From contig CAVRGP010000011.1 in the NCBI GenBank assembly GCA_963720755.1, forward strand, positions 416,001-480,000: a DNA stretch of 64,000 bases. Direction: 5' to 3'. A model generated the notes under the pieces. The model saw only the letters and a program-made list of their open reading frames with translations, had not been told where the DNA came from and made no database searches. The position numbers were made by a program, and so were the translations under genes. This stretch comes from an uncultured Chloroflexia bacterium. GTDB lineage: Bacteria > Chloroflexota > Limnocylindria > Limnocylindrales > CSP1-4. This document shows positions 1 through 64,000 of this stretch, piece after piece; positions within the stretch are counted from its first letter, which is position 1; each line of letters begins with the position of its first letter.

Positions 1-1
1 G

Positions 2-1321
2 CAGATCCTCGAGCGTCTCAGGACGCTCGAGACCGAGGTACCCGCCTTCGACCCGCCACCGTCGCGCGACCATCGAGGGCGATGGGGTGGCGACCTGCGT
101 GATGTCCATTGGGTCCGACCGGAACTGGTGATCCGTGCCGAGCTCGGCGGCTGGTCGCGAGACGGGATGGTCCGGCAGGCGGCCTTCAAGGGGATCGAGG
201 AGGGTCGCGATCCGACGACGGTCGTGCGCGAACGGGCGGTGACGACCGCGACCGCGGTCAGGGACGCGGTGTCGGAGATGGATGCAGCGTCGGGTGTCCG
301 GACCGGTGCGGCGGTCCCTGGCACCGAGCCCGGCCACGAACCACGACCTGCGTTTGCCTGGGAGGTTGCGGACCCGGAACTGGACGCGCTCGACCGGCTC
401 GGCAGGGAAGGGATCTGGTCGGTCGGCGGCAACGACCTGAAGCTCACGAACCTCGACAAGCCCCTGTTCGAGGCGCGGCCGGACAGTGGCGAGGGTCCGA
501 TCACGAAGCGTGAGCTGATCCGCTACTTCGCCCGGATCGCGCCGACCCTGTTGCCGCACCTCGCCGACCGACCGCTCAACCTCCAACGCTTCCCGAACGG
601 GGCCGGGGCACCGGGGTTCTGGCAGAAGGACATCCCCGCGACGGCGCCGACGTGGCTGACCCGCTGGCACGAGACCGGCGTCGATGGTCGGGAGGACCGC
701 GACGCGAACGACCACCTGATCGCCGATCGGGCGGCAACCCTGGCCTGGCTCGGCAACCAGGCGAGCTTCGAGATCCACGCCTGGACCGGGCGCCTGCCCG
801 ATCCGTGGCGACCGACGTTCGCCTACATCGATATCGATCCGGGCGAGCGGACGACCTGGGAGGAGACGCTCGTGCTCGCCCGGCTCTACCGGACGGCCCT
901 CGGCCACCTCGGCGTCCACGGCTATCCGAAGACGACCGGCAAGCGCGGTATCCAGGTCTGGATCCCGGTCGAGCCCCGCTACGACTTCGGCGACACGAGC
1001 GCCTGGGTCGAGCGCATCTCGCGGGCGATCGGGGCGACCGTGCCGGAGCTCGTCTCGTGGGAGTGGGCCAAGGGCGCCCGCCAGGGCAAGGCTCGTCTCG
1101 ACTACACCCAGAACGCCAGCATCAAGACGCTCGTGGCGCCGTATGCCGTACGACCTGCCGCCGGAGCCCCGGTGTCAGCACCGATCGCCTGGGACGAGCT
1201 TGACGACCCGGAGCTCCGACCGGATCGCTGGACGATCCGCGACATCGTGGAACGCGTGACCGAGAAGGGCGACCTGTTCGCTGCGACCCAGACCGACCTG
1301 CAGGCCCTACCCACGCTCTGA
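2..1321 (+). CDS. ligD: NHEJ DNA ligase D, 5'-truncated (end of ligase OB domain + primase-polymerase domain)
   Basis: Frame is open from the window edge (HWVRPELVIRAELGGWSRDGMVRQAAFKG, OB-fold end). It continues into LigD-Pol motifs LTNLDKPLF, ITKRELIRY, RFPNG..FWQK, IDIDP, KTTGKRGIQV, LDYTQN, VAPYAVR. Confidence 0.9.
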   Translation, partial: QILERLRTLETEVPAFDPPPSRDHRGRWGGDLRDVHWVRPELVIRAELGGWSRDGMVRQAAFKGIEEGRDPTTVVRERAVTTATAVRDAVSEMDAASGVRTGAAVPGTEPGHEPRPAFAWEVADPELDALDRLGREGIWSVGGNDLKLTNLDKPLFEARPDSGEGPITKRELIRYFARIAPTLLPHLADRPLNLQRFPNGAGAPGFWQKDIPATAPTWLTRWHETGVDGREDRDANDHLIADRAATLAWLGNQASFEIHAWTGRLPDPWRPTFAYIDIDPGERTTWEETLVLARLYRTALGHLGVHGYPKTTGKRGIQVWIPVEPRYDFGDTSAWVERISRAIGATVPELVSWEWAKGARQGKARLDYTQNASIKTLVAPYAVRPAAGAPVSAPIAWDELDDPELRPDRWTIRDIVERVTEKGDLFAATQTDLQALPTL

Positions 1322-1377
1322 TCTCCGGTCGGTCGTCATCGTCGCCTGGTCGGGCGCCGGCATGGCAGGATGGACCG

Positions 1378-2628
1378 ATGCACGACGAGTCGATCCAGCT
1401 TCGCCAACCGACCGACGATCCCGAGTCGTTGCGCGCATACATCCGACCGGTATCGGCGGCATTCGCCGACGACTACACGGACCAGCAGTTCGAAACGGAT
1501 CGGAAGCTCTGGGAGGTGGATCGGCTGATCGGCGCGGTGGACGGCGAGACGTGGGTCGGTGCGGCCGCCGGGTTGTCGATGCGACTGACGGTGCCGGGCG
1601 GGGAAGTCCGGGCGGTCGGCGTGTCCGATGTCGGGGTCGCCCCGAGTCACCGCCGGCGCGGGATCCTCACCCGGATGATGCGCTGGATCCTCGACCAGGC
1701 CGTCGAGCGGGGTGAACCGGTCGCCGTGCTGTACGCCTCGGAAGGCGTCATCTACCCGCATTTCGGCTTCGGGATGGCGACGCTTCGGGGCAGCTTCGAG
1801 GTCGAACGGCACGCCTTCACGTTCGCTCGGCCGGCCGAGCCGCTCGGCCGGGTCAGGCTGGTCGATGTCGACGAAGGGATGCGACTCGTCCCGCCGCTGT
1901 TCGATCGCGCGCGTCCGGAGCGGATCGGGGAAGTCACCCGGCACCCGGATCGATGGCGGCATCAGCTGCTCGCCGACGATGGACGGATGCGCGCGATCTT
2001 CGGCACGAAGTTCAACGCCGTCCTCGAAGTCGATGGCCTGCCTCGCGGCTACGCGATCTACCGCGTCAAGAGTGAGTGGGACGACCGAGGACCCAAGCAC
2101 GTCCTCACGGCCCTGGAGGTCACCGGCCTGGATCCGGCGGCGGAGCGGGCCTTGTGGGAGTGGCTCGCCGGGGTGGACCTCGTGACCAAGATCCGGGGCC
2201 TGCGCACACCCGTGCCGGCGCCGTTGGTCCTGCAGATGGCGAACCCGCGTCGCCTCGGCTTCACGGTCACGGACGGGATCTGGCTCCGCCTCATCGAACT
2301 CCGGGCCGCGCTCGAAGGCCGGACCTATGCGGCCGGCGGCAGCGTGACCCTCGAGGTGACCGACCCGTTCTGTCCCGGCAACGCCGGTCGCTGGACACTC
2401 GACGTCCCCGAGGGTGGGGGAGCGGGAACCGTCGCGCCAGCGGCAGGCGATGGAGCTGCCGATATCGCACTCGACATCACGGACCTGGCGATGGCCTATC
2501 TCGGGACCTTCTCGTTCGCCGATCTCGTCCGGGCAGGTCGGTCGGAAGAGCTGCGGGCGGGCGGGATCGCCACAGCCGACCGCCTGTTCGCGACGACCAC
2601 CCCGGCCTGGTCGTCGACGATGTTCTAG
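1378..2628 (+). CDS. Eis-like GNAT N-acetyltransferase with SCP2-like C-terminus
   Basis: VGVAPSHRRRGI acetyl-CoA motif, LYASEGVIYPHFGFG, VTDPFCPGNAGRW and a C-terminal F, all typical of the Eis family. Confidence 0.85.
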   Translation: MHDESIQLRQPTDDPESLRAYIRPVSAAFADDYTDQQFETDRKLWEVDRLIGAVDGETWVGAAAGLSMRLTVPGGEVRAVGVSDVGVAPSHRRRGILTRMMRWILDQAVERGEPVAVLYASEGVIYPHFGFGMATLRGSFEVERHAFTFARPAEPLGRVRLVDVDEGMRLVPPLFDRARPERIGEVTRHPDRWRHQLLADDGRMRAIFGTKFNAVLEVDGLPRGYAIYRVKSEWDDRGPKHVLTALEVTGLDPAAERALWEWLAGVDLVTKIRGLRTPVPAPLVLQMANPRRLGFTVTDGIWLRLIELRAALEGRTYAAGGSVTLEVTDPFCPGNAGRWTLDVPEGGGAGTVAPAAGDGAADIALDITDLAMAYLGTFSFADLVRAGRSEELRAGGIATADRLFATTTPAWSSTMF

Positions 2629-2706
2629 GGGGACCCGGGATCGCAGTCACCTCATGGACGCGCCGAACCGGGCGAGTCCGGGCTCCATACGACGCGTGAG
2701 CCAGCG

Positions 2707-3324
2707 TCAGCCCAGGTTCAAGATCCCCGACATCGTTTCGAGGGTCGACGCTCGTAGCCCGTCTCCATCGAGCGTGATCGCCACATCGTCCCGCCCGGGC
2801 CAGTTCGGATCGTAGACACGCAACGTGATCGACTCGCCGGCGATCTCGTACGCGTACGCCAGGACCTGGTGGCTTTGCATGAGGTTGAACGGGTTCAGGC
2901 CCTGATGCCGGACCAGGCCGACCATGGCGAGGCGGTCGGCGTCGATGTCCGATCGGATCCTGGGCCACTCCGCCTCGCGCGATCGACGGAGCGCACGGGC
3001 GGCGCCGAATGCGCCCATCCACCAGAACCTGAGCGGCGTCCGCAACCAATCGAGCGATCTGACCTGGCGGCGGACAAGCGCCTGGAAGAGGGGACTGCCG
3101 TTGACGGGTGCCTCCGCATCGGGCGGGATCGGCAAGCCGGCAGCGAACCGCTCGCGGACATACCAGCTCATCCCGCCGCACAGGCCCGCAGACGCATCGC
3201 CGATCCCGATCCAGCGAGGGTCGAGCGGGCCGAACCGGATGGTCGGTCCCGGAGGGAACCGGTTGGCGAACCGCAACCCATGGGTGCTCGGCAGGAACCC
3301 CGGGACGGCATGCGATTCGACCAT
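2707..3324 (-). CDS. hypothetical protein with papain-like Cys-His-Asp motifs
   Basis: 205-aa ORF with GLCGGMS, SHQVLAY and VYDPN. A -10-like TAGACT lies 9 nt before the ATG. Confidence 0.65.
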   Translation of the reverse strand: MVESHAVPGFLPSTHGLRFANRFPPGPTIRFGPLDPRWIGIGDASAGLCGGMSWYVRERFAAGLPIPPDAEAPVNGSPLFQALVRRQVRSLDWLRTPLRFWWMGAFGAARALRRSREAEWPRIRSDIDADRLAMVGLVRHQGLNPFNLMQSHQVLAYAYEIAGESITLRVYDPNWPGRDDVAITLDGDGLRASTLETMSGILNLG

Positions 3325-3343
3325 GACCGGCCGAGTCTACGCC

Positions 3344-3382
3344 TTGACCGGTCATCATGGTCGGCTATCATGACCGACTATG
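3344..3382 (+). promoter_or_regulatory. TA promoter (TTGACC-16-TATCAT) with overlapping inverted-repeat operator
   Basis: TTGACC at 3344-3349 and TATCAT at 3366-3371. The inverted repeat CATGGTCGG (3356-3364) / CCGACTATG (3374-3382) flanks the -10 and overlaps the start codon. Confidence 0.55.
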
Positions 3383-3715
3383 AGAACCATCACGGCCATG
3401 GATATGCGCAGGCGTCTGGGCGAGATCCTCGACGCCGCCTCCGCGGGAGAACGGATCCTGATCGAGCGCGACCATCGACCCCTCGCCTACCTCGTGTCGG
3501 TGGAGGATGGCGATCGACTGGATCCGGACGTCGAAGACCTGAGCGCACGGCGGCGCGCCGCCCTCGACCGGTTGATGGCGTTGGGCGCACGGATGCGCGA
3601 ACTTCACCCGCCGCCGGACGATGGCATGACAGACGCTGAGTGGATCCGCCACGAGCACGATCGGCGCGCCGATCAGATCACTCGCGCCGCAGCATCCAGG
3701 CCGGACGAACAGTGA
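3380..3715 (+). CDS. Phd/YefM-family antitoxin
   Basis: MRTITAMDMRRRLGEILDAASAGERILIERDHRPLAYLV is a Phd fold signature. The stop overlaps the toxin start (GTGA). Confidence 0.85.
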   Translation: MRTITAMDMRRRLGEILDAASAGERILIERDHRPLAYLVSVEDGDRLDPDVEDLSARRRAALDRLMALGARMRELHPPPDDGMTDAEWIRHEHDRRADQITRAAASRPDEQ

Positions 3716-4248
3716 CTGGACGCTCGGCGCTGGTCATCGACGCATCGGTCGTGATCGCCATCGCCCGGATGGAGCCAGATGGTCCTCGCGCCGCAGCCCT
3801 GATCGATCGATCGACCCAACAGGGAGCTCGGACCGTCGTTCCCGCGCACTTCTGGCTGGAAGTGACCAACGTCCTGATGCGTCGGCACCGATGGGATGGC
3901 GCCGCCATCTTCGAGGCTACCCGCGAGATCGATTCGATGGTCCTGGAAACGATCGAGCTTGACCGACCGACCCTGCTCTTGGCCGTCGATCTCAGCGAGC
4001 GGCACGGCCTGTCGTCGTATGACGCGATGTACCTGGCGCTTGCCGAATTGGTCGATGGGTCCCTCTTCACCCTCGACGAACGCCTGCAGGCTGCCGCTGG
4101 CACCCGCGCCATGGACCTCAGCGGGCACCGGCTCCCGGATGCGGCCCCGCCGTACGAGCACTCGGTGACCTGGCCGGACTACAAGGGGGCGTCCACCTAT
4201 CTCGCCCGGTTGCGCGTGGAAGCGCGCGCGGCCGGAACGCGAAGCTAG
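3712..4248 (+). CDS. vapC: VapC/PIN-domain toxin
   Basis: PIN motifs LVIDASV, EVTNVL, LSSYDAMYLALA and FTLDERL. GTG start at 3712 is coupled to the antitoxin stop. Confidence 0.85.
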   Translation: MTGRSALVIDASVVIAIARMEPDGPRAAALIDRSTQQGARTVVPAHFWLEVTNVLMRRHRWDGAAIFEATREIDSMVLETIELDRPTLLLAVDLSERHGLSSYDAMYLALAELVDGSLFTLDERLQAAAGTRAMDLSGHRLPDAAPPYEHSVTWPDYKGASTYLARLRVEARAAGTRS

Positions 4249-4303
4249 GCACCGGCTGGACCGCGGCACGGACCTCCCGCGGGCGGCTACCATCGGTCGC
4301 ACG

Positions 4304-4786
4304 ATGAGCGAACGAGTGAGCGCCGGGATCCTGCTGTATCGACGCGTGGACGGGCGGGATCATGGCCTGGAGCTGCTCCTGGCCCACCCGGGCGGCCCGT
4401 TCTTCGTGGACCGTGACCTCGGCGACTGGACGATCCCGAAGGGCGAACCGAACGGGTCGGACGAGCCGCTTCGGGATGTCGCCCGACGGGAATTCGCCGA
4501 GGAGACCGGGACCTGGGTCCACGCCGGGGCCGCCGCGATCGCCCTCGGCACGATCGTCCAGAAGGGCGGCAAGGTCGTCCATGCCTGGGCGGTCGAGGGT
4601 GACCTTGACCCCGCCACCGCCGAGTCGGACACGTTCGAGATGGAATGGCCACCGCGGTCCGGGCGTCGCCAACGGTTCCCGGAGATCGACCACGTGGACT
4701 GGTTCGATCCGGCCGAGGCCCGCCGCCGGATCAAGGCCAGCCAGCTGCCATTCATCGAGCGCCTGGAGGCGGCCCTGGTCGAGTAG
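4304..4786 (+). CDS. NUDIX hydrolase
   Basis: SAGILLYR, AHPGGPF, WTIPKGE...ARREFAEETG Nudix box, EWPPRSG..FPEID. Confidence 0.9.
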   Translation: MSERVSAGILLYRRVDGRDHGLELLLAHPGGPFFVDRDLGDWTIPKGEPNGSDEPLRDVARREFAEETGTWVHAGAAAIALGTIVQKGGKVVHAWAVEGDLDPATAESDTFEMEWPPRSGRRQRFPEIDHVDWFDPAEARRRIKASQLPFIERLEAALVE

Positions 4787-4793
4787 GGCCGGC

Positions 4794-6617
4794 TCAGTCG
4801 GAAGCGGCGACGACCGTGATTCGGACCAACGTCGGATCCACGCCGGTCGCGACCAGCGAACCCTGGTCCGGGGTCAGGACATCCAGCACGAGCAGGTAGT
4901 CGCCCGGCGCAGTCGGTGCCACGAGGTCCAGGGTGGCATCGAACGAGCCACCTGGCTGGAGCTCGATCGGCAGGTCCGCCAGGGCTGTCCGCTCCGCGGG
5001 ATCCGCCTGCAGCGCCGTCCCTTCGGACAGCGGGATCCAGCGGCCGACCAGGCGAGCCACCTCGGCGGGGACCCAGCCGGACAGGTTCGATACCGGCGGG
5101 ATCGCGGCCTGCCCCCACGCTGTCCGGCCGAGGTTCGCGACGTGGACACCGAGCACGGCCGACGACCCGGCTGGGAGGACGGCGGCGGGGACCGCGGCGA
5201 TCGATCCGTCGTAGTCCCCGGTCACTCGGACGACGAGCGAGGACAGCAGCGCCTGGGTCGCGGCGTCGTACGCCACGCCGTCCGCATCGTGCAGGGTGAT
5301 CGTCAGCCGGTAGCGACCGGGCGTTGCCGGGAGCGCCAGGGGGAGGACCAGGGCTCGCTTGGTGACGTGCACGACCTCGGGCGAGACGACGTCGCCGAGC
5401 TGTTCCGGGACGACAAGATCGAGCGTCGCAGGCGGCACATCGAGCCGGGGTGTGGCGACCGTCGGATCACCGGCGACCGGTTCGACCGCCGGCCGGCGTG
5501 CGCCGACGCCGTCGGTCGTCGCGGACGGTGTTCCGTCGGCTGCCGGATCCGGCACGGCGTCCGGCGCCCCTTGCGCCGGCGCGAACTGGATGGCGATCGG
5601 ATCCCAGCGCGCGCTGGCCCGGACCCCGTCTGGCAGCGCCTTCGGGTCCGGCATCGTGTACGGCACCGCCAGGCTGGCTTGTGTCCCGGCCGACGGCAGA
5701 TCCCCGAAGGCCGGCGACCCGAGCCGCAGACCGACCCTGGACAGACTCGGCTGTGTCGCGAGCGCGCCGTTCACGTCGGGACCGGTCACCGATCCAGCGG
5801 CGCCGGCGAGGACGTCTGCCGGCGCCAGACCGGCGCGCATGACGATCGATCGGCTGAACCCGGACGAGGCGGCCTCCGGGTCCATCTGCGCCACGTAGCC
5901 GGGGCTGCGCTGGCTCGTGAACGCGATCCGATGGCCGTTCGCGCTCGGGGCGCTCTGCCACGCGTTCTGGATGGAGCGACCACCGCCGAGGATCGCCTTC
6001 ACCAGGTACGACGGGCTGTCGTACGCCTCCGCGATGACGGCCGCGGCGCCGGCCAGGATGAACCCGGCGGCATAGTTGTCCACCCGTTGCTTCGCGTCGT
6101 CGAGCGTCCCGACCGCCATGCCCGGTTCGGTCAGACCGCTGGCGTAGCAGAGATGGTTCAGGAGCACGATCGCGTTCCGGGCGAGGTTGATCTGCGACCC
6201 GATGCTCGCCTCGCCGAAGTACTGATGAGCGGAGTCCCCGCCGCCCGTCGCGGGGTTCAGGCCGAAGCCATCCTCCGTCGCTGGAAACAGCTCGTTGTGG
6301 TAGGGGCTCGGCCACCCGTTGCCATGACCCATGTAGATGACAAGCGAGGCCCCATCCAGCGCAGCGCGGACGGCCGGCCAGGTGGCGTCAGGCGAGTAGA
6401 TCTCCACGACGTCCGGGGTGTAGCGACGGGCGACCGCCGCCGCCGCGCGAGCCTGCGTCCGGTACCCGTCGGTGGCGGCTCCAGCGGGGCCGACGATCAG
6501 CACGACCTTCGGTACGGGGGCGCCGGCGGCCGAGACGGACCCAGCGGCGAACGATGTCGGGGCCAGGAGACCGGCGCCGAGGAGGCCCGCGAAGATGGCG
6601 ATCCTGAGGCTTCTCAC
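4794..6617 (-). CDS. secreted protein with possible clan CD (gingipain/caspase-like) peptidase domain
   Basis: Signal-peptide-like N-terminus (RSLRIAIFAGLLGAGLLAPTSFAA), YMGHG and NHLCYASG motifs, Ig-like C-terminal parts. Start uncertain: GTG at 6617, but the ORF is open to 6710. Confidence 0.7.
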   Translation of the reverse strand: MRSLRIAIFAGLLGAGLLAPTSFAAGSVSAAGAPVPKVVLIVGPAGAATDGYRTQARAAAAVARRYTPDVVEIYSPDATWPAVRAALDGASLVIYMGHGNGWPSPYHNELFPATEDGFGLNPATGGGDSAHQYFGEASIGSQINLARNAIVLLNHLCYASGLTEPGMAVGTLDDAKQRVDNYAAGFILAGAAAVIAEAYDSPSYLVKAILGGGRSIQNAWQSAPSANGHRIAFTSQRSPGYVAQMDPEAASSGFSRSIVMRAGLAPADVLAGAAGSVTGPDVNGALATQPSLSRVGLRLGSPAFGDLPSAGTQASLAVPYTMPDPKALPDGVRASARWDPIAIQFAPAQGAPDAVPDPAADGTPSATTDGVGARRPAVEPVAGDPTVATPRLDVPPATLDLVVPEQLGDVVSPEVVHVTKRALVLPLALPATPGRYRLTITLHDADGVAYDAATQALLSSLVVRVTGDYDGSIAAVPAAVLPAGSSAVLGVHVANLGRTAWGQAAIPPVSNLSGWVPAEVARLVGRWIPLSEGTALQADPAERTALADLPIELQPGGSFDATLDLVAPTAPGDYLLVLDVLTPDQGSLVATGVDPTLVRITVVAASD

Positions 6618-6771
6618 GATAGAGGGCAAGCTCCCCTTGTGGACCACCGAGGATACCGCTGGCGGTCGAGGTGGACCATAGCGATCGACCCTTACCACGC
6701 TCGTATCCACGACTTACGGTGCGCCGGCGCACCGATCGGGGCTCTCCTCCGTCTCCGCGTACCATCCGGGG

Positions 6772-8841
6772 ATGCCCAACCGCCTTGCCGGAGAGACGAG
6801 CCCGTATCTCCTCCAGCACGCCCAGAACCCGGTCGACTGGTACCCGTGGGGTCCGGAAGCCCTGGCCGCCGCCCGGTCGCTCGATCGTCCGATCTTCCTG
6901 AGCATCGGCTATGCGGCATGCCATTGGTGCCACGTCATGGAACGCGAGTCGTTCGAGCATGCGCCGACCGCTCAATTCCTCAACGACCACTTCGTGTCGA
7001 TCAAGGTCGACCGCGAAGAACGACCGGATCTGGATCAGGTGTACATGGCCGCGGTCCAGTCGATGACCGGCAGCGGTGGCTGGCCGATGTCGGTCTTCCT
7101 GACGCCGGACGGTCGCCCGTTCTACGGCGGTACCTACTTCCCGGACGAGCCACGGCACGGCATGCCGTCGTTCAACCAGGTCCTCCAGGGTGTCGATCGT
7201 GCCTGGCGGGAACAACGGGCCGAAGTCGAAGCCGCCGGCGGCCGCCTGGTCGACGGCCTGGTCGAACAGAGCCGACTCGAAGCCGCCGCGGACGACCCGA
7301 CCGACGCTCTCCTCGAGACCGCGACCGAGGCGCTCGACGCGGCGTTCGACTGGGTGAACGGGGGCTGGGGCCGGGCACCCAAGTTCCCGCAGCCGATGAC
7401 GATCGAGTTCGAGCTTCGACGCCATGCGGCCACCGGCGACCCCCGGCCGCTCGCGGTCGCCCGGCGGTCGCTCGACGCGATGGCCGACGGGGGCCTGCGC
7501 GACCAGCTCGGCGGCGGGTTTCACCGGTATTCGACCGACGCCTATTGGCTGGTCCCACATTTCGAGCAGATGCTGTACGACAACGCTCAGCTTGCCCGGG
7601 TCTACCTCCATGCCTGGACGCTGACCGACGACGACCGCTACCGCGTCGTCGCGCAGGGGACCCTCGACTACATGATCCGCGAGCTGACCACGCCCGACGG
7701 CGCCTTTGCCGCCAGCCAGGATGCCGACACCGAGGGCATCGAGGGCCTCACCTTCACCTGGCGAGCTCCGGAGGTTCGCGACGTGCTGGGCGAGGACGCT
7801 CCGCTGTTCATGGCGGCATACGGCGTGACCGAGGACGGCAACTGGGAAGGCGTGACCGTCCTCAGTCGGGTCGCGACCGACGACGACCTGGCAGTCAGCC
7901 TGGACCTCGCGCCAGGCGACGTCGCCACCCGCCTTGGCGAGGCGCGCATCCGACTCCTGGAACGGCGCCGGGAACGGCCGCAGCCAGCCCGGGACGAGAA
8001 GGCGCTGGCCGCCTGGAACGGGCTGGCCATCGCGGCCTTCGCTGACGGCGCGATGGCCCTCGGGGCGGTCGACCCGGTCGCGGCGGAACGGTATCGCGCC
8101 GCCGCGGTCCGGGCGGCGACGACCATCGTCGACGGCCTGCTCGCGCCGGATGGCTCACTCGGCCGTTCGTGGAAGGATGGCCGCGTGTCCGGCCGTGGTG
8201 TCCTGGAGGATTACGCCGATCTGGCCGACGGGCTCCTGGCCCTGTACGAGGCGACTTTCGTTGAGCGCTGGTTCTCCACCGCCCGTGGGCTGATGGATCG
8301 GGTCATCGACCATTTCGCCGATCCGGGCGGCGGGTTCTTCGATACCGCGGACGATCACGAGCGGCTCGTGACCCGGCCAAAGGATGTCCAGGACAACGCG
8401 GTCCCGTCCGGGAACGCGATGGCGACGCGCGTCCTCCTGCGGCTGGCGGCCTGGACCGGCGAGGCAGGCTACCGGGACGCAGCCGAACGGGCGATCCGCA
8501 CCGTCGTCCCATTCGCCGCCCGGTATCCCGGTGGCTTCGCCCAGTGGCTGGGCGCCATGGACCTCGCCCTCGCCACGGTCGTGGAGGTGGCGATCGTGGG
8601 GCCGCCCGGGGACGTCGCGACCAACGGGCTGCTCGGCGAGGTTCGGCGCGGGTTCCAGCCGAATGTCGTGGTCGCGGTCAGGGCCGACCATGACGTGAGC
8701 GAGATCCCGCTGCTCCGCGACCGCGTCTCGATCGACGGGCGACCGACCGCGTATGTCTGCCGGGACTTCGTCTGCCGCCTGCCGGTGACCGACCCCCCAG
8801 ACCTGCGCTCCCAACTCGACACGGGACGTCGGCGTGGCTGA
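6772..8841 (+). CDS. thioredoxin-domain protein YyaL/DUF255 (SPATA20-like)
   Basis: [63 protein letters not shown]. Confidence 0.95.
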
Positions 8842-10117
8842 AGCGACGCCGGTCGAGATCCGACCCGCCGCCACGGTCGCCCTGCTCCGACCCGGCCCGA
8901 CCGGTCTCGAAGCGCTCCTGACCGTTCGGCCGACGACGATGGCGTTCGCGGCCGGGATGCATGTCTTCCCGGGAGGGCGAGTGGATCCCGCCGATGCCGA
9001 CCCGGCTCTCGCCGCACGATCGGTCCGCTCGCCAGACCAGGCCGCGATCTCGCTTGGTGGCGACCTGCTCCCGGCCGAGGCACTGGCCGCCTACCTGGCC
9101 GGTGTCCGTGAGTTGTTCGAGGAGGCCGGCGTGCTTCTGGCCGATCACCGGGCCGGGGACGGACCGGTCGCCGCTGCACGGTCGGCGCTGCTGCGCGGCG
9201 AGGCGACCCTCGCGACGGTCGCCGCGGACCTTGATCTTCGCCTTCGGACCGATCGCCTGATCCCGATCTCGCGCTGGGTGACGCCGATCGGGTTGCCGCG
9301 CCGGTTCGACGCCCGCTTCTTCGTCGCGTCGTTGCCCGCGGGTGCGGTCCCGTCATTCGAGGGTGGCGAAGTCACCGACCACGTCTGGATCCGCCCCGGC
9401 GACGCCCTTCGGGCGATGGCCGAGGGCCGTCTGCCGATGTGGCTGCCGACGAGCACGACCCTCCAGCAACTCGAGCATGCCGGGTCGATCGACGAGATCG
9501 CGGAACGGATGACACCGTCCCCGCTCGGGCCGATCGAGGTCGACGATGTCTCGCCCGACGTGCGTCGAGTGGTGATGCCGGCCGCCGGCGGCGTGGCCGG
9601 TCAGCCGGTCGATGCCTACCTTGTCGGTCGGAAGCGTCTCATCCTGGTCGATCCAGGCGACCCGACCGGGCCGGCGCTGGACCGAGTGATCGAGATCGTG
9701 GCGGAGCGTGGTGGTGCGATCGAAGCGGTCGTTCTCACGAGCGTGGAGGCCGCTCATGCCGCGGGTGCCGAGGCGATCGCCGAGCCACTTGGCATCCCGG
9801 TCCTGGTCGGGCCCGGAGGCGGTCGGATCCTGCCATATCCCGTCGTGGAGGTCGCGGACGGCGACGTCCTGGCGATGGCCGATGTCTCGGTCCAGGTGGC
9901 CCACATGCCCGGTCCCCGACCGGACCACCTTGCCCTGATCGTGGCCGGCGGGGCGTACGTGATCAGCGGCGATCTGGGTGGCGTCCGCGGTGCACGGTCG
10001 ATCCCGGGTCCGGCCGACGAGACGGCCTGGGCAGACTCCATCCGACGGCTGCGGACGCTGGCTCCGGATGGGCACTGGCTGGCCGGCCATCCCTCGCCTC
10101 CGAGCGAGATGGCGTGA
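8834..10117 (+). CDS. NUDIX hydrolase fused to a metallo-beta-lactamase-fold domain with degenerate metal motif
   Basis: N-terminal NUDT19-like motifs ([26 protein letters not shown]...RRFDARFF). C-terminal MBL scaffold (LVDPG, ISGD, LAGH). Confidence 0.8.
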
Positions 10118-10118
10118 C

Positions 10119-11027
10119 GTGACGACCGACCGCCTGCGACCGATCCACGTCGTCGCGGTCCTGTTCGTCGGTCTGGCCATCGCCGACCTGTACTGGTCGC
10201 TGACCAGCCAGCCGCCCGACCCGGGCAGCTCAGCCGTCGACCTGGCGAACTACGCGCTCCAGGTCATTCCATCGGTCGTCTCGATCCTGCTGCCGGCGAT
10301 CCTCCTCGTCCGACACCCCGATGCCCCGAGTCGGACGCCGGTCCTCCTGTTCGGCATGGTCCTGCTGGCCGTCGCCCAGGGCCTGGTCATCCTCAACGGC
10401 CAGCTCCAGGACCTCTTCGCGACCCTGACCCCGCCGAGTTCCGACCTGCCGTTCCTGGTCCCGTCGGCGACCATCTTCAACGTCCTGGTCAGCCTGACGA
10501 CCGCCTTCGCCGTGGGGTACCTCGCGTCGGGTCTGACCCAGGCGCGCCGATACGAAGATCGGGGTGCGAGCGTGACCGCCGTCTTCGTCCCGGTGGCCGC
10601 GGTCTTCGCGACGATCGTCGGGGTCGTCTCGGTCGGTCAGATCGACTTCGGGTCGACACCGATGTCACCGACCCTGATCCTCTACCTCGGGGTCTCCATC
10701 GCCCTCGGGGTCCTCCGGATCTCGGTCTGGACTTATCTCGCGGCCACGACCACGCGAGGTTGGGCGGCGGGCGAACGACCGTCGATCGGCTGGCTGCTTG
10801 CCATGATCTCGGCGATGCTGATCGTGCTCGCGCTCGCGATGGTCAACCTGGGAGGCGTCCTCCCGCTCGACGATCCCGCGGTCAACCAGACCTACGGCTA
10901 TGTGATCGTCGGCGCCTACGGGTTCGGGCATCTGGCCCTCCTCGCGGCGTTCGCCGTCGGTCTTCCGGCCCTCGACGACGACGAAGTCGAGGACGAAGAA
11001 GTCGAGGACGAAGAAGTCGAGGACTAG
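10119..11027 (+). CDS. multi-pass membrane protein with acidic C-terminal tail
   Basis: About 8 hydrophobic segments. GTG start directly after the upstream stop. Ends in DEVEDEEVEDEEVED. Confidence 0.75.
   Translation: MTTDRLRPIHVVAVLFVGLAIADLYWSLTSQPPDPGSSAVDLANYALQVIPSVVSILLPAILLVRHPDAPSRTPVLLFGMVLLAVAQGLVILNGQLQDLFATLTPPSSDLPFLVPSATIFNVLVSLTTAFAVGYLASGLTQARRYEDRGASVTAVFVPVAAVFATIVGVVSVGQIDFGSTPMSPTLILYLGVSIALGVLRISVWTYLAATTTRGWAAGERPSIGWLLAMISAMLIVLALAMVNLGGVLPLDDPAVNQTYGYVIVGAYGFGHLALLAAFAVGLPALDDDEVEDEEVEDEEVED
10983..11024 (+). repeat. 15-bp tandem repeat (GAAGTCGAGGACGAA) x~3 encoding the acidic tail
   Basis: Read directly from the sequence. Confidence 0.8.
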
Positions 11028-11623
11028 GCGCGGTCGGTCGGCAGGGCGGCACCGAGGTTGCGCAGGAAATTGAGGCCCTCGTCCACCTGTTCGATGGGTG
11101 CGTATGGGCCCGGCATCAGGAAGCACGGCCGGCCGGCCAGAGCCACCCCGGGGAGCTGGCCCCAGGGTTCTTCGAGTCGTCGCCCGGCCGCGACGGCGGC
11201 ACCACGCTTGTAGATGAACACGATCGCGGCGGGACGCCAGATCGCGGCCTTCTGCCAGAGCGGACCGACGCCCGCGGTGAGCGCGGCATCGGTCGCCTCA
11301 TCGCGCGCCGTCGGTACCTTGATCAGGTCGGTGATGCCGTGTCCCGCCGCGAGCAAGGCGTCATCTGCCGACTCGATCTGGCTGCCGCCCGGGATGATCT
11401 CCGCGGTCATGAGCCGGCGCCAGAACGTGCGGCCGAGGCGGCCCTGATGATAGTGCCCGGCATCGACGCTGACCGGGGAGGGGTTCAGGCCGACGAACAG
11501 GAGTCGATCGCGCAGCGGCGGCAGGTCGGCCAGGGTCACGACGGAGGCGCCGTCGATCTCGATCGTCGCGCGGTGCGGGCCAGGCTCGGGACGCCGAGTC
11601 AGCGCGTCGAAGTCGTCGGTCAC
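11024..11623 (-). CDS. mug: G/U mismatch-specific uracil-DNA glycosylase (MUG/TDG family)
   Basis: LLFVGLNPS..S...GHY, FWRRL, GITDLIKVPT. Confidence 0.8.
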   Translation of the reverse strand: MTDDFDALTRRPEPGPHRATIEIDGASVVTLADLPPLRDRLLFVGLNPSPVSVDAGHYHQGRLGRTFWRRLMTAEIIPGGSQIESADDALLAAGHGITDLIKVPTARDEATDAALTAGVGPLWQKAAIWRPAAIVFIYKRGAAVAAGRRLEEPWGQLPGVALAGRPCFLMPGPYAPIEQVDEGLNFLRNLGAALPTDRA

Positions 11624-11640
11624 GGTCTCCTGGATCGCCC

Positions 11641-11844
11641 TCAGGCGGGTCGGTCGGAGTCGCCGCCGGTCGTCGTGCCCTCGCCGCTGGCACGCGCCTG
11701 GATCTCGGTCTGGGCCTTGCCCGCTTCCGTCTTCGCTTCACGGACGCCTCGCCCGAGCGCTTCGGCGATCCTGGGCATCGTCTTCGGGCCGCGCCACACG
11801 ATCGCGAGGATGAGGATGACCAGGAGGACGGCGAGCAGATCCAT
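11641..11844 (-). CDS. tatA: TatA/E-family twin-arginine translocase subunit
   Basis: N-terminal TM helix followed by WRGPKTMPRIAEALGRGVREAK (variant of FGxxKLP..xxLGxxxREFK). TACCAT lies 6 nt before the ATG. Confidence 0.7.
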   Translation of the reverse strand: MDLLAVLLVILILAIVWRGPKTMPRIAEALGRGVREAKTEAGKAQTEIQARASGEGTTTGGDSDRPA

Positions 11845-11887
11845 GCGGGCATGGTACCCCGCGCGGGAAGCGGTGAGGTGCTCCGGG

Positions 11888-12286
11888 TCAGCGGGGTCGA
11901 CGGGCGACCGGGATGACCAGTCGGAGCGCGGTGTGGGTCGCCGAGAACGAGACGACCTTGTTGTCGACGAGGCCGGCCGCTCGCGCGGCCTCGATGACCT
12001 CCACATCGCGGAGCGTCGCCTGCTTGCCTTTGCGGGATACGACCCAGATGGCCCCCTTGGGTCGGATGCGGCCGGCCAGCGACGCCAGGTGGCTCAGCTC
12101 GTCGGACGAGTCGGCACCGAGGAACACGATGTCGGTGTCCGGCTCGGGCCAGCCGTCGGTGACATCGGTGGTCCGTTCGGCGACCGCTCGTCGGATCCCT
12201 GGGTCGTCGATGTCGAGGAATGCCACGCGCATCCCCGGGCGAACGCCGAGCTTGTCGAGCAGGGGTGTCGTGTAGACGCGTTCCAT
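11888..12286 (-). CDS. DUF3052-like protein
   Basis: YTTPLLDKLGVRPG, GAIWVVSRKG, GLVDNKVVSFSATHTALRLV. Confidence 0.8.
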   Translation of the reverse strand: MERVYTTPLLDKLGVRPGMRVAFLDIDDPGIRRAVAERTTDVTDGWPEPDTDIVFLGADSSDELSHLASLAGRIRPKGAIWVVSRKGKQATLRDVEVIEAARAAGLVDNKVVSFSATHTALRLVIPVARRPR

Positions 12287-12306
12287 CACAGGTATCGTGC
12301 CACGGC

Positions 12307-13200
12307 GTGGGAGCACGACGATCCGAGTCCCCGACGATCGAGCTTCGGGCCGTGGCCGAGCAGCTGGGTTCGAGACTGATCTCGAGCGAGCCGGTTTCCT
12401 GGGGCAATTCGGCCTCGACCTATCGGATCGATCTGGCCGACGGCCGGGCGGTCGCTGCTCGTCGGTCGATCGGACCCGACGCGCTCGCGATGACCGAACG
12501 GCTGGCGGCCGTCATGGCCATGGCCGCCGCCGTGCGATTGCCGATCCCGACGGCAGTCGTCGTCGCCACGGATCCTTCGGTCTGGTTGGTCAGCCCGTGG
12601 ATCGCCGGCGAGACCGGCGCGGCGTGGTTGGGAACGCCGTCGCGGACGATCACCCTCGCCGGTCGGATGGGGTCGCTCGCCCGCCACCTTCGCGGGCTGG
12701 ACCGTCACCTGATGGGCTCAGGGGGTGGGTCACTGATGGTCGATGATGATCCGGCTGGCTTGACGACCGCCCTTCAGGAATTGGCGGGATCGATCTCGGC
12801 GGCCACCCGGATGTCGATCGGTGAGGCGATCGAGCGATCACGCACGGACTCATCCATGGCGCCGATATTCGTGCATGGCGATTTCGCTCCGATCAATGTC
12901 GTCATGGGACCCGATGGCGATATCAGGGCGCTGCTCGATCTAGAGCATGCCGCGCTCGGCGCGCCGCTGGCGGATGCCGCCTGGTGGGGATGGGTTGTTC
13001 GTCACCATCACCCGGAGGCCTGGTCTACGGCCTGGCCGGCCTTCTGTGCCGCCGCCGACATCGACCTCGAGCGCGACCGCGACACGATCCATGCGTTGGT
13101 GATGCGACAGCTACTCGCGAGGGCGGCCGCCGCCGGGATGCCGGATGTCCGATACCGCTGGCTGCACAGGCTGGAGGTCGCCGGCCGCTGGGAACGATGA
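12307..13200 (+). CDS. APH/choline-kinase-like phosphotransferase
   Basis: Brenner motif HGDFAPINV and LLDLE. Start codon uncertain. Confidence 0.75.
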   Translation: MGARRSESPTIELRAVAEQLGSRLISSEPVSWGNSASTYRIDLADGRAVAARRSIGPDALAMTERLAAVMAMAAAVRLPIPTAVVVATDPSVWLVSPWIAGETGAAWLGTPSRTITLAGRMGSLARHLRGLDRHLMGSGGGSLMVDDDPAGLTTALQELAGSISAATRMSIGEAIERSRTDSSMAPIFVHGDFAPINVVMGPDGDIRALLDLEHAALGAPLADAAWWGWVVRHHHPEAWSTAWPAFCAAADIDLERDRDTIHALVMRQLLARAAAAGMPDVRYRWLHRLEVAGRWER

Positions 13201-13260
13201 GTCAGCCGACGTGCGCGATCGCCCGGATCGCGTCATGGACCGGGAAGCCGGTCGTGCCCC

Positions 13261-14029
13261 TCATTTGGATCCGCGCACCCCGCCGTCGACGAACATCCCC
13301 GACCCGAGCACGAACTTCGATTCGTCGGAGGCAAGGAACAGCGCGGCAGCCGCGACGTCCTCGGGTCGACCGAGGTCACCCGTCAGTTGGCGTCGCTTGA
13401 GCGCCTCGAGCCCGGCCACCGGGTCGACGTAGCTTTCCCGGAGGTATCGATCGACGAACGGAGTATGGATCGTGCCCGGCAGGAGGGCGTTCACGCGGAT
13501 CCCGTTCGCTGCGTAGTCGGCCTGCATCTGGCGGGTCAAGGCCAGGACCGCGCCCTTCGATGCGGCGTACGACGCGCGATCGGCCAGGCCGATCTCGGCG
13601 ACGGTCGAGGACATGTTGATGATCGAACCTTGGCCTGCGCTTGATCATCAGGGGCAGGACGGCACGAGCTACGAGGAACACGCCGCGGAGGTTCACCGCG
13701 ATGACCCGGTCCCAGAGCTCGACCGACGTCTCGTGGAGCTTCCCGACGCCCGCGATCCCAGCGTTGTTGAAGAGGACGTCGATCCGTCCGAATCGAGCCA
13801 GAACGTCGCCCGACAACCGCTCGCAACTCTCGGGATCGGTCACGTCGACGGTGAACGCGGCGGCTCCGTCGGTCGGCAACAGCGAGATCGTTCCAGCCGC
13901 GGCTTCGGGGTCGATATCCGCCACCGCGATCTCGGCGCCCTCCGCCGCGAAAGCGATAGCGGAGGCCCGTCCGATGCCCGAGCCGGCACCGGTGATCAGG
14001 CAGACCTTGCCAGTGAGTCGGTCGGTCAC
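13261..14029 (-). pseudogene. SDR oxidoreductase, frameshifted near 13640
   Basis: The 5' half (CLITGAGSGIG, FNNAGI) and the 3' half (GSIINMSS, YAASKGA, RVNALLPG, VDGG) are in different frames. The shift is at ATGATCAAGCGCAGGCCAAGGTTCG. Confidence 0.8.
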
Positions 14030-14480
14030 GATCCGACCCCGAGGGGCGCCGTCGACCATGCCTTCCCGTTCGGATACGCGTATCGCTCGATCGACGCTGA
14101 TTTCATCGTGATGCTGTAGCCGGCTGCCGTCGGGACGACGTATCGGCCCTCCTTGACGATGGCGGGATCGACGAAGTGTTCATGCAGGTGATCGACGTAC
14201 TCGACGACGCGCTCGTCGAGCGAGCCGCTGACCGCGATGTAATCGAAGATGGCCAAGTGCTGGACATACTCGCAGAGACCGACGCCTCCGGCGTGGGGCA
14301 GACGGGGATCCCGAATTTGGCCGCGAGCAAGAGGACCGCGACGATCTCATTGACGCCGCCCAGGCGGCAGCTGTCGACCTGGGCGAAGCCGATGGCCTCG
14401 GCTTGCAAGAACTGCTTGAACATGACTCGGTTGTGGCAGTGCTCCCCGGTCGCGACACGGATGCCGAGCGGCCGCCTCAG
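14026..14480 (-). pseudogene. L-fuconate dehydratase (enolase superfamily) C-terminal remnant, 5'-truncated and frameshifted
   Basis: [39 protein letters not shown][shift][23 protein letters not shown]. One C is missing in a C-run near 14295, and the N-terminal two-thirds are absent. Confidence 0.85.
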
Positions 14481-14587
14481 CCTCGAGCGTCGGGGTTCGA
14501 CCGCACGATCCCGGTCCAGGCCGTGATCTTGGGCGGGACCGCCGCGCTGGCCTGCTGACACGGTCCATCGCCGGTATCGTGCCACGC

Positions 14588-16312
14588 ATGCTCCTCGTGT
14601 ACGGACCCCGCTCCGCGTCCTACGACTTCGGGCCCGGGCATCCGCTCACCCCGAGGCGGTTCGGGCCTGGGATCGACCTTCTCCGCGCGGTCGGCGCGGA
14701 GCCTGGCCTGGCGCCCGAGCCGGCGCCCGACGAGGAGTTGTTGTGGTGCCACCAGCGCCGGTACATCGAGATCGTGAAGCGACTGTCGGCGGACCCGAAC
14801 GGACGACCGGAGGCCGGGATCGGCGCGGCCGGTGACGATCCGCCCTTTGCCGGGATGCACGATGCCGGGGCGACGGTCGCAGGTGGCTCGCTGCGAGGCG
14901 TCGAAGCCATCCTGCGCGGCGACGTCGAGCACGCGTTCCATCCGGGCGGCGGGCTCCACCACGCGATGCCGGCCCGAGCATCAGGGTTCTGCATCTACGA
15001 CGATCCGGCGCTTGCGATCGCCCGGGCGCGACGGGAGGGACTGCGTGTCCTGTACGTGGACCTCGACGTCCACCATGGCGACGGCGTCCAGGCGATCCAT
15101 CGCGACGACCCAGGCGTGCTGACCCTCTCCTTCCACGAGAGCGGGCAGTACCTGTTCCCCGGGACCGGCGGTGTCGAGGAGCTAGGCGACGGCCCCGCGG
15201 CCGCGACCGTCGTCAACGTCCCGCTGGAGCCCTGGACCGGCGAGGAAGCCTGGCTGGCGGCCGTGCGGACGGTCCTGCCCGAAGTGGCCGCGGCGTTCGG
15301 GCCCGACCTGATCGTGTCGCAGCATGGCGCCGACTCGCATGCGTGGGATCCGCTTGCGCATCTGCGGGTCACGACGACGGCGATGGGGGAGGCCGCCCGG
15401 ATCGTGGATCGAGTGGCGCACAGGTACGCCCAGGGTCGGTGGCTGGCGACCGGAGGGGGTGGCTACGATGTCTATCGGGTCGTGCCTCGCAGCTGGAGCC
15501 TTGTCTGGCTCGCCGGGGCCCATCGTGGGGCCCCATCGTCCACCCCGGTGGCGTGGCGTGACCGCTGGGCGCCCGACGCGCGACGGTTCGGTCAGGACCC
15601 GCCACCGGAGCGATTCGAGGATGCGCCGAATGCCGGGGAACCGCGATCGCCCTCACAGGTCGCCGCCGAGGTGGACTCAGCGGTGACCGTGGCCGTCGTC
15701 CGGCAGCTGGTCGTGCCGAGGCTGCTCCGGGTCGCCCGTGACCGTGGTTGGTGGGATCCTCTCGCCGACGCACCGGCCGCGGGTTCCTCGGGCGATGCGC
15801 CTCCTGGCGGATCAACCCCGACGATCATCCCGATCACGGACGGTGCCGCCTGGGCCGGGACCACGCTCGCCGGCGGGGTCATCGCCCCGGCTGATCCTGC
15901 GTCGGGCCATGCGCTGGTCGCGGCGGGACTCGACGACGGTCTCTTCGTCACGACAGCCGTCGTCGGCTCCACGGTCGTCGGTGCCGCGATCTCGCACCGG
16001 CTCGCGTCGAGGGGCCGTTGGACGTTGCTCGCACTCGGCGTCGCGCCGGCTTGGCGTCGGCGCGGACTGGCCGGCCGACTCCTGTCCACCCATGTCGATG
16101 ATCCGCGGTCGGGTGGAAGTGAACACGAAGCCGAGGTCACGGTGGCCGAGCGGGATCCATCCGCCCCGCTCGGTGGCTCGCTTGGACGGACGATCGCCCG
16201 GCGCCTCCTGTCAGACAGCGGGTTCGTGTTCGACGACGTCGCGGAGCCGCTGGTGCGAGCGGCCGACCCGAGTGCCCTGGCCGCGGTTCGCTGGCCTGGC
16301 CTGGTGCCATGA
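14588..16312 (+). CDS. acuC: AcuC/HDAC-family Zn deacetylase fused to a C-terminal GNAT-like domain
   Basis: HDAC motifs [45 protein letters not shown]-terminal [19 protein letters not shown]. Start is ATG 14588 (or GTG 14579). Confidence 0.85.
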
Positions 16313-17007
16313 CCACCCCGCCCCTTGACGGACTCCCGGCTGAGGACATCGTCGACGTCCGCCTGATCGAAGCGATGCACGCATCGGGTTGTCCGGTGTG
16401 TGCGGTCCGTGCGCGTTCGGAACGCGCGACGCTCGATGCGATCATCAACGAGCGCGTGCTCGACATCGGGTTCCGGGCCGAGCTCGAACGGAAACATGGT
16501 TTCTGCCGCCGGCACGTGGCGGCCCTCGTCGAGACCGACCGTCGCGAGACCGGCGGGATCCTCGGGTCGTCCATCCTGCTCGGCGCCGTCGTGGATCGGC
16601 GGACCGGGGAGCTTGGATCGGCGATCGGTGCGGGTGGTCGGACCGTTCGAGCCCGTGTCCGAGCCGCCCGACGCCGACCCCCATGTCTGGCGTGCACCCA
16701 GGGCGCGACCGGCGTCGATACCGCGATCGCCCGTCTCGCCGCCCGGTCGAGTGACCCCGCCTGGGCCACCGTCATCAGCCGGTCCGAGTTCTGTCTCGAT
16801 GACTTCCTCGCGCTCTGGGAGGAAGCGGCGTCCGAGCGCAGCTTCCAGGCGGTCGCGGAGGCGCAACTCGCCCGGTTCGCCGACCTGCGTCGACGGCTCG
16901 ATGGCTATGCCTACCACTCGAGCCATGACCGACGACACCTGTTGACCGAGGACGAACGGTCCGCGGCCGACGAAGCGACAGACGCCCTCGGCGGCGACCG
17001 GCGCTGA
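16309..17007 (+). CDS. Cys-rich DUF6062-like protein
   Basis: GCPVC, GFCRRH, CLAC and FCLDD motifs. ATGA overlap with the upstream gene. Confidence 0.7.
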   Translation: MTTPPLDGLPAEDIVDVRLIEAMHASGCPVCAVRARSERATLDAIINERVLDIGFRAELERKHGFCRRHVAALVETDRRETGGILGSSILLGAVVDRRTGELGSAIGAGGRTVRARVRAARRRPPCLACTQGATGVDTAIARLAARSSDPAWATVISRSEFCLDDFLALWEEAASERSFQAVAEAQLARFADLRRRLDGYAYHSSHDRRHLLTEDERSAADEATDALGGDRR

Positions 17008-17038
17008 CCGGTCGTTCCGGCCGATCGCCACCACGAAC

Positions 17039-17052
17039 CGAACATCTGGTCG
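17039..17052. promoter_or_regulatory. candidate LexA (SOS) box upstream of lhr
   Basis: CGAAC-ATCT-GGTCG is 1 mismatch from CGAAC-N4-GTTCG. It lies at the -35 position of a promoter whose -10 is TACACT (17071-17076). Confidence 0.6.
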
Positions 17053-17085
17053 AAATCGCGACGCAACGGTTACACTGGTTCACCC

Positions 17086-20000
17086 ATGGTCGCGCCCGTC
17101 CGAGTCTCCGACCCACTCGCGCCGTTCTCACCGGCGGTCCGCGATTGGTTCGCGTCGAGTTTCGAGGCACCGACCGAGGCGCAGGCCCGGGGCTGGGCGG
17201 CCATCTCGAGCGGCCGGCACACGCTCATCCACGCGCCGACCGGGAGTGGCAAGACCCTCGCCGCGTTCCTGTGGTGCCTGGACCGTCTTGCCACGGATCC
17301 CAGTCCGACGCCGACGCGAGAGCATCCGGGGGCCGTCCGGGTCCTGTACGTCTCGCCGCTCAAGGCGCTGACCTACGACATCGAGCGCAACCTCAGGGCG
17401 CCGCTGACCGGGATCGCCCACGCCGCGGCACGCCTCGGCGAAGTCCCACCGGCCATTTCCGTCGCCAGCCGGACCGGCGACACCCCGACCGAGGAGCGGC
17501 GTCAGATCGCCCGGCGTCCGCCGGACATCCTGATCACGACGCCCGAGTCGCTCTACCTGATGCTGACCAGTGCGGCCCGAGAGGTGCTCCGTGCCGTCGA
17601 GTACGTCATCGTCGATGAAGTCCACGCCATCGCCGGATCCAAGCGAGGCGCCCATCTCGCCCTGAGTCTCGAGCGGCTCGATGCGTTGCGCCCCGAGGGC
17701 CGCTCGCCGATCCAGCGGATCGGGCTGTCCGCAACCCAGCGCCCGCTCGACACCATCGCCCGGTTCCTCGGCGGGCTCGGGCCGGACCGGGAGGTGGAGA
17801 TCGTCGATGCGGGCTCGCGCAAGCCATTGGACCTCCAGGTCATCGTCCCGGTGGACGACATGTCGGCGATGGGCGAGGTCCTGCCGCCCGACGAGCGACC
17901 CGGTGGGCCGGCCACCGGCCCGGACGCGCGGACCAGCATCTGGCCGGCCATCCACCCGCGGATCCTCGAGCTCATCCGGGCGCATCGCAGCACGATCGTG
18001 TTCACCAACAGCCGGCGCCTGTCCGAGCGGCTCGCCCAGCGACTCAACGAGCTGGCCGGTGAGGAACTCGTGCGAGCCCACCATGGGAGTGTCGCCAGGG
18101 AGCAGCGGCTGGAGATCGAGGAGGGCCTCAAGGCCGGACGCCTGCCGGCGATCGTCGCGACCTCCAGCCTCGAGCTCGGGATCGACATGGGCGCGGTGGA
18201 CCTGGTCATCCAGGTGGAAAGTCCGACGAGCGTCGCCCGCGGGCTCCAGCGCGTGGGTCGTGCCGGCCACCAGGTCGGGGCGCCCAGCAAGGGCGTGATC
18301 TTCCCGAAGTACCGGGGTGACCTGCTCGAGTGCGCGATCGTGACCCGTCGGATGCACGAAGGCGCCATCGAATCCACCCAGCTGCCGCGCAACCCGCTCG
18401 ACGTCCTCGCCCAGCAGCTCGTGGCGATGACCGTCATGGACAGCTGGTCGGTCGACGACCTGCTCGCTTGCGTCAGCCGGGCGGCGCCATACGAGACCTT
18501 GACGCGCGAGGTCCTGGAAGGTGTGCTCGGCATGCTCGCCGGCGCCTATCCGTCCGATGAATTCGCCGAGTTGAAGCCGCGGATCGTCTGGGATCGGGTG
18601 ACGGACCGCGTCGAGGGTCGGCGCGATGCCCGCGTCGTCGCCGTCACCAGTGGGGGCACGATCCCGGATCGTGGGCTGTTCGGCGTGTTCATGGTCGGCG
18701 AGGCGGGTACGCCCGGGCGACGCGTCGGCGAGCTGGATGAGGAGATGGTCTACGAGCTGCGGGTCGGGATGCATGGTGATGTCATCGTCCTGGGGGCCAG
18801 CAGCTGGCGAGTCGAGGAGATCGGCCGCGACCGGGTCACCGTCAGCCCCGCCCCGGGCGTCCCCGGCAAGTTGCCGTTCTGGCACGGCGATGCCGTCGGG
18901 CGGCCGATCGAACTGGGACGAGCGATGGGCGCCTTCGTCCGGGAGCTCGAGGCGGACCTCGGACGCGGCGTGACGGGTCGCCAAGCCGCCACCGACCGCC
19001 TCCGAGAGTCGCATGACCTGGATGAGCGAGCGGCCGACAACCTGCTGGCCTACCTCGAGGACGAACGCGCCGTCACGAGCGTGCTGCCGACCGACCGGCG
19101 GATCGTCGTGGAACGGTTCCGCGACGAGCTCGGGGACTGGCGGCTGTGCCTGCTGACGCCGTTCGGCGGACGCGTCCACGCGCCGTGGGCCCTGGCCCTG
19201 GAGGCGCGGATCGGGGAACGGCTCGGGCTGGAGGTCCAGACCATCTGGTCCGACGATGGGATCGCGATCCGTCTGCCGGAAGGGGACGCGCCGCTCGATG
19301 GCATCGAAGCGCTGCTGTTCCCCGACGCCGGCGAGATCGAGGACCTGGTCGTCGGCCGCCTGGCCACCTCCGCCCTGTTCGCCAGCCGGTTCCGGGAGAA
19401 CGCCGGCCGCGCTCTCCTGCTCCCGAGGCGACGGCCGGGGACGCGCACGCCGCTCTGGCAGCAACGCCAGCGTGCGGCCGATCTGCTCGCGGTCGCGTCC
19501 CGCTACGGCTCGTTCCCGATCCTGGTCGAGACCTATCGTGAGTGCCTGTCCGACGTCTTCGACTTGCCCGCACTGCGGGAGATCATGGCCGGCGTCGCCA
19601 GCCGGGAGATCGCCGTGCACGCGATCGAGACGGCCTCGGCGTCGCCCTTCGCATCGAGCCTCATGTTCGACTATGTCGCCGCCTACATGTACGACGGCGA
19701 CACGCCGCTGGCCGAGCGTCGCGCGGGCGCCCTGACGCTCGATCGAGATCTGCTCCGCGAGCTGCTCGGGCAAGAGGAGCTGCGCGAGCTGATCGATCCG
19801 GACGCGCTGGCCGACCTCGAGCTGTCGCTCCAGGCGTTGATCGACGAGCGGCGGGCGGCGACGATCGATGGCGTCCACGACCTGCTTCGACGGCTCGGCG
19901 ACCTGTCTTCGCCGGAGATCGCCGCCCGCGTCGAAGGCGGCGCGGAGGTGGCCGACGCGTGGCTCGACGAACTGGCTTCTGCACGGCGGATCGTCCGCAC

Positions 20001-21675
20001 CCGGATCGCGGGCGAGGACCGCTGGATCGCGGTCGAGGATGTCGCCCGCTTTCGGGACGGGGTCGGGATCGCCCCGCCGGTCGGCATCCCGGCGGCGTTC
20101 CTCGCTCCGGCGGTCGGCGCCCTCGATGGACTGTTGGCCAGATATGCGCGCACCCACGGCCCGTTCCTCACGCCCGACCCGAGCGGGCGCTGGGGCCTGC
20201 CGGGCGGGGTGGTCGGCGACGCGCTGGGCCGCCTGGAGGCGTCGGGGTCGCTGCTTCGTGGCGAGTTCCGTCCCGGAGGTGCGGAACGCGAATGGTGTGA
20301 TCCGGAGGTGCTTCGCCTGCTCCGGCGTCGCTCCCTGGCGCGACTCAGGCGCGAAGTCGAGCCGGTCGATCCGGCGGCACTCGCACGCTTCCTCCCCGAG
20401 TGGCAGGGGGTCGCTCCGGTCGGCCCGGAACGCGCGGTCCTCCGCGGGACCGCGGCTCTCGAACGCCTGGCCGAGGTCGTCGATCGACTGGCCGGGCTGC
20501 CGATCCCGGCGTCGGTCCTCGAGCGCGATGTCCTTCCCGCACGGATCCCCGGCTATCAGCCGCGACTGCTCGACGAGTTGGGTGCCCTCGGTGAGGTTGC
20601 CTGGGTAGGGCGGGGGAGTCTCGGCCGCGACGACGGGCGGATCGTGTTGGTCCGGCCGGGTCGGGAGATCCTCCGGCCGACCGGCCTGCCAGATGGGGTC
20701 GAGTCTCCCTCGGGGGTACGCCACGTGGCCATCCGCGAGCATCTCGCCGAGCGCGGTGCCTCGTTCTATCGAGAGCTGTTCGCTGCGGCGGGCGGCCATT
20801 CGGACCGCGAGGTGCTCGATGCCCTGTGGGACCTGGTCTGGGCCGGCGAAGTCACCAACGACACGTTCGCTCCGCTGCGCGCCTTGCGCTGGAAGCGAGC
20901 GGGCAGTCGTGGGTCGCCCCGCGGCCACGGTCGTCCCGGTCGACTCACGGCCCTTGGGCCACCGGAAGCAGCCGGGCGCTGGTCCCTGGTGACGGCGGCC
21001 CAGGCGACCGTCGGCGCAAGCAGAGTCCCGGCGGGCGGTCCGACCGAGCGCCTGCATGCCCAGAGCCTGGAACTCCTGGAGCGCTACGGGATCCTCACCC
21101 GCGACGCGGTCGCAAGCGAGGGGATCGTCGGCGGATTCGCCGCCGTCTATCCGGTCCTGCGGGCGATGGAGGACGCCGGGCGCATCCGCCGCGGTTACTT
21201 CGTCGATGGGCTCGGCGCCGCGCAGTTCGCCCTGGCCGGAGCGCTCGACCGGCTGCGAGCCGTGCGCGAGCCGGCGGACCCGACGGGGTCGGGTCAGGTC
21301 CATCTGCTGGCCGCCGCCGATCCTGCCAATCCCTATGGGGTCGCCCTGGCGTGGCCGCGCCGGGGCGAGGCGGACCGGCGTCCACTCCAGCGTGCGGCAG
21401 GCGCCTACGTCGTCCTCGTGGACGGCGTCGCGACGCTCTATCTCGAACGGGGAGGGGCGACGCTCCAGACCCTGCCCGCCGCCGACGAGCCCGCCACGGC
21501 GTCCGCGGCGGCAGGCGGACTCGGAGCGCTCGTCGCGGACGGACGGTTTCGCGACCTGGTGATCCGAAAGGTGGATGGCGACGACGTCGCGGCATCGCCC
21601 TTCCGCCCGCGGCTGCTCGATGCCGGATTCGTGGCCGGCTATCGCGGTCTCGTGTTCCGGACGGGCCGCGGCTGA
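17086..21675 (+). CDS. lhr: Lhr SF2 helicase, long form
   Basis: APTGSGKT, YVSPLKAL, DILITTPESLYL, DEVH, AHHGS, QRVGRAGH. Long C-terminus with RRGYFV.GLG and AAADPANPYG. 1529 aa. Confidence 0.95.
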   Translation: MVAPVRVSDPLAPFSPAVRDWFASSFEAPTEAQARGWAAISSGRHTLIHAPTGSGKTLAAFLWCLDRLATDPSPTPTREHPGAVRVLYVSPLKALTYDIERNLRAPLTGIAHAAARLGEVPPAISVASRTGDTPTEERRQIARRPPDILITTPESLYLMLTSAAREVLRAVEYVIVDEVHAIAGSKRGAHLALSLERLDALRPEGRSPIQRIGLSATQRPLDTIARFLGGLGPDREVEIVDAGSRKPLDLQVIVPVDDMSAMGEVLPPDERPGGPATGPDARTSIWPAIHPRILELIRAHRSTIVFTNSRRLSERLAQRLNELAGEELVRAHHGSVAREQRLEIEEGLKAGRLPAIVATSSLELGIDMGAVDLVIQVESPTSVARGLQRVGRAGHQVGAPSKGVIFPKYRGDLLECAIVTRRMHEGAIESTQLPRNPLDVLAQQLVAMTVMDSWSVDDLLACVSRAAPYETLTREVLEGVLGMLAGAYPSDEFAELKPRIVWDRVTDRVEGRRDARVVAVTSGGTIPDRGLFGVFMVGEAGTPGRRVGELDEEMVYELRVGMHGDVIVLGASSWRVEEIGRDRVTVSPAPGVPGKLPFWHGDAVGRPIELGRAMGAFVRELEADLGRGVTGRQAATDRLRESHDLDERAADNLLAYLEDERAVTSVLPTDRRIVVERFRDELGDWRLCLLTPFGGRVHAPWALALEARIGERLGLEVQTIWSDDGIAIRLPEGDAPLDGIEALLFPDAGEIEDLVVGRLATSALFASRFRENAGRALLLPRRRPGTRTPLWQQRQRAADLLAVASRYGSFPILVETYRECLSDVFDLPALREIMAGVASREIAVHAIETASASPFASSLMFDYVAAYMYDGDTPLAERRAGALTLDRDLLRELLGQEELRELIDPDALADLELSLQALIDERRAATIDGVHDLLRRLGDLSSPEIAARVEGGAEVADAWLDELASARRIVRTRIAGEDRWIAVEDVARFRDGVGIAPPVGIPAAFLAPAVGALDGLLARYARTHGPFLTPDPSGRWGLPGGVVGDALGRLEASGSLLRGEFRPGGAEREWCDPEVLRLLRRRSLARLRREVEPVDPAALARFLPEWQGVAPVGPERAVLRGTAALERLAEVVDRLAGLPIPASVLERDVLPARIPGYQPRLLDELGALGEVAWVGRGSLGRDDGRIVLVRPGREILRPTGLPDGVESPSGVRHVAIREHLAERGASFYRELFAAAGGHSDREVLDALWDLVWAGEVTNDTFAPLRALRWKRAGSRGSPRGHGRPGRLTALGPPEAAGRWSLVTAAQATVGASRVPAGGPTERLHAQSLELLERYGILTRDAVASEGIVGGFAAVYPVLRAMEDAGRIRRGYFVDGLGAAQFALAGALDRLRAVREPADPTGSGQVHLLAAADPANPYGVALAWPRRGEADRRPLQRAAGAYVVLVDGVATLYLERGGATLQTLPAADEPATASAAAGGLGALVADGRFRDLVIRKVDGDDVAASPFRPRLLDAGFVAGYRGLVFRTGRG

Positions 21676-21681
21676 TCCAGG

Positions 21682-22509
21682 ATGCCCGAGGGCGACACGC
21701 TCCACCGGACCGCAGCCGGGCTCCGACCGTATCTCGTGGGCCGGAAGGTCACGGCCGCGCGCACCGCCGGCCCCGGTCGGGTGCCCCAGGTCCACCGGAT
21801 CGTCGGTCGCGAGGTCATCGCGGTCGAAGCGATCGGCAAGAACCTGCTGATCCGGTTCGACGGCGGCCTGGAGATCCGGACGCATCTGCGGATGAACGGC
21901 TCGTGGCATCGGTACCGACCAGGCGAGCCCTGGCGACGGGCGCCTGCCCGGGCCCGCCTCGTGCTGGAGGTCCCCGGCGCCGTCGCCGTCTGCTTCGATG
22001 CGCCGGTCGTGGAGTTGCTCGAGCAACGAGCGGAGGGCCTCCACCCACCGCTCGGTGGCCTCGGTCCGGATCTCCTCGACCCGGCTGCCGACCTGGATGT
22101 CGTTGTTCGCCGGTTGCGGGATGCGTCGCGGGCCGATCTCGAGATCGGCGTGGCCCTGCTCGATCAACGTGCCACAGCGGGGATCGGCAACGTCTACAAG
22201 AGCGAGACCCTCTGGATCGAACGCGTCTCCCCGTTCGCGCCGGTCCGCGACCTCGACGACGGCACGCTCCGGCGGCTGGTCTCGACCGCGGCCCGGCTGC
22301 TCCGGGCGAACGTCTCGACTGGACACGGGCCGGAACGGATCACGACCGCAGGTGACCCCGGCGCCCCCGGTCCCCTGTATGTCTATCGTCGGACCGGGCG
22401 CCCGTGCCGGCGATGCCGGCGACCGATCTCGAGCCGGCGCCAGGGGACGGATCTGCCTCGGACCACGTACTGGTGTCCGACCTGTCAGGACCCGGGAGAG
22501 GCCGGCTGA
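21682..22509 (+). CDS. nei: Fpg/Nei-family DNA glycosylase
   Basis: MPEGDT N-terminus, GKNL, HLRMNGSW, LLDQ..AGIGNVYKSE, zinc finger CRRC..CPTCQ. Confidence 0.93.
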   Translation: MPEGDTLHRTAAGLRPYLVGRKVTAARTAGPGRVPQVHRIVGREVIAVEAIGKNLLIRFDGGLEIRTHLRMNGSWHRYRPGEPWRRAPARARLVLEVPGAVAVCFDAPVVELLEQRAEGLHPPLGGLGPDLLDPAADLDVVVRRLRDASRADLEIGVALLDQRATAGIGNVYKSETLWIERVSPFAPVRDLDDGTLRRLVSTAARLLRANVSTGHGPERITTAGDPGAPGPLYVYRRTGRPCRRCRRPISSRRQGTDLPRTTYWCPTCQDPGEAG

Positions 22510-23468
22510 TCGGGTGTCCGTCCGATGCCCCACCGGCTGGCCAGCCAGGCTCGTGCCCCCGCGAGCCAATGTCGCCATGTCGCCGGCCGGAAGATGTCCA
22601 GTGGATCTTCCTTGCGGTAGAACCACGGAACGGTCGCCCACAGGTACACGAGGAAATCGAGCCGCACCGGCCGCGCCCCGAACCCGAACAGCGCCTTCAT
22701 CTGGATGATCGTCAGGGGCAGGGTCAGGAGGCTGAGACCGACCGACACGACCAGCCAGAAGACCCCCCACTGTTTCGCTCGCCCGGGCAGGATCGGCCAG
22801 AACAGGACCGGGACCCATTTCATCCAGGTCGCAAGCGCCCAGAGCAACCCTCCAAGCCGGGGGCCGGTGAACTGGGCCGCCCAGAGCATCAAGGTGAGCT
22901 GCAGGTTGATGTTGCCGGTGTCCAGATTTGCGCCGAACGGGAAGGCCAGCGCGGCGACGATCAGCGCGGTCGTCAGCGGACGACGTCGATAGGCCCAGTG
23001 GATGGTCCACAGGAGCAGGAGGATCGTGCCGACCCGCCACACGAACCAGGCGACATCCCAGGGCAGCATCGCCCACGGGACGAACAGCGGCAGCATCCAG
23101 GGGGCATAGACGTACGGCAGGAATGGCCCGACCGGGTGGTAGGGGTCGCCGCCGTTGAGCCACAGCCGAACCCCGGCCCAGTAGGCCCGGGCATCGGCCC
23201 CGCCCGCGTCGCCCCGGGCGATCAGCCCGGACAGGACCAGCGCGAAGCTCAGGCTCAGGAGCACGATCGCCGCGACTCGCCGTGGATCGCGGAGGCGGAA
23301 GACCTCGCGGCGGAGGGCTCGTCGGAACACGCCCGCGCGTCGGCGTGTTCCGCGATCGATATGCTCGGACAGATCGACCACGATCCGACCACGGCCGCGG
23401 GCACTGCCTGGGACGGGCTGAAGGCCGTTTCCCGGCTGCAGGCCGTTCGGGGGCACGGACGCGCTCAT
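22485..23468 (-). CDS. GT87/DUF2029-family membrane glycosyltransferase
   Basis: GADARAYW, DPY, YVYAPW, NLDTGNIN and multiple TM helices. Start uncertain. Confidence 0.75.
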   Translation of the reverse strand: MSASVPPNGLQPGNGLQPVPGSARGRGRIVVDLSEHIDRGTRRRAGVFRRALRREVFRLRDPRRVAAIVLLSLSFALVLSGLIARGDAGGADARAYWAGVRLWLNGGDPYHPVGPFLPYVYAPWMLPLFVPWAMLPWDVAWFVWRVGTILLLLWTIHWAYRRRPLTTALIVAALAFPFGANLDTGNINLQLTLMLWAAQFTGPRLGGLLWALATWMKWVPVLFWPILPGRAKQWGVFWLVVSVGLSLLTLPLTIIQMKALFGFGARPVRLDFLVYLWATVPWFYRKEDPLDIFRPATWRHWLAGARAWLASRWGIGRTPDQPASPGS

Positions 23469-23526
23469 GGCACCGGCATTCTCGCATGCGTGGTCGCCCC
23501 GGTCGCCCCGGTATACTCCGCCGGAC

Positions 23527-24363
23527 ATGGCCGATGGAACCGTCATCATCATCGGCGGCGCCGAGGACAAGGTTCGCGACCGCGTCATCCTGAGCCGATT
23601 CGTCGAGCTTGCAGGTGGCGAGAAGGCCACGATCGCCGTCATCAGCACCGCCTCATCTCTCGGGCTCGAAGCCGGGGAGCGGTACCGCGCGGTCTTTGGT
23701 GAGCTCGGCGTGAAGCACGTGCGGCCGCTCCATGCGGTGACCCGTCCACAGGCCAACGACGAGGCGGCCGTGAGCGCCGTCCGCGATGCGACCGGGGTCT
23801 TCCTGACCGGTGGGAACCAGCTGCGGCTGTCATCCACGCTCGGCGGCACCCGCCTGGCCGAGGCTGTCCTGGACCGGTTCCAGAACGGTGCGGTGGTGGC
23901 CGGCACATCGGCGGGCGCATCGGCGATGTCCAGCCACATGATCGCGTTCGGCGCCTCCGGGGCGACCCCGAAGCACCGGATGGCCCAGATCGCAGCGGGA
24001 CTGGGCGTCCTGCCCGGCGTCATCGTCGACCAGCATTTCCAGCAACGCAACCGGCTCGGTCGGCTGCTCAGCCTGATCGCCCAGAACCCCAGCCTGCTCG
24101 GCCTCGGGGTCGATGAGGACACTGCCGGGGTCGTCGGCCCGGATCACATCATGGACGTCATCGGGCGCGGCTCGATCACGGTGGTCGATGGTTCCCACTC
24201 GGAGACCGATGCCTGGGAGGTCCATGGGCACCGGCCACTCATGATCAGCGGTGTCGTGCTCCACTCGTTGCCTGCCGGCTACCGCTTCGACCTTCGCCAT
24301 CGGGAGCGCGTCGCCACCCCAGCGCTGCATGCACTGTCGGGCGGCGAGGCCGCCTCGAGCTAG
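23527..24363 (+). CDS. cphB: cyanophycinase
   Basis: IIGGAEDK, TGGNQLRL, GTSAGA nucleophile motif, IVDQHFQQRNRLGRL, GVDEDT. Confidence 0.93.
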   Translation: MADGTVIIIGGAEDKVRDRVILSRFVELAGGEKATIAVISTASSLGLEAGERYRAVFGELGVKHVRPLHAVTRPQANDEAAVSAVRDATGVFLTGGNQLRLSSTLGGTRLAEAVLDRFQNGAVVAGTSAGASAMSSHMIAFGASGATPKHRMAQIAAGLGVLPGVIVDQHFQQRNRLGRLLSLIAQNPSLLGLGVDEDTAGVVGPDHIMDVIGRGSITVVDGSHSETDAWEVHGHRPLMISGVVLHSLPAGYRFDLRHRERVATPALHALSGGEAASS

Positions 24364-24398
24364 CCCACGGCGGGACCGCCGATAGATGGAGGGAACTC

Positions 24399-27257
24399 GT
24401 GGCTGACACCGTGGCTGGCTCCCCATCCGCTCCCCGCAAGAAGCGGGCCAGTCGGGCCAAGGCCACGCCGCCGTCTGGTCCGGCGCCCACCTTGCGGATC
24501 CTCGAGACGCGCGTGCTGCGCGGCCCGAATTACTGGGCTCGCGAGCCGGTCATCCGTCTCCTGCTCGATCTTGGTGTCCTCGAGGCGTACCCGTCGAACC
24601 TCCTGCCGGACTTCGCGGATGCGCTCGTCGCGCTCCTGCCGACGCTCGAGGACCACGCCTGCTCGCTCGGCCGGCGCGGCGGTTTCGTCACGCGGCTTCG
24701 CGACGGGACCTGGGTCGGCCACATCGCGGAGCACGTCGCCCTGGAGTTCCAGAACCTCGCCGGGACCGATGTCCGGCACGGGAAGACGCGGGCGGCCGGG
24801 CCGGTCGGCCAGTACAACTGCATCTACGAATATCGCGAGGAGGCGGTCGGCCTCGAGGCCGGCCGGATGGCGGTGGCGCTCGTCAATCACCTCGTCGCCC
24901 CCGACGACCCATCGGTCTTCTTCGACTTCGCGCCGGAGATGGAGCGACTGATCCGGCTCGCCGAGCGGCAGGCATTCGGGCCATCGACCCAGGCCCTGAT
25001 CGATGAGGCGGTCAGCCGCGACATCCCGTTCTTCCGGCTGGATCGCCACTCCCTCGTCCAGTTCGGCCACGGTGTTCATCAGCAGCGGATCCGGGCGACG
25101 ATGACCTCGCTCACCTCGGCCATCGGGGTCGATGTGGCGTCGGACAAGAGCCTGACCAATCGCCTCCTCGACTCGGCCGGCTTGCCCGTGCCCAGAGCGG
25201 ATGTGGTGGATACGGAGGAAGCCGCGGTCGCCGTGGCGCGGCGGCTTGGCTTCCCATGCGTCCTGAAGCCGCTCGACGGCAACCACGGCCGCGGCGTCCA
25301 CCTCGATCTGCAGTCCGACGATGAGGTCCGCGCCGCCTTCCACGGAGCGCTCGCCCAGAGCCGGAGCGGCGACGTGGTCGTGGAAACGTACGTGGCCGGC
25401 AACGACTACCGCTGCCTGGTCATCGGAGGCAAAGTGGCGGCGATCGCCGAACGTGTCCCGGCGTCGGTCGTCGGGAACGGTGAGCACTCCATCCGAGCCC
25501 TCGTGGACATCGCCAACAGCGACCCGCGGCGGGGGATCGGCCATGAGAAGGTCTTGACCCGGATCAACGTCGACGAGGCGGCCGAGGAGCTGGTCCGTGG
25601 CCAGGGCTTCGAGCTGGATGACACCCTGCCGGATGGCGTCAGGGTCAAGCTGGCCCTGACCGGCAACATGTCGACCGGCGGGACGTCGATCGACCGGACC
25701 ATCGAGGCACATCCCGACAACGTCGAGATCGCCGAGACCGCGGCTCGGATCGTCGGGCTCGACGTGGCCGGCATCGACTTCATCTGTCCCGACATCGCCA
25801 CGCCCGTGCGGGAGACGGGTGGCGCGATCGTCGAAGTCAACGCGGCGCCCGGATTCCGGATGCACACGCACCCGACCGAAGGCGAGCCGCAATACGTCGC
25901 CCGGCCGGTCATCGACTCGCTCTTCCCGTCGGGCTCGTCGGCCCGGATCCCGATCATCGCGGTGACCGGCACCAACGGCAAGACGACGACCGTCCGGATG
26001 ATCGCCCACATCCTCAAGCTGATGGGTCGCCGGGTCGGGATGACGTCGACCGACGGCATCGTGGTCGACGGACGGCTCATCAAGAAGGGCGACATGTCCG
26101 GACCGAAGTCGGCCCAGATGGTGCTCCAGAACCCGACCGTCGATACGGCGGTCTTCGAGGTCGCCCGTGGCGGCATCCTGCGCGAGGGGCTCGGATACGA
26201 CCGCAACGACGTCGCGGTCGTGACCAACGTCACCGGCGACCACCTGGGCCTCGGTGGCATCGATTCGATCGGTCAGTTGGCGAATGTCAAGGGTGTCGTC
26301 GTGGAGGCCGTCCCTCGGTCCGGGACGGCGGTCCTCAACGCGGACGACAACCACGTTTACCGGATGGGCCGGCACTGCGCCGGCCGGGTGGTCCTGTTCA
26401 GCATGGCCACGGCCAAGGGCGAGGATGGCTACGACCGGGTGGACGGCCACACGTCGCGTGGCGGCGCCGCATTCCGGGTCGAAGCCTCCGACGAAGGTGA
26501 GCTCATCGTGCTTCGCCTCGGCTCCCGGACGATGCCGGTCCTGTACACCCACCTCATCCCGGCGACCTTCGGCGGCCGGGCCCGGATGAATGTGGCCAAT
26601 GCCCTGGCCGCCGCCGCGGCCGCCTGGGCGGCTGGAGCTCATCTCCACGATATCCGCCAGGGCCTGCGGACCTTCTCGACGTCGTTCTTCCAGGCGCCCG
26701 GGCGCCTGAACCTCGTCGACGTCGGCGGCGTGCGGGTCGTGATCGACTACTGCCACAACGTGGACGGGATGCGCCAGCTGGCCGACTTCGTGAGCCGGAT
26801 GATGGTCGACGCACCAACGAAGTCCGGGCGGATCGGCGCAGCCGCGACGGCGTCGCGATCCGGCCGAGCCATCGGGGTCATCGGGATCCCGGGCGACCGG
26901 CGCGACGACGACCAGCGGCAGTACGGGGCGATCGCCGCCAGCGCGTTCGACGAGATCATCGTGCGCGAAGACAAGAACCTGCGCGGCCGCACACCCGGCG
27001 AGACTGCCGTCAATGTCATCGACGGCGTTCGCGAGGCGAAGGCCGATGGGTCGGCGCGGGTCGGCCGGGCCGACAAGGTGCTCGACGAGATGACCGCCGT
27101 CCGGGCGGCCCTGCGCCGGGCGATCCCGGGCGACCTCGTCGTGTGCTGCGTCGACGATGCGGTCGGGGTGTACCGGGAGGCCATGGCCGCGGCCGGGTCG
27201 ACCGGGGGCGGATCCGCGTTCGCCGATCCCGGTGAACTCGAAGCACCGGAAGGATAA
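24399..27257 (+). CDS. cphA: cyanophycin synthetase CphA1
   Basis: N domain (RGPNYW, Cx19HxxEH), ATP-grasp G domain (GPST, KPLDGNHGRGV, EVNAAPGFRMH) and Mur-ligase M domain (VTGTNGKTTT, EVARGG, PGRLN). Confidence 0.95.
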   Translation: MADTVAGSPSAPRKKRASRAKATPPSGPAPTLRILETRVLRGPNYWAREPVIRLLLDLGVLEAYPSNLLPDFADALVALLPTLEDHACSLGRRGGFVTRLRDGTWVGHIAEHVALEFQNLAGTDVRHGKTRAAGPVGQYNCIYEYREEAVGLEAGRMAVALVNHLVAPDDPSVFFDFAPEMERLIRLAERQAFGPSTQALIDEAVSRDIPFFRLDRHSLVQFGHGVHQQRIRATMTSLTSAIGVDVASDKSLTNRLLDSAGLPVPRADVVDTEEAAVAVARRLGFPCVLKPLDGNHGRGVHLDLQSDDEVRAAFHGALAQSRSGDVVVETYVAGNDYRCLVIGGKVAAIAERVPASVVGNGEHSIRALVDIANSDPRRGIGHEKVLTRINVDEAAEELVRGQGFELDDTLPDGVRVKLALTGNMSTGGTSIDRTIEAHPDNVEIAETAARIVGLDVAGIDFICPDIATPVRETGGAIVEVNAAPGFRMHTHPTEGEPQYVARPVIDSLFPSGSSARIPIIAVTGTNGKTTTVRMIAHILKLMGRRVGMTSTDGIVVDGRLIKKGDMSGPKSAQMVLQNPTVDTAVFEVARGGILREGLGYDRNDVAVVTNVTGDHLGLGGIDSIGQLANVKGVVVEAVPRSGTAVLNADDNHVYRMGRHCAGRVVLFSMATAKGEDGYDRVDGHTSRGGAAFRVEASDEGELIVLRLGSRTMPVLYTHLIPATFGGRARMNVANALAAAAAAWAAGAHLHDIRQGLRTFSTSFFQAPGRLNLVDVGGVRVVIDYCHNVDGMRQLADFVSRMMVDAPTKSGRIGAAATASRSGRAIGVIGIPGDRRDDDQRQYGAIAASAFDEIIVREDKNLRGRTPGETAVNVIDGVREAKADGSARVGRADKVLDEMTAVRAALRRAIPGDLVVCCVDDAVGVYREAMAAAGSTGGGSAFADPGELEAPEG

Positions 27258-27269
27258 GGATCGTCGCGA

Positions 27270-29033
27270 TCAGGCCCGGCGCGGCCGTCCCTGCATCCTC
27301 GGGACGAGGGTCGTGAGCTCGGTTGCCACATCGATCGGTCGTGCGCCCATCTCGGCCAGCAGCTCGAACACGCCGTCGCGATCCTCGTGGCACATGAGCA
27401 CGATCACCCTGGCGGCGTCCGGGCGGGCTCCGTGGATGCCACCGCCGGCTGCCCCGTTGAGTTCGGCCCGGAGCGCATCCGTCTCGCTGTCGTAGATCGG
27501 GACATCGGCCGGGTCGATCCCACCGGCGACGACCCCGACGAGGATCTCGCCCACCACCAATTCGGCGGTCCGTCCGCGGAGGTACCGAAGAGTCTGCTTG
27601 ATGGCCACCCGTTGCGCCCGCTCGGCCGCGATCCGGCCGATCCCACGGAGCGTGTCATCGGGGCGGTCGCCGGCCGTCCCGATGATCGCGGTGATCGGTG
27701 CGGCCCGACCCGCGGCGCCGCCGGCGATCCCCTCTGCGACGTCGAGGACGGCCCCGACCCCGGCCTCGTTGTGGGCGAAGTCGACGATCACGGTCCGGGC
27801 TCCGATCCGGTACAGGTTGAGCCGCCCCGGCGAGCGTTCCGCGCTCGGCGCGAAGTCGGCCAGCCCATCGCGGACCTCGGCGATCGAGGCCCCGAGGCCG
27901 CGGGCGCCACCGGCGGCGGCCATCGCGTTGGCGACGTTGTGGCGGGCCAACCCCCCGATCGTGATCGGAACCTCGACGACATCGACGATCGGCGTCTCCG
28001 ATGCCCCGTCGGCTTCGATGATCGTCCCGGCTCGGACCAGGTAGGCGCGACCGCCGCGCGCACGATGGCGCCGAACCACATCCGACCCGTCGCCATCCAT
28101 CGTGAACAGCGCGACCTTCGCCTTCACCCGGCGGGCGACCGCGGCGACCAGGGCGTCGTCGGCGTTGAGGACCACCCAGCCGTCGGCCCGGGTGATCCGG
28201 CAGACCGTCGACTTGACCTCGGCCAGCTCCGGTAGCGTGTGGATCCCCTGCAGGTCGAGGTGGTCGGACGAGACGTTGGTCAGGATGCTGGCGTCGTTCG
28301 ACTCATAGCCCATGCCGCGCAGGACGATCCCGCCGCGGGCCGTCTCCAGGACGGCCACGTCCACATCGCTCCGGGCCAGGATCTGGTGAGCGCCACCGGG
28401 CCCGGTCCAGTCCCCCTTGTCGACGATCCGCTCATCGACGAGTACCCCGTCCGAGGTGGTCGTTCCGACGTGGTGCCCGGCCACCAGGAGGATGTGCGTG
28501 ATCATCCGGGTCACGGTGCTCTTGCCGTTGGTGCCGGAGATCGAAACGACCGGGACCCGGCGCTCGGCATCGCGCACCCACTCGGGTGGGGTCGTGCGGG
28601 CCGCCACGATCCGCTCGGTCCACCGCGTGACGAGGCGCTCCTGGGCGCCGGTCAGCCGCGCCGTCTTCGACGGCGACACATCGCGCGCCGCCAGGGCAAG
28701 GGCCGCCTCGGTCAGCGTCATCGCCCGCTCGGCCCCGGACCATGGGAACGTGATGATCCAGTGACCCGGGTCCGATGAACGATGGACCGCCACCCCGCCC
28801 TTGCCCTCGTCGTGATCGACGCGCAGGCGACGGATCCAGGCCACGACGGCGGCCACGCCATCCGGTTGGTCACGAGCCCGGACGTCGGCCCCAAGGTGGA
28901 CGAGGGCGTGGCGCCCGGGGTCGCGCTGCCCATACCACGTTCGACGCCGGCCTGAAGCCAGCTCGACCTTGACCACCGGCTCGAGCCGGTAGACGTTCGG
29001 GCCCTCCAGCAGGCGGGTCTCGATGAGGCGCAC
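27270..29033 (-). CDS. CphA paralogue: N-domain-like start + Mur-ligase M domain, no ATP-grasp domain
   Basis: MRLIETRLLEGPNVY resembles the CphA start (LETRVLRGPNYW). It then carries SGTNGKST, TTSDG, GDWTGPGGA, ETARGG, TNVSSDHL, VLNADD, PGRLN, DFAHN, GDR. No KPxDGN or EVNxxPG motifs. Confidence 0.85.
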   Translation of the reverse strand: MRLIETRLLEGPNVYRLEPVVKVELASGRRRTWYGQRDPGRHALVHLGADVRARDQPDGVAAVVAWIRRLRVDHDEGKGGVAVHRSSDPGHWIITFPWSGAERAMTLTEAALALAARDVSPSKTARLTGAQERLVTRWTERIVAARTTPPEWVRDAERRVPVVSISGTNGKSTVTRMITHILLVAGHHVGTTTSDGVLVDERIVDKGDWTGPGGAHQILARSDVDVAVLETARGGIVLRGMGYESNDASILTNVSSDHLDLQGIHTLPELAEVKSTVCRITRADGWVVLNADDALVAAVARRVKAKVALFTMDGDGSDVVRRHRARGGRAYLVRAGTIIEADGASETPIVDVVEVPITIGGLARHNVANAMAAAGGARGLGASIAEVRDGLADFAPSAERSPGRLNLYRIGARTVIVDFAHNEAGVGAVLDVAEGIAGGAAGRAAPITAIIGTAGDRPDDTLRGIGRIAAERAQRVAIKQTLRYLRGRTAELVVGEILVGVVAGGIDPADVPIYDSETDALRAELNGAAGGGIHGARPDAARVIVLMCHEDRDGVFELLAEMGARPIDVATELTTLVPRMQGRPRRA

Positions 29034-29042
29034 GTTCCGGCG

Positions 29043-29070
29043 AGGATAGCAAGCCGCCGGAGGCTAGACT
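29043..29070. promoter_or_regulatory. back-to-back -10 elements for two divergent leaderless genes
   Basis: TATCCT (minus strand, 29043-29048) is 9 nt before the GTG at 29033. TAGACT (plus strand, 29065-29070) is 7 nt before the ATG at 29078. Confidence 0.5.
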
Positions 29071-29077
29071 GGACGTC

Positions 29078-30325
29078 ATGACCATCAGCCCGACCGATGC
29101 CTCGATGCCGTCCCCGCTCGAGCTCGGTGCGCTGCAGGAAGCGATCGCCGCCGACCTGCCCGCATACCTGGCCGACCTGAAGGACCTCGTGAGCATCGAT
29201 TGCGGGAGCTACACCCCCGACGGCGTCGATGCCGTGGGCCGCTGGGTGCGTGCCTTCGTGACCGGTCTCGGAGCCGAGGTGGAGGTTCGGCCGGATCCTT
29301 CCGGACGGCTCGGCGCGACCCTGATCGCGACCTTCCATGGCCAAGCCGACGGACCGCGGGTCCTCCTGATCGGGCACATGGACACCGTCTTCGACCCGGG
29401 GACCGTCGCCGATCGACCATTCCGGATCAGCGATGGCGTGGCCTACGGCCCGGGGGTCACCGACATGAAATCGGGTTTGCTGGCCGGCCTGTACGCCATC
29501 AAGGCCATCATCGCGGACCGCGGCGGGCTGCCCTTCGAGCGACTCGTGTTCGTCGCCAACCCGGATGAGGAGATCGGGTCGCCGACCTCGACGCCGCACA
29601 TCCGGGAGGTGGCCGCCGACAGTGACGTCGCGCTCGTTCTCGAATGCGCGCGCGCCAACGGAGACATCGTGTCGTCCCGCAAGGGGATCCTGGATCTGCG
29701 TCTCGTGGTCGAAGGTCGGGCCGCCCACGCCGGGGTCGAACCCGAGAAGGGCCGGAGCGCGATCGTCGAGGCCGCTCGGATCGTCGGCGAGATCCATGCT
29801 CTCAACGGTCGCTGGCCGGACGTCACCCTCAACGTCGGTCTGATCACCGGCGGCACTCGTCCGAACGTCGTCGCCGAACGGTGCGCGCTCGAGGTCGACC
29901 TGCGGGCGACGTCACGAGCGGCGCTCGAAGCCGCCGAATCGGAGATCAGGCGGATCGCCGACTCCACGGTCGTGCCGGACACGACGGTCACGTTCGAGCC
30001 GATGGCCCGCTGGTGGCCGATGGAGAAGCTGGAGCGGAGTGGCCGGCTCGTGGAGCACGCCCAGGCCGTTGCCGCCGAACTCGGTTTCACGATCGCCGAT
30101 GCCGCCACCGGCGGGGCCTCCGATGCCAATACGACGGCAGGCATGGGGATCCCGAGCCTCGATGGCCTGGGTCCGATCGGCGGCAGCGACCATGCCCCGT
30201 CCGAATACCTCGAGATCGATTCCATCGTGCCCCGGACGACCCTTCTGGCGGGCCTGCTCCTGGCCATCGCCGGGGACCCCGACATCCCTGGTTGGCGTTC
30301 CGACCGTCCGGCCATCGGCGGCTGA
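29078..30325 (+). CDS. M20-family metallopeptidase (carboxypeptidase G2-like)
   Basis: GHMDTVF, GPGVTDMKSG, DEEIGS, GRAAHAG, GGASD, DGLGPIG..HAPSE. Confidence 0.92.
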   Translation: MTISPTDASMPSPLELGALQEAIAADLPAYLADLKDLVSIDCGSYTPDGVDAVGRWVRAFVTGLGAEVEVRPDPSGRLGATLIATFHGQADGPRVLLIGHMDTVFDPGTVADRPFRISDGVAYGPGVTDMKSGLLAGLYAIKAIIADRGGLPFERLVFVANPDEEIGSPTSTPHIREVAADSDVALVLECARANGDIVSSRKGILDLRLVVEGRAAHAGVEPEKGRSAIVEAARIVGEIHALNGRWPDVTLNVGLITGGTRPNVVAERCALEVDLRATSRAALEAAESEIRRIADSTVVPDTTVTFEPMARWWPMEKLERSGRLVEHAQAVAAELGFTIADAATGGASDANTTAGMGIPSLDGLGPIGGSDHAPSEYLEIDSIVPRTTLLAGLLLAIAGDPDIPGWRSDRPAIGG

Positions 30326-30374
30326 TCGCGGGTCGCCGGTCGGTGCCGGCCCGATCGGTGCCCGACCCTCGGAC

Positions 30375-30719
30375 TCAGACCGGGATGGCGGCCAGCCCGG
30401 CGGCCCGGGCGACCGCGACGATCGCCACGGCGGCGACGAGGCCGAGCAGCAAGTTGCCCTTGCGAGCGACGATCGCCAGGCAGGCGAAGACGGCCACCCA
30501 TTCGATCCCGACATGGAAGGACGGGACAGCGTCGTCACCGACGACCACCATCACGCTGACCGCGGCCAGCGCCGACAGGACGGCCGGACCCACCAGCTGG
30601 AGGTAGTCGAACGCGATCTTCGGCAGGCGGTCGAGGCCGGGTGCGAGAAGGCCGAGCGCGCGGGTCGGGTAGGTGACCGCGAACATCAGGATCGCCAGCG
30701 GGACGAGGTCCGTGCTCAC
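30375..30719 (-). CDS. azlD: AzlD-family branched-chain amino acid transport subunit
   Basis: MFAVTYPTR, GPAVLSAL. Small hydrophobic protein directly downstream of azlC. Confidence 0.8.
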   Translation of the reverse strand: MSTDLVPLAILMFAVTYPTRALGLLAPGLDRLPKIAFDYLQLVGPAVLSALAAVSVMVVVGDDAVPSFHVGIEWVAVFACLAIVARKGNLLLGLVAAVAIVAVARAAGLAAIPV

Positions 30720-31534
30720 CGGTCGGCCGGACGATCCACGGGATCGCCATCACCGCCGGCCTCGACGTGCGTGCCCGGTACCGAGTAACGCTCGGCGGAT
30801 GGCACCGTGCCGAGCGGTGCGGTCTCCATCGCCGCCGCGGTCGGAACGAGAAGGCCGAACAGCGGCCCGACGACCCCACCGGTGACGATCCCGACCGGCG
30901 GACTGACTGCGAGGGCGACGACGACCGCGATGCCGGATCCGACGATCGCCGCCACCAGTTCGCGCCGCCCGGTGACCAGCCCGACCGCCAGGCCGATCAT
31001 CGCTGCCGGGAAGATGATGTCGATCCCCAGGCGGGCCGGCTCGGGGATCTGGGCGCCGAGCACGACGCCGGTGAGTGTCGCCAGATTCCAGGGCACGAAG
31101 ATGGCCCCGATGGCGGCCATCCAGTAGCCTCGTTCGTCCGGCCGCCTGAGTCGACGAAAGTGGCTGATCGACAGGGCGAATGATTCGTCGGTCAGGATGT
31201 GGGCCATGACCGCGCGCCGTCCCGTCGGGACGTCGCGGAGCCACGGCGCGAGGGCCGCCGAGTAGAGCAGATGCCGGGCGTTGAGCAGCGCCGTCAGGAC
31301 GACGATCCCGGGCCAGGCGAGACCGCTCGCCACGTAGCCGACCGCGGCGAACTGGGCGGCACCGGCGAACACGATCGTGCTCATCGCCATCGCCTCGATG
31401 ACGGAGAAGCCGGCTTCTCGTGCCGAGAGGCCGTACACGAACCCGAACCCGATCGCCGACACGGCGATCCCGATCCCGTCGGTGACCAGTCGGCGCCGGC
31501 TGGCCCTGAGGTCCGGATCGATCGCGCTGGTCAG
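30716..31534 (-). CDS. azlC: AzlC-family permease (possible CTG start)
   Basis: FGFVYG, MSTIVFAGAAQF, LNARHLLYS, LTDESFA, GIDIIFPA. Start uncertain; a CTGA overlap with the upstream stop is proposed. Confidence 0.85.
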   Translation of the reverse strand: MTSAIDPDLRASRRRLVTDGIGIAVSAIGFGFVYGLSAREAGFSVIEAMAMSTIVFAGAAQFAAVGYVASGLAWPGIVVLTALLNARHLLYSAALAPWLRDVPTGRRAVMAHILTDESFALSISHFRRLRRPDERGYWMAAIGAIFVPWNLATLTGVVLGAQIPEPARLGIDIIFPAAMIGLAVGLVTGRRELVAAIVGSGIAVVVALAVSPPVGIVTGGVVGPLFGLLVPTAAAMETAPLGTVPSAERYSVPGTHVEAGGDGDPVDRPADR

Positions 31535-31803
31535 CGCAGGAAGGTCTTGCCGCAGGTCCCGTCGCAGACCACGAACAACGCGTGCTTCTCGGCGGCATAT
31601 CCGGCGACGTGGAGCAGGCCGGGACAACCCTGGGTCGGGCACTTCCAGACCCACCAACGATCGTTGTCATCAAGCGGCGTGCTCTCGGACGCGAGCGTCC
31701 CGCCGAGCGGTTCGCGGGCCGCGACAAGGGCCGCGACCGCCGCGGCGCGATCAGCCTCGGTCTCGCTCGTGTATGGGTAGTTCTGGCCGACGTTGGACGT
31801 CAT
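31531..31803 (-). CDS. small Cys/His-rich (Zn-ribbon-like) hypothetical protein
   Basis: 90 aa with WKCPTQGCPGLLH...VCDGTCGKTFLR. It sits in an apparent operon between the MFS gene and azlC. Confidence 0.7.
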   Translation of the reverse strand: MTSNVGQNYPYTSETEADRAAAVAALVAAREPLGGTLASESTPLDDNDRWWVWKCPTQGCPGLLHVAGYAAEKHALFVVCDGTCGKTFLR

Positions 31804-31875
31804 CGCTCACTCACCCTCTGGCGCGGCTCCTCCGGCGGGGCCAGGCGAGTATCGCACAGGCGCCACGCACGTCGG

Positions 31876-33162
31876 TCATGCCTCGGCGGCTGCGTCCGGA
31901 GCCGTCATGGTGACCGCATCGAGTTCGTGTTCCTGGGTCCGCAGGCGAGACAGTGGGATGAGGGCGATCGCCAGAAGGATCGCGGTGGCGACGAGCATGC
32001 CATCGATCCCGCGCCAGGCGGCCGCGAACCCCCCGATCAGGCTGCCGGCGATCTGTCCGATCGCGAGGAACACGGAATAGAGACCCATGATCGCGCCTCG
32101 ATCGGTCGGGAAGCGCTCGGACAGGTCGGCCAGCAGGCCGAGCGCTGCCGGCGTGGCCCCGGCCAGGATGAACAGGCCGGTGCCCGCCACGACGACCGCC
32201 CCGATGAGGACCGCCGTCGGCAGGTCGGCCGAATGGTTCACCACGAGGGCCGCCACGACCAACCCGGCGCCGCCGAAGATCCCGTACCGGATGATCGTCG
32301 TCCTGCGCAGGGCTTTGAACCGGTTTCCCCAATACAGCAGCCCGGCACCGAACACGATGGCGATCGCGATCGCGGCGATGGTGATCTGGTTCGCGTCGAA
32401 GCCGCCCATCAACACCTGGTCGGGAAACGCCGGATGTGGCCGTGAGAACTGGAACAGGGATTGGCTGAGCCACAGGCCGATGCTGGCGTTGATCGCGATC
32501 CAGGTCGGCGCCAGCAGGAGCACGTGGGCGGACCGGACCAGGGTGGCATAGCGACGGAACCCGACGTGCGGTCCGGCCACCGCCGCGACTTCGCCGGCGG
32601 GGTCCTTGACCCCACGCCAGTAGATCAGGAATGACACGGCGTAGATACCGGCATTGAGGAAGAAGGCGGTCGGCCCGATCGCCTCGAACAGCTTCGGCGC
32701 CACGATGAACCCGACGCCCAGCCCGGCGAGCGTCGCACCCTCGAACCGCGCCGCCGCCTTGCCGCGCAGGACCTCGTTGCCGGCGGTCGCCAGGGCGATG
32801 AAACCGAGGATCGATGGGACGCTGGCCGCGGTCGATGCCCCCTCGAACAGGCGGGTCACACCGAGGATCGGCAGGCTGGTCGTCAATCCGGTCAGGATCA
32901 CCGCGATCGCCCCGAAGACCGGTCCGTAGAGCATGATCCGATGGTGCCCGTACCGATCCGACAGGATGCCGAAGATCGGCGAGAGGACCAGCTCGGTCAG
33001 GTAGAACATCGCGGCGAACAGGCCGACGACTCGGGCGTCGATGTCCGGGCCACCATGAGCGGGCAGGTCGGCGAGGTACAAGCCAAGCATCGCACCGGTC
33101 AGGCCCGTGCTGAAGCGCAGCGTGAACGTGCCCAGGAGCACGAACCGGAGTGACCGTTGCAT
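31876..33162 (-). CDS. MFS transporter
   Basis: Motif A (GILSDRYGHHR) and about 12 TM segments. Confidence 0.88.
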   Translation of the reverse strand: MQRSLRFVLLGTFTLRFSTGLTGAMLGLYLADLPAHGGPDIDARVVGLFAAMFYLTELVLSPIFGILSDRYGHHRIMLYGPVFGAIAVILTGLTTSLPILGVTRLFEGASTAASVPSILGFIALATAGNEVLRGKAAARFEGATLAGLGVGFIVAPKLFEAIGPTAFFLNAGIYAVSFLIYWRGVKDPAGEVAAVAGPHVGFRRYATLVRSAHVLLLAPTWIAINASIGLWLSQSLFQFSRPHPAFPDQVLMGGFDANQITIAAIAIAIVFGAGLLYWGNRFKALRRTTIIRYGIFGGAGLVVAALVVNHSADLPTAVLIGAVVVAGTGLFILAGATPAALGLLADLSERFPTDRGAIMGLYSVFLAIGQIAGSLIGGFAAAWRGIDGMLVATAILLAIALIPLSRLRTQEHELDAVTMTAPDAAAEA

Positions 33163-33251
33163 CGTCCGAATCGTAGCGGGTTCGACTCCGTGCTGGACCC
33201 GGCCCGTATCATGCCCGCAACGTCCCGGCAGCCCACCGGAGGAGGAAACCC

Positions 33252-34103
33252 TTGAGCGGTGTCGCGATCTTCACGGATTCCGCGTCGGACATGGATCCGG
33301 ACCAGGCCGCCGCAGAGGGGATCAGGATCGTCCCGCTGATGGTGAACTTCGGCAGCGAGAGCTTCCGGGCGGGTGTCGACTTGTCGACTGCCGCCTTCTG
33401 GGAGCGGATGACCGCGCCAGACGCCCCGTTCCCAACGACCGCCGCGAGCTCGCCGGGCGATTTCAAGTCCGCCTACGAGGCCGCCTTCGGGGATGGCGCC
33501 GACGCGGTCGTGTCCGTCCACGTGGCGGGAACGTTGTCCGGAACGATCAAGAGTGCCCAGGTCGCCCGGGACATGCTGCCCGACCGGGAGATCCACATCG
33601 TCGACTCGCAAGGCGCATCGATGGCGGAGGGGATCCTCGCGAGGATGGCCGTCCAGATGGCCGCCGACGGCCGGGCGCCGGCCGACATCGCCGAGACGCT
33701 CGAGGAGCGGGCGACGGACATCGTCATCTACCTCACCCTCGAGACGCTCGAGTACCTGAAGAAGGGCGGGCGGATCAGCGGCGCCCAGGCCGCGCTCGGC
33801 ACGCTCTTGTCGGTCAAACCGATCATCCGCGTCCAGGACGGGGTCGTCGCCACGATCGACAAGGTCCGGACCAGATCGAAGGCGCGCGAGAGGATGCTCG
33901 AGCTGATCTGCGAGCGTCCGATCGAGCGGCTCGCGATCCTGCATACGATGAGCCCGGACGTGGAGTCCTTCCGGGACGATGTCATCAGGCGGGCTTCCGG
34001 AAGCCTCGACCCGGCTGACGTGACGATCGATCTGGTCGGTGCATCGGTGGGGCCGCACCTCGGTCCCGGATGCGTGGGAGCGGCGATCCTGTACCGCGCC
34101 TAG
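33252..34103 (+). CDS. DegV-family fatty-acid-binding protein
   Basis: IFTDSASD, LSGT, IVDSQ, LEYLKKGGRI, LLSVKPI, HLGPG. Confidence 0.92.
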   Translation: MSGVAIFTDSASDMDPDQAAAEGIRIVPLMVNFGSESFRAGVDLSTAAFWERMTAPDAPFPTTAASSPGDFKSAYEAAFGDGADAVVSVHVAGTLSGTIKSAQVARDMLPDREIHIVDSQGASMAEGILARMAVQMAADGRAPADIAETLEERATDIVIYLTLETLEYLKKGGRISGAQAALGTLLSVKPIIRVQDGVVATIDKVRTRSKARERMLELICERPIERLAILHTMSPDVESFRDDVIRRASGSLDPADVTIDLVGASVGPHLGPGCVGAAILYRA

Positions 34104-34242
34104 GGTTGCCGCTGGGTTGCGGGCAGGTTGCCGATCGGGGGCTATACTGCGGGATGGCCGTGCGCCCCGTGGGGTCGTCCGGGAGACGACCCAGACCGAT
34201 GGCGATGCAGGTGATCGCCCGACACGTGAGGACACCCATCAG

Positions 34243-35508
34243 ATGACCACCGAGCAAGTCGCTGCGCAGATCAACGTTTGGGAAGTGGCCCAGCGACAGT
34301 TCGATCTAGCCGCCGAACGGCTTGGCCTGGACGAAGGCATGCGCCTCGTCCTGCGCGAGCCGCGACGCGAGTTCACCGTCCATTTCCCCGTCCACATGGA
34401 TGACGGATCCGTCCAGGTCTTCACTGGCTATCGAGTCCAGCACAATCTGGGCCGAGGGCCTGCCAAGGGCGGCATCCGCTACCACCAGAATGTCTCTCGG
34501 GACGAAGTCAAGGCCCTGGCGATGTGGATGACCTGGAAGTGCGCGGTCGTCGGGATCCCCTACGGGGGCGGCAAGGGCGGCGTCATCGTCGACCCCAAGA
34601 AGCTCAGCCAGAAGGAACTCGAAGGCCTGACCCGCCGGTACTTCACCGAGATCGAGATCCTGATCGGCCCGGAGAAGGACATCCCGGCGCCGGACGTCAA
34701 CACCAACGCCCAGATCATGGCCTGGATGATGGATACCTATTCCATGCATGCCGGCTACACCGTTCCCGGTGTGGTGACCGGCAAGCCGATCAGCCTGGGC
34801 GGGTCGGAAGGACGGAATGAGGCGACCGCCCGCGGTTGCGTTTACACCGTCGTCGAAGCGGCCCGTCACCTTGGCCTGGATCTCACGACGGCGCGAGCCG
34901 CGGTCCAGGGCTTCGGCAATGCCGGCTCGATCGCCGCCCGTTTGATCGGCGAAGAGGGTGCCACCGTCGTGGCCGTATCGGACTCGACCGGCGGGATCCA
35001 CGATCCGTCCGGACTCGATATCGCCAAGGTCGTGGCCTGGAAGCAGGAACATGGGACCGTCCAGGGGTTCCCGGGTGCGACCGATATCACGAACGCGGAA
35101 GTGCTTGAGATCGACTGCGAGATCCTCATCCCCGCCGCCCTCGAGAACCAGATCACGTCACGGAACGCCGGCAACGTGAAGGCACGATTGGTCGCCGAAG
35201 CGGCCAACGGCCCGACCACCCCGGACGCCGACGAGATCCTGTTCCGCAACGGCGTCTTCCTCGTCCCGGACATCCTGTGCAACGCCGGTGGCGTGACAGT
35301 CAGCTACTTCGAGTGGGTCCAGGACCTCAACCGTGATCACTGGAGCGAGGAGGTCGTCAACGCCAAGCTCAAGGAGATCATGGTCAAGGCGTTCGACGAG
35401 ACCCTGGACATGGCCAAGCGCGAGAAGGTGAACATGCGCACGGCCGCCTATCTCGTGGCGGTCAAACGAGTCGCAGATGCGATGGAGATGCGCGGCCTCT
35501 ACCCGTAG
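34243..35508 (+). CDS. gdhA: glutamate dehydrogenase (Glu/Leu/Phe/Val family)
   Basis: GPAKGGIRY, MTWKCA, GGGKGG, DIPAPDVNT, VQGFGNAG, EAANGP, NAGGVTVSYFEW. Confidence 0.95.
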   Translation: MTTEQVAAQINVWEVAQRQFDLAAERLGLDEGMRLVLREPRREFTVHFPVHMDDGSVQVFTGYRVQHNLGRGPAKGGIRYHQNVSRDEVKALAMWMTWKCAVVGIPYGGGKGGVIVDPKKLSQKELEGLTRRYFTEIEILIGPEKDIPAPDVNTNAQIMAWMMDTYSMHAGYTVPGVVTGKPISLGGSEGRNEATARGCVYTVVEAARHLGLDLTTARAAVQGFGNAGSIAARLIGEEGATVVAVSDSTGGIHDPSGLDIAKVVAWKQEHGTVQGFPGATDITNAEVLEIDCEILIPAALENQITSRNAGNVKARLVAEAANGPTTPDADEILFRNGVFLVPDILCNAGGVTVSYFEWVQDLNRDHWSEEVVNAKLKEIMVKAFDETLDMAKREKVNMRTAAYLVAVKRVADAMEMRGLYP

Positions 35509-35567
35509 GGGTCGCCGGCGACGGGGCGCGGCCTGCAGCGCCGCGCCCTGGTGCTAGCATTCCGCCC

Positions 35568-36173
35568 ATGCTCGATCACGAAGAGAAGTTCCTGTTCAAG
35601 GAGGAGATCCTCCACCTTTCCAACGCCGTGGCGGAGCCGGGCGTCCTGGACAATGTGGAGGATCTCCTGACCGACGTCATCACCAGCCCGCGCTTCGACT
35701 CGGAGGTCTTCACCCTCGAGCGGAGTCTCCAGGTGATGCTGGGTCCTCGCGCCGGCACGACCCTGGTCGGCCTGCTGACCGTCGCGCCGGAGGTGTTCGA
35801 CGAGGTCGCCGAAGTGCGAGTCCCGTCCGAGATCCACGAGCGATTGGTCGCCTGGCGAGCGCGGTTCGGGCTTGCGATCGACAACGCCCTGAACTTCCTC
35901 AACAACCCGGACGGCATCCAGGGTCACAACTTCGCGACCCAGGTCGCCCACGTCGACGACCGGCGCGTCCTGCAAGGCCGGCTGACCCTCGTCCGATACA
36001 ACAACGAGCCGCAGTTCTTCGTTGCCGACGCCAGCGTCTTCCTGGCCCTCGTCGCGGACATCATGGAACGGCTCGGCCCGTACCTCGAGCCGGACACTGT
36101 CGAGGCCGAGACGCTCGCCCGACTGCGCGACGCGATCCAGCTCATCGAGCGCAAGACCGCAACTCGCACCTGA
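35568..36173 (+). CDS. hypothetical protein
   Basis: 201-aa ORF with strong GC3 codon bias. TAGCAT lies 7 nt before the ATG. No family recognised. Confidence 0.75.
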   Translation: MLDHEEKFLFKEEILHLSNAVAEPGVLDNVEDLLTDVITSPRFDSEVFTLERSLQVMLGPRAGTTLVGLLTVAPEVFDEVAEVRVPSEIHERLVAWRARFGLAIDNALNFLNNPDGIQGHNFATQVAHVDDRRVLQGRLTLVRYNNEPQFFVADASVFLALVADIMERLGPYLEPDTVEAETLARLRDAIQLIERKTATRT

Positions 36174-36185
36174 TCGGCGACGGCC

Positions 36186-37289
36186 ATGCGCCATGTCTAT
36201 CTGGCCGCGACCGGGCAGAACCGGGGTAAGACCACGGTCAGTCTGGGCGTGCTCGACGGCTTCCACCGGCGCGGCCTCTCGGCGGGTTTCCTGAAGCCGG
36301 TCGGCCAGCGGACGGTGATCGAAGACGGGGCGCCGGCAGATGAAGACGCCGTCCTGGTGAAGCAGGTCTTCGGCTTGCACGAACCCCTCAGTCAGATGAG
36401 CCCGGTCCACATCCCTCGTGGGTTCACCCAGTCGTACATCGATGGCGAAGTCGTCGCCGATCTGCCGGCCCGGATCCGCACCGCCCATGCCGGCTTCGCC
36501 GACCGTGACATCCTGCTCATCGAGGGGACCGGGCACGCCGGCGTCGGTGCGGTCATCGGGCTGTCGAATGCGACCGTGGCGGCGATGTTGGGAGCCCCCG
36601 CCATCATCGTGTCGGAGGGCGGGGTCGGGCGTCCGATCGACGAGATCGTCCTCAATGCCTCCCTGTTCGAACGGCATGGCGTCAAGGTCGCCGGCGCCAT
36701 CGTCAACAAGGTCGACCTGGACGCCAAACCCGGACTGGCGCGGACCCTCGAACGGGGACTCGAACGTCACGGCATCCCGCTCCTCGGGGTCCTGCCGTAT
36801 CGGCCGATCCTGTCCAACCCGACCCTCGCGATGGTCGTCGCGGGCCTGCATGGGGAGACCATCCACGCGGGTCCGAATCTCGACCAGGTCATCGGTGGGA
36901 TCGCCATCGGGGCGATGGAACCCGAGCACATGCTCCGTCGGATCGGCCCGCGCAGCCTCGTTGTGGTGCCGGGCGATCGTTCCGATGTGATCGCCGCGAT
37001 CGTCGACGCCCGGCGGGATGGATCCGACGGTGGGACCGGAGCGATCGGTCTGCTGCTCTCGGGCGGCTACGTGCTCGAGGACGGGATGCTGGCCGAGATC
37101 AGGGCGGCCGACCTGTTCGCGATGCGCGTGGACGAGGACACCTATCAGGTCGCCTCGGAGCTCCACGACCTGCTGGTCAAGACCCACCCCGCGGACGCCG
37201 GCAAGATCGCCGAGATCAAGGCGCTCCTCTGGGAATACCTCTTCATCGACCGCGTCCTCGAGGCTGCCGAGGAGGCACGGTTCGACTGA
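36186..37289 (+). CDS. Pta N-terminal-like (BioD-like P-loop + DRTGG) protein
   Basis: QNRGKTT, FLKPVG, LIEGTGH, IVNKV, VVPGDRSDV. No Pta catalytic domain. Confidence 0.85.
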   Translation: MRHVYLAATGQNRGKTTVSLGVLDGFHRRGLSAGFLKPVGQRTVIEDGAPADEDAVLVKQVFGLHEPLSQMSPVHIPRGFTQSYIDGEVVADLPARIRTAHAGFADRDILLIEGTGHAGVGAVIGLSNATVAAMLGAPAIIVSEGGVGRPIDEIVLNASLFERHGVKVAGAIVNKVDLDAKPGLARTLERGLERHGIPLLGVLPYRPILSNPTLAMVVAGLHGETIHAGPNLDQVIGGIAIGAMEPEHMLRRIGPRSLVVVPGDRSDVIAAIVDARRDGSDGGTGAIGLLLSGGYVLEDGMLAEIRAADLFAMRVDEDTYQVASELHDLLVKTHPADAGKIAEIKALLWEYLFIDRVLEAAEEARFD

Positions 37290-37321
37290 GCGCGACGCGG
37301 GCGGCCGGCGGTCGCGGGTGC

Positions 37322-37378
37322 CAGCAGCGGGCTAGTCGCAGGGGCAGCGGTGGTCGCAGGAGCAGCGGGCTAGTCGCG
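37322..37378. repeat. short imperfect tandem repeat (GCAGCGGGCTAGTCGCAGG-like, ~19-21 bp x3)
   Basis: Read directly from the sequence. Confidence 0.6.
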
Positions 37379-37381
37379 GAC

Positions 37382-37528
37382 GCGGCCATCGCATCCGTGC
37401 CAGATACGAATTCTCGGTCGTCATCGGCGAGGCGGCCTTCGCATCCGTGCCAGATACGAACCTCGGTCGTCATCGGCGAGGCGGCCTTCGCATCCGTGCC
37501 AGATACGAACCTCGGTCGTCATCGGCGA
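37382..37528. repeat. 49/50-bp tandem repeat x3 (GCATCCGTGCCAGATACGAACCTCGGTCGTCATCGGCGAGGCGGCCTTC)
   Basis: Copies start at 37391, 37441 and 37490. They are near-identical and have no spacers. Confidence 0.9.
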
Positions 37529-37655
37529 CGCGTGAGGCCCTCGGCGGTCGGCTCGTCGTGGGGTTTGCGCGCGCATCCACGCTGGCGAGTTCGCAGATCG
37601 AGTCCTCAAACGCGGCTCGTGTCGCCGAAGACGATGGTGGGTCGTATGTGGCAAG
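37496..37655. repeat. ~160-nt imperfect palindrome (long hairpin, REPIN/MITE-like)
   Basis: TGCCAGATACGAACCTCGGTCGTCATCGGCGAC pairs with GTCGCCGAAGACGATGGTGGGTCGTATGTGGCA. Inner stems: TGAGG..CTCG/CGAG..CCTCA and GCTCGTC.GTGG/CCAC..GGCGAGT. Apex TGCGCGCGCA. Confidence 0.7.
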
Positions 37656-37681
37656 CGCCGTAAACCCAGGCACCGCGGGTG

Positions 37682-37791
37682 GCAAGCACCGGCGGACCGC
37701 AAGCACCACGGACCGCAGGCACCGGCCGACCGCAAGCACCACGGACCGCAGGCACCGGCCGACCGCAAGCACCACGGACCGCAGGCACCGG
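37682..37791. repeat. 33-bp tandem repeat x~3 built from alternating 16/17-bp half units
   Basis: GCAAGCACCACGGACC-GCAGGCACCGGCCGACC copies at 37699, 37732 and 37765, plus a half unit at 37682. Confidence 0.9.
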
Positions 37792-37820
37792 GCGCCGCCG
37801 AAATGCGGTCGTGACGATGC

Positions 37821-38657
37821 TCAGTCGAGGACGTCGTTGTCGATGAGGCGGGTCGACCCGAAGCTGACCGCCATCGACAGCAAGGCAGGCCCGTCGACCC
37901 GCTCCAACTCTGCGAGCGTGCGGGCATCCGCCACCGAGACGTAGTCGGCGACCGCCAACGGCTCTGCCTCCAGGACCGTCCGCATCGCTTCGCGCAGGGC
38001 CTCCCCGGAGCGCTCGCCGGCCTCCCACCGCTGTCGCGCGGCCAACAGCGCGCGGCGCAGGACCGGGGCGGCGGCGCGCTCGGCCGGCGACAGGTGGACG
38101 TTCCGGGACGACAGGGCCAGGCCGTCAGGCTCACGGACGGTCGGACAGGCGATCACCTCGGTCGGGATGGCCAGATCCCGCGCCATCTGCCGGATGACCA
38201 TGACCTGCTGGGCATCCTTCTGCCCGAAGTACGCTCGGTCTGCGCCAACGAGGTCGAACAGGATCGCAACGACCGTCGCGACGCCATCGAAATGACCGGG
38301 CCGGGCAGCTCCCTCCAGCGGTCCGGCGACGGCACCGACCGAGATCACGGTGTCGAACCCGGGCGGATAGATCTCCAGCGGATCCGGGGCGAAGACGACG
38401 TCGATCCCCTCCTCGTCACAGATCGCGATGTCGCCGGCCTCATTGCGCGGGTACTGGGTGTAGTCCTCGGCGACATTGAACTGGCGCGGGTTGACGAAGA
38501 TCGTCACGACCGTCGTGGCGTCACTCGCCCGGGCCTGGTGCATCAGCGCCCGGTGGCCGTCGTGGAGCCACCCCATCGTGGGGACCAGGCCGATCGGCCG
38601 AGCTGCCCCGGCAAGGGCCTCGCGCAGCTCGGCCCGGGTTCGTGCCAGTCGGGTCAA
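37821..38657 (-). CDS. panC: pantothenate synthetase
   Basis: VPTMGWLHDGH, IFVNPRQF, EGAARPGHFDGV, FGQKDAQQ, REPDGLALSSRN, RLIDN. TTG start. Confidence 0.95.
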   Translation of the reverse strand: MTRLARTRAELREALAGAARPIGLVPTMGWLHDGHRALMHQARASDATTVVTIFVNPRQFNVAEDYTQYPRNEAGDIAICDEEGIDVVFAPDPLEIYPPGFDTVISVGAVAGPLEGAARPGHFDGVATVVAILFDLVGADRAYFGQKDAQQVMVIRQMARDLAIPTEVIACPTVREPDGLALSSRNVHLSPAERAAAPVLRRALLAARQRWEAGERSGEALREAMRTVLEAEPLAVADYVSVADARTLAELERVDGPALLSMAVSFGSTRLIDNDVLD

Positions 38658-38676
38658 GCGGCGAGCGGTGCGACGG

Positions 38677-39591
38677 TCACAGGTCCCGGTCCAGGGGGAT
38701 CCCGCCGATCGGGATCGAGTCGCTCGAGCGGTCGGACGAACCGCGTCCGAGGACCTCGTCGAGGATCGCGTCGTCCATCCGTACCGTCTGTTCGGGTCCT
38801 GGGAAGGTCCCCGCCCCGACGTCCGCGGCGTAGGCGCCGGCGGCGTCACGCATCTGTTCGCGCAGCCGCAGATAGGGTCGGGCGTGCTTCGGGATGAAGT
38901 CGCCGAGCCCGACGAGGTCGGTGATGATCTGGACCTGGCCGCTGCAGCCGGCGCCGGCTCCGATCCCGATGGTCGGCACGCTGAGGCGTTCCGTGATCGC
39001 TGCCGCCAGCTGCTCCGGGACGAGTTCGAGGACCATCGAGAACGCCCCGGCTTCCTGGACGGCACGTGCGTCCGCGATCAGCGACCGGGCCTGATCGCGG
39101 GTCTTGCCCTGGACCTTGACCTTGCCCGCGGCATTGATCGACTGGGGGGTGAGGCCGATGTGGCCCATGACCGGGATCCCGGCGCGGACGAGCGCCTCGA
39201 TGATCCGAGCGCTGCGCACGCCGCCTTCGACCTTGACGGCCTGAGCGCCAGCCTCGCGCAGGAAGTGTCCGGCGTTCTCGAGGGCCTCGTCCGGCGTCGC
39301 ATACGACAGGAACGGCATGTCCGCGACGATCAGGGCCCTGGCGCTGCCGCGAACCACGGCCTTCGTGTGATGGAGCATCTCGGCCATCGTCACCCGGACC
39401 GTCGTCTCGTAGCCGAGGACGACTTGCCCGAGCGAATCGCCCACGAGCAGCATCGGGATGCCGGCCTCGTCGAGGATCTGGGCCGTCGGGTAGTCGTAGG
39501 CGGTCAGCATCGGGATGCGCTGGCCGTCGGCGTACATCCTGGCGATATCGGCGACGGTCTGGCGACGGATGGTCTCGGCGGTGGCGCTCAT
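38677..39591 (-). CDS. panB: 3-methyl-2-oxobutanoate hydroxymethyltransferase
   Basis: LTAYDY, LVGDSLG, ADMPFLSY, VKVEGG, GHIGLTPQS, IGIGAG. Confidence 0.96.
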   Translation of the reverse strand: MSATAETIRRQTVADIARMYADGQRIPMLTAYDYPTAQILDEAGIPMLLVGDSLGQVVLGYETTVRVTMAEMLHHTKAVVRGSARALIVADMPFLSYATPDEALENAGHFLREAGAQAVKVEGGVRSARIIEALVRAGIPVMGHIGLTPQSINAAGKVKVQGKTRDQARSLIADARAVQEAGAFSMVLELVPEQLAAAITERLSVPTIGIGAGAGCSGQVQIITDLVGLGDFIPKHARPYLRLREQMRDAAGAYAADVGAGTFPGPEQTVRMDDAILDEVLGRGSSDRSSDSIPIGGIPLDRDL

Positions 39592-40985
39592 GCTGTCTCC
39601 CCTGCGGGGTCGGTCAGGGCACCAGTCTGCGCGGCGCGCTCCCGCGCGTCCAGCGCCACCGCGATGCGGTCGAGTAGCTCGTCTGCGACGGCCCGCTTCG
39701 ACTGGAGCGGCAAGTCCTCCCGGGATCCGTCGGCAGCCAGGATGGTGACCCGGTTCGTATCCGAGCCGAAGCCGGAACCCGCCTCGGCGACGTCATTGGC
39801 GACCAGGAGATCGACCCGCTTGCGGCTGAGCTTGTCGGCCGCTCGGTCGAGAGAACCCGTCTCCGCGGCAAAGCCGACCAGGATCGGACGAGGGGCAAGA
39901 GGCTGACGGGTCGGGCGGCCGTCGCTGTCGAGTCCGCGGGCGATCCGGGCGATCTCGGCGAGCAGGTCAGGTGTCGCCTCCAGTTCGAGCGACAGGGTCG
40001 AGACCCGCGCCAGCTTCGCATCGGCTGGAGCGACCGGCCGGAAATCCGACACGGCCGCGGCCATGACGAGGGCGTCGAACCCGGGCGATCCGTCGGGACG
40101 ATGCGTGACCCTCAGCAGCGCGGCTCGAAGGTCGGCAGTGGACTCGACCCGGATCACGGTCGCATCGCCGGGCGGTGGGACGCTCATATCGGCGGCGATG
40201 AGGGTCACCCGCGCTCCACGATCGGAGGCGGCCTGGGCGATGGCTACGCCCATCTTCCCCGTCGAGCGATTGCCGATGAACCGGACCGGATCGATCGCCT
40301 CGCGCGTGCCACCCGCCGTGACCACGACATGGCGGCCGGCCAGGTCCGCGTCTCGACTTGGCGAGACGATGGGCGGCCGGGAGGCCGGATCGATCGCCCG
40401 GACGGGCCGGCCCTCGACCGCGGCGGCGACGGCATCGACGATGGACGGAAGGTCCGCGAGTCGTCCCACACCCGACTGCCCGGACGCCAGCGCTCCCACA
40501 TCGGGGTCGACCACCGTATAGCCGAAGGTGCGCAGGCGGGCGACATTCGCGGTCGTCGCGGGGTGCGTCCACATGTCGCCATCCATCGCTGGGGCGACGA
40601 TGACCGGAGCCGCGGTCGCCAGGCAGGCCGCCGTGACGACATCGCCGGACAGGCCGGTGGCCATCGCCGCCAACCAATGGGCGGTGGCCGGGGCGACGAC
40701 GATCGCGTCGGCGCTGTCGCCGATCACGATGTGGCCGATCCGGCCGTCGGGCAGGAGGTCGAGCACGTCCGTCTCGATCGGGTGGCTCGACAGGGCGGCG
40801 AATGACAGGGGGCCGACGAACCGGGTCGCCGCCGGGGTCTCGAGGACCGCGACCGCCGCGCCTTCGGCCTGGAGCAGACGGAGCAGTTCGAGAGCCTTGT
40901 AGGCGGCGATCGAACCAGTCACGCCGAGCCCGATCAGCCGTCCCTCAAGGCGTCCTGCGCCGCCGGGACCGGCCCCGCCGGTCAT
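39588..40985 (-). CDS. coaBC: phosphopantothenoylcysteine decarboxylase/synthetase
   Basis: GVTGSIAAYK, APATA, APAMD, TAGGTRE.IDPVRFIGNRSTGKMG, AAVSDF, VGFAAET, VANDV. Confidence 0.95.
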   Translation of the reverse strand: MTGGAGPGGAGRLEGRLIGLGVTGSIAAYKALELLRLLQAEGAAVAVLETPAATRFVGPLSFAALSSHPIETDVLDLLPDGRIGHIVIGDSADAIVVAPATAHWLAAMATGLSGDVVTAACLATAAPVIVAPAMDGDMWTHPATTANVARLRTFGYTVVDPDVGALASGQSGVGRLADLPSIVDAVAAAVEGRPVRAIDPASRPPIVSPSRDADLAGRHVVVTAGGTREAIDPVRFIGNRSTGKMGVAIAQAASDRGARVTLIAADMSVPPPGDATVIRVESTADLRAALLRVTHRPDGSPGFDALVMAAAVSDFRPVAPADAKLARVSTLSLELEATPDLLAEIARIARGLDSDGRPTRQPLAPRPILVGFAAETGSLDRAADKLSRKRVDLLVANDVAEAGSGFGSDTNRVTILAADGSREDLPLQSKRAVADELLDRIAVALDARERAAQTGALTDPAGETA

Positions 40986-41794
40986 CGCAGACCCAGTTCC
41001 AGCGGTTCGCCGCCGCCGACCTCGGCATGCAGGATCGCGAGGCCCTTGAGGGTCAGGTCCGGGTCGACCGCATCGATGCCCTCGAGGCTCGCCGCCCACG
41101 GTGCCGCCGCACGTCCACCGGTCAGGATCGCCTGGACCTCGTCCTCGCGCACGCCGTTCGTTTCCGCGAGTTCGGCGCGCAGCCTGCCGAGCAATCCGGT
41201 CACCAGGGCAACGTGGCCGAGGACGATGCCGGATTGCATCGCGGTGATCGTATCCCGACCGATCGCCCGGTCCGGCGCACGCAGCTCGATCCGCGGCAGT
41301 TTCGCCGTCCTGGCGGCCAGCGCCTCGAGGCCGAGCGCCAGGCCAGGCGCGATCGCACCACCGACATAGGCGCCATCGGCTGCCACGCAGTCGAAGGTCG
41401 TCGCGGTCCCAAGGTCGACCACGACGGAGGGTGTGCCGTACAGTCGGGCCGCGGCGAGGGCATTGACCAGGCGATCGGCACCGACTTCGCCCGGCCGGTC
41501 GACCCGAACGGCGAGGGGCACGGACCCCACACCGGCGACGAGGAGCTGGAGGTCGCGCCGGCTGGCGATGGACTCGATGGCAGCCGTCAACGCCGGTACG
41601 ACCGAGGCCAGGGCGATCGCGTCGATGTCAGCGGTGGCCAACCCATCGAGCCGGAGGAGCCCGTCGAGGAGGAGCTCGATCTCGTCGCTTGTCGCCGTAC
41701 GGTCGGTGGCGGCTCGACGAGTCGCCACCAGGGCACCGGCGCGCAGGACGCCGATGGTGACGTTGGTGTTCCCGATGTCGAGTGCTAGCAGCAT
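40982..41794 (-). CDS. coaX: type III pantothenate kinase
   Basis: LDIGNT, ASVVP, GADRLVN, VDLGTATTFD, GGAIAPG, LTGG, LTLKGL. Confidence 0.95.
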   Translation of the reverse strand: MLLALDIGNTNVTIGVLRAGALVATRRAATDRTATSDEIELLLDGLLRLDGLATADIDAIALASVVPALTAAIESIASRRDLQLLVAGVGSVPLAVRVDRPGEVGADRLVNALAAARLYGTPSVVVDLGTATTFDCVAADGAYVGGAIAPGLALGLEALAARTAKLPRIELRAPDRAIGRDTITAMQSGIVLGHVALVTGLLGRLRAELAETNGVREDEVQAILTGGRAAAPWAASLEGIDAVDPDLTLKGLAILHAEVGGGEPLELGLR

Positions 41795-41884
41795 GCGACG
41801 GATGATACGCGGGCGACACGACCGCACAGCGGTGCGGTACCATCGCACCCGTCGTCCCCCTTCCGCCCACCGAGGAGACGCCGG

Positions 41885-42322
41885 GTGTCCAGCCCGCCGC
41901 ACGCCAAGTTCTTCGTCAACGCCGGCGTCGTGACCAGTCGGACGGACATGCTCCACCTGCTCCGGCCCCTGCTCAAACAGACCGTCACGTACCGTTACCT
42001 GCGCGGTCGCGAGGTCGTGTCGCACGGGACCGGCTGGGTCGAGCGCATCGTCGTCGACGCGGATGACACCTCGACCTACTTCACCCCGCTGGCGATCACC
42101 CTGAACATCGATTCGTTCGAACACCTCGAGTTCGAGACCCGACCCGACCAACTCCTGGTCTACGCCCTCGTCCAGGGTGACGAGCGGATCGTCATGGAGT
42201 TCGCCCCGATCGGTCCCGGCGAGGCCGAAGGCTCGCCGTTCGCCCCGCGGCAGCTCACCTTCGATACCAGTGAGTTCGTCCAGATGGAGTTGCTCGGCCT
42301 CGAAGCCCACGAGGACGAGTAG
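41885..42322 (+). CDS. hypothetical protein
   Basis: 145-aa ORF preceded by a GAGGAG Shine-Dalgarno, with strong codon bias. No family recognised. Confidence 0.7.
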   Translation: MSSPPHAKFFVNAGVVTSRTDMLHLLRPLLKQTVTYRYLRGREVVSHGTGWVERIVVDADDTSTYFTPLAITLNIDSFEHLEFETRPDQLLVYALVQGDERIVMEFAPIGPGEAEGSPFAPRQLTFDTSEFVQMELLGLEAHEDE

Positions 42323-42400
42323 CGGAACGGTCAGGTCGGGTGACGATCGGTCCGGCCGCTCACCCGGGACCGCGCTTCCAATCCGGTACCATCGCCTGCG

Positions 42401-43669
42401 ATGTTCGAACGGACCGCGTTGCCTGCCGGCCCCCGCGTGATCAGCGCCCGATTACCCGCCGCCCGATCCGTCTCGATCGCCGCCTACGTGCTCGCCGGGT
42501 CACGACTCGAGCGCCCCGGCCAGATCGGCGTGGCCCACTTCATGGAGCACATCACCTTCAAGGGCACCGCCGCCTTCCCGTCGACGCGGTCCATCAGCGA
42601 AGCGATCGAAGGTGTCGGAGGCTCGTTCAACGCGGCGACCGACCGTGAAACCACCGTCTATTGGGTCCGGGTCCCGCGCCGCGAGCTCGACCGCGCGATG
42701 GATGTCGTCGGCGAGCTCATCGTCCGACCCCGTCTGACGTCCGCCGACATCGACAGTGAACGGACGGTGATCATCGAGGAGATCCGCTCGTACCTCGACG
42801 ATCCATCGGAGTATTGCCAGATCCTGTTCCAGACGGCGATGTTCGGCGACGGGCCGCTCGGCCGCGAGATCTGCGGCGACGAGTCCGGCATCCGGGCACT
42901 GCCGGCGGCGGCCGTCCGCGACTTCTGGCGGACGACGTACCGGCCGAGCAATATCGTTGTCGCGGTCGCCGGCGATCTGTCCCACGACGAGGCGACCAGC
43001 CGGGCGGCGACGACGTTCGGGACCGGCGAGGGACCGATCCCCGGGGTCGCGCCGGCGCCTGTCCTGCCGGCCGGTGAGCGAGTCCGGATCGGGAAACGTG
43101 CGACCAGCCAAGCCCAGATCTGCCTCGGGGTGCCCGCCCTCCGTCGCGATCATCCGGACAGCTGGACCCTGGCGGTCCTCAATGCCGTCCTCGGCGACGG
43201 CATGAGCAGCCGTCTGTTCCTGTCGGTCCGGGAGGAGCTCGGACTCGCCTATGACGTCTCCTCCGGGTTGGTCGACTACGCCGATGCCGGCGCCCTCGAG
43301 GTCTCGGCCGGGATCGATCCGGCCGGACTCCCGGCCGCGCTCGACGCCATCCTGGTGGAGCTTGCTCGATTGCGCGACGAGCTCGTCCCGGCGGATGAAC
43401 TGGCCAAGGCAAAGCGGTACCTGGCCGGCGGCCTGGAGCTCCGGATGGACGACAGCCGGCACGTGGCGTCCTGGATCGGCGGGCAGGAGGCGCTCCACGA
43501 TCGGGTCCTGACCCTCGATGAGGCGCTCGAGGCGGTCGATGCTGTCGAGGCGACCACGATCCAGCGACTCGCCACCGACTTGTTCTGCGACGAGTCGCTT
43601 CGGTTGGCGGTCGTGGCGCCCGCACGTTATCTGCGTGGCCTGGAGCGAAGGCTCAGACTCCCGTCATGA
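42401..43669 (+). CDS. M16-family zinc peptidase
   Basis: AHFMEH (HxxEH), FNAAT, ERTVIIEE, GMSSRLF..VREELGLAY. Confidence 0.93.
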   Translation: MFERTALPAGPRVISARLPAARSVSIAAYVLAGSRLERPGQIGVAHFMEHITFKGTAAFPSTRSISEAIEGVGGSFNAATDRETTVYWVRVPRRELDRAMDVVGELIVRPRLTSADIDSERTVIIEEIRSYLDDPSEYCQILFQTAMFGDGPLGREICGDESGIRALPAAAVRDFWRTTYRPSNIVVAVAGDLSHDEATSRAATTFGTGEGPIPGVAPAPVLPAGERVRIGKRATSQAQICLGVPALRRDHPDSWTLAVLNAVLGDGMSSRLFLSVREELGLAYDVSSGLVDYADAGALEVSAGIDPAGLPAALDAILVELARLRDELVPADELAKAKRYLAGGLELRMDDSRHVASWIGGQEALHDRVLTLDEALEAVDAVEATTIQRLATDLFCDESLRLAVVAPARYLRGLERRLRLPS

Positions 43670-44772
43670 CCTCGGACACGGACCTCGGCCCCGCCGTCCC
43701 GCCTGACCCGTCGGACAGGGCCGTCGAGCTCGTTCTCGCCCGGATGCACCTTCGATCTGGTCTCCTGACCCTCGCGCGCTCAGAGCTCGAAGGCCTGTCA
43801 GACATCGATGCGATCGATCCGATGGGGCTCGCCGACCTGGCCGAGGTGCGCTGGAGGACCGGCGAGCTGGTCGGCGCGGGCCGGGCGGCCGACGCCGCCC
43901 TTGAAGCGGGGATCGACGATCCGGTCGCGCTGGTCGTCGCCGCGGAAGCCGCCGTCGATCTCGGTCGCCCGAGCGAGGCGCGGCGCGTGGCGGCACGAGC
44001 GGTCGACACCGCACCCGCCACGATCGATCGGATCTTCGCCGGGATGCCGCGCTCGGCGATCTGGCCGCCCGACGCCCACGAACCGCTGCCGACCGCGCCG
44101 ACACTGTTCGATCGTGCTCCCGGGGTCGGGATCATCGTGACCGAGCCGTTGCCCGACGGCGAGGGGCAAGCATCGGCGGCCCTCGATGACCGGTCGGAAC
44201 ACCCGATGACGCTCGGTCTGTGGGCGGGCAACGAGAGCGAAGATCCGGCTCTGCCGACCTTGCCGGATCCGGCCGATGCCTTCGACATCGGGCGGATCGC
44301 GCTGATGGAGGGCGCATTCGACGAGGCGGCATTCCAACTCGGTCTTGCGCTGCGCCTCGCCCCGGCCCTCGCCCCGGCCGTCCTTGAGGTCACGGACGGA
44401 GCGCGCGCCAGGGGCCTGACGCTCGTTCGTGGAGACGCATACCGGCTCGCCGGCCACGAGAGCGAAGCCCGGCAGGCGTATGCGCTCGCGGCGCGCGGGG
44501 GGCTCCCGGAACGCCGGTCGCGGGTTCGCGTCAAGTCGAACATCTCGGGCGCGACCGCGGTCAGCACAGCAGGCCCGGTGGGCGGGGCGGTGGACCACAG
44601 CCCCGCCGGTGTCACCGAGGCGGACGAAGCGGCAGCCGACGCCACGGAGCGTATCGAGTTGGGATCGGTCATGGACATGGAGACGGGACCGATGGTCGAG
44701 GACGAGCCCGATACGGCCGTCGATGCGGAACCGGGACCGACGGCCGAGGACGAGCTCGCGGAGGATCCGTAG
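43666..44772 (+). CDS. hypothetical helical/TPR-like protein with acidic tail
   Basis: ATGA overlap with the M16 gene. Ala/Leu-rich helical repeats such as [18 protein letters not shown]. Confidence 0.65.
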
Positions 44773-44833
44773 CCGGCGGGCGCTATCCGATACAATCCGG
44801 CCCGTCCACGTCCGACCGTACCCCAAGGAAGTC

Positions 44834-45301
44834 ATGCCAGGCACAGAACGGACCCTCGTCCTCGTCAAGCCCGACGGCGTCCAGCGCCAGCTGGTCGGCC
44901 GCATCCTCGCCCGCTACGAGTCGCGCGGGCTCAAGATCGTCGGGCTCAAACTCGTCCAGGTCGATCGCGGCCTCGCCGAGCGCCACTATGCGGCGCACCG
45001 CGAGAAGCCGTTCTTTGCCGGATTGGTCGAGTTCATCACCTCGGCACCCCTCGTCGCTCTCGCCCTGGACGGCCCCAACGCGATCGCCGTCGTCCGGGCG
45101 ATCAACGGTGCGACCCGGCCCCATGAAGCGGCGCCCGGAACCATTCGGGGCGACCTCGCGCTCGAGACCGCGCAGAACATCGTCCACGCATCCGATAGCC
45201 CGGAGGCGGCCGGGACCGAGCTCGCGCTCTGGTTCCAATCCAGTGAATTGCTCGACTACGAGCGCGACATCGATCGATGGGTACTCGCTCCGGGCGAGTA
45301 G
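44834..45301 (+). CDS. ndk: nucleoside-diphosphate kinase
   Basis: [41 protein letters not shown]. Confidence 0.97.
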
Positions 45302-45349
45302 CGCGGATCGTCGTGGCCAGGGCGGCAGCCGCTGACGGCGCTGGCGCGG

Positions 45350-46807
45350 CTACCGCGGTGGGGCCTCTGGCAGTGACCGCTCGAGGGCCGGCGGTCGTCC
45401 GGCTGCATCGGCCGGTCCCCCGAAGGTCCCGAGTGACGTGGCGACCGCGAGGCCGGCCAACAAGACGGCGACGGTGGCTGCCCCGAACGTTCGATTGGCA
45501 CGTCCGGTCAGCCGCAACCACCCCAGGATGTCGGCCCGGTCGATCGGCGTGAGACGTGGTCGCCATGGGTCGACACCGGGAGGTACCCGATCCGGAGCCT
45601 CGAAACCGACCACCAGCAGGCGTCCGTAGTAGGCGATCGGCGCCAGCGTACCGAGCAGGACCAGGACGGTGAGCGGCCCGTCCACGGCCAGATCGACGAT
45701 CGTCGATCTGGCCTCGAAGGCCACCGTTCCGGGGAGACCGACGCTCGCGAACACGACGGCGACGAGCGCGACACCGAGCAGCGGCGAGCGCCGGGCCCAA
45801 CCCCGCAGGTCAGCCACGCTTCCGGTCCAGAATCCGGCGCGGATGCCGGCGACCCAGGCCGCGAACGCACTGCGAGATGCCACGAAGACGAGGATCCACG
45901 TCCTCGCCGGGGTCCAGACCGCGGGGTCGAGTGATCCCAGGGCGAGGATCACGACGCCGGCATCACCCATGATCGAATACCCGAGGACGTGCTCGATGTC
46001 GTCCTGTGCGAAGGCCGCCACGGCAGCCAGGACGATCGTGGCGATCGCGATCGTCTCGATGATCGCCTTGGCCGGACCAAGGTCGACGAGCGTCGGCGAG
46101 ATCATGGCCTCGGTCCAGGCAAGGGCCACGACCGCGAGCGTGGCGGGCGCGATGGCCGTCACGAAGGGCAGGGCCGTCTCGGGGACGGCGTCCGCCAGGC
46201 GAGCGGCCCACAGGTGGAACGGGATGGTCCCGAACCGCAGCGCGACAGCCAGGGTGAACGCGAGATAGGCGGAACCGAGCACCACGGGCTGCGCGGTCTC
46301 GCCATCGAGGTTTCGGCCGAACCACGCCGTCGCGAAGATCGCCAGTACGCCCGCGATGACCACGACCCGCGCCTCGCGGATGCCGACGTCGGCGCTCGGC
46401 GCGCCCCCGCCCGGTGACAGCGTGACCAGGATTCCGAACAGTCCGCCGGTGGTCGCGACGATCACGGCGGCTTGTGGGTCGCGGAGGCCAAGCGTCAGGC
46501 CGCCGGCGGCAAGGACCAACATCGTCATCGCGAGGGCATCGCGCCGAGTCCCCGCGGCCAGCCCGAGGATCCCCAGGCCGAGACCGACGACCGAACCCAG
46601 GACCAGGAGATGTCGCAGGTAGTTCGTCGTGGCGAGCCCGGTGCCGGCAAGGTCGACCATCTGTCCGGGAACGATGGCCACGGCCGCCGCGCTGGTCGCA
46701 CACAGGCCCACCAGCCCGATGACCGTGGCCGCCCGAGTCCGAGCTCGCAGGGCGAGCACCAGCCCGGCTCCGATCATCGCCACGGCCGTGAACACGATCA
46801 GGCTCAT
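45350..46807 (-). CDS. proton-conducting membrane subunit (NuoN/MrpD/HyfB-like), divergent
   Basis: Many TM helices; RFGTIPFHLW, LGYSI, SVGLPGT..F. Confidence 0.7.
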   Translation of the reverse strand: MSLIVFTAVAMIGAGLVLALRARTRAATVIGLVGLCATSAAAVAIVPGQMVDLAGTGLATTNYLRHLLVLGSVVGLGLGILGLAAGTRRDALAMTMLVLAAGGLTLGLRDPQAAVIVATTGGLFGILVTLSPGGGAPSADVGIREARVVVIAGVLAIFATAWFGRNLDGETAQPVVLGSAYLAFTLAVALRFGTIPFHLWAARLADAVPETALPFVTAIAPATLAVVALAWTEAMISPTLVDLGPAKAIIETIAIATIVLAAVAAFAQDDIEHVLGYSIMGDAGVVILALGSLDPAVWTPARTWILVFVASRSAFAAWVAGIRAGFWTGSVADLRGWARRSPLLGVALVAVVFASVGLPGTVAFEARSTIVDLAVDGPLTVLVLLGTLAPIAYYGRLLVVGFEAPDRVPPGVDPWRPRLTPIDRADILGWLRLTGRANRTFGAATVAVLLAGLAVATSLGTFGGPADAAGRPPALERSLPEAPPR

Positions 46808-47400
46808 CGTGGACCCGCGGGGCGGACGACCTCGTCGGACCTGGCGGCGGCGAGGAGGAGCGCCACCGCGCCGCCCAATGTCGCCACGAGGCCGCCGATC
46901 AGCACCTGGTCGAATGACCCGGGCGTCCCACTCAGTCCGGTCAGGATGAGCAGCGAACCGGCAAGCAGCAGGCACAGACCAAGGCCCACGCGCAAGGTGT
47001 CCCGCCCGGTCACCACCGGCAGGACGGCCAGGCCGGCCACGGCGAAGCCTGCAGCGGTGGCCGATACGGGGCCGTCGACGGATACGCCAAGGCCGTGGCT
47101 TCCGTAGCCCGCGGCGGCTGCCGCCACGGCGAGGAAGACTTCAGTGGGCCAGCCGATCTGCGACCCACCCGTCTCCACGCGATCGCCACGAGACGCGATC
47201 CACAGGAGATACGCGGCCAGGACAGCACCGACGATCCGGGCAGCCAATCCGAGGGCTTCCGGGATCGGGGCGGCGATCGCCGGCGACAGGACCATGACGA
47301 TGACCAGCCCGAAGATCGCGGTCCGTGCGTTCCTGGCGGAGGCCGTCACCACGGCTCCGGCGACGACCGCGAGCGCGACCCCCGCCAGGGCCGGGTTCAC
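46804..47400 (-). CDS. membrane protein (possibly HyfE/NuoJ-like)
   Basis: About 6 hydrophobic helices. ATGA overlap with the downstream antiporter-like gene. Confidence 0.6.
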   Translation of the reverse strand: MNPALAGVALAVVAGAVVTASARNARTAIFGLVIVMVLSPAIAAPIPEALGLAARIVGAVLAAYLLWIASRGDRVETGGSQIGWPTEVFLAVAAAAAGYGSHGLGVSVDGPVSATAAGFAVAGLAVLPVVTGRDTLRVGLGLCLLLAGSLLILTGLSGTPGSFDQVLIGGLVATLGGAVALLLAAARSDEVVRPAGPR

Positions 47401-47410
47401 GGCGTCGGAC

Positions 47411-48010
47411 TCATGGCGTCGCTGGCGTCAGTTCCGGGTAGGTCGGCGTCTGGAGGATCCCGAAGCCGTCGAGGGGCCAGTAGCGCAGCCATGCGCGGCC
47501 GATGACCTGCTCGACGGGGACTGGACCGAACGTGCGTGAATCCGCCGAATTGGCGCGATGGTCGCCCATGAGGAAGAGTTCGCCGGCAGGGATGACCCAC
47601 GTGCTCTGGTCGTCCGGGACCGTCGTCGGTTGGGGTGGCACGTTCGGTGCGACCGAGTACAGATACGGCTCGTCGATCTGGGTACCGTTGATGTAGACAT
47701 TCCCGTCGTGGATCGACACAGTGTCTCCGCCGAGTCCGATGACGCGCTTGATGAACGGGGTGTCATCCTGCTGCACCCAGTCCGCAGGCGGCTTGAACAC
47801 CACGATATCGCCCCGATCGTAGCTGTCGAATCGGGGTGTCAGCTTGTCCACCAGAACGTACTGATCGGGCTCCAGCGTGTGCTCCATCGACTGCTGCTGG
47901 ACCTTGTACGGCTGCGCGATGAACGTCTGGATGACGAAGAAGATGATGAGCGTGAGGACGAGCGTCTCGACGATCTCGAAGAGACACCCGAAGATGGGTC
48001 GTCGGGTCAC
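47411..48010 (-). CDS. lepB: signal peptidase I
   Basis: SMEHTL, RGDIVVF, IKRVIG..GD, MGDHRANSADSRTFG. Confidence 0.95.
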   Translation of the reverse strand: MTRRPIFGCLFEIVETLVLTLIIFFVIQTFIAQPYKVQQQSMEHTLEPDQYVLVDKLTPRFDSYDRGDIVVFKPPADWVQQDDTPFIKRVIGLGGDTVSIHDGNVYINGTQIDEPYLYSVAPNVPPQPTTVPDDQSTWVIPAGELFLMGDHRANSADSRTFGPVPVEQVIGRAWLRYWPLDGFGILQTPTYPELTPATP

Positions 48011-48090
48011 AAGCGGGCAGTATAGGGGCTGACCTGACGGACCGCCGCGGGTCGGGCCGGATGTTCGCCGGCGCCGCTGCGCAAACGAGT

Positions 48091-48120
48091 TTGACCCGCC
48101 TTCTCGCGCCTTGCTACACT
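48091..48120 (+). promoter_or_regulatory. sigma-70-type promoter of hppA
   Basis: TTGACC-18 nt-TACACT with an extended -10 (TGn). Confidence 0.55.
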
Positions 48121-48258
48121 CGCCGCCGACTTGCAGGGTCTCGCCGCCATCGACACCTGGAGATCCCGGCAGGTACTCCCCAGTCGTTCGCGCCGGGGCG
48201 GCGCACGCCGCGAGCCCGGATCCGGTCACCAGCCCCAGATGGAGGACCCCCTGTCCTG

Positions 48259-50490
48259 ATGGACGCCAGTCAGCTGCAACTGATCATCCTGCCGGCGGGC
48301 ATCATCGCCATCCTGTTCGCGCTCTATCTGGCCCGCGATGTGCTGGCCCGCGACACGGGGACCCAGGCGATGCAGGACGTTGCCGGGACCATCTACGAGG
48401 GCGCTGTGGCCTTCATCCGGCGCCAGTACACGACGATCGGGATCCTGGCCGTCGTCGGGGCGGTGGTCATCGGCATCGTCATCGCCATCGTCGAGTCGGC
48501 CGAGGTCGCGGATGTGCCGAAGCTCGCCGGCCTGCCGATCGGTGTCATGACCGGGTTCGCCTTCCTCGTGGGCGCCGCTTGTTCGATGGCATCGGGGATC
48601 ATCGGCATGCTCATCAGTGTCAAGGCCAACGTTCGCACCGCCTCGGCGGCACGTCGCAGTCTCGTGGAGGCGGTCCAGGTCGCCATGCGTGGCGGGGCCG
48701 TGTCGGGCTTCCTCGTCGTGGCCCTGTCGCTCCTCGGCGTGTGGGGCATCTTCACCTTCTACTCGACCTTCATCGGGGAGGTCACCGTCGCCGAAGCGCC
48801 GTTCCTCATCGTCGGGTTCGGGTTCGGCGCCTCGTTCGTCGCCCTGTTCGCCCAGCTCGGCGGCGGGATCTACACCAAGGCGGCGGACGTCGGATCCGAC
48901 CTCGTCGGCAAGGTCGAGAAGGGCATCCCGGAGGACGATCCACGCAATGCGGGCGTCATCGCCGACCTCGTCGGTGACAATGTCGGTGACTGCGCTGGTC
49001 GTGGTGCCGACCTGTTCGAGTCGACGGCCGCGGAGAACATCGGCGCCATGATCCTGGGGGTCGGCGTCTACGCGATCGCGACTGCGGCCGGCTGGCCGAA
49101 CCCTCAGGCCTGGATCTTCTTCCCGCTCGTCGTCCGTGCCTTCGGGCTGCTGGCCACCATCGTGGCCATCTTCTTCGTCCGCGGCAAGGAAGACGAGAAC
49201 CCGATGAACATGCTCAACCGCGGGTACTGGGTCACCACCCTGCTGTCCGTCCTGGGTCTGTTGATCACGACCGTGATCATGATGGATACGAATGGCGGGA
49301 CCGGGAACGGCGGGTTCCCGACCTGGGTCTACTTCTTTGCCGCGGGCCTGGTCGGCCTCGCGACCAGCGTCGCGTTCGTGTACATCACCCAGTACTACAC
49401 GGCTGGCTCGTACCGCCCCGTGCGCGAGATCGCGGAGGCCTCCAAGACCGGTCCCGCCACGAACATCATCTCGGGCACCGCGATCGGCTTCGAGACCACG
49501 GCCGTGACGGCGATCACGATCGGGATCGCCCTGTTCGTGAGTCATTGGCTGGGTGAACAGGCAAACCTCGAGTCATCGACCGGTGTCAACGTCGGCGGCA
49601 TCTTCGGGACGGCAGTCGCCACCATGGGCATGCTCATGACGACGGCCTACATCCTCGCCATGGATACCTTCGGCCCGATCACGGACAACGCCGGCGGCAT
49701 CGCCGAATTCAGTCGGATCGAGGAAGGTGCCCGTGAGATCACCGATCGCCTCGATGCGGTCGGCAACACGACCAAGGCACTCACCAAGGGCTACGCGATC
49801 GCGTCCGCCTCCCTCGCGGCCTTCCTGCTGTTCAGCGCGTACATCGACAAGATCAACCTCATCCAGGGTCGCCGGATCGAAGCCGGTGTCCCCGGGGCTG
49901 AACTTCTCAACTCGGTCAACCTGGCCAATGTGAACGTGTTCATCGCGGCGCTGCTCGCGGCCACCCTCGTGTACTTCTTCAGCTCGCTGGCGATCCGTGC
50001 GGTCGGCAACACGGCCCAGTCCATCATCGTCGAGGTCCGTCGACAGTTCCGGGAGATGCCCGGGATCATGGACTACACCCAGCGCCCCGACTACGCCAGG
50101 GTGGTGGATATCACGACCGCTGCCGCGCTCCGCCAGATGATCCTGCCGGGTGTCGTGGCGGTCGCCACGCCGATCGCGATCGGCGTCGTCCTCGGGTTCG
50201 AGGCGGTCGCCGGCATGCTGATGGTCGGGACCATCGCCGGCGTCCTCCTCGCGACGGTCCTCAACAACGGCGGCGGCGCCTGGGACAACGCCAAGAAATA
50301 CATCGAATCGGGCAACCTCAAGGACGACGACGGAAACATCCTGGGCAAGGGATCCGAGGCCCACGCCGCCGCCGTCGTCGGCGATACCGTCGGTGACCCG
50401 TTCAAGGACACGGCCGGCCCGTCACTCCACGTCCTCGTCAAGTTGCTGGCCACGATCTCACTCGTCCTGGCTCCGCTCTTCATCCGGTAA
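48259..50490 (+). CDS. hppA: membrane H+-translocating pyrophosphatase (K+-independent type)
   Basis: GGGIYTKAADVGSDLVGKVE, EDDPRN, DNVGD, DNAGG, GNTTKA (Lys marks the K+-independent type), GDTVGDPFKDT. Confidence 0.96.
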   Translation: MDASQLQLIILPAGIIAILFALYLARDVLARDTGTQAMQDVAGTIYEGAVAFIRRQYTTIGILAVVGAVVIGIVIAIVESAEVADVPKLAGLPIGVMTGFAFLVGAACSMASGIIGMLISVKANVRTASAARRSLVEAVQVAMRGGAVSGFLVVALSLLGVWGIFTFYSTFIGEVTVAEAPFLIVGFGFGASFVALFAQLGGGIYTKAADVGSDLVGKVEKGIPEDDPRNAGVIADLVGDNVGDCAGRGADLFESTAAENIGAMILGVGVYAIATAAGWPNPQAWIFFPLVVRAFGLLATIVAIFFVRGKEDENPMNMLNRGYWVTTLLSVLGLLITTVIMMDTNGGTGNGGFPTWVYFFAAGLVGLATSVAFVYITQYYTAGSYRPVREIAEASKTGPATNIISGTAIGFETTAVTAITIGIALFVSHWLGEQANLESSTGVNVGGIFGTAVATMGMLMTTAYILAMDTFGPITDNAGGIAEFSRIEEGAREITDRLDAVGNTTKALTKGYAIASASLAAFLLFSAYIDKINLIQGRRIEAGVPGAELLNSVNLANVNVFIAALLAATLVYFFSSLAIRAVGNTAQSIIVEVRRQFREMPGIMDYTQRPDYARVVDITTAAALRQMILPGVVAVATPIAIGVVLGFEAVAGMLMVGTIAGVLLATVLNNGGGAWDNAKKYIESGNLKDDDGNILGKGSEAHAAAVVGDTVGDPFKDTAGPSLHVLVKLLATISLVLAPLFIR

Positions 50491-50532
50491 GGAGGTCGGA
50501 GCGGGCGCCGGCGCGTCCACTCACACGATCCG

Positions 50533-51354
50533 ATGGACCCGATCTTCCAGGCACTGATCATGGGGATCGCCCAGGGACTCACCGAGTTCCTGCCGATCTC
50601 CTCGTCCGGTCACCTCATCGTCATCCCGTTCCTGTTCGGCTGGACGGATCCGTTCATCGACTCGCTGGCGTTCAGCGTGATGCTCCACGTGGGGACGCTC
50701 GCGGCTCTGCTCGTGTACTTCCGGGCGGACTGGATCCGGCTCGTCCCGGCCGGGTTCGCGGCGATCCGCGATCGATCGCTGGGCGATCCGGACCGGCGGC
50801 TCGCCTGGTTGCTGGTGGCGGCCACCATCCCGGCGGCGATCGCTGGCTACCTGCTGAACGACCTGATCGAGACGGCGTTCCGTGACGCCGGCCTGGTGGC
50901 CGTGACCCTGGTGGTCGGCGCGGCGATCCTGTGGCTCGCCGACGGCTGGGGCGGACGGGACAAAGGCGTCGAAGACGTGACGTTCCCGGTTTCGATCGCC
51001 ATCGGCGCAGCCCAGGCACTCGCCCTCGTTCCAGGGATCAGCCGGTCGGGAGTCAGTATCTCGGCCGCCCGGATCGCCGGTCTGGACCGCGCCGCCGCGG
51101 CTCGGTTCTCATTCCTGATGGCGACGCCGATCACCCTCGGGGCGGCCATCTTCGAAGCGCGAAAGCTGATGGCGGGCGAGGCCGGCGTCACGATCAGCTA
51201 CGGTCCGCTGATCGTCGGGATGCTGGCCGCCTTCGGAGCCGGGATGCTGGCCATCAGCTTCATGCTCCGGTACCTGCGAACGCGCTCCCTGACGATCTTC
51301 GTGGTGTATCGCCTCGTGCTTGCGGCGATCGTCATCGTGGTCTGGTTGCGGTAG
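50533..51354 (+). CDS. uppP: undecaprenyl-diphosphate phosphatase
   Basis: QGLTEFLPISSSGH, PGISRSG, ARFSFL. Confidence 0.95.
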   Translation: MDPIFQALIMGIAQGLTEFLPISSSGHLIVIPFLFGWTDPFIDSLAFSVMLHVGTLAALLVYFRADWIRLVPAGFAAIRDRSLGDPDRRLAWLLVAATIPAAIAGYLLNDLIETAFRDAGLVAVTLVVGAAILWLADGWGGRDKGVEDVTFPVSIAIGAAQALALVPGISRSGVSISAARIAGLDRAAAARFSFLMATPITLGAAIFEARKLMAGEAGVTISYGPLIVGMLAAFGAGMLAISFMLRYLRTRSLTIFVVYRLVLAAIVIVVWLR

Positions 51355-51375
51355 GGGACGGCGGCCTCGCCACCG

Positions 51376-51843
51376 ATGGAGCGCATGAAGGAGCATCGCC
51401 AGCGCGCGATCCGCGACGTCGTGGCCCAGCGGCCGATCCGAACGCAGCTCGAGTTGGCGGCGATCCTGCGGGATCGTGGATTCCAGACGACCCAGGCGAC
51501 GGTTTCGCGCGACGTGGCCGAACTCGGTCTGGTCAAGGTCACCCGCGATGGATCGACGGTCTATGCGTTGCCGCCCCGGCTGGTCGAGGCCGAGGTATCG
51601 GGCGAGGATCGTCTGCGCACGTTGATGGACGACCTGCCGATCGAGATCCATGAGGCCGGCCTGTTGCTGGTGATCCGGACCCTCCCTGGTTCCGCCCACG
51701 CCATCGCCGCCGCGCTCGATCGTGCCCGCTGGCCCGAGGTCGCCGGCTCGATCGCCGGCGACGATACGGTCTTCGTTGCCTGCGCCAGCCGGGGAGCCAT
51801 GCAGCGGATCCGGCGTCATTTCGCTCGTCTTTCCGAAGGCTGA
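51376..51843 (+). CDS. argR: arginine repressor
   Basis: TQ.EL, TQATVSRD, RTLPGSA, GSIAGDDT. Confidence 0.95.
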   Translation: MERMKEHRQRAIRDVVAQRPIRTQLELAAILRDRGFQTTQATVSRDVAELGLVKVTRDGSTVYALPPRLVEAEVSGEDRLRTLMDDLPIEIHEAGLLLVIRTLPGSAHAIAAALDRARWPEVAGSIAGDDTVFVACASRGAMQRIRRHFARLSEG

Positions 51844-51894
51844 GCCGGGCGACGCCCGAACGACCCAGCCACGCCGTACGGCGAGGCGGAGGCT

Positions 51895-51923
51895 TTGACA
51901 CGCCCATCGGCTGCGACTACCAT
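51895..51923 (+). promoter_or_regulatory. sigma-70-type promoter of greA
   Basis: TTGACA (51895-51900), 17-nt spacer, TACCAT (51918-51923). Confidence 0.7.
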
Positions 51924-51936
51924 TCGCACCCGGTCG

Positions 51937-51989
51937 GAACTTCAGGCGCGCGAGAGGGATCGCAGCTTGCCTGGAGTTCTTTCCTTTAT
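51937..51989 (+). terminator. intrinsic terminator/attenuator in the greA 5' leader
   Basis: 11-bp stem GAACTTCAGGC/GCCTGGAGTTC with inner stem GCGA/TCGC, followed by TTTCCTTTAT. Confidence 0.65.
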
Positions 51990-52050
51990 CGACAGACCGC
52001 AACATCGGTCTACCCACAGCCCGACCGATGACACGTGGGGGTCCCTGACC

Positions 52051-52515
52051 GTGAACAACAAGCCCACCTATCTCTCCAAGGATGGCCTCGCAAAGCTGCG
52101 ACTCGAGCTTGACGAGATGACCTCGGTCAAGCGCCCCGAGGTCGCCAACCGGATCCACGATGCCAAGGAACACGGTGACCTCTCGGAGAACGCCGAGTAC
52201 GAAGACGCGAAGAACGAGCAGGCGTTCGTCGAGGGCCGGATCCAGACGCTCGAAGCCCTGATCAAGAACGCCACGATCATCGAGGAGAACACCTCGACCG
52301 ATCATGTCCAGATCGGTTCGACCGTCGCGGTCGAGAGCTCGGATGGCAAGGAAACTTTCACCATCGTCGGGTCGGCCGAGGCCAAGCCGGCCGAGGGCCG
52401 GATCTCGAACGAGAGCCCGGTCGGACGCGCGCTGCTCGGCAAGAAGAAGGGCGACAAGGTCACCGTGAAGGTGCCGGCCGGCGACTTCGCCTACAAGATC
52501 GTCGGGATCAGCTAG
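52051..52515 (+). CDS. greA: transcription elongation factor GreA
   Basis: HGDLSENAEYEDAKNEQ, IVGSAEA, ISNESPVGRALLG. Confidence 0.97.
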   Translation: MNNKPTYLSKDGLAKLRLELDEMTSVKRPEVANRIHDAKEHGDLSENAEYEDAKNEQAFVEGRIQTLEALIKNATIIEENTSTDHVQIGSTVAVESSDGKETFTIVGSAEAKPAEGRISNESPVGRALLGKKKGDKVTVKVPAGDFAYKIVGIS

Positions 52516-52530
52516 ATCCCAGGAGGGCCC

Positions 52531-54126
52531 ATGGACTGGGCGGACGAGCTCGCCTCTCGGGTCAGTGGCCCGCAGGTCGTCAACGACTCCAAGACGCCAT
52601 CCGGGACGGTCCACGTCGGGAGCCTGCGCGGTCCGGTCATCCTCGACGTCATCACCCGCGCCCTTCGCGCGACGGGACTCGAGACGACCCTGCTCTACGG
52701 CGTCGATGACCTCGACCCGATGGACGCCCAGGCGCTCTTGACGCCGGATGCCATCGAGCGCGAGATGGGCCGCCCGCTCGCCCATGTCCCGGATCCCGTC
52801 GGCGACTGCCACGAGAGCTACGCGCGGCACTTCGCCGGGATCTTCATCGAGGTCTTCGCCGGGCTCGGGATCCACCCCGATCGCTACTACTGGATGAGCG
52901 ATATCTACCCGACCGGCCAGATGGACCCGTTCATCCGGCTCGCCCTCGATCGGGCGGCCGTCGTTCGCGAGATCTATCGTCGGGTGGCCAACGTCCAGCA
53001 CCCGGATACCTGGCACCCGATCGGCGTGATCTGTCCGACTTGCGGCAAGGTCGGGACGACGATCGTGACGGATTGGGATGGCGACCGGGTCTACTTCGAG
53101 TGTCGGGCCGATCTCGTCGATTGGGCGACGGGCTGCGGATCGTCCGGCTGGATCAGCCCGTTCGGCGGCGCCGCGAAGCTGCCATGGAACCTCGAATGGG
53201 CCGCCCAATGGTCGCTTTTCGGCGTGACCATCGAACCCGGCGGCAAGGACCTCTCGACCGCGGGCGGGTCGCGAGACCGCAGCGACGCCATCGCCCGTGA
53301 GGTCTTCGAGCGGGAGCCGCCGATCAACGTCCCGTACGAATTCCTCAACATCGCCGGCAAGAAGATGTCGACCTCGCGCGGTCGAGGCGCGGCCGCCCAT
53401 ACGATCGCCGAAGTGATCCCACCCGAACAACTCCGGTTCCTGTTCCTTCGACCGCGACCCAACCAGGCGATCGAGTTCGCTCCCGACGGGACGGATGCGA
53501 TCCCGCGCCTGTTCGACGAGTTCGATCGGTTCGCCATGGCGACGGCTGGCCGAGAGGTCAAGGGCGAGATCTCACCGGGCTATGAAGCGACGTTCCGATA
53601 TGCGCTGCTCGACCCAGCGGCCGATGTCGCCACCGAAGCTGCGGCCTTCCGGCCGGCGTTCTCCCACCTCGCTCTGCTCGCGCAAGTCCCGGGCGTGGAC
53701 ATCCCGGCCCGGATCGAAGCGGAGAAGGGGAGTGGTCTCTCCGGACACGAGGCCGACATCCTCGACGAGCGCCTTGCTGCCGCCCGGGGCTGGCTCGAGG
53801 TCTACGCTCCGGAACGCGCTCGGTTGTCTGTGCGGCGGGACGGCCTTCCCGCCGAGGCAACGGCGATCGAACCGGATCAGCGGACGTTCCTGGCCTCGCT
53901 CGCGGAGGCCGCCGAGAACCGGGTCCCGGCGGATGGGGACGCCTGGCAGGCAGCCATCTTCGACGTCGCGAACGGGCTCGGGCTCGCGGCAGGACGGGCG
54001 TTCGCCGCCCTGTATCTGGCGTTCCTCGGCCGGACCAACGGACCGCGCGCAGGCTGGCTCCTGGCAAGCCTCGAGACGGACCTGGTCCTCGAGCGACTGC
54101 ATGCGGCAGCGGGAGAAGATCGATGA
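52531..54126 (+). CDS. lysS: lysine--tRNA ligase, class I
   Basis: TPSGTVHVGSLRG (HIGH-like), CPTCG Zn site, AKLPW..EWAAQW, EPGGKDL, KKMSTSRG (KMSKS-like), GPRAG. Confidence 0.93.
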   Translation: MDWADELASRVSGPQVVNDSKTPSGTVHVGSLRGPVILDVITRALRATGLETTLLYGVDDLDPMDAQALLTPDAIEREMGRPLAHVPDPVGDCHESYARHFAGIFIEVFAGLGIHPDRYYWMSDIYPTGQMDPFIRLALDRAAVVREIYRRVANVQHPDTWHPIGVICPTCGKVGTTIVTDWDGDRVYFECRADLVDWATGCGSSGWISPFGGAAKLPWNLEWAAQWSLFGVTIEPGGKDLSTAGGSRDRSDAIAREVFEREPPINVPYEFLNIAGKKMSTSRGRGAAAHTIAEVIPPEQLRFLFLRPRPNQAIEFAPDGTDAIPRLFDEFDRFAMATAGREVKGEISPGYEATFRYALLDPAADVATEAAAFRPAFSHLALLAQVPGVDIPARIEAEKGSGLSGHEADILDERLAAARGWLEVYAPERARLSVRRDGLPAEATAIEPDQRTFLASLAEAAENRVPADGDAWQAAIFDVANGLGLAAGRAFAALYLAFLGRTNGPRAGWLLASLETDLVLERLHAAAGEDR

Positions 54127-55460
54127 GCGTCGGACTCCAGCGGCTCCGCGAGGAACCAGATGCCATCCGTGACGGGGCGATCCGCAAGGGCGAGGATCCA
54201 GCCCTCGTCGACAGGGCGCTCGGTTTCGATACCGAGCGGCGCCGATTGCTCGCCGAGAGCGAGGCTCTCAAGGCCGAACGCAACACCGCGTCGAAGCGGA
54301 TCGGGGAGGCGATCAGGAACGGAGCTGCGCCGGATGGCCCGGAAGTCGCCGACCTCCGGGCGGCGTCGACCACCGCCGGCGATCGGATCGGCGCCCTCGA
54401 CTCGGCCCTCGCCGAGGTCGAGCGGGAGCTCGACGACCTCCTGCTTCGCATCCCGAACCCGCCGGATCCTGATATCCCGGTCGGCGGCGAGGAGGCGAAT
54501 GTCACGATCCGGGTCTGGGGTGACCCGCTGGCCCACGCTGCACCCATGACCGGCGAGGTCGGAGCGGCCGCCCCGGCGAGCGGCGAGACATGGACCCGAA
54601 AGCCCCACTGGGAGCTCGGTGAGGCCCTCGACATCATCGACAATGCCCGCGGCGCCAAGATCGCCGGGTCTGGATTCCCCGTCTACAAAGGTGCCGGGTC
54701 GACGCTCCAGCGCGGCCTGATCAACTGGTTCCTCGACGTCCACACCCGGGAGAACGGGATGACCGAGGTGTGGCCGCCGGCGGTGGTGAACACGGCGAGC
54801 GCCACCGGGACCGGCCAGATCCCGGACAAGGAAGACCAGATGTACGTCGTCACCCGTGACGAGCTGTACCTCGTCCCGACGGCGGAGGTCCCGGTGACCA
54901 ACCTCCACCGCGACGAGATCCTCGAGGCCGCCGAGCTGCCGATCCGGTACGCCGCGTACTCGCCCTGCTTCCGCCGCGAGGCCGGGGCCGCCGGGAAGGA
55001 CACCCGTGGGATCCTTCGCGTCCATCAGTTCGACAAGGTCGAGATGGTCCTGTTCGAGCGTCCGGAGGATTCGGCCGCGGCCCTCGAATGGATGACCGGC
55101 CGTGCGGAGATCCTGCTCCAGCGTCTCGGCCTCGCCTACCGGGTCCTGTTGATGAGTACCGGCGAGATGGGTTTCACCCAGGCGCGCAAATACGACCTCG
55201 AGGTCTGGGCGCCTGGCGTGGAGCGCTGGCTCGAGGTCAGCTCGTGCTCGAACTTCGGCGACTATCAGGCTCGACGGATGGCCATCCGCTATCGGCCGGA
55301 ACCGGGCGCCAAGCCGGAACTCGTCCACACCCTCAATGGTTCCGGGCTCGCACTCGCGCGGATCGTCGCCGCCTTGCTGGAGACGTATCAGCAACCCGAT
55401 GGCTCGGTCGTCGTCCCGGAGGTCCTTCGAGCGTACGTCGGCCGCGCTACCATCGACTGA
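54123..55460 (+). CDS. serS: serine--tRNA ligase
   Basis: LVPTAEVP, CFRREAG, RVHQFDKVE, EVSSCSN, TLNGSGLA. Confidence 0.97.
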   Translation: MSVGLQRLREEPDAIRDGAIRKGEDPALVDRALGFDTERRRLLAESEALKAERNTASKRIGEAIRNGAAPDGPEVADLRAASTTAGDRIGALDSALAEVERELDDLLLRIPNPPDPDIPVGGEEANVTIRVWGDPLAHAAPMTGEVGAAAPASGETWTRKPHWELGEALDIIDNARGAKIAGSGFPVYKGAGSTLQRGLINWFLDVHTRENGMTEVWPPAVVNTASATGTGQIPDKEDQMYVVTRDELYLVPTAEVPVTNLHRDEILEAAELPIRYAAYSPCFRREAGAAGKDTRGILRVHQFDKVEMVLFERPEDSAAALEWMTGRAEILLQRLGLAYRVLLMSTGEMGFTQARKYDLEVWAPGVERWLEVSSCSNFGDYQARRMAIRYRPEPGAKPELVHTLNGSGLALARIVAALLETYQQPDGSVVVPEVLRAYVGRATID

Positions 55461-55498
55461 ACAGGACCGCCCGTCCTGCCAGCGGAGGGAGCCCATCC

Positions 55499-55981
55499 AT
55501 GACCTACTCGATGGACACGTCGCAGACCGGCCGACCGGGCGACGAGCCGGCACCCGCGATGGAGCTCGCCACGCCCGGCTCGAGGCTGGTCGCGTTCATC
55601 CTCGACATCGTCGTGCAGTTCGTGTTCGTCCTCCTTCTTGCCGGAGCCGCCCTGATCCTTGGGGCGATCTTCTTCCCGTTGTCGGCCATCCCGGCCCTCG
55701 GGATCATCGCCGTGACGATCGGCTACTTCCCGTACTTCTGGACGCGCAGCGGCCAGACGCCGGGGATGGCCGCGATGAAGATCAAGGTCGTGCGCCAGGC
55801 TGACGGCGGGGGGTTGACGGCAGGCTCGGCCATCCTCCGTTTCATCGGTCTGTATATCGGGATCCAGGTCATCTGGATCGGCGTCCTGTGGATCTTCGTC
55901 GACAAGCAGCGGCGTGGCTGGCAGGACCTGTTTGCCGGGACGATCGTGGTCGCGCTGCCGCCACCCGCCTACACGTCCTGA
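55499..55981 (+). CDS. RDD-family membrane protein
   Basis: RLVAFILD, GQTPG, RGWQDLFAGT. Confidence 0.88.
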   Translation: MTYSMDTSQTGRPGDEPAPAMELATPGSRLVAFILDIVVQFVFVLLLAGAALILGAIFFPLSAIPALGIIAVTIGYFPYFWTRSGQTPGMAAMKIKVVRQADGGGLTAGSAILRFIGLYIGIQVIWIGVLWIFVDKQRRGWQDLFAGTIVVALPPPAYTS

Positions 55982-56042
55982 CCGGCGCTCCACTCGCGAC
56001 TCGCCTGGGGCGACCGCTCGCCTCGCGATATCCTTGCGCCCT

Positions 56043-56130
56043 GGAGAGGTGGCCGAGCGGTTGAAGGCGGCGCTCTTGAAAAGCGTTGAATCGCAAGATT
56101 CCGTGGGTTCGAATCCCACCCTCTCCGCCA
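56043..56130 (+). tRNA. tRNA-Ser (anticodon UGA)
   Basis: GGAGAGG/CCTCTCC acceptor stem, GCGCT-CTTGAAA-AGCGT anticodon arm, long variable arm, GGTTCGAATCC T-arm, encoded CCA. Confidence 0.97.
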
Positions 56131-56199
56131 CCCGAACGAGCCGGGTCCGGGCCGGCCTTGACGCCTGAGCCGACCGCGACCCATACTCCGCGGACATCA

Positions 56200-56508
56200 C
56201 GAACAGATGGCTGTGAACGGGACGAGTACCCGTCGCGCGTCGATCCAGAGATCCGGCGGTCGGTGTGAGCCGGAGCGACGACGACAGGGAATGGCCCCGG
56301 GAGCCTCCGGACCGAACGCGAGGCGGCGTCTGCCGCGGTCGTCAGTAGGCTCCGGCGCAGAGCGCCAGCGATACAGGGCAGCGCCGATCGGCGGTGGTGG
56401 CGGATACCGACACCAGCCGACCTGTCGGTCAGGCAGAGTGCGGCATCGCCGAATGAGGGTGGCACCGCGGAAGGCACGACCTTTCGTCCCGGGACGAATG
56501 GTCGTTTT
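56200..56508 (+). promoter_or_regulatory. tryptophan T-box riboswitch (transcriptional)
   Basis: Stem I with GAGTA, AGAGA and GGTGTGA motifs. Specifier GAA-TGG (Trp) at 56292-56294. T-box AATGAGGGTGGCACCGCG at 56452-56469, then a terminator. Confidence 0.92.
56476..56508 (+). terminator. T-box terminator hairpin
   Basis: ACGACCTTTCGTCC/GGACGAATGGTCGT stem followed by TTTT. Confidence 0.85.
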
Positions 56509-56530
56509 GATTCTCCCGAGGCGCCGACAG

Positions 56531-58162
56531 ATGACGACAACAGATCCGATCAGCCTGGCCCAGGCGCAACGCCTGGCCTCGAGCGCCGACACGATCCTCG
56601 TGCGCGCCACCCGTTCGGCCGACCTCGAGACACCGATCGGCGCATTCCTCCGACTCGATGACGGTGGCCCGGCCTACCTCCTCGAATTGGTCGAGGGCGG
56701 CGAACGGCTCGGGCGCTACTCATTCCTCGGCGTCGGGCCGCGGCGGCTCCTCGAGGTCCGGGATGGCGTCGCCCAGGTCCAGACCCGCCCGGTCACCGAG
56801 CCCGTCTACTCGGCCGACCTGCCCGTCGAGACGATGCCGGCTGCGGACCCGTTGGCCGCCATCCGCGCCTTCGTGCCGCGCCGTCGTGTCCAGCCGACCG
56901 AGGGGATGCCACGGTTCACCGGGGGCGCGGTCGGGGCGCTCGCCTACGACGCTGTCACCGCTTTCGAGACGACGGTCCCGCTCCCCGAGCCGGACCCGGT
57001 CGGTGTCCCGATGGCGGCCTTCATCGAGACAGACCTCGTGTTGGTCTTCGACCACCTGACCCACACCTTGTCGGCGATCGCGTCACTCCACACGGACACA
57101 CCGAACCTCGAGGCGCGCTATCGGATCGCCGAATCGGCCATCTTCGAGGCCCTCGAGCGGACAGCCAGGCCGACCGCGGCCGAGCTTGCCGGTCCGCCGA
57201 AACGACCGGCGGCGCCGGCCGCTGCGGACCGCCTCCCCGAGCCGGTCGACACGAGCCTCGGTCGCGACGGGTACCTCCATGCGGTCGAGACCGCCAAGGA
57301 GGCGATCGCGGCCGGGGAAGCCATCCAGGTCGTGCTCGCCCGCCGCCAGTCCTTCGGATTGCCGATCGACCCGGCGACCGGCGAGGCGCTCGACGGGATC
57401 GGCCTCTATCGGGCGTTGCGCCGGGTGAACCCGAGCCCGTACCTGTTCTTCACCCGAACGCCGACCTTCGAGGTCGTGGGCGCCTCGCCCGAGCTCCTCC
57501 TCCAGGTGGAGGGCGACCGGCTGACGACCCACCCGATCGCCGGTACCAGGCCGCGCGGTGTCGACGCCCGAGCGGACGCCCTCCTTGCCGAGGAGTTGCA
57601 GGCCGACCCGAAGGAGCGTGCCGAACACGTCATGCTCGTCGACCTCGGCCGCAACGACCTCGGCCGGGTCGCTCGACCGGGGACCGTGACGGTCAGCAAG
57701 TACATGGAGGTCGAACGCTATAGCCACGTCCTGCATCTCGTCTCGCATGTGGAGGCGCGACTGCAGCCGGGGCTCGACGCGCTGGACGCGCTCCGGTCCG
57801 TATTCCCGGCCGGCACGTTGTCCGGGGCGCCGAAGATCCGGGCGATGCAGCTGATCGCCGCCGCCGAAGGCGAGCGTCGCGGCCTGTATGGCGGCGCTGT
57901 CGGGTACCTCGGCTACGACGGCAATCTCGACACGGCGATCACCATCCGGAGTGCGGTGCTCAAGGACGGCCAGGCCCACATCCACACAGGCGCCGGGATC
58001 GTCGCCGGGTCCGTGCCTGACAAGGAATTCGAAGAGACCGAGCACAAGGCGGCGGCCCTGCGCCGCGCCATCGAACTCGCCGCGGGCGTGGCCGAAACGC
58101 CACGGGCCGGTGACGCGGTGACGGACGACACCGCCGCGGATGAGGTCGCCGCCCGGCCATGA
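56531..58162 (+). CDS. trpE: anthranilate synthase component I
   Basis: ADLETP, GRYSF, QVVLAR, NPSPY, PIAGTRPRG, EHVMLVDLGRND, FPAGTLSGAPK. Confidence 0.96.
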   Translation: MTTTDPISLAQAQRLASSADTILVRATRSADLETPIGAFLRLDDGGPAYLLELVEGGERLGRYSFLGVGPRRLLEVRDGVAQVQTRPVTEPVYSADLPVETMPAADPLAAIRAFVPRRRVQPTEGMPRFTGGAVGALAYDAVTAFETTVPLPEPDPVGVPMAAFIETDLVLVFDHLTHTLSAIASLHTDTPNLEARYRIAESAIFEALERTARPTAAELAGPPKRPAAPAAADRLPEPVDTSLGRDGYLHAVETAKEAIAAGEAIQVVLARRQSFGLPIDPATGEALDGIGLYRALRRVNPSPYLFFTRTPTFEVVGASPELLLQVEGDRLTTHPIAGTRPRGVDARADALLAEELQADPKERAEHVMLVDLGRNDLGRVARPGTVTVSKYMEVERYSHVLHLVSHVEARLQPGLDALDALRSVFPAGTLSGAPKIRAMQLIAAAEGERRGLYGGAVGYLGYDGNLDTAITIRSAVLKDGQAHIHTGAGIVAGSVPDKEFEETEHKAAALRRAIELAAGVAETPRAGDAVTDDTAADEVAARP

Positions 58163-58845
58163 TCCTCGTCATCGACAACTACGACAGCTTCACGTTCAAC
58201 CTCGTCCAGGCCCTGCAGGCCGCGGGAGCCGACGTGCGAGTCGTCCGCAACGACGCGTTGGACCTCGACGCCGTGGCTGCGCTGGCCGATGATCCGGCAG
58301 CCGGGCTTCGTGGGATCGTCATCTCCCCCGGTCCCGGCGATCCGGACGATGCGGGGATCTCGGTCGGGACGGTTCGGATCGCGGCCGACCGCGGCCTGCC
58401 CCTGCTCGGCGTCTGCCTGGGGATGCAGTCGATGGCCGCGGCCTTCGGCGCGACGATCGTGCGAGCCCCGACGCTCGTCCACGGGGAGGCGACCGAGGTC
58501 ACCCATGACGGCGCCGGACTGCTGGCGGGCATGTCGCCGGCGTTCATGGCTGCGCGCTATCACTCCCTCGCCGTCGATCCGGCAACGCTGCCGCCGGAGT
58601 TGCGGGTGACGGCGATGAGCGAAGTCGATCGCGTGGTGATGGGCATCCGCCACGTGGACCTGCCTCTCGAGGGGGTCCAGTTCCACCCGGAATCGGTTCT
58701 GACTCCGGAGGGACCGCACCTGTTGGCCAATTTCCTGCGCCTGGCCGGTGAGGGTGTCGCGTCGCGTCTCGATTCGGTCGCCGGCTCGTTCGCGACGGCC
58801 GGCCTGGCGGAGTCGGACCAGGCAGTCGCGGAGGCTCCCAGGTGA
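58159..58845 (+). CDS. trpG: anthranilate synthase component II (glutamine amidotransferase)
   Basis: IDNYDSFT, ISPGPG, GVCLG, RYHSL, QFHPES. Confidence 0.96.
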   Translation: MILVIDNYDSFTFNLVQALQAAGADVRVVRNDALDLDAVAALADDPAAGLRGIVISPGPGDPDDAGISVGTVRIAADRGLPLLGVCLGMQSMAAAFGATIVRAPTLVHGEATEVTHDGAGLLAGMSPAFMAARYHSLAVDPATLPPELRVTAMSEVDRVVMGIRHVDLPLEGVQFHPESVLTPEGPHLLANFLRLAGEGVASRLDSVAGSFATAGLAESDQAVAEAPR

Positions 58846-59891
58846 GTGACATCGTCCGCTCCGCCCTTGAGGTGATCGTCGATGGCGGGACGCTGCCGAT
58901 GGATCAGGCGAGCGCGGCGATGGGCGCGGTGATGGATGGCGAGGCGACGCCGGCCCAACTCGCGGCGCTCCTCATGGGCCTTCGGATGCGCGGTGAGACG
59001 GTCGATGAGCTGGCCGGGTTCGCGCTGGCCATGCGTGATCGTGTGGTGCGAGTGGAGGCACCGGCCGGCGCGATCGACGTTGTCGGAACGGGCGGTGACG
59101 GCAGCGGGACGTTCAACATCTCGACCACCGCGGCGCTGGTCGCTGCGGCGGCCGGCATCCCGGTCGCCAAGCACGGCAATCGAGCGATGACGTCCAAGTC
59201 TGGGTCCGCCGACGTGCTCGATGCGCTCGGCGTTCGGATCGACCACGACGCCGTGTCCGCGGGTCAGGCCCTCCGGTCCATCGGGTTCGCGTTCCTGTTC
59301 GCACCGAACTTCCATCCGGCGATGCGCCACGCGGGGCCGACCCGGCGTGAGATCGGGGTTCGAACCGCATTCAACCTCCTCGGTCCGCTGACGAATCCGG
59401 CCGGCACGAAGCGCCAGTTGCTCGGTGTCGGGGACGCATCGGTCGCCGCTCGCATGGCCGAGGTCGCCCGCCGCCTCGGGACGGATCTGACTTTCGTCAT
59501 CCACGGCGACGGGGTCGACGAACTGCCGCTCGACGGGAGCGGGGTCATGTACGTCATCAGCGAGAGAGGCATCGAGCGTCGTTCGATCGACGCCGCCGAC
59601 CTCGGGATCAAGCGCGCGACGACGGCGAAGCTTGCCGGCGGGTCGGCGGCCGAGAACGCGCGGCTGTCCGAGGCGGTCCTCCGCGGCGAACCGGGGGTCC
59701 GGCGTGACGTGGTCCTGCTCAACGCCGCGGCGGCGCTGCTCGTGGCCGGCGCCGTCGGCGACCTGGAGGAGGGTATCGATCGAGCCGCGCTGACCATCGA
59801 CGCCGGACTCGGCGTCGAGCTCCTCGCCGCCCTGCGGGCCGAGCGCCGCGGGGCCGATGGCCGTCCGACCGGTGCGGAGGGCTCCGCGTGA
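58842..59891 (+). CDS. trpD: anthranilate phosphoribosyltransferase
   Basis: GTGGDG..TFNIST, KHGNR, GSADVL, FNLLGPLTNP. Confidence 0.96.
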   Translation: MSDIVRSALEVIVDGGTLPMDQASAAMGAVMDGEATPAQLAALLMGLRMRGETVDELAGFALAMRDRVVRVEAPAGAIDVVGTGGDGSGTFNISTTAALVAAAAGIPVAKHGNRAMTSKSGSADVLDALGVRIDHDAVSAGQALRSIGFAFLFAPNFHPAMRHAGPTRREIGVRTAFNLLGPLTNPAGTKRQLLGVGDASVAARMAEVARRLGTDLTFVIHGDGVDELPLDGSGVMYVISERGIERRSIDAADLGIKRATTAKLAGGSAAENARLSEAVLRGEPGVRRDVVLLNAAAALLVAGAVGDLEEGIDRAALTIDAGLGVELLAALRAERRGADGRPTGAEGSA

Positions 59892-62707
59892 ACGTCCTCA
59901 CCGAGATCGCCGCCGAGCGCCGGATCGACGTCCTGGCCGAGACGACGGGCGTCGACCGTGGGTCGATCGAGGCCGCCGCGGCCGATGGTCCGGCACCGAG
60001 GCCGATCGTCGACCGGCTTGCGGCGCCCGGACTCCATCTCATCGCCGAGATCAAGCGCTCGTCCCCGTCGGCGGGTCGGATCGCGGCTCCGGACGAGGAC
60101 ATCGTCGCGCGAGCACGGGCCTACGAGGCTGGTGGCGCGGCCGCCATCTCGGTCCTGTGCGAGCCCCGGCGCTTCGGCGGGTCGGTCGACGATCTCCGAG
60201 CCGTCCGGGCCGCCGTCGCGATCCCGGTCCTGGCCAAGGACTTCGTGGTCGAGGCCGTCCAACTGCCGTTGTTGCGAGCGGCTGGAGCGGATCTCGTCCT
60301 GCTGCTGGCCGCGTTGCACCCGGCCAAGCGACTTGCAGGGCTCGTCGATCGCGCGCTTGCGCTTGGGCTGGAACCGTTGGTCGAGGTCCACGACCCGCGT
60401 GAACTGGAGCGCGCGCTGGCCACGGATGCGCGGCTCATCGGGCTGAACAATCGGGATCTGCGGTCCCTCGAGGTCGATGTCGAGTTCGCGGCGCGGACCC
60501 GGGCAGCGGTCCCGGACGATCGGCTGGTCATCGCCGAATCGGGTGTACGGGATCCGGCCACGATCCGACGCTGGCGCGCGCTCGGGTTCGATGGGGCGCT
60601 GGTCGGCGAGGCGCTCGTTCGAGCCGGCGATCCGGCCGCAGCGTCGCGGGCGTTCGCGGCCGCCGGGCGGCCGTCCTCCGATCCGGCAGAAGTCGCTCGC
60701 CGCCCGTTCGTCAAGATCTGCGGGATCACCGATGCCGCCGGGATCATCGCCGCCGTGGCGGCCGGCGCCGACGCGATCGGGTTGAACGTCGTCCCCGGAA
60801 CGCCCAGGGAGCTGTCGCTGGACGAGGCGGCCGATCTCGCCCGACTCGCCCGGAGCGCGGCAGTCGGCGATCGGCGACCCCGCATCGTCGCAGTCACGGC
60901 CGACGCGAGTCCGCGACACCTTGCGGCGATCTCCGCGGCGTTCGATCCAGACGTCATCCAACTCAACGGGGACGAGCCGCCGGCCGCGGTCGCGAACGTC
61001 GGCCGCCGGACGTGGAAAGTCCTGCATCTGCCCGGGGAACCGCCAGCCGACCCGTCTGCCGCCGCCGCCGAGCTCGTGTCGCGCGGCCATGCCTACCTCA
61101 CTGGCGGTGTCGAGCGCCTCCTCCTCGACACCGCCGGTGGGCCCTATCCGGGTGGGACCGGGCAACGAGCCGACGTCCGTCTGGCCGCCGCGGTCGCCCG
61201 CGAACTTCCGGTCACCCTGGCCGGCGGCCTTCGGCCAGGCAACGTCGCGGGCGCGTTGCGCGAAATCCAGGCGGTCGGGGTCGATGTCGCCTCGGGCGTG
61301 GAACGGCCCGCGGGCGCCGGCGGGCGCCCGGTCAAGGATCCGTTCCGGGTGGCGCTGTTCATCAAACGCGCCCGGGCAGCCCGTGATGACCGCCCGAACC
61401 TGCCCTTCGGCCCGACCCCGGTCCACGCCGGCCTGCTCGACGCCGACGCAGCCGGGCGGTGGGGGATGGAAGGCGACTTCGGCGGCCGGTATGTGCCGGA
61501 AACGCTGATGGCGGCCCTCGAACAACTCGAGGAAGCCTACGCCGTCGTCCGACAGGATCCGGTGTTCTGGGCGGAGCTGCGCGATCTGCTCGGATCGTTC
61601 GCCGGCCGGCCGACGGCGCTCTATCGGGCGGATCGCCTGGCCGACGCCGCTCGGACCGAAGCCGCGCGTCTCGCGAGCGGTGCCGATATCCCGCGTCTTC
61701 GCCTCTACCTCAAGCGTGAGGATCTCGCCCACACGGGCGCCCACAAGATCAACAACGCGCTCGGTCAGGCGCTGCTCACCCGTCGCCTCGGCAAGTCCAG
61801 GGTGATCGCCGAGACCGGGGCCGGACAGCACGGCGTGGCGACGGCGACGGCCTGTGCGCTCCTCGACCTGCCCTGCGTGGTCTACATGGGCGCGGAGGAT
61901 ATCGAACGTCAGGGACCGAACGTGCTTCGGATGCGTGCCCTCGGCGCCGAGGTCCGTTCGGTCACGTCCGGGACCGCCACCCTCAAGGACGCCGTCAACG
62001 AGGCCATGCGGGACTGGGTGACGAACGTGCAGGACACCCACTACGTGCTCGGTTCGGCCATGGGTCCGCACCCGTATCCGACGATCGTCCGGGATCTCCA
62101 GCGCCGGATCGGCGACGAGGCGGCGGCCCAGATGGTGGCGATCGAAGGGCGGCTGCCCGACCTGGTCGTCGCCTGTGTCGGCGGCGGGTCGAACGCGATC
62201 GGCCTGTTGTCCCGGTTCATCGGCGAGCTGACCGTTCGGCTGGTCGTCGTCGAAGCGGCCGGCGACGGGATCGACACGGGACGTCACGCCGCGGCGATCC
62301 TGGGCGGGACGCCCGGCATCCTCCACGGGTCGCGGTCCCTCATGCTCCAGGACGCCGACGGACAGGTGATCGAGGCGCACTCGGCCTCGGCAGGACTGGA
62401 CTATCCCGGCATCGGGCCACAGCTGGCGGCCCTCGCGGAGGGCGGTCGCATCGGGGTCAGCGCGGCCACCGACCGCGAAGCCGTCGCGGCGATGAAGGCC
62501 ACCACCCTGACCGAAGGGATCCTGCCCGCGCTCGAGACCGCCCATGCGGTCGCGGCGCTCCCCGGGCTGCTGGCCGGTCCCGGCCGGGTCGGCGACCCAT
62601 GGCCGGATGACATCCTGGTCCTGCTCGGATTTTCGGGTCGTGGGGACAAGGACCTCGCGGCCCTGGAGCGGTTCGCGGACGTCGCGCCCTGGGCCGCCGT
62701 CCGATGA
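59888..62707 (+). CDS. trpB: TrpC-TrpF-TrpB triple fusion (IGP synthase / PRA isomerase / tryptophan synthase beta)
   Basis: One 939-aa ORF. TrpC: AEIKRSSPS, KDF, GLNNRDL, AESG. TrpF: VKICGIT, GGTG, LAGGL, DVASGVE. TrpB: KREDLAHTGAHKINN, ETGAGQHG, GGGSN, GLDYPG, SGRGDKD. Confidence 0.93.
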   Translation: MNVLTEIAAERRIDVLAETTGVDRGSIEAAAADGPAPRPIVDRLAAPGLHLIAEIKRSSPSAGRIAAPDEDIVARARAYEAGGAAAISVLCEPRRFGGSVDDLRAVRAAVAIPVLAKDFVVEAVQLPLLRAAGADLVLLLAALHPAKRLAGLVDRALALGLEPLVEVHDPRELERALATDARLIGLNNRDLRSLEVDVEFAARTRAAVPDDRLVIAESGVRDPATIRRWRALGFDGALVGEALVRAGDPAAASRAFAAAGRPSSDPAEVARRPFVKICGITDAAGIIAAVAAGADAIGLNVVPGTPRELSLDEAADLARLARSAAVGDRRPRIVAVTADASPRHLAAISAAFDPDVIQLNGDEPPAAVANVGRRTWKVLHLPGEPPADPSAAAAELVSRGHAYLTGGVERLLLDTAGGPYPGGTGQRADVRLAAAVARELPVTLAGGLRPGNVAGALREIQAVGVDVASGVERPAGAGGRPVKDPFRVALFIKRARAARDDRPNLPFGPTPVHAGLLDADAAGRWGMEGDFGGRYVPETLMAALEQLEEAYAVVRQDPVFWAELRDLLGSFAGRPTALYRADRLADAARTEAARLASGADIPRLRLYLKREDLAHTGAHKINNALGQALLTRRLGKSRVIAETGAGQHGVATATACALLDLPCVVYMGAEDIERQGPNVLRMRALGAEVRSVTSGTATLKDAVNEAMRDWVTNVQDTHYVLGSAMGPHPYPTIVRDLQRRIGDEAAAQMVAIEGRLPDLVVACVGGGSNAIGLLSRFIGELTVRLVVVEAAGDGIDTGRHAAAILGGTPGILHGSRSLMLQDADGQVIEAHSASAGLDYPGIGPQLAALAEGGRIGVSAATDREAVAAMKATTLTEGILPALETAHAVAALPGLLAGPGRVGDPWPDDILVLLGFSGRGDKDLAALERFADVAPWAAVR

Positions 62708-63576
62708 CCCGCGTGGCCGCCGCCGAGTCTGCTTCGCTGGGCACGAACGAGACCTACGGCGCCCACAGGATCGCGGCGGCCTTCACCCGGGCCCGCGATG
62801 AGGGTCGCGCTGCGCTCATCCCGTACGTCGTGGCCGGCTACCCCGATGCCGACACGAGCTTCGAGATCGCGCTCACGGCAGCCGACGCCGGCGCCGACCT
62901 GCTCGAAGTGGGTCTCCCGTATTCGGACCCGCTGGCCGACGGTGCGACGCTCCAGCGGGCGTCCGGGATCGCACTCGGGGCCGGCGCCACGCTCGAGCGA
63001 TCGCTCCGGCTCATCGAACGGATCGGAGCGGCCCGGCCAGATCTCCCCCTCGTCCCGATGGGCTATGCCAACCAGGTCATCGGCGGTGGTGACGGTGCGG
63101 CGGTGGCCAGGCGGCTGGCTGGAGCCGGAGCGGCCGGGCTGATCGTCGCCGATCTGACGCCGGACGAAGGCGCACCGTTCGAGGGTGTCGCCCGCGAGTC
63201 CGGGCTCGCTGTCGTCTACCTCGTCGCGCCGACGACCTCGCCCACCCGACGCGCAGCCGTGGCCGCGCGAAGTGGCGGGTTCCTGTATTGCGTGTCGCTG
63301 GTGGGGACCACCGGTGCGCGAACGGCGCTGCCTGCCAGCATCGGCCGGCTGGTCCGCGATGTCCGGGCGAGTTCACCGATCCCGGTCGCGGTCGGGTTCG
63401 GCGTGAGTCGGCCGTCTCACGTCCGCGCGATCGCCCGGGCCGGGGCGGACGGGATCATCGTTGCCTCGGCACTCGTCGACGCCCTCGGTCCGGATGGCCG
63501 GGATATCGGGGCGCTGGCCCGCCTCGTCGCGGGCCTTCGCGCGGCGACGGCGATGCCGGGTACGATCAAGACATGA
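62704..63576 (+). CDS. trpA: tryptophan synthase alpha subunit
   Basis: EVGLPYSDPLADG, MGYAN, LVAPT, GTTG, VGFG, DGIIVAS. Confidence 0.96.
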   Translation: MTRVAAAESASLGTNETYGAHRIAAAFTRARDEGRAALIPYVVAGYPDADTSFEIALTAADAGADLLEVGLPYSDPLADGATLQRASGIALGAGATLERSLRLIERIGAARPDLPLVPMGYANQVIGGGDGAAVARRLAGAGAAGLIVADLTPDEGAPFEGVARESGLAVVYLVAPTTSPTRRAAVAARSGGFLYCVSLVGTTGARTALPASIGRLVRDVRASSPIPVAVGFGVSRPSHVRAIARAGADGIIVASALVDALGPDGRDIGALARLVAGLRAATAMPGTIKT

Positions 63577-64000
63577 GCACATTCGACGATCGCGCCCGCG
63601 ACTGGGACGACACGGAAAAAGTCGAACGGGCGGCAGCCGTCGCCGCGGCCATCCGGCGTGCCGTGCCCCTCGATCGCACGATGCGCACGATCGACCTCGG
63701 TGCCGGGACAGGGCTGCTCGGCCTCGCACTCGCCGATGACGTCGGCGAACTGGTGCTGGCCGATCCATCCGAAGGCATGCTGGCCGTGGCGCGAGACAAG
63801 CTGGCCGCGAGCGCTCGACCGGCGACCTCGGCGGTCCGGCTGGACCTGGTGGCGGATCCGCCGCCGGGTGAGCCATTCGATCTGGCCGTGTCGCTGCTCG
63901 TCCTGCACCACATCGCCGATACCTCGGCCGGGCTCATGGCGGTCCACGGCCTGTTACGACCGGTGGCTCGGATGGCGCTGGCGGACCTCGACACCGAGGC
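63573..64000 (+). CDS. class I SAM-dependent methyltransferase (3'-truncated by window end)
   Basis: MSTFDDRARDWD..., IDLGAGTG motif I, ADPSEGML, FDLAVSLLVLHH. ATGA overlap with trpA. Not listed in the ORF track. Confidence 0.88.
   Translation, partial: MSTFDDRARDWDDTEKVERAAAVAAAIRRAVPLDRTMRTIDLGAGTGLLGLALADDVGELVLADPSEGMLAVARDKLAASARPATSAVRLDLVADPPPGEPFDLAVSLLVLHHIADTSAGLMAVHGLLRPVARMALADLDTE

Follow-up and report, generated by a model that had tools for sequence, protein, structure and literature searches.

Does a protein that resembles part of a cyanophycin synthetase take part in cyanophycin metabolism, and what might it do beside an apparently complete enzyme? [quoted passage not shown] The window analysed here, a stretch of 64,000 nucleotides from an uncultured Chloroflexia bacterium, carries in order a cyanophycinase gene (cphB), cphA1, a gene for a 587-residue CphA paralogue that is convergent with cphA1, and a gene for an M20 peptidase that is divergent from the paralogue. 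The relevant features, in window positions, are:

23467..24363, plus strand: cphB, cyanophycinase (S51); TIGR02069 at 265.2 bits (cut-off 126.6), PF03575
24399..27257, plus strand: cphA1, full N-G-M; TIGR02068 at 1117.7 bits (cut-off 850), PF18921, ATP-grasp families, PF08245, PF02875
27258..27269, no strand: 12-bp gap between two convergent stop codons, from the ORF ends
27270..29033, minus strand: CphA paralogue without a G domain (N + M), 587 residues; profiles, alignment and predicted structure
28584..29033, minus strand: reduced CphA1-type N domain of the paralogue, residues 1-150; hhalign and model superposition
27339..28571, minus strand: Mur-ligase-type M domain of the paralogue, core and lid, residues 155-565; PF08245, TIGR02068, 7lg5
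28515..28535, minus strand: P-loop GTNGKST of the paralogue, residues 167-173; aligns with the CphA1 P-loop, 495-501
29034..29077, no strand: 44-bp divergent spacer between the paralogue and the M20 gene; two TAnnnT -10-like hexamers
29078..30325, plus strand: M20 metallohydrolase, carboxypeptidase-G2-like; PF01546, PF07687, match to 1cg2

The initial annotation described cphB followed by a full N-G-M cphA1, and both genes indeed score above the curated cut-offs, with the N, G and M domains of CphA1 all matched and a Cx19HxxEH pattern readable in its translation. The conserved N domain begins near residue 32, so that the GTG at 24399 may be upstream of the true cphA1 start. The 12-bp distance between cphA1 and the 587-residue gene also stands (27257 versus 27270), but their "head-on" arrangement should be understood as convergent, with the 3' ends meeting. 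No convincing terminator was found in this gap, where a single weak stem of five pairs was flagged.

The 587-residue protein is confirmed as a CphA1 that lacks the ATP-grasp (G) domain. As had been noticed from the translation, its N-terminus (VRLIETRLLEGPNVY) resembles the start of the N domain in CphA1 (RILETRVLRGPNYW), and the N region is homologous to CphA1 N domains over 130 columns (hhalign 98%, E 3e-13), a homology demonstrated by profile-to-profile comparison only. PF18921 gave no match to the N region alone at E 10 and matched 0 of 37 relatives of the paralogue at E 0.001. Residues 1-155 contain neither a Cys nor an HxxEH, in agreement with the reported loss of the Cx19HxxEH site, and no ATP-grasp family in Pfam matches the protein, as had also been claimed; without the ATP-grasp core, the paralogue is therefore unable to extend the poly-Asp backbone. 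All of the motifs for which its M domain had been called intact (GTNGKS, ETARGG, DHL, PGRLN and DFAHN) are present, and this domain is 40% identical to that of the neighbouring CphA1 over 366 columns. TIGR02068 matches with 373.8 bits, under the cut-off of 850 and at model positions 473-841 only, compared with 104 bits for the best MurE model. PF08245 scores 72.2 bits against a cut-off of 24, and PF02875 scores 26.6 bits, slightly below its cut-off of 28.4, with all 37 aligned relatives matching at E 0.001. The best-matching families and structures are all CphA1, including 7lg5 at E 3e-70.

The AlphaFold model of the paralogue (pLDDT 90.7, pTM 0.92) leads to the same assignment. Residues 30-47 are predicted to be disordered (pLDDT below 50 at 30-36 and 38-47). 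The model superimposes on 7wae_A with a Z score of 39.5 and an rmsd of 2.6 Å over 502 residues (model 1-563 on chain 1-877) and on 7txv_A with a Z score of 41.8; Foldseek places it against CphA1 at E 1e-36, and in the predicted model the lid aligns with those of CphA1 and MurE. Overall, 502-507 of the 870 residues in a CphA1 chain are matched, model residues 1-565 extending over chain positions 1-877, and of the G region the short stub before the ATP-grasp core alone aligns with the paralogue. The protein had been proposed to be a CphA relative rather than a member of the FolC, MurC-F or CapB type, and both the profile scores and the Z scores, 37-42 for CphA1 structures versus 23-26 for Mur ligases, with MurE (Z 26) as the next fold, agree with this. 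Databases call this form just a "Mur ligase family protein" or, wrongly, a "cyanophycin synthetase", and the protein atlas led only to unnamed Mur-ligase clusters from Chloroflexota and Actinomycetota. In one branch of such short forms, the Pfam family DUF4938 (PF16292) matches the N region together with the beginning of the ligase domain (P0210 with 102 bits; P0262 with 31 bits, slightly below the cut-off of 32); the window paralogue and 35 of the 37 aligned members are not matched by it at E 0.001.

The ATP- and Mg-binding residues of TeCphA1 (K499, T500, T522, E558, R731 and H748; PMC9427784) correspond in the alignment to K171, S172, S194, E230, R404 and H421 of the paralogue. Among 37 family members, K171, E230, R404 and H421 are invariant, as are G167, T168, N169, K171 and T173 of the P-loop, and at 51 columns with at least 85% conservation the same residue is found in CphA1 and in the short forms. 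Judged by these residues, the paralogue is apparently a catalytically competent, ATP-dependent ligase. We consider it very unlikely that it is instead non-catalytic, i.e., a cyanophycin-binding regulator, granule protein or scaffold of synthetase origin. CphA domains can be retained in an inactive state, as CphA2 shows (PMC10273328), and the N domain of the paralogue has lost its metal site, but 37 diverse members show no variation at the P-loop Lys, the Mg-binding Glu or the lid Arg and His, all of which are common to CphA1, a pattern that fits an enzyme selected for catalysis.

A published cyanophycin analogue is bound between the N domain and the M core of CphA1 (PMC9427784, section 10). 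The presumed pocket is altered in the paralogue family: four positions that are conserved in 85-92% of CphA1 M domains (S571, R835, F850 and D858) have other residues in the short forms, which have conserved residues of their own (G214, R239 and an inserted Y484). Because of this group-specific conservation, considered together with Mur-ligase motifs, the paralogue probably differs from the CphA1 M domain in its choice of substrate, be it the incoming amino acid or the acceptor. The same positions bear on whether the paralogue could be an extra Arg-adding module that uses the chemistry of the CphA1 M domain, for faster loading or for repair of bare-Asp ends, and that might dock on CphA1 oligomers where a CphA1 M core would otherwise sit. 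Its modelled fold and N-M arrangement match those of CphA1, the ATP/Mg residues are shared, the co-occurrence with cphA1 is strict, and the M core of CphA1 contacts the G cores of other protomers (PMC9427784). Nevertheless, the loss of four CphA1-conserved positions and the gain of three family-specific ones, a deep split from CphA1 that suggests a long-kept separate role, and a partner CphA1 whose M domain is already complete all make an extra Arg-adding module unlikely in our view.

The association with cphA1 extends well beyond the window. The paralogue is present in 74 of the 151 genomes in our class sample, with identities of 58-83% within the family and ~45% in a sister family. In 70 of these 74, one contig carries both it and cphA1, invariably on opposite strands, and in 64 the two lie within 1.5 kb of each other. 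When the phylum was sampled, 35 of the 39 genomes with a match had two, the matches listed being a short and a full-length open frame, and one further family again had a convergent short/full pair. Outside the class, a full cphA1 is found at 15 of 20 loci with a G-less form, among them those of Kribbella, Terrabacter, an Actinomycetota MAG and Thermomicrobiales. Also among them, Luteimonas, Lysobacterales, a gammaproteobacterium and Plesiocystis have operonic cphB-cphA1-short arrays in which 2-9 bp separate the genes. The link to cphA1 was thus met again in Actinomycetota, Thermomicrobiales, Gammaproteobacteria and Myxococcota, and cphA1 is present in five of five further genomes inspected. 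The genes are also absent together: related genomes that lack the paralogue also lack cphA1 and cphB while retaining the flanking Lhr-Nei and M20-AzlC genes, and all three are missing together from some sublineages.

There are exceptions to the linkage. One Sphaerobacteraceae MAG has cphA1 on a different contig from the paralogue, and in one Chloroflexota family a 538-residue member lies megabases from cphA1 (the sole case sharing a contig). The unlinked short form of that family adjoins proC, proS and a gene for a 420-residue membrane protein. The 423-residue protein encoded after it was considered as a split-off G domain and rejected, having no similarity to CphA1 and only a weak archaemetzincin-like match. 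In Actinomycetota, a conserved fabG/inhA-like pair lies upstream of the short form. The unlinked neighbourhood and this upstream pair are what might be expected if the paralogue were a Mur-type ligase for another peptide or polymer, serving a pathway other than cyanophycin and lying near cphA1 by chance. However, linkage to cphA1, convergent or operonic, recurs in at least four phyla, the paralogue is absent jointly with cphA1 and cphB, and it co-occurs with cphA1 in every genome inspected, so that we regard a non-cyanophycin pathway as highly improbable.

In M-domain trees the short forms fall outside the starred CphA1 clade, and an AU test rejects their grouping with their partner CphA1s (p 2.7e-6). 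The possibility that the paralogue is a recent G-deleted copy of the neighbouring cphA1 was rejected on the basis of this test. The paralogue thus belongs to an old, widespread and conserved family that is tied to cyanophycin genes, one that, as the trees suggest, predates the spread of present CphA1 M domains.

The M20 protein scores 98.4 bits with PF01546 and 80.9 bits with PF07687, both over the cut-offs, and 288.3 bits with NF004788 (glutamate carboxypeptidase), under the cut-off of 349; it is below the cut-off of every curated subfamily. Its closest structure is that of CPG2 (1cg2; E 2e-39, residues 20-395), and the aligned HMDTV, D-x-K-G-G, DEE, E and H motifs, which we take to be the metal ligands in CPG2, are retained. 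No obvious signal peptide was seen in the protein.

The M20 gene and the paralogue are separated by a spacer that the initial annotation called a 44-bp divergent promoter region. The 44-bp spacer at 29034-29077 was borne out, but as for a promoter, a sigma-70 consensus scan of it returned 0 sites. Two hexamers are nevertheless suggestive: TATCCT on the minus strand (29043-29048), 9 nt upstream of the GTG of the paralogue, and TAGACT on the plus strand (29065-29070), 7 nt upstream of the ATG of the M20 gene. An alignment of seven related spacers shows no change at the T, A, T, C and T of TATCCT and has TAGACT in most of them, and we regard both hexamers as putative promoter elements. Of the 74 genomes, 69 have the M20 gene on the contig of the paralogue, in each case divergent from it, with 67 of these pairs within 1 kb, and in a second sample the paralogue lies within 1.5 kb in 56 of 69 M20-centred loci with enough flank. 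The azlCD, MFS and gdh genes that had been listed downstream are present (AzlD, AzlC, MFS, DegV and Gdh) but lie outside the conserved block. As system members we rejected azlCD, MFS and gdh because they are not retained beside the block in the sister family; the four-gene block is the sole local gene content common to the two M20-bearing families.

The reported lack of IadA and IaaA from the window holds for the whole genome (93.6% complete), in which no IaaA, IadA or CphZ-type protein is over the cut-off, and the M20 protein itself matches none of the Asparaginase_2, isoAsp_dipep or AstE/AspA-type families. Among the 74 genomes with the paralogue, two have IaaA, and IadA was found in 0 of the 151 genomes of the class sample. 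By family, 2 of 44 and 0 of 50 genomes have IaaA in the two M20-bearing families, versus 45 of 49 in the family without M20, a complementarity that amounts to about three family-level contrasts among kin. More generally, 27% of cphA1 genomes have neither iadA nor iaaA (PMC9974463). On these grounds the M20 protein is a candidate beta-Asp-Arg hydrolase.

Its link to the system is weaker than that between the paralogue and cphA1. With a probability that falls just short of even, the M20 enzyme is unrelated to cyanophycin, a general N-acyl-amino-acid or peptide hydrolase whose position reflects inherited synteny. In the window's family it belongs to a conserved backbone beside azlC, and orthologues with 58-66% identity persist with azlC in eight same-family genomes in which no cphA1, no paralogue and no cyanophycinase above its cut-off were detected. 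It was not seen beside the paralogue at the loci of other phyla, and among the best 80 M20 loci, all close relatives and all but two with Chloroflexota-type titles, none was demonstrated to lie outside the class and no relative near cph genes outside the class was found. Its scores below every curated subfamily cut-off point the same way. Against a purely inherited position, however, the adjacency and divergence are kept in a sister family in which local synteny with the window was otherwise not found, the paralogue is close by in most loci of the second sample, and hardly any cph-bearing genome of the class has a known dipeptidase. In addition, the cyanophycin dipeptidases already known are likewise common in non-producers (PMC9974463).

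Taking these observations together, the account that we favour, at about even confidence, is that the N + M paralogue is an ATP-dependent side-chain ligase working beside CphA1 and CphB, probably with an altered substrate, and that the M20 enzyme is a candidate hydrolase of beta-Asp-Arg or of the ligase product. The paralogue would bind cyanophycin or poly-Asp in the cleft between its N domain and M core, as CphA1 does, and would use ATP to form an amide on the Asp side-chain carboxylate, as the third component of the cluster beside CphA1 and CphB. The M20 protein would act as an N-acyl-amino-acid amidohydrolase and would be the best candidate of this lineage for the missing hydrolase. Architecture, fold, conservation of the catalytic residues, position in the trees, gene linkage and joint absence come directly from the analysis; what we infer is the substrate of the paralogue, its changed specificity and the role of the M20 enzyme. 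We count against this account that no activity is obviously missing, because the M domain of the co-located CphA1 is complete.

The back-to-back arrangement of ligase and hydrolase over 44 bp could also suit a small-molecule ligase, one that joins Asp to Arg or to another amino acid to give a beta-aspartyl dipeptide or a short primer for CphA1, with the M20 enzyme hydrolysing the same compound. Although CphA1 is very slow at the first priming steps (PMC9262961), we find such a role quite improbable: the N domain and the N-M polymer cleft, which a dipeptide synthase would hardly need, are retained, the CphA1 of the window has its own Cx19HxxEH primer-making site, and the paralogue in other phyla has no M20 gene beside it.

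A more specific proposal, which we offer as rather doubtful, is that of a charge/discharge pair, in which the G-less ligase and the M20 enzyme would both act on the side chains of cyanophycin. The side-chain Arg of cyanophycin is N-acylated with its alpha-carboxylate free, the type of bond that CPG2-like enzymes cut. Because of this bond type, the M20 enzyme could remove side-chain residues, whether on the polymer or on its dipeptides, and the N + M ligase could reload bare poly-Asp without any new backbone being made, perhaps using an amino acid different from Arg. Such a pair, if real, would make for a rechargeable or chemically distinct cyanophycin.

To our knowledge, cyanophycin synthesis is thought to need CphA1 alone, and CphA2 is the only reduced paralogue described. 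The present family would be a third, widespread form of CphA that keeps the side-chain half only, with a conserved place next to cphA1 in Chloroflexota, Actinomycetota, Gammaproteobacteria and Myxococcota. Should this form attach another residue or reload poly-Asp, the view of the composition of the polymer would change, and a tool for tailored cyanophycins would be at hand. The M20 enzyme offers a concrete dipeptidase candidate for the approximately one quarter of cphA1 genomes that lack both iadA and iaaA (PMC9974463). In the open-access literature searched, including PMC10206079 and PMC9974463, neither a CphA without a G domain nor a cyanophycin dipeptidase of the M20 type was found to be described.

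Compared with known systems, the M20 protein has its best solved relative in CPG2 (1CG2), the motifs of which it keeps, although it is below the NF004788 cut-off and has no apparent signal peptide. The M20 enzyme may work like the known beta-Asp-Arg hydrolases CphZ/AotO (M14), IadA and IaaA, each of which is encoded at certain cyanophycin clusters; of these, CphZ is a metallo-amidohydrolase with a desuccinylase as its relative (PMC9974463). The M20 protein is of a different fold family from all of these, the candidate substitutes named in PMC10206079 do not include M20 enzymes, and neither PMC10206079 nor PMC9974463 uses the term M20. With MurE and other Mur ligases the paralogue shares the three-layer fold and motifs of ATP-dependent amide ligases (Z 23-26, PF08245), but it has a CphA N domain where these have a UDP-binding one. 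The curated family DUF4938, described in its library only as "Domain of unknown function", covers a single short-form branch.

The closest relative is CphA1 (7LG5, 7LGQ, 7TXV and 7WAE), with which the paralogue shares, in the predicted model, the N fold, M core, M lid and N/M placement, as well as the P-loop, the Mg-binding Glu, the lid Arg and His, and the genetic linkage to cphB and cphA1. It differs from CphA1 in missing both the ATP-grasp core and the Cx19HxxEH peptidase site, the latter present in about 80% of CphA1s (PMC9262961), in the replacement of S571, R835, F850 and D858 and its own R239 and inserted Tyr, and in forming a clade outside all CphA1 M domains. Like cyanobacterial CphA2 (PMC9262961), it is a reduced CphA1 relative that would work beside CphA1. 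However, the reduction is the opposite one: in CphA2 the G domain is active and the M domain is both truncated and inactive (PMC10273328), whereas the paralogue has no G domain and retains a full-length M domain, complete with its lid, that looks active from its conserved residues.

The cyanophycin genes of the window (70% G+C, from a 3.0-Mb genome of 93.6% completeness) and the divergent peptidase gene are arranged as follows:

23467-24363, + strand: cyanophycinase (cphB); TIGR02069, 265 bits against a cut-off of 126.6
24399-27257, + strand: complete CphA1; TIGR02068, 1118 bits against a cut-off of 850; PF18921, ATP-grasp families, Mur_ligase_M and Mur_ligase_C; Cx19HxxEH motif
27270-29033, - strand: 587-aa paralogue; convergent with cphA1, 12 bp from the cphA1 stop
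29078-30325, + strand: M20 peptidase; 44 bp from the GTG start of the paralogue

In PMC9262961, the Cx19HxxEH motif is linked to primer-independent synthesis. The sequence-level statements of the initial annotation on this locus were all borne out by domain scans, translations and coordinates; of the head-on meeting that it described between cphA1 and the 587-aa gene, the 12-bp gap stands, but the two genes lie tail to tail. A promoter scan found no consensus promoter in the 44-bp spacer between the paralogue and the M20 gene, yet an alignment of seven related spacers revealed two conserved TAnnnT hexamers:

29034-29077 (spacer), - strand: TATCCT, 9 nt before the paralogue start codon
29034-29077 (spacer), + strand: TAGACT, 7 nt before the M20 start codon

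The GTG start of the paralogue is conserved in the same alignment which, together with the hexamer positions, supports the called starts. The spacing fits short or absent leaders, and suggests that the transcripts may be leaderless or very short-leadered.

The surroundings include a gene for a 1529-aa Lhr-type helicase (DEAD, WH_Lhr, DEAD_assoc) followed by one for an Fpg/Nei-like glycosylase (17086-22509), both retained by relatives with and without cph genes. A 2119-aa ORF (17128-23487) on the strand opposite the Lhr gene has no Pfam match and is probably a high-G+C artefact. A DegV-family gene (33252-34103) lies upstream of gdh, and since the ORF listed for gdh (34039-35508) runs into the DegV-family gene and aligns with the gdh family only from residue 78, the true gdh start is probably further downstream. 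Also near the locus (14579-17007 and 36186-37289) are genes for a 577-aa histone-deacetylase-family protein, a DUF6062 protein and an AAA_26/DRTGG protein.

The Pfam scan of the paralogue matched Mur_ligase_M (72 bits) and, at a borderline level, Mur_ligase_C (26.6 bits against a cut-off of 28.4), with no match to any ATP-grasp family and none for the N region alone. Among NCBIfam models, TIGR02068 scored 374 bits, over model positions 473-841 only, and the best MurE model 104 bits. The M domains of the paralogue and of the adjoining CphA1 share 40% identity, and the five best solved relatives are all CphA1 (7lg5, E 3e-70). A profile of the N region built from 37 relatives matched the CphA1 N-domain profile with a probability of 98% (E 3e-13, 130 columns); in this alignment a loop takes the place of the CphA1 Cx19HxxEH stretch, and residues 1-155 contain neither a Cys nor HxxEH. 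An AlphaFold2 model built on an alignment of 37 relatives (pLDDT 90.7, pTM 0.92, with low confidence confined to residues 30-47) retrieved CphA1 as the top-ranked Foldseek match (E 1e-36). With VIA-align, residues 1-563 of the model superimposed on residues 1-877 of 7wae_A (Z 39.5, rmsd 2.6 Å, 502 residues); the score against 7txv_A was Z 41.8 and that of the best non-CphA fold, MurE, was Z 26. Both the bit scores and the Z scores thus group the paralogue with CphA and not with other Mur ligases, as the initial annotation had proposed. Taken together, the domain scans, the N-profile match and the superposition indicate that the paralogue is, as modeled, CphA1 minus the G domain with the packing of N against M kept. 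This packing matters because a cyanophycin analogue has been seen bound between the N domain and the M core, according to PMC9427784.

The same paper lists as ATP contacts of CphA1 the P-loop and Mg residues K499, T500, T522 and E558, together with the lid residues R731 and H748. These align with K171, S172, S194, E230, R404 and H421 of the paralogue, and K171, E230, R404 and H421 are invariant among 37 diverse paralogue relatives. Moreover, 51 columns hold the same residue, conserved to at least 85%, in CphA1 and G-less short forms alike. These shared and invariant columns form the pattern of an enzyme rather than a relic, and the paralogue is probably catalytically active. One short form from Thermomicrobiales (L045 6926-8683) has the P-loop ATNGKT instead of GTNGKT, with the Lys kept. 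Other positions are specific to one group:

CphA1 S571: conserved in 92% of CphA1, replaced in short forms
CphA1 R835 (GDRRD): conserved in 88% of CphA1, replaced in short forms
CphA1 F850: conserved in 89% of CphA1, replaced in short forms
CphA1 D858 (KED): conserved in 85% of CphA1, replaced in short forms
Short-form G214: conserved in 86% of short forms, their own residue
Short-form R239: conserved in 88% of short forms, their own residue
Short-form Y484: conserved in 93% of short forms, an insertion before LRGR

Two of the lost CphA1 residues are in lid motifs that we take, by MurE, to match the region binding the incoming amino acid. Judged by sequence, the substrate specificity of the paralogue would be altered relative to that of the CphA1 M domain. 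The reaction we favor, with about an even chance of being correct, is side-chain ligation with an altered choice of substrate. Next after it come the notion that the paralogue loads Arg redundantly or serves as an oligomer partner, which we consider unlikely, and the notion that it is a dipeptide or primer synthase, which is more improbable still.

A search of representatives showed that many proteins of 530-600 aa align with the paralogue over its full length at 33-45% identity. Their source annotation is 'Mur ligase family protein' or 'cyanophycin synthetase', the curated libraries offer no function for them, and one branch matches Pfam DUF4938. The members of a second subgroup have an extra stretch that matches the beginning of the CphA1 G domain, ahead of the ATP-grasp core (hhalign, 96.9%), and because of this retained stretch the short form looks to have derived from an N-G-M ancestor through loss of the core. 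In a FastTree phylogeny of 134 M domains, with the MurE of the window's genome as the root, the 73 CphA1 M domains formed one starred clade and the short forms fell outside it as two groups (38 and 21 rows); row L075_7582, labelled CphA1 by the position of its P-loop, is a tandem short form. A quick IQ-TREE tree of 65 rows was concordant. Joining subgroup 1, which was defined after inspection of the first tree, with its partner CphA1s was rejected by the AU test (log-likelihood difference 111, p 2.7e-6). In the FastTree phylogeny the partner CphA1s of each short-form subgroup made up clades of their own, as expected if short form and CphA1 were inherited or transferred as a pair. The exception is P0222, a short protein nested within the CphA1 clade; at 567 aa and with an ATP-grasp remnant (CPSase_L_D2, residues 76-127), it represents an independent truncation of later date, outside the old short family. 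In Terrabacter (L090 6911-9187) the short-form frame reaches 758 aa and matches TPR_5 at residues 633-753, which may reflect either a fusion or an ORF called too long; TPR_5 is listed in 12% of one actinobacterial cluster in a protein atlas.

Among the 151 genomes of the class sample, 75 had a match and the paralogue is present in 74. cphA1 is on the same contig in 70 of these 74 (67 of 71, by hand count, minus the unpublished genomes G087, G096 and G123) and on the opposite strand in 70 of 70, with the matched segments at most 1.5 kb apart in 64 of the 74 and at most 10 kb apart in 70. None of the conclusions depends solely on the three unpublished genomes. Cyanophycinase exceeds the cut-off in 73/151. 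The sister family has the same gene arrangement with a paralogue ~45% identical to that of the window, and the block cphB-cphA1-paralogue-M20 is all the local synteny common to the two families. In the phylum sample, 39 of 301 genomes had a match, 35 of the 39 with two; in the rows listed, a short frame is paired with a full-length frame, and one further family has the same convergent pair. A genome-wide scan outside the class yielded 20 loci with a G-less form, 15 of them also with a full cphA1. Of the other five loci, three are at contig ends or on contigs shorter than 3.2 kb; in a fourth, cphA1 lies 7.6 kb away, and in the fifth it is on a different contig. All five genomes contain cphA1, over the cut-off in three and in pieces in two.

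The arrangement varies among these loci. Short form and cphA1 are ~5 kb apart in Kribbella and ~1 kb apart in Terrabacter, and they adjoin convergently, with cphB, in an Actinomycetota MAG and a Thermomicrobiales MAG. Luteimonas, Lysobacterales, Steroidobacteraceae, a gammaproteobacterium and Plesiocystis carry cphB-cphA1-short on one strand, with ORF ends 2-9 bp apart in four such loci and unrelated housekeeping genes as flanks. The Luteimonas block (L064 2622-11118), flanked by a GATase/TrpD-like pair on one side and an indole-3-glycerol-phosphate synthase gene on the other, looks inserted into a trp gene row. In another locus an Amidohydro_1 protein (L094 3379-4542), encoded upstream of cphB-cphA1-short and on the same strand, may be a candidate IadA-type dipeptidase. 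Upstream of the short form in three Actinomycetota loci (L036, L042 and L090) is a conserved row of genes for SURF1, a MoaA-like radical SAM protein, DUF3099 and two SDR proteins (fabG/inhA-like).

Absences are also telling: those genomes of the same family that have no paralogue have neither cphA1 nor cyanophycinase. They keep the order Lhr helicase, Nei-like glycosylase, M20, AzlC, with other genes filling the gap. The counter-example is a Chloroflexota family with ~6-Mb genomes, in which a 538-aa member (TIGR02068, 361 bits) is far from cphA1, in the one instance with both genes on one contig, and adjoins proS, proC and a 420-aa membrane protein. In two such loci (L202 7448-10317 and L203 6828-9694) the 538-aa form is followed by an overlapping gene for a 417-423-aa protein with C-terminal hydrophobic stretches, a weak archaemetzincin-like match (25.9 bits against a cut-off of 145) and no HExxH. 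Overall, the paralogue is real and conserved, and it is probably bound functionally to the cyanophycin genes.

The M20 protein scores below the cut-off of every curated subfamily. It resembles CPG2 (1cg2, E 2e-39, residues 20-395) and, in that alignment, retains the motifs HMDTV, DxKGG, DEE, E and H, presumably the metal ligands. In the class sample it is present in 71 of the 74 paralogue genomes, on the same contig and always divergent in 69 and at most 1 kb away in 67; in a second sample of M20-centred loci with at least 2.5 kb of upstream sequence, the paralogue is within 1.5 kb in 56 of 69. beta-Asp-Arg is an N-acyl-arginine, the type of bond cleaved by M20 deacylases and CPG2. The dedicated dipeptidase CphZ, discovered in 2023, is likewise related to a desuccinylase (PMC9974463). 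A whole-genome search found none of the known beta-Asp-Arg dipeptidases over cut-off in the window's genome (93.6% complete), and IadA was found in 0/151 genomes of the class sample. There, IaaA (PF01112) occurs in 2/44 and 0/50 genomes of two M20-bearing families against 45/49 of a third, counts that take in four unpublished genomes of the third family, and M20 occurs in 33/44 and 45/50 against 1/49. The two distributions are thus nearly complementary. Against a dipeptidase role, eight genomes of the same family without cph genes retain an M20 orthologue (58-66% identity), no M20 gene was seen beside the paralogue in the loci from other phyla, and the complementarity comes down to some three contrasts between related families. 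On balance we regard the M20 enzyme as a candidate cyanophycin dipeptidase, with somewhat less than an even chance.

Neither a G-less CphA form nor an M20 cyanophycin dipeptidase is described in the openly accessible articles searched, and look-ups by term in two bioinformatic papers, PMC10206079 and PMC9974463, found neither. Judged by the features that define CphA1 and those that define CphA2, the paralogue belongs to neither; its action most likely resembles that of the M half of CphA1.
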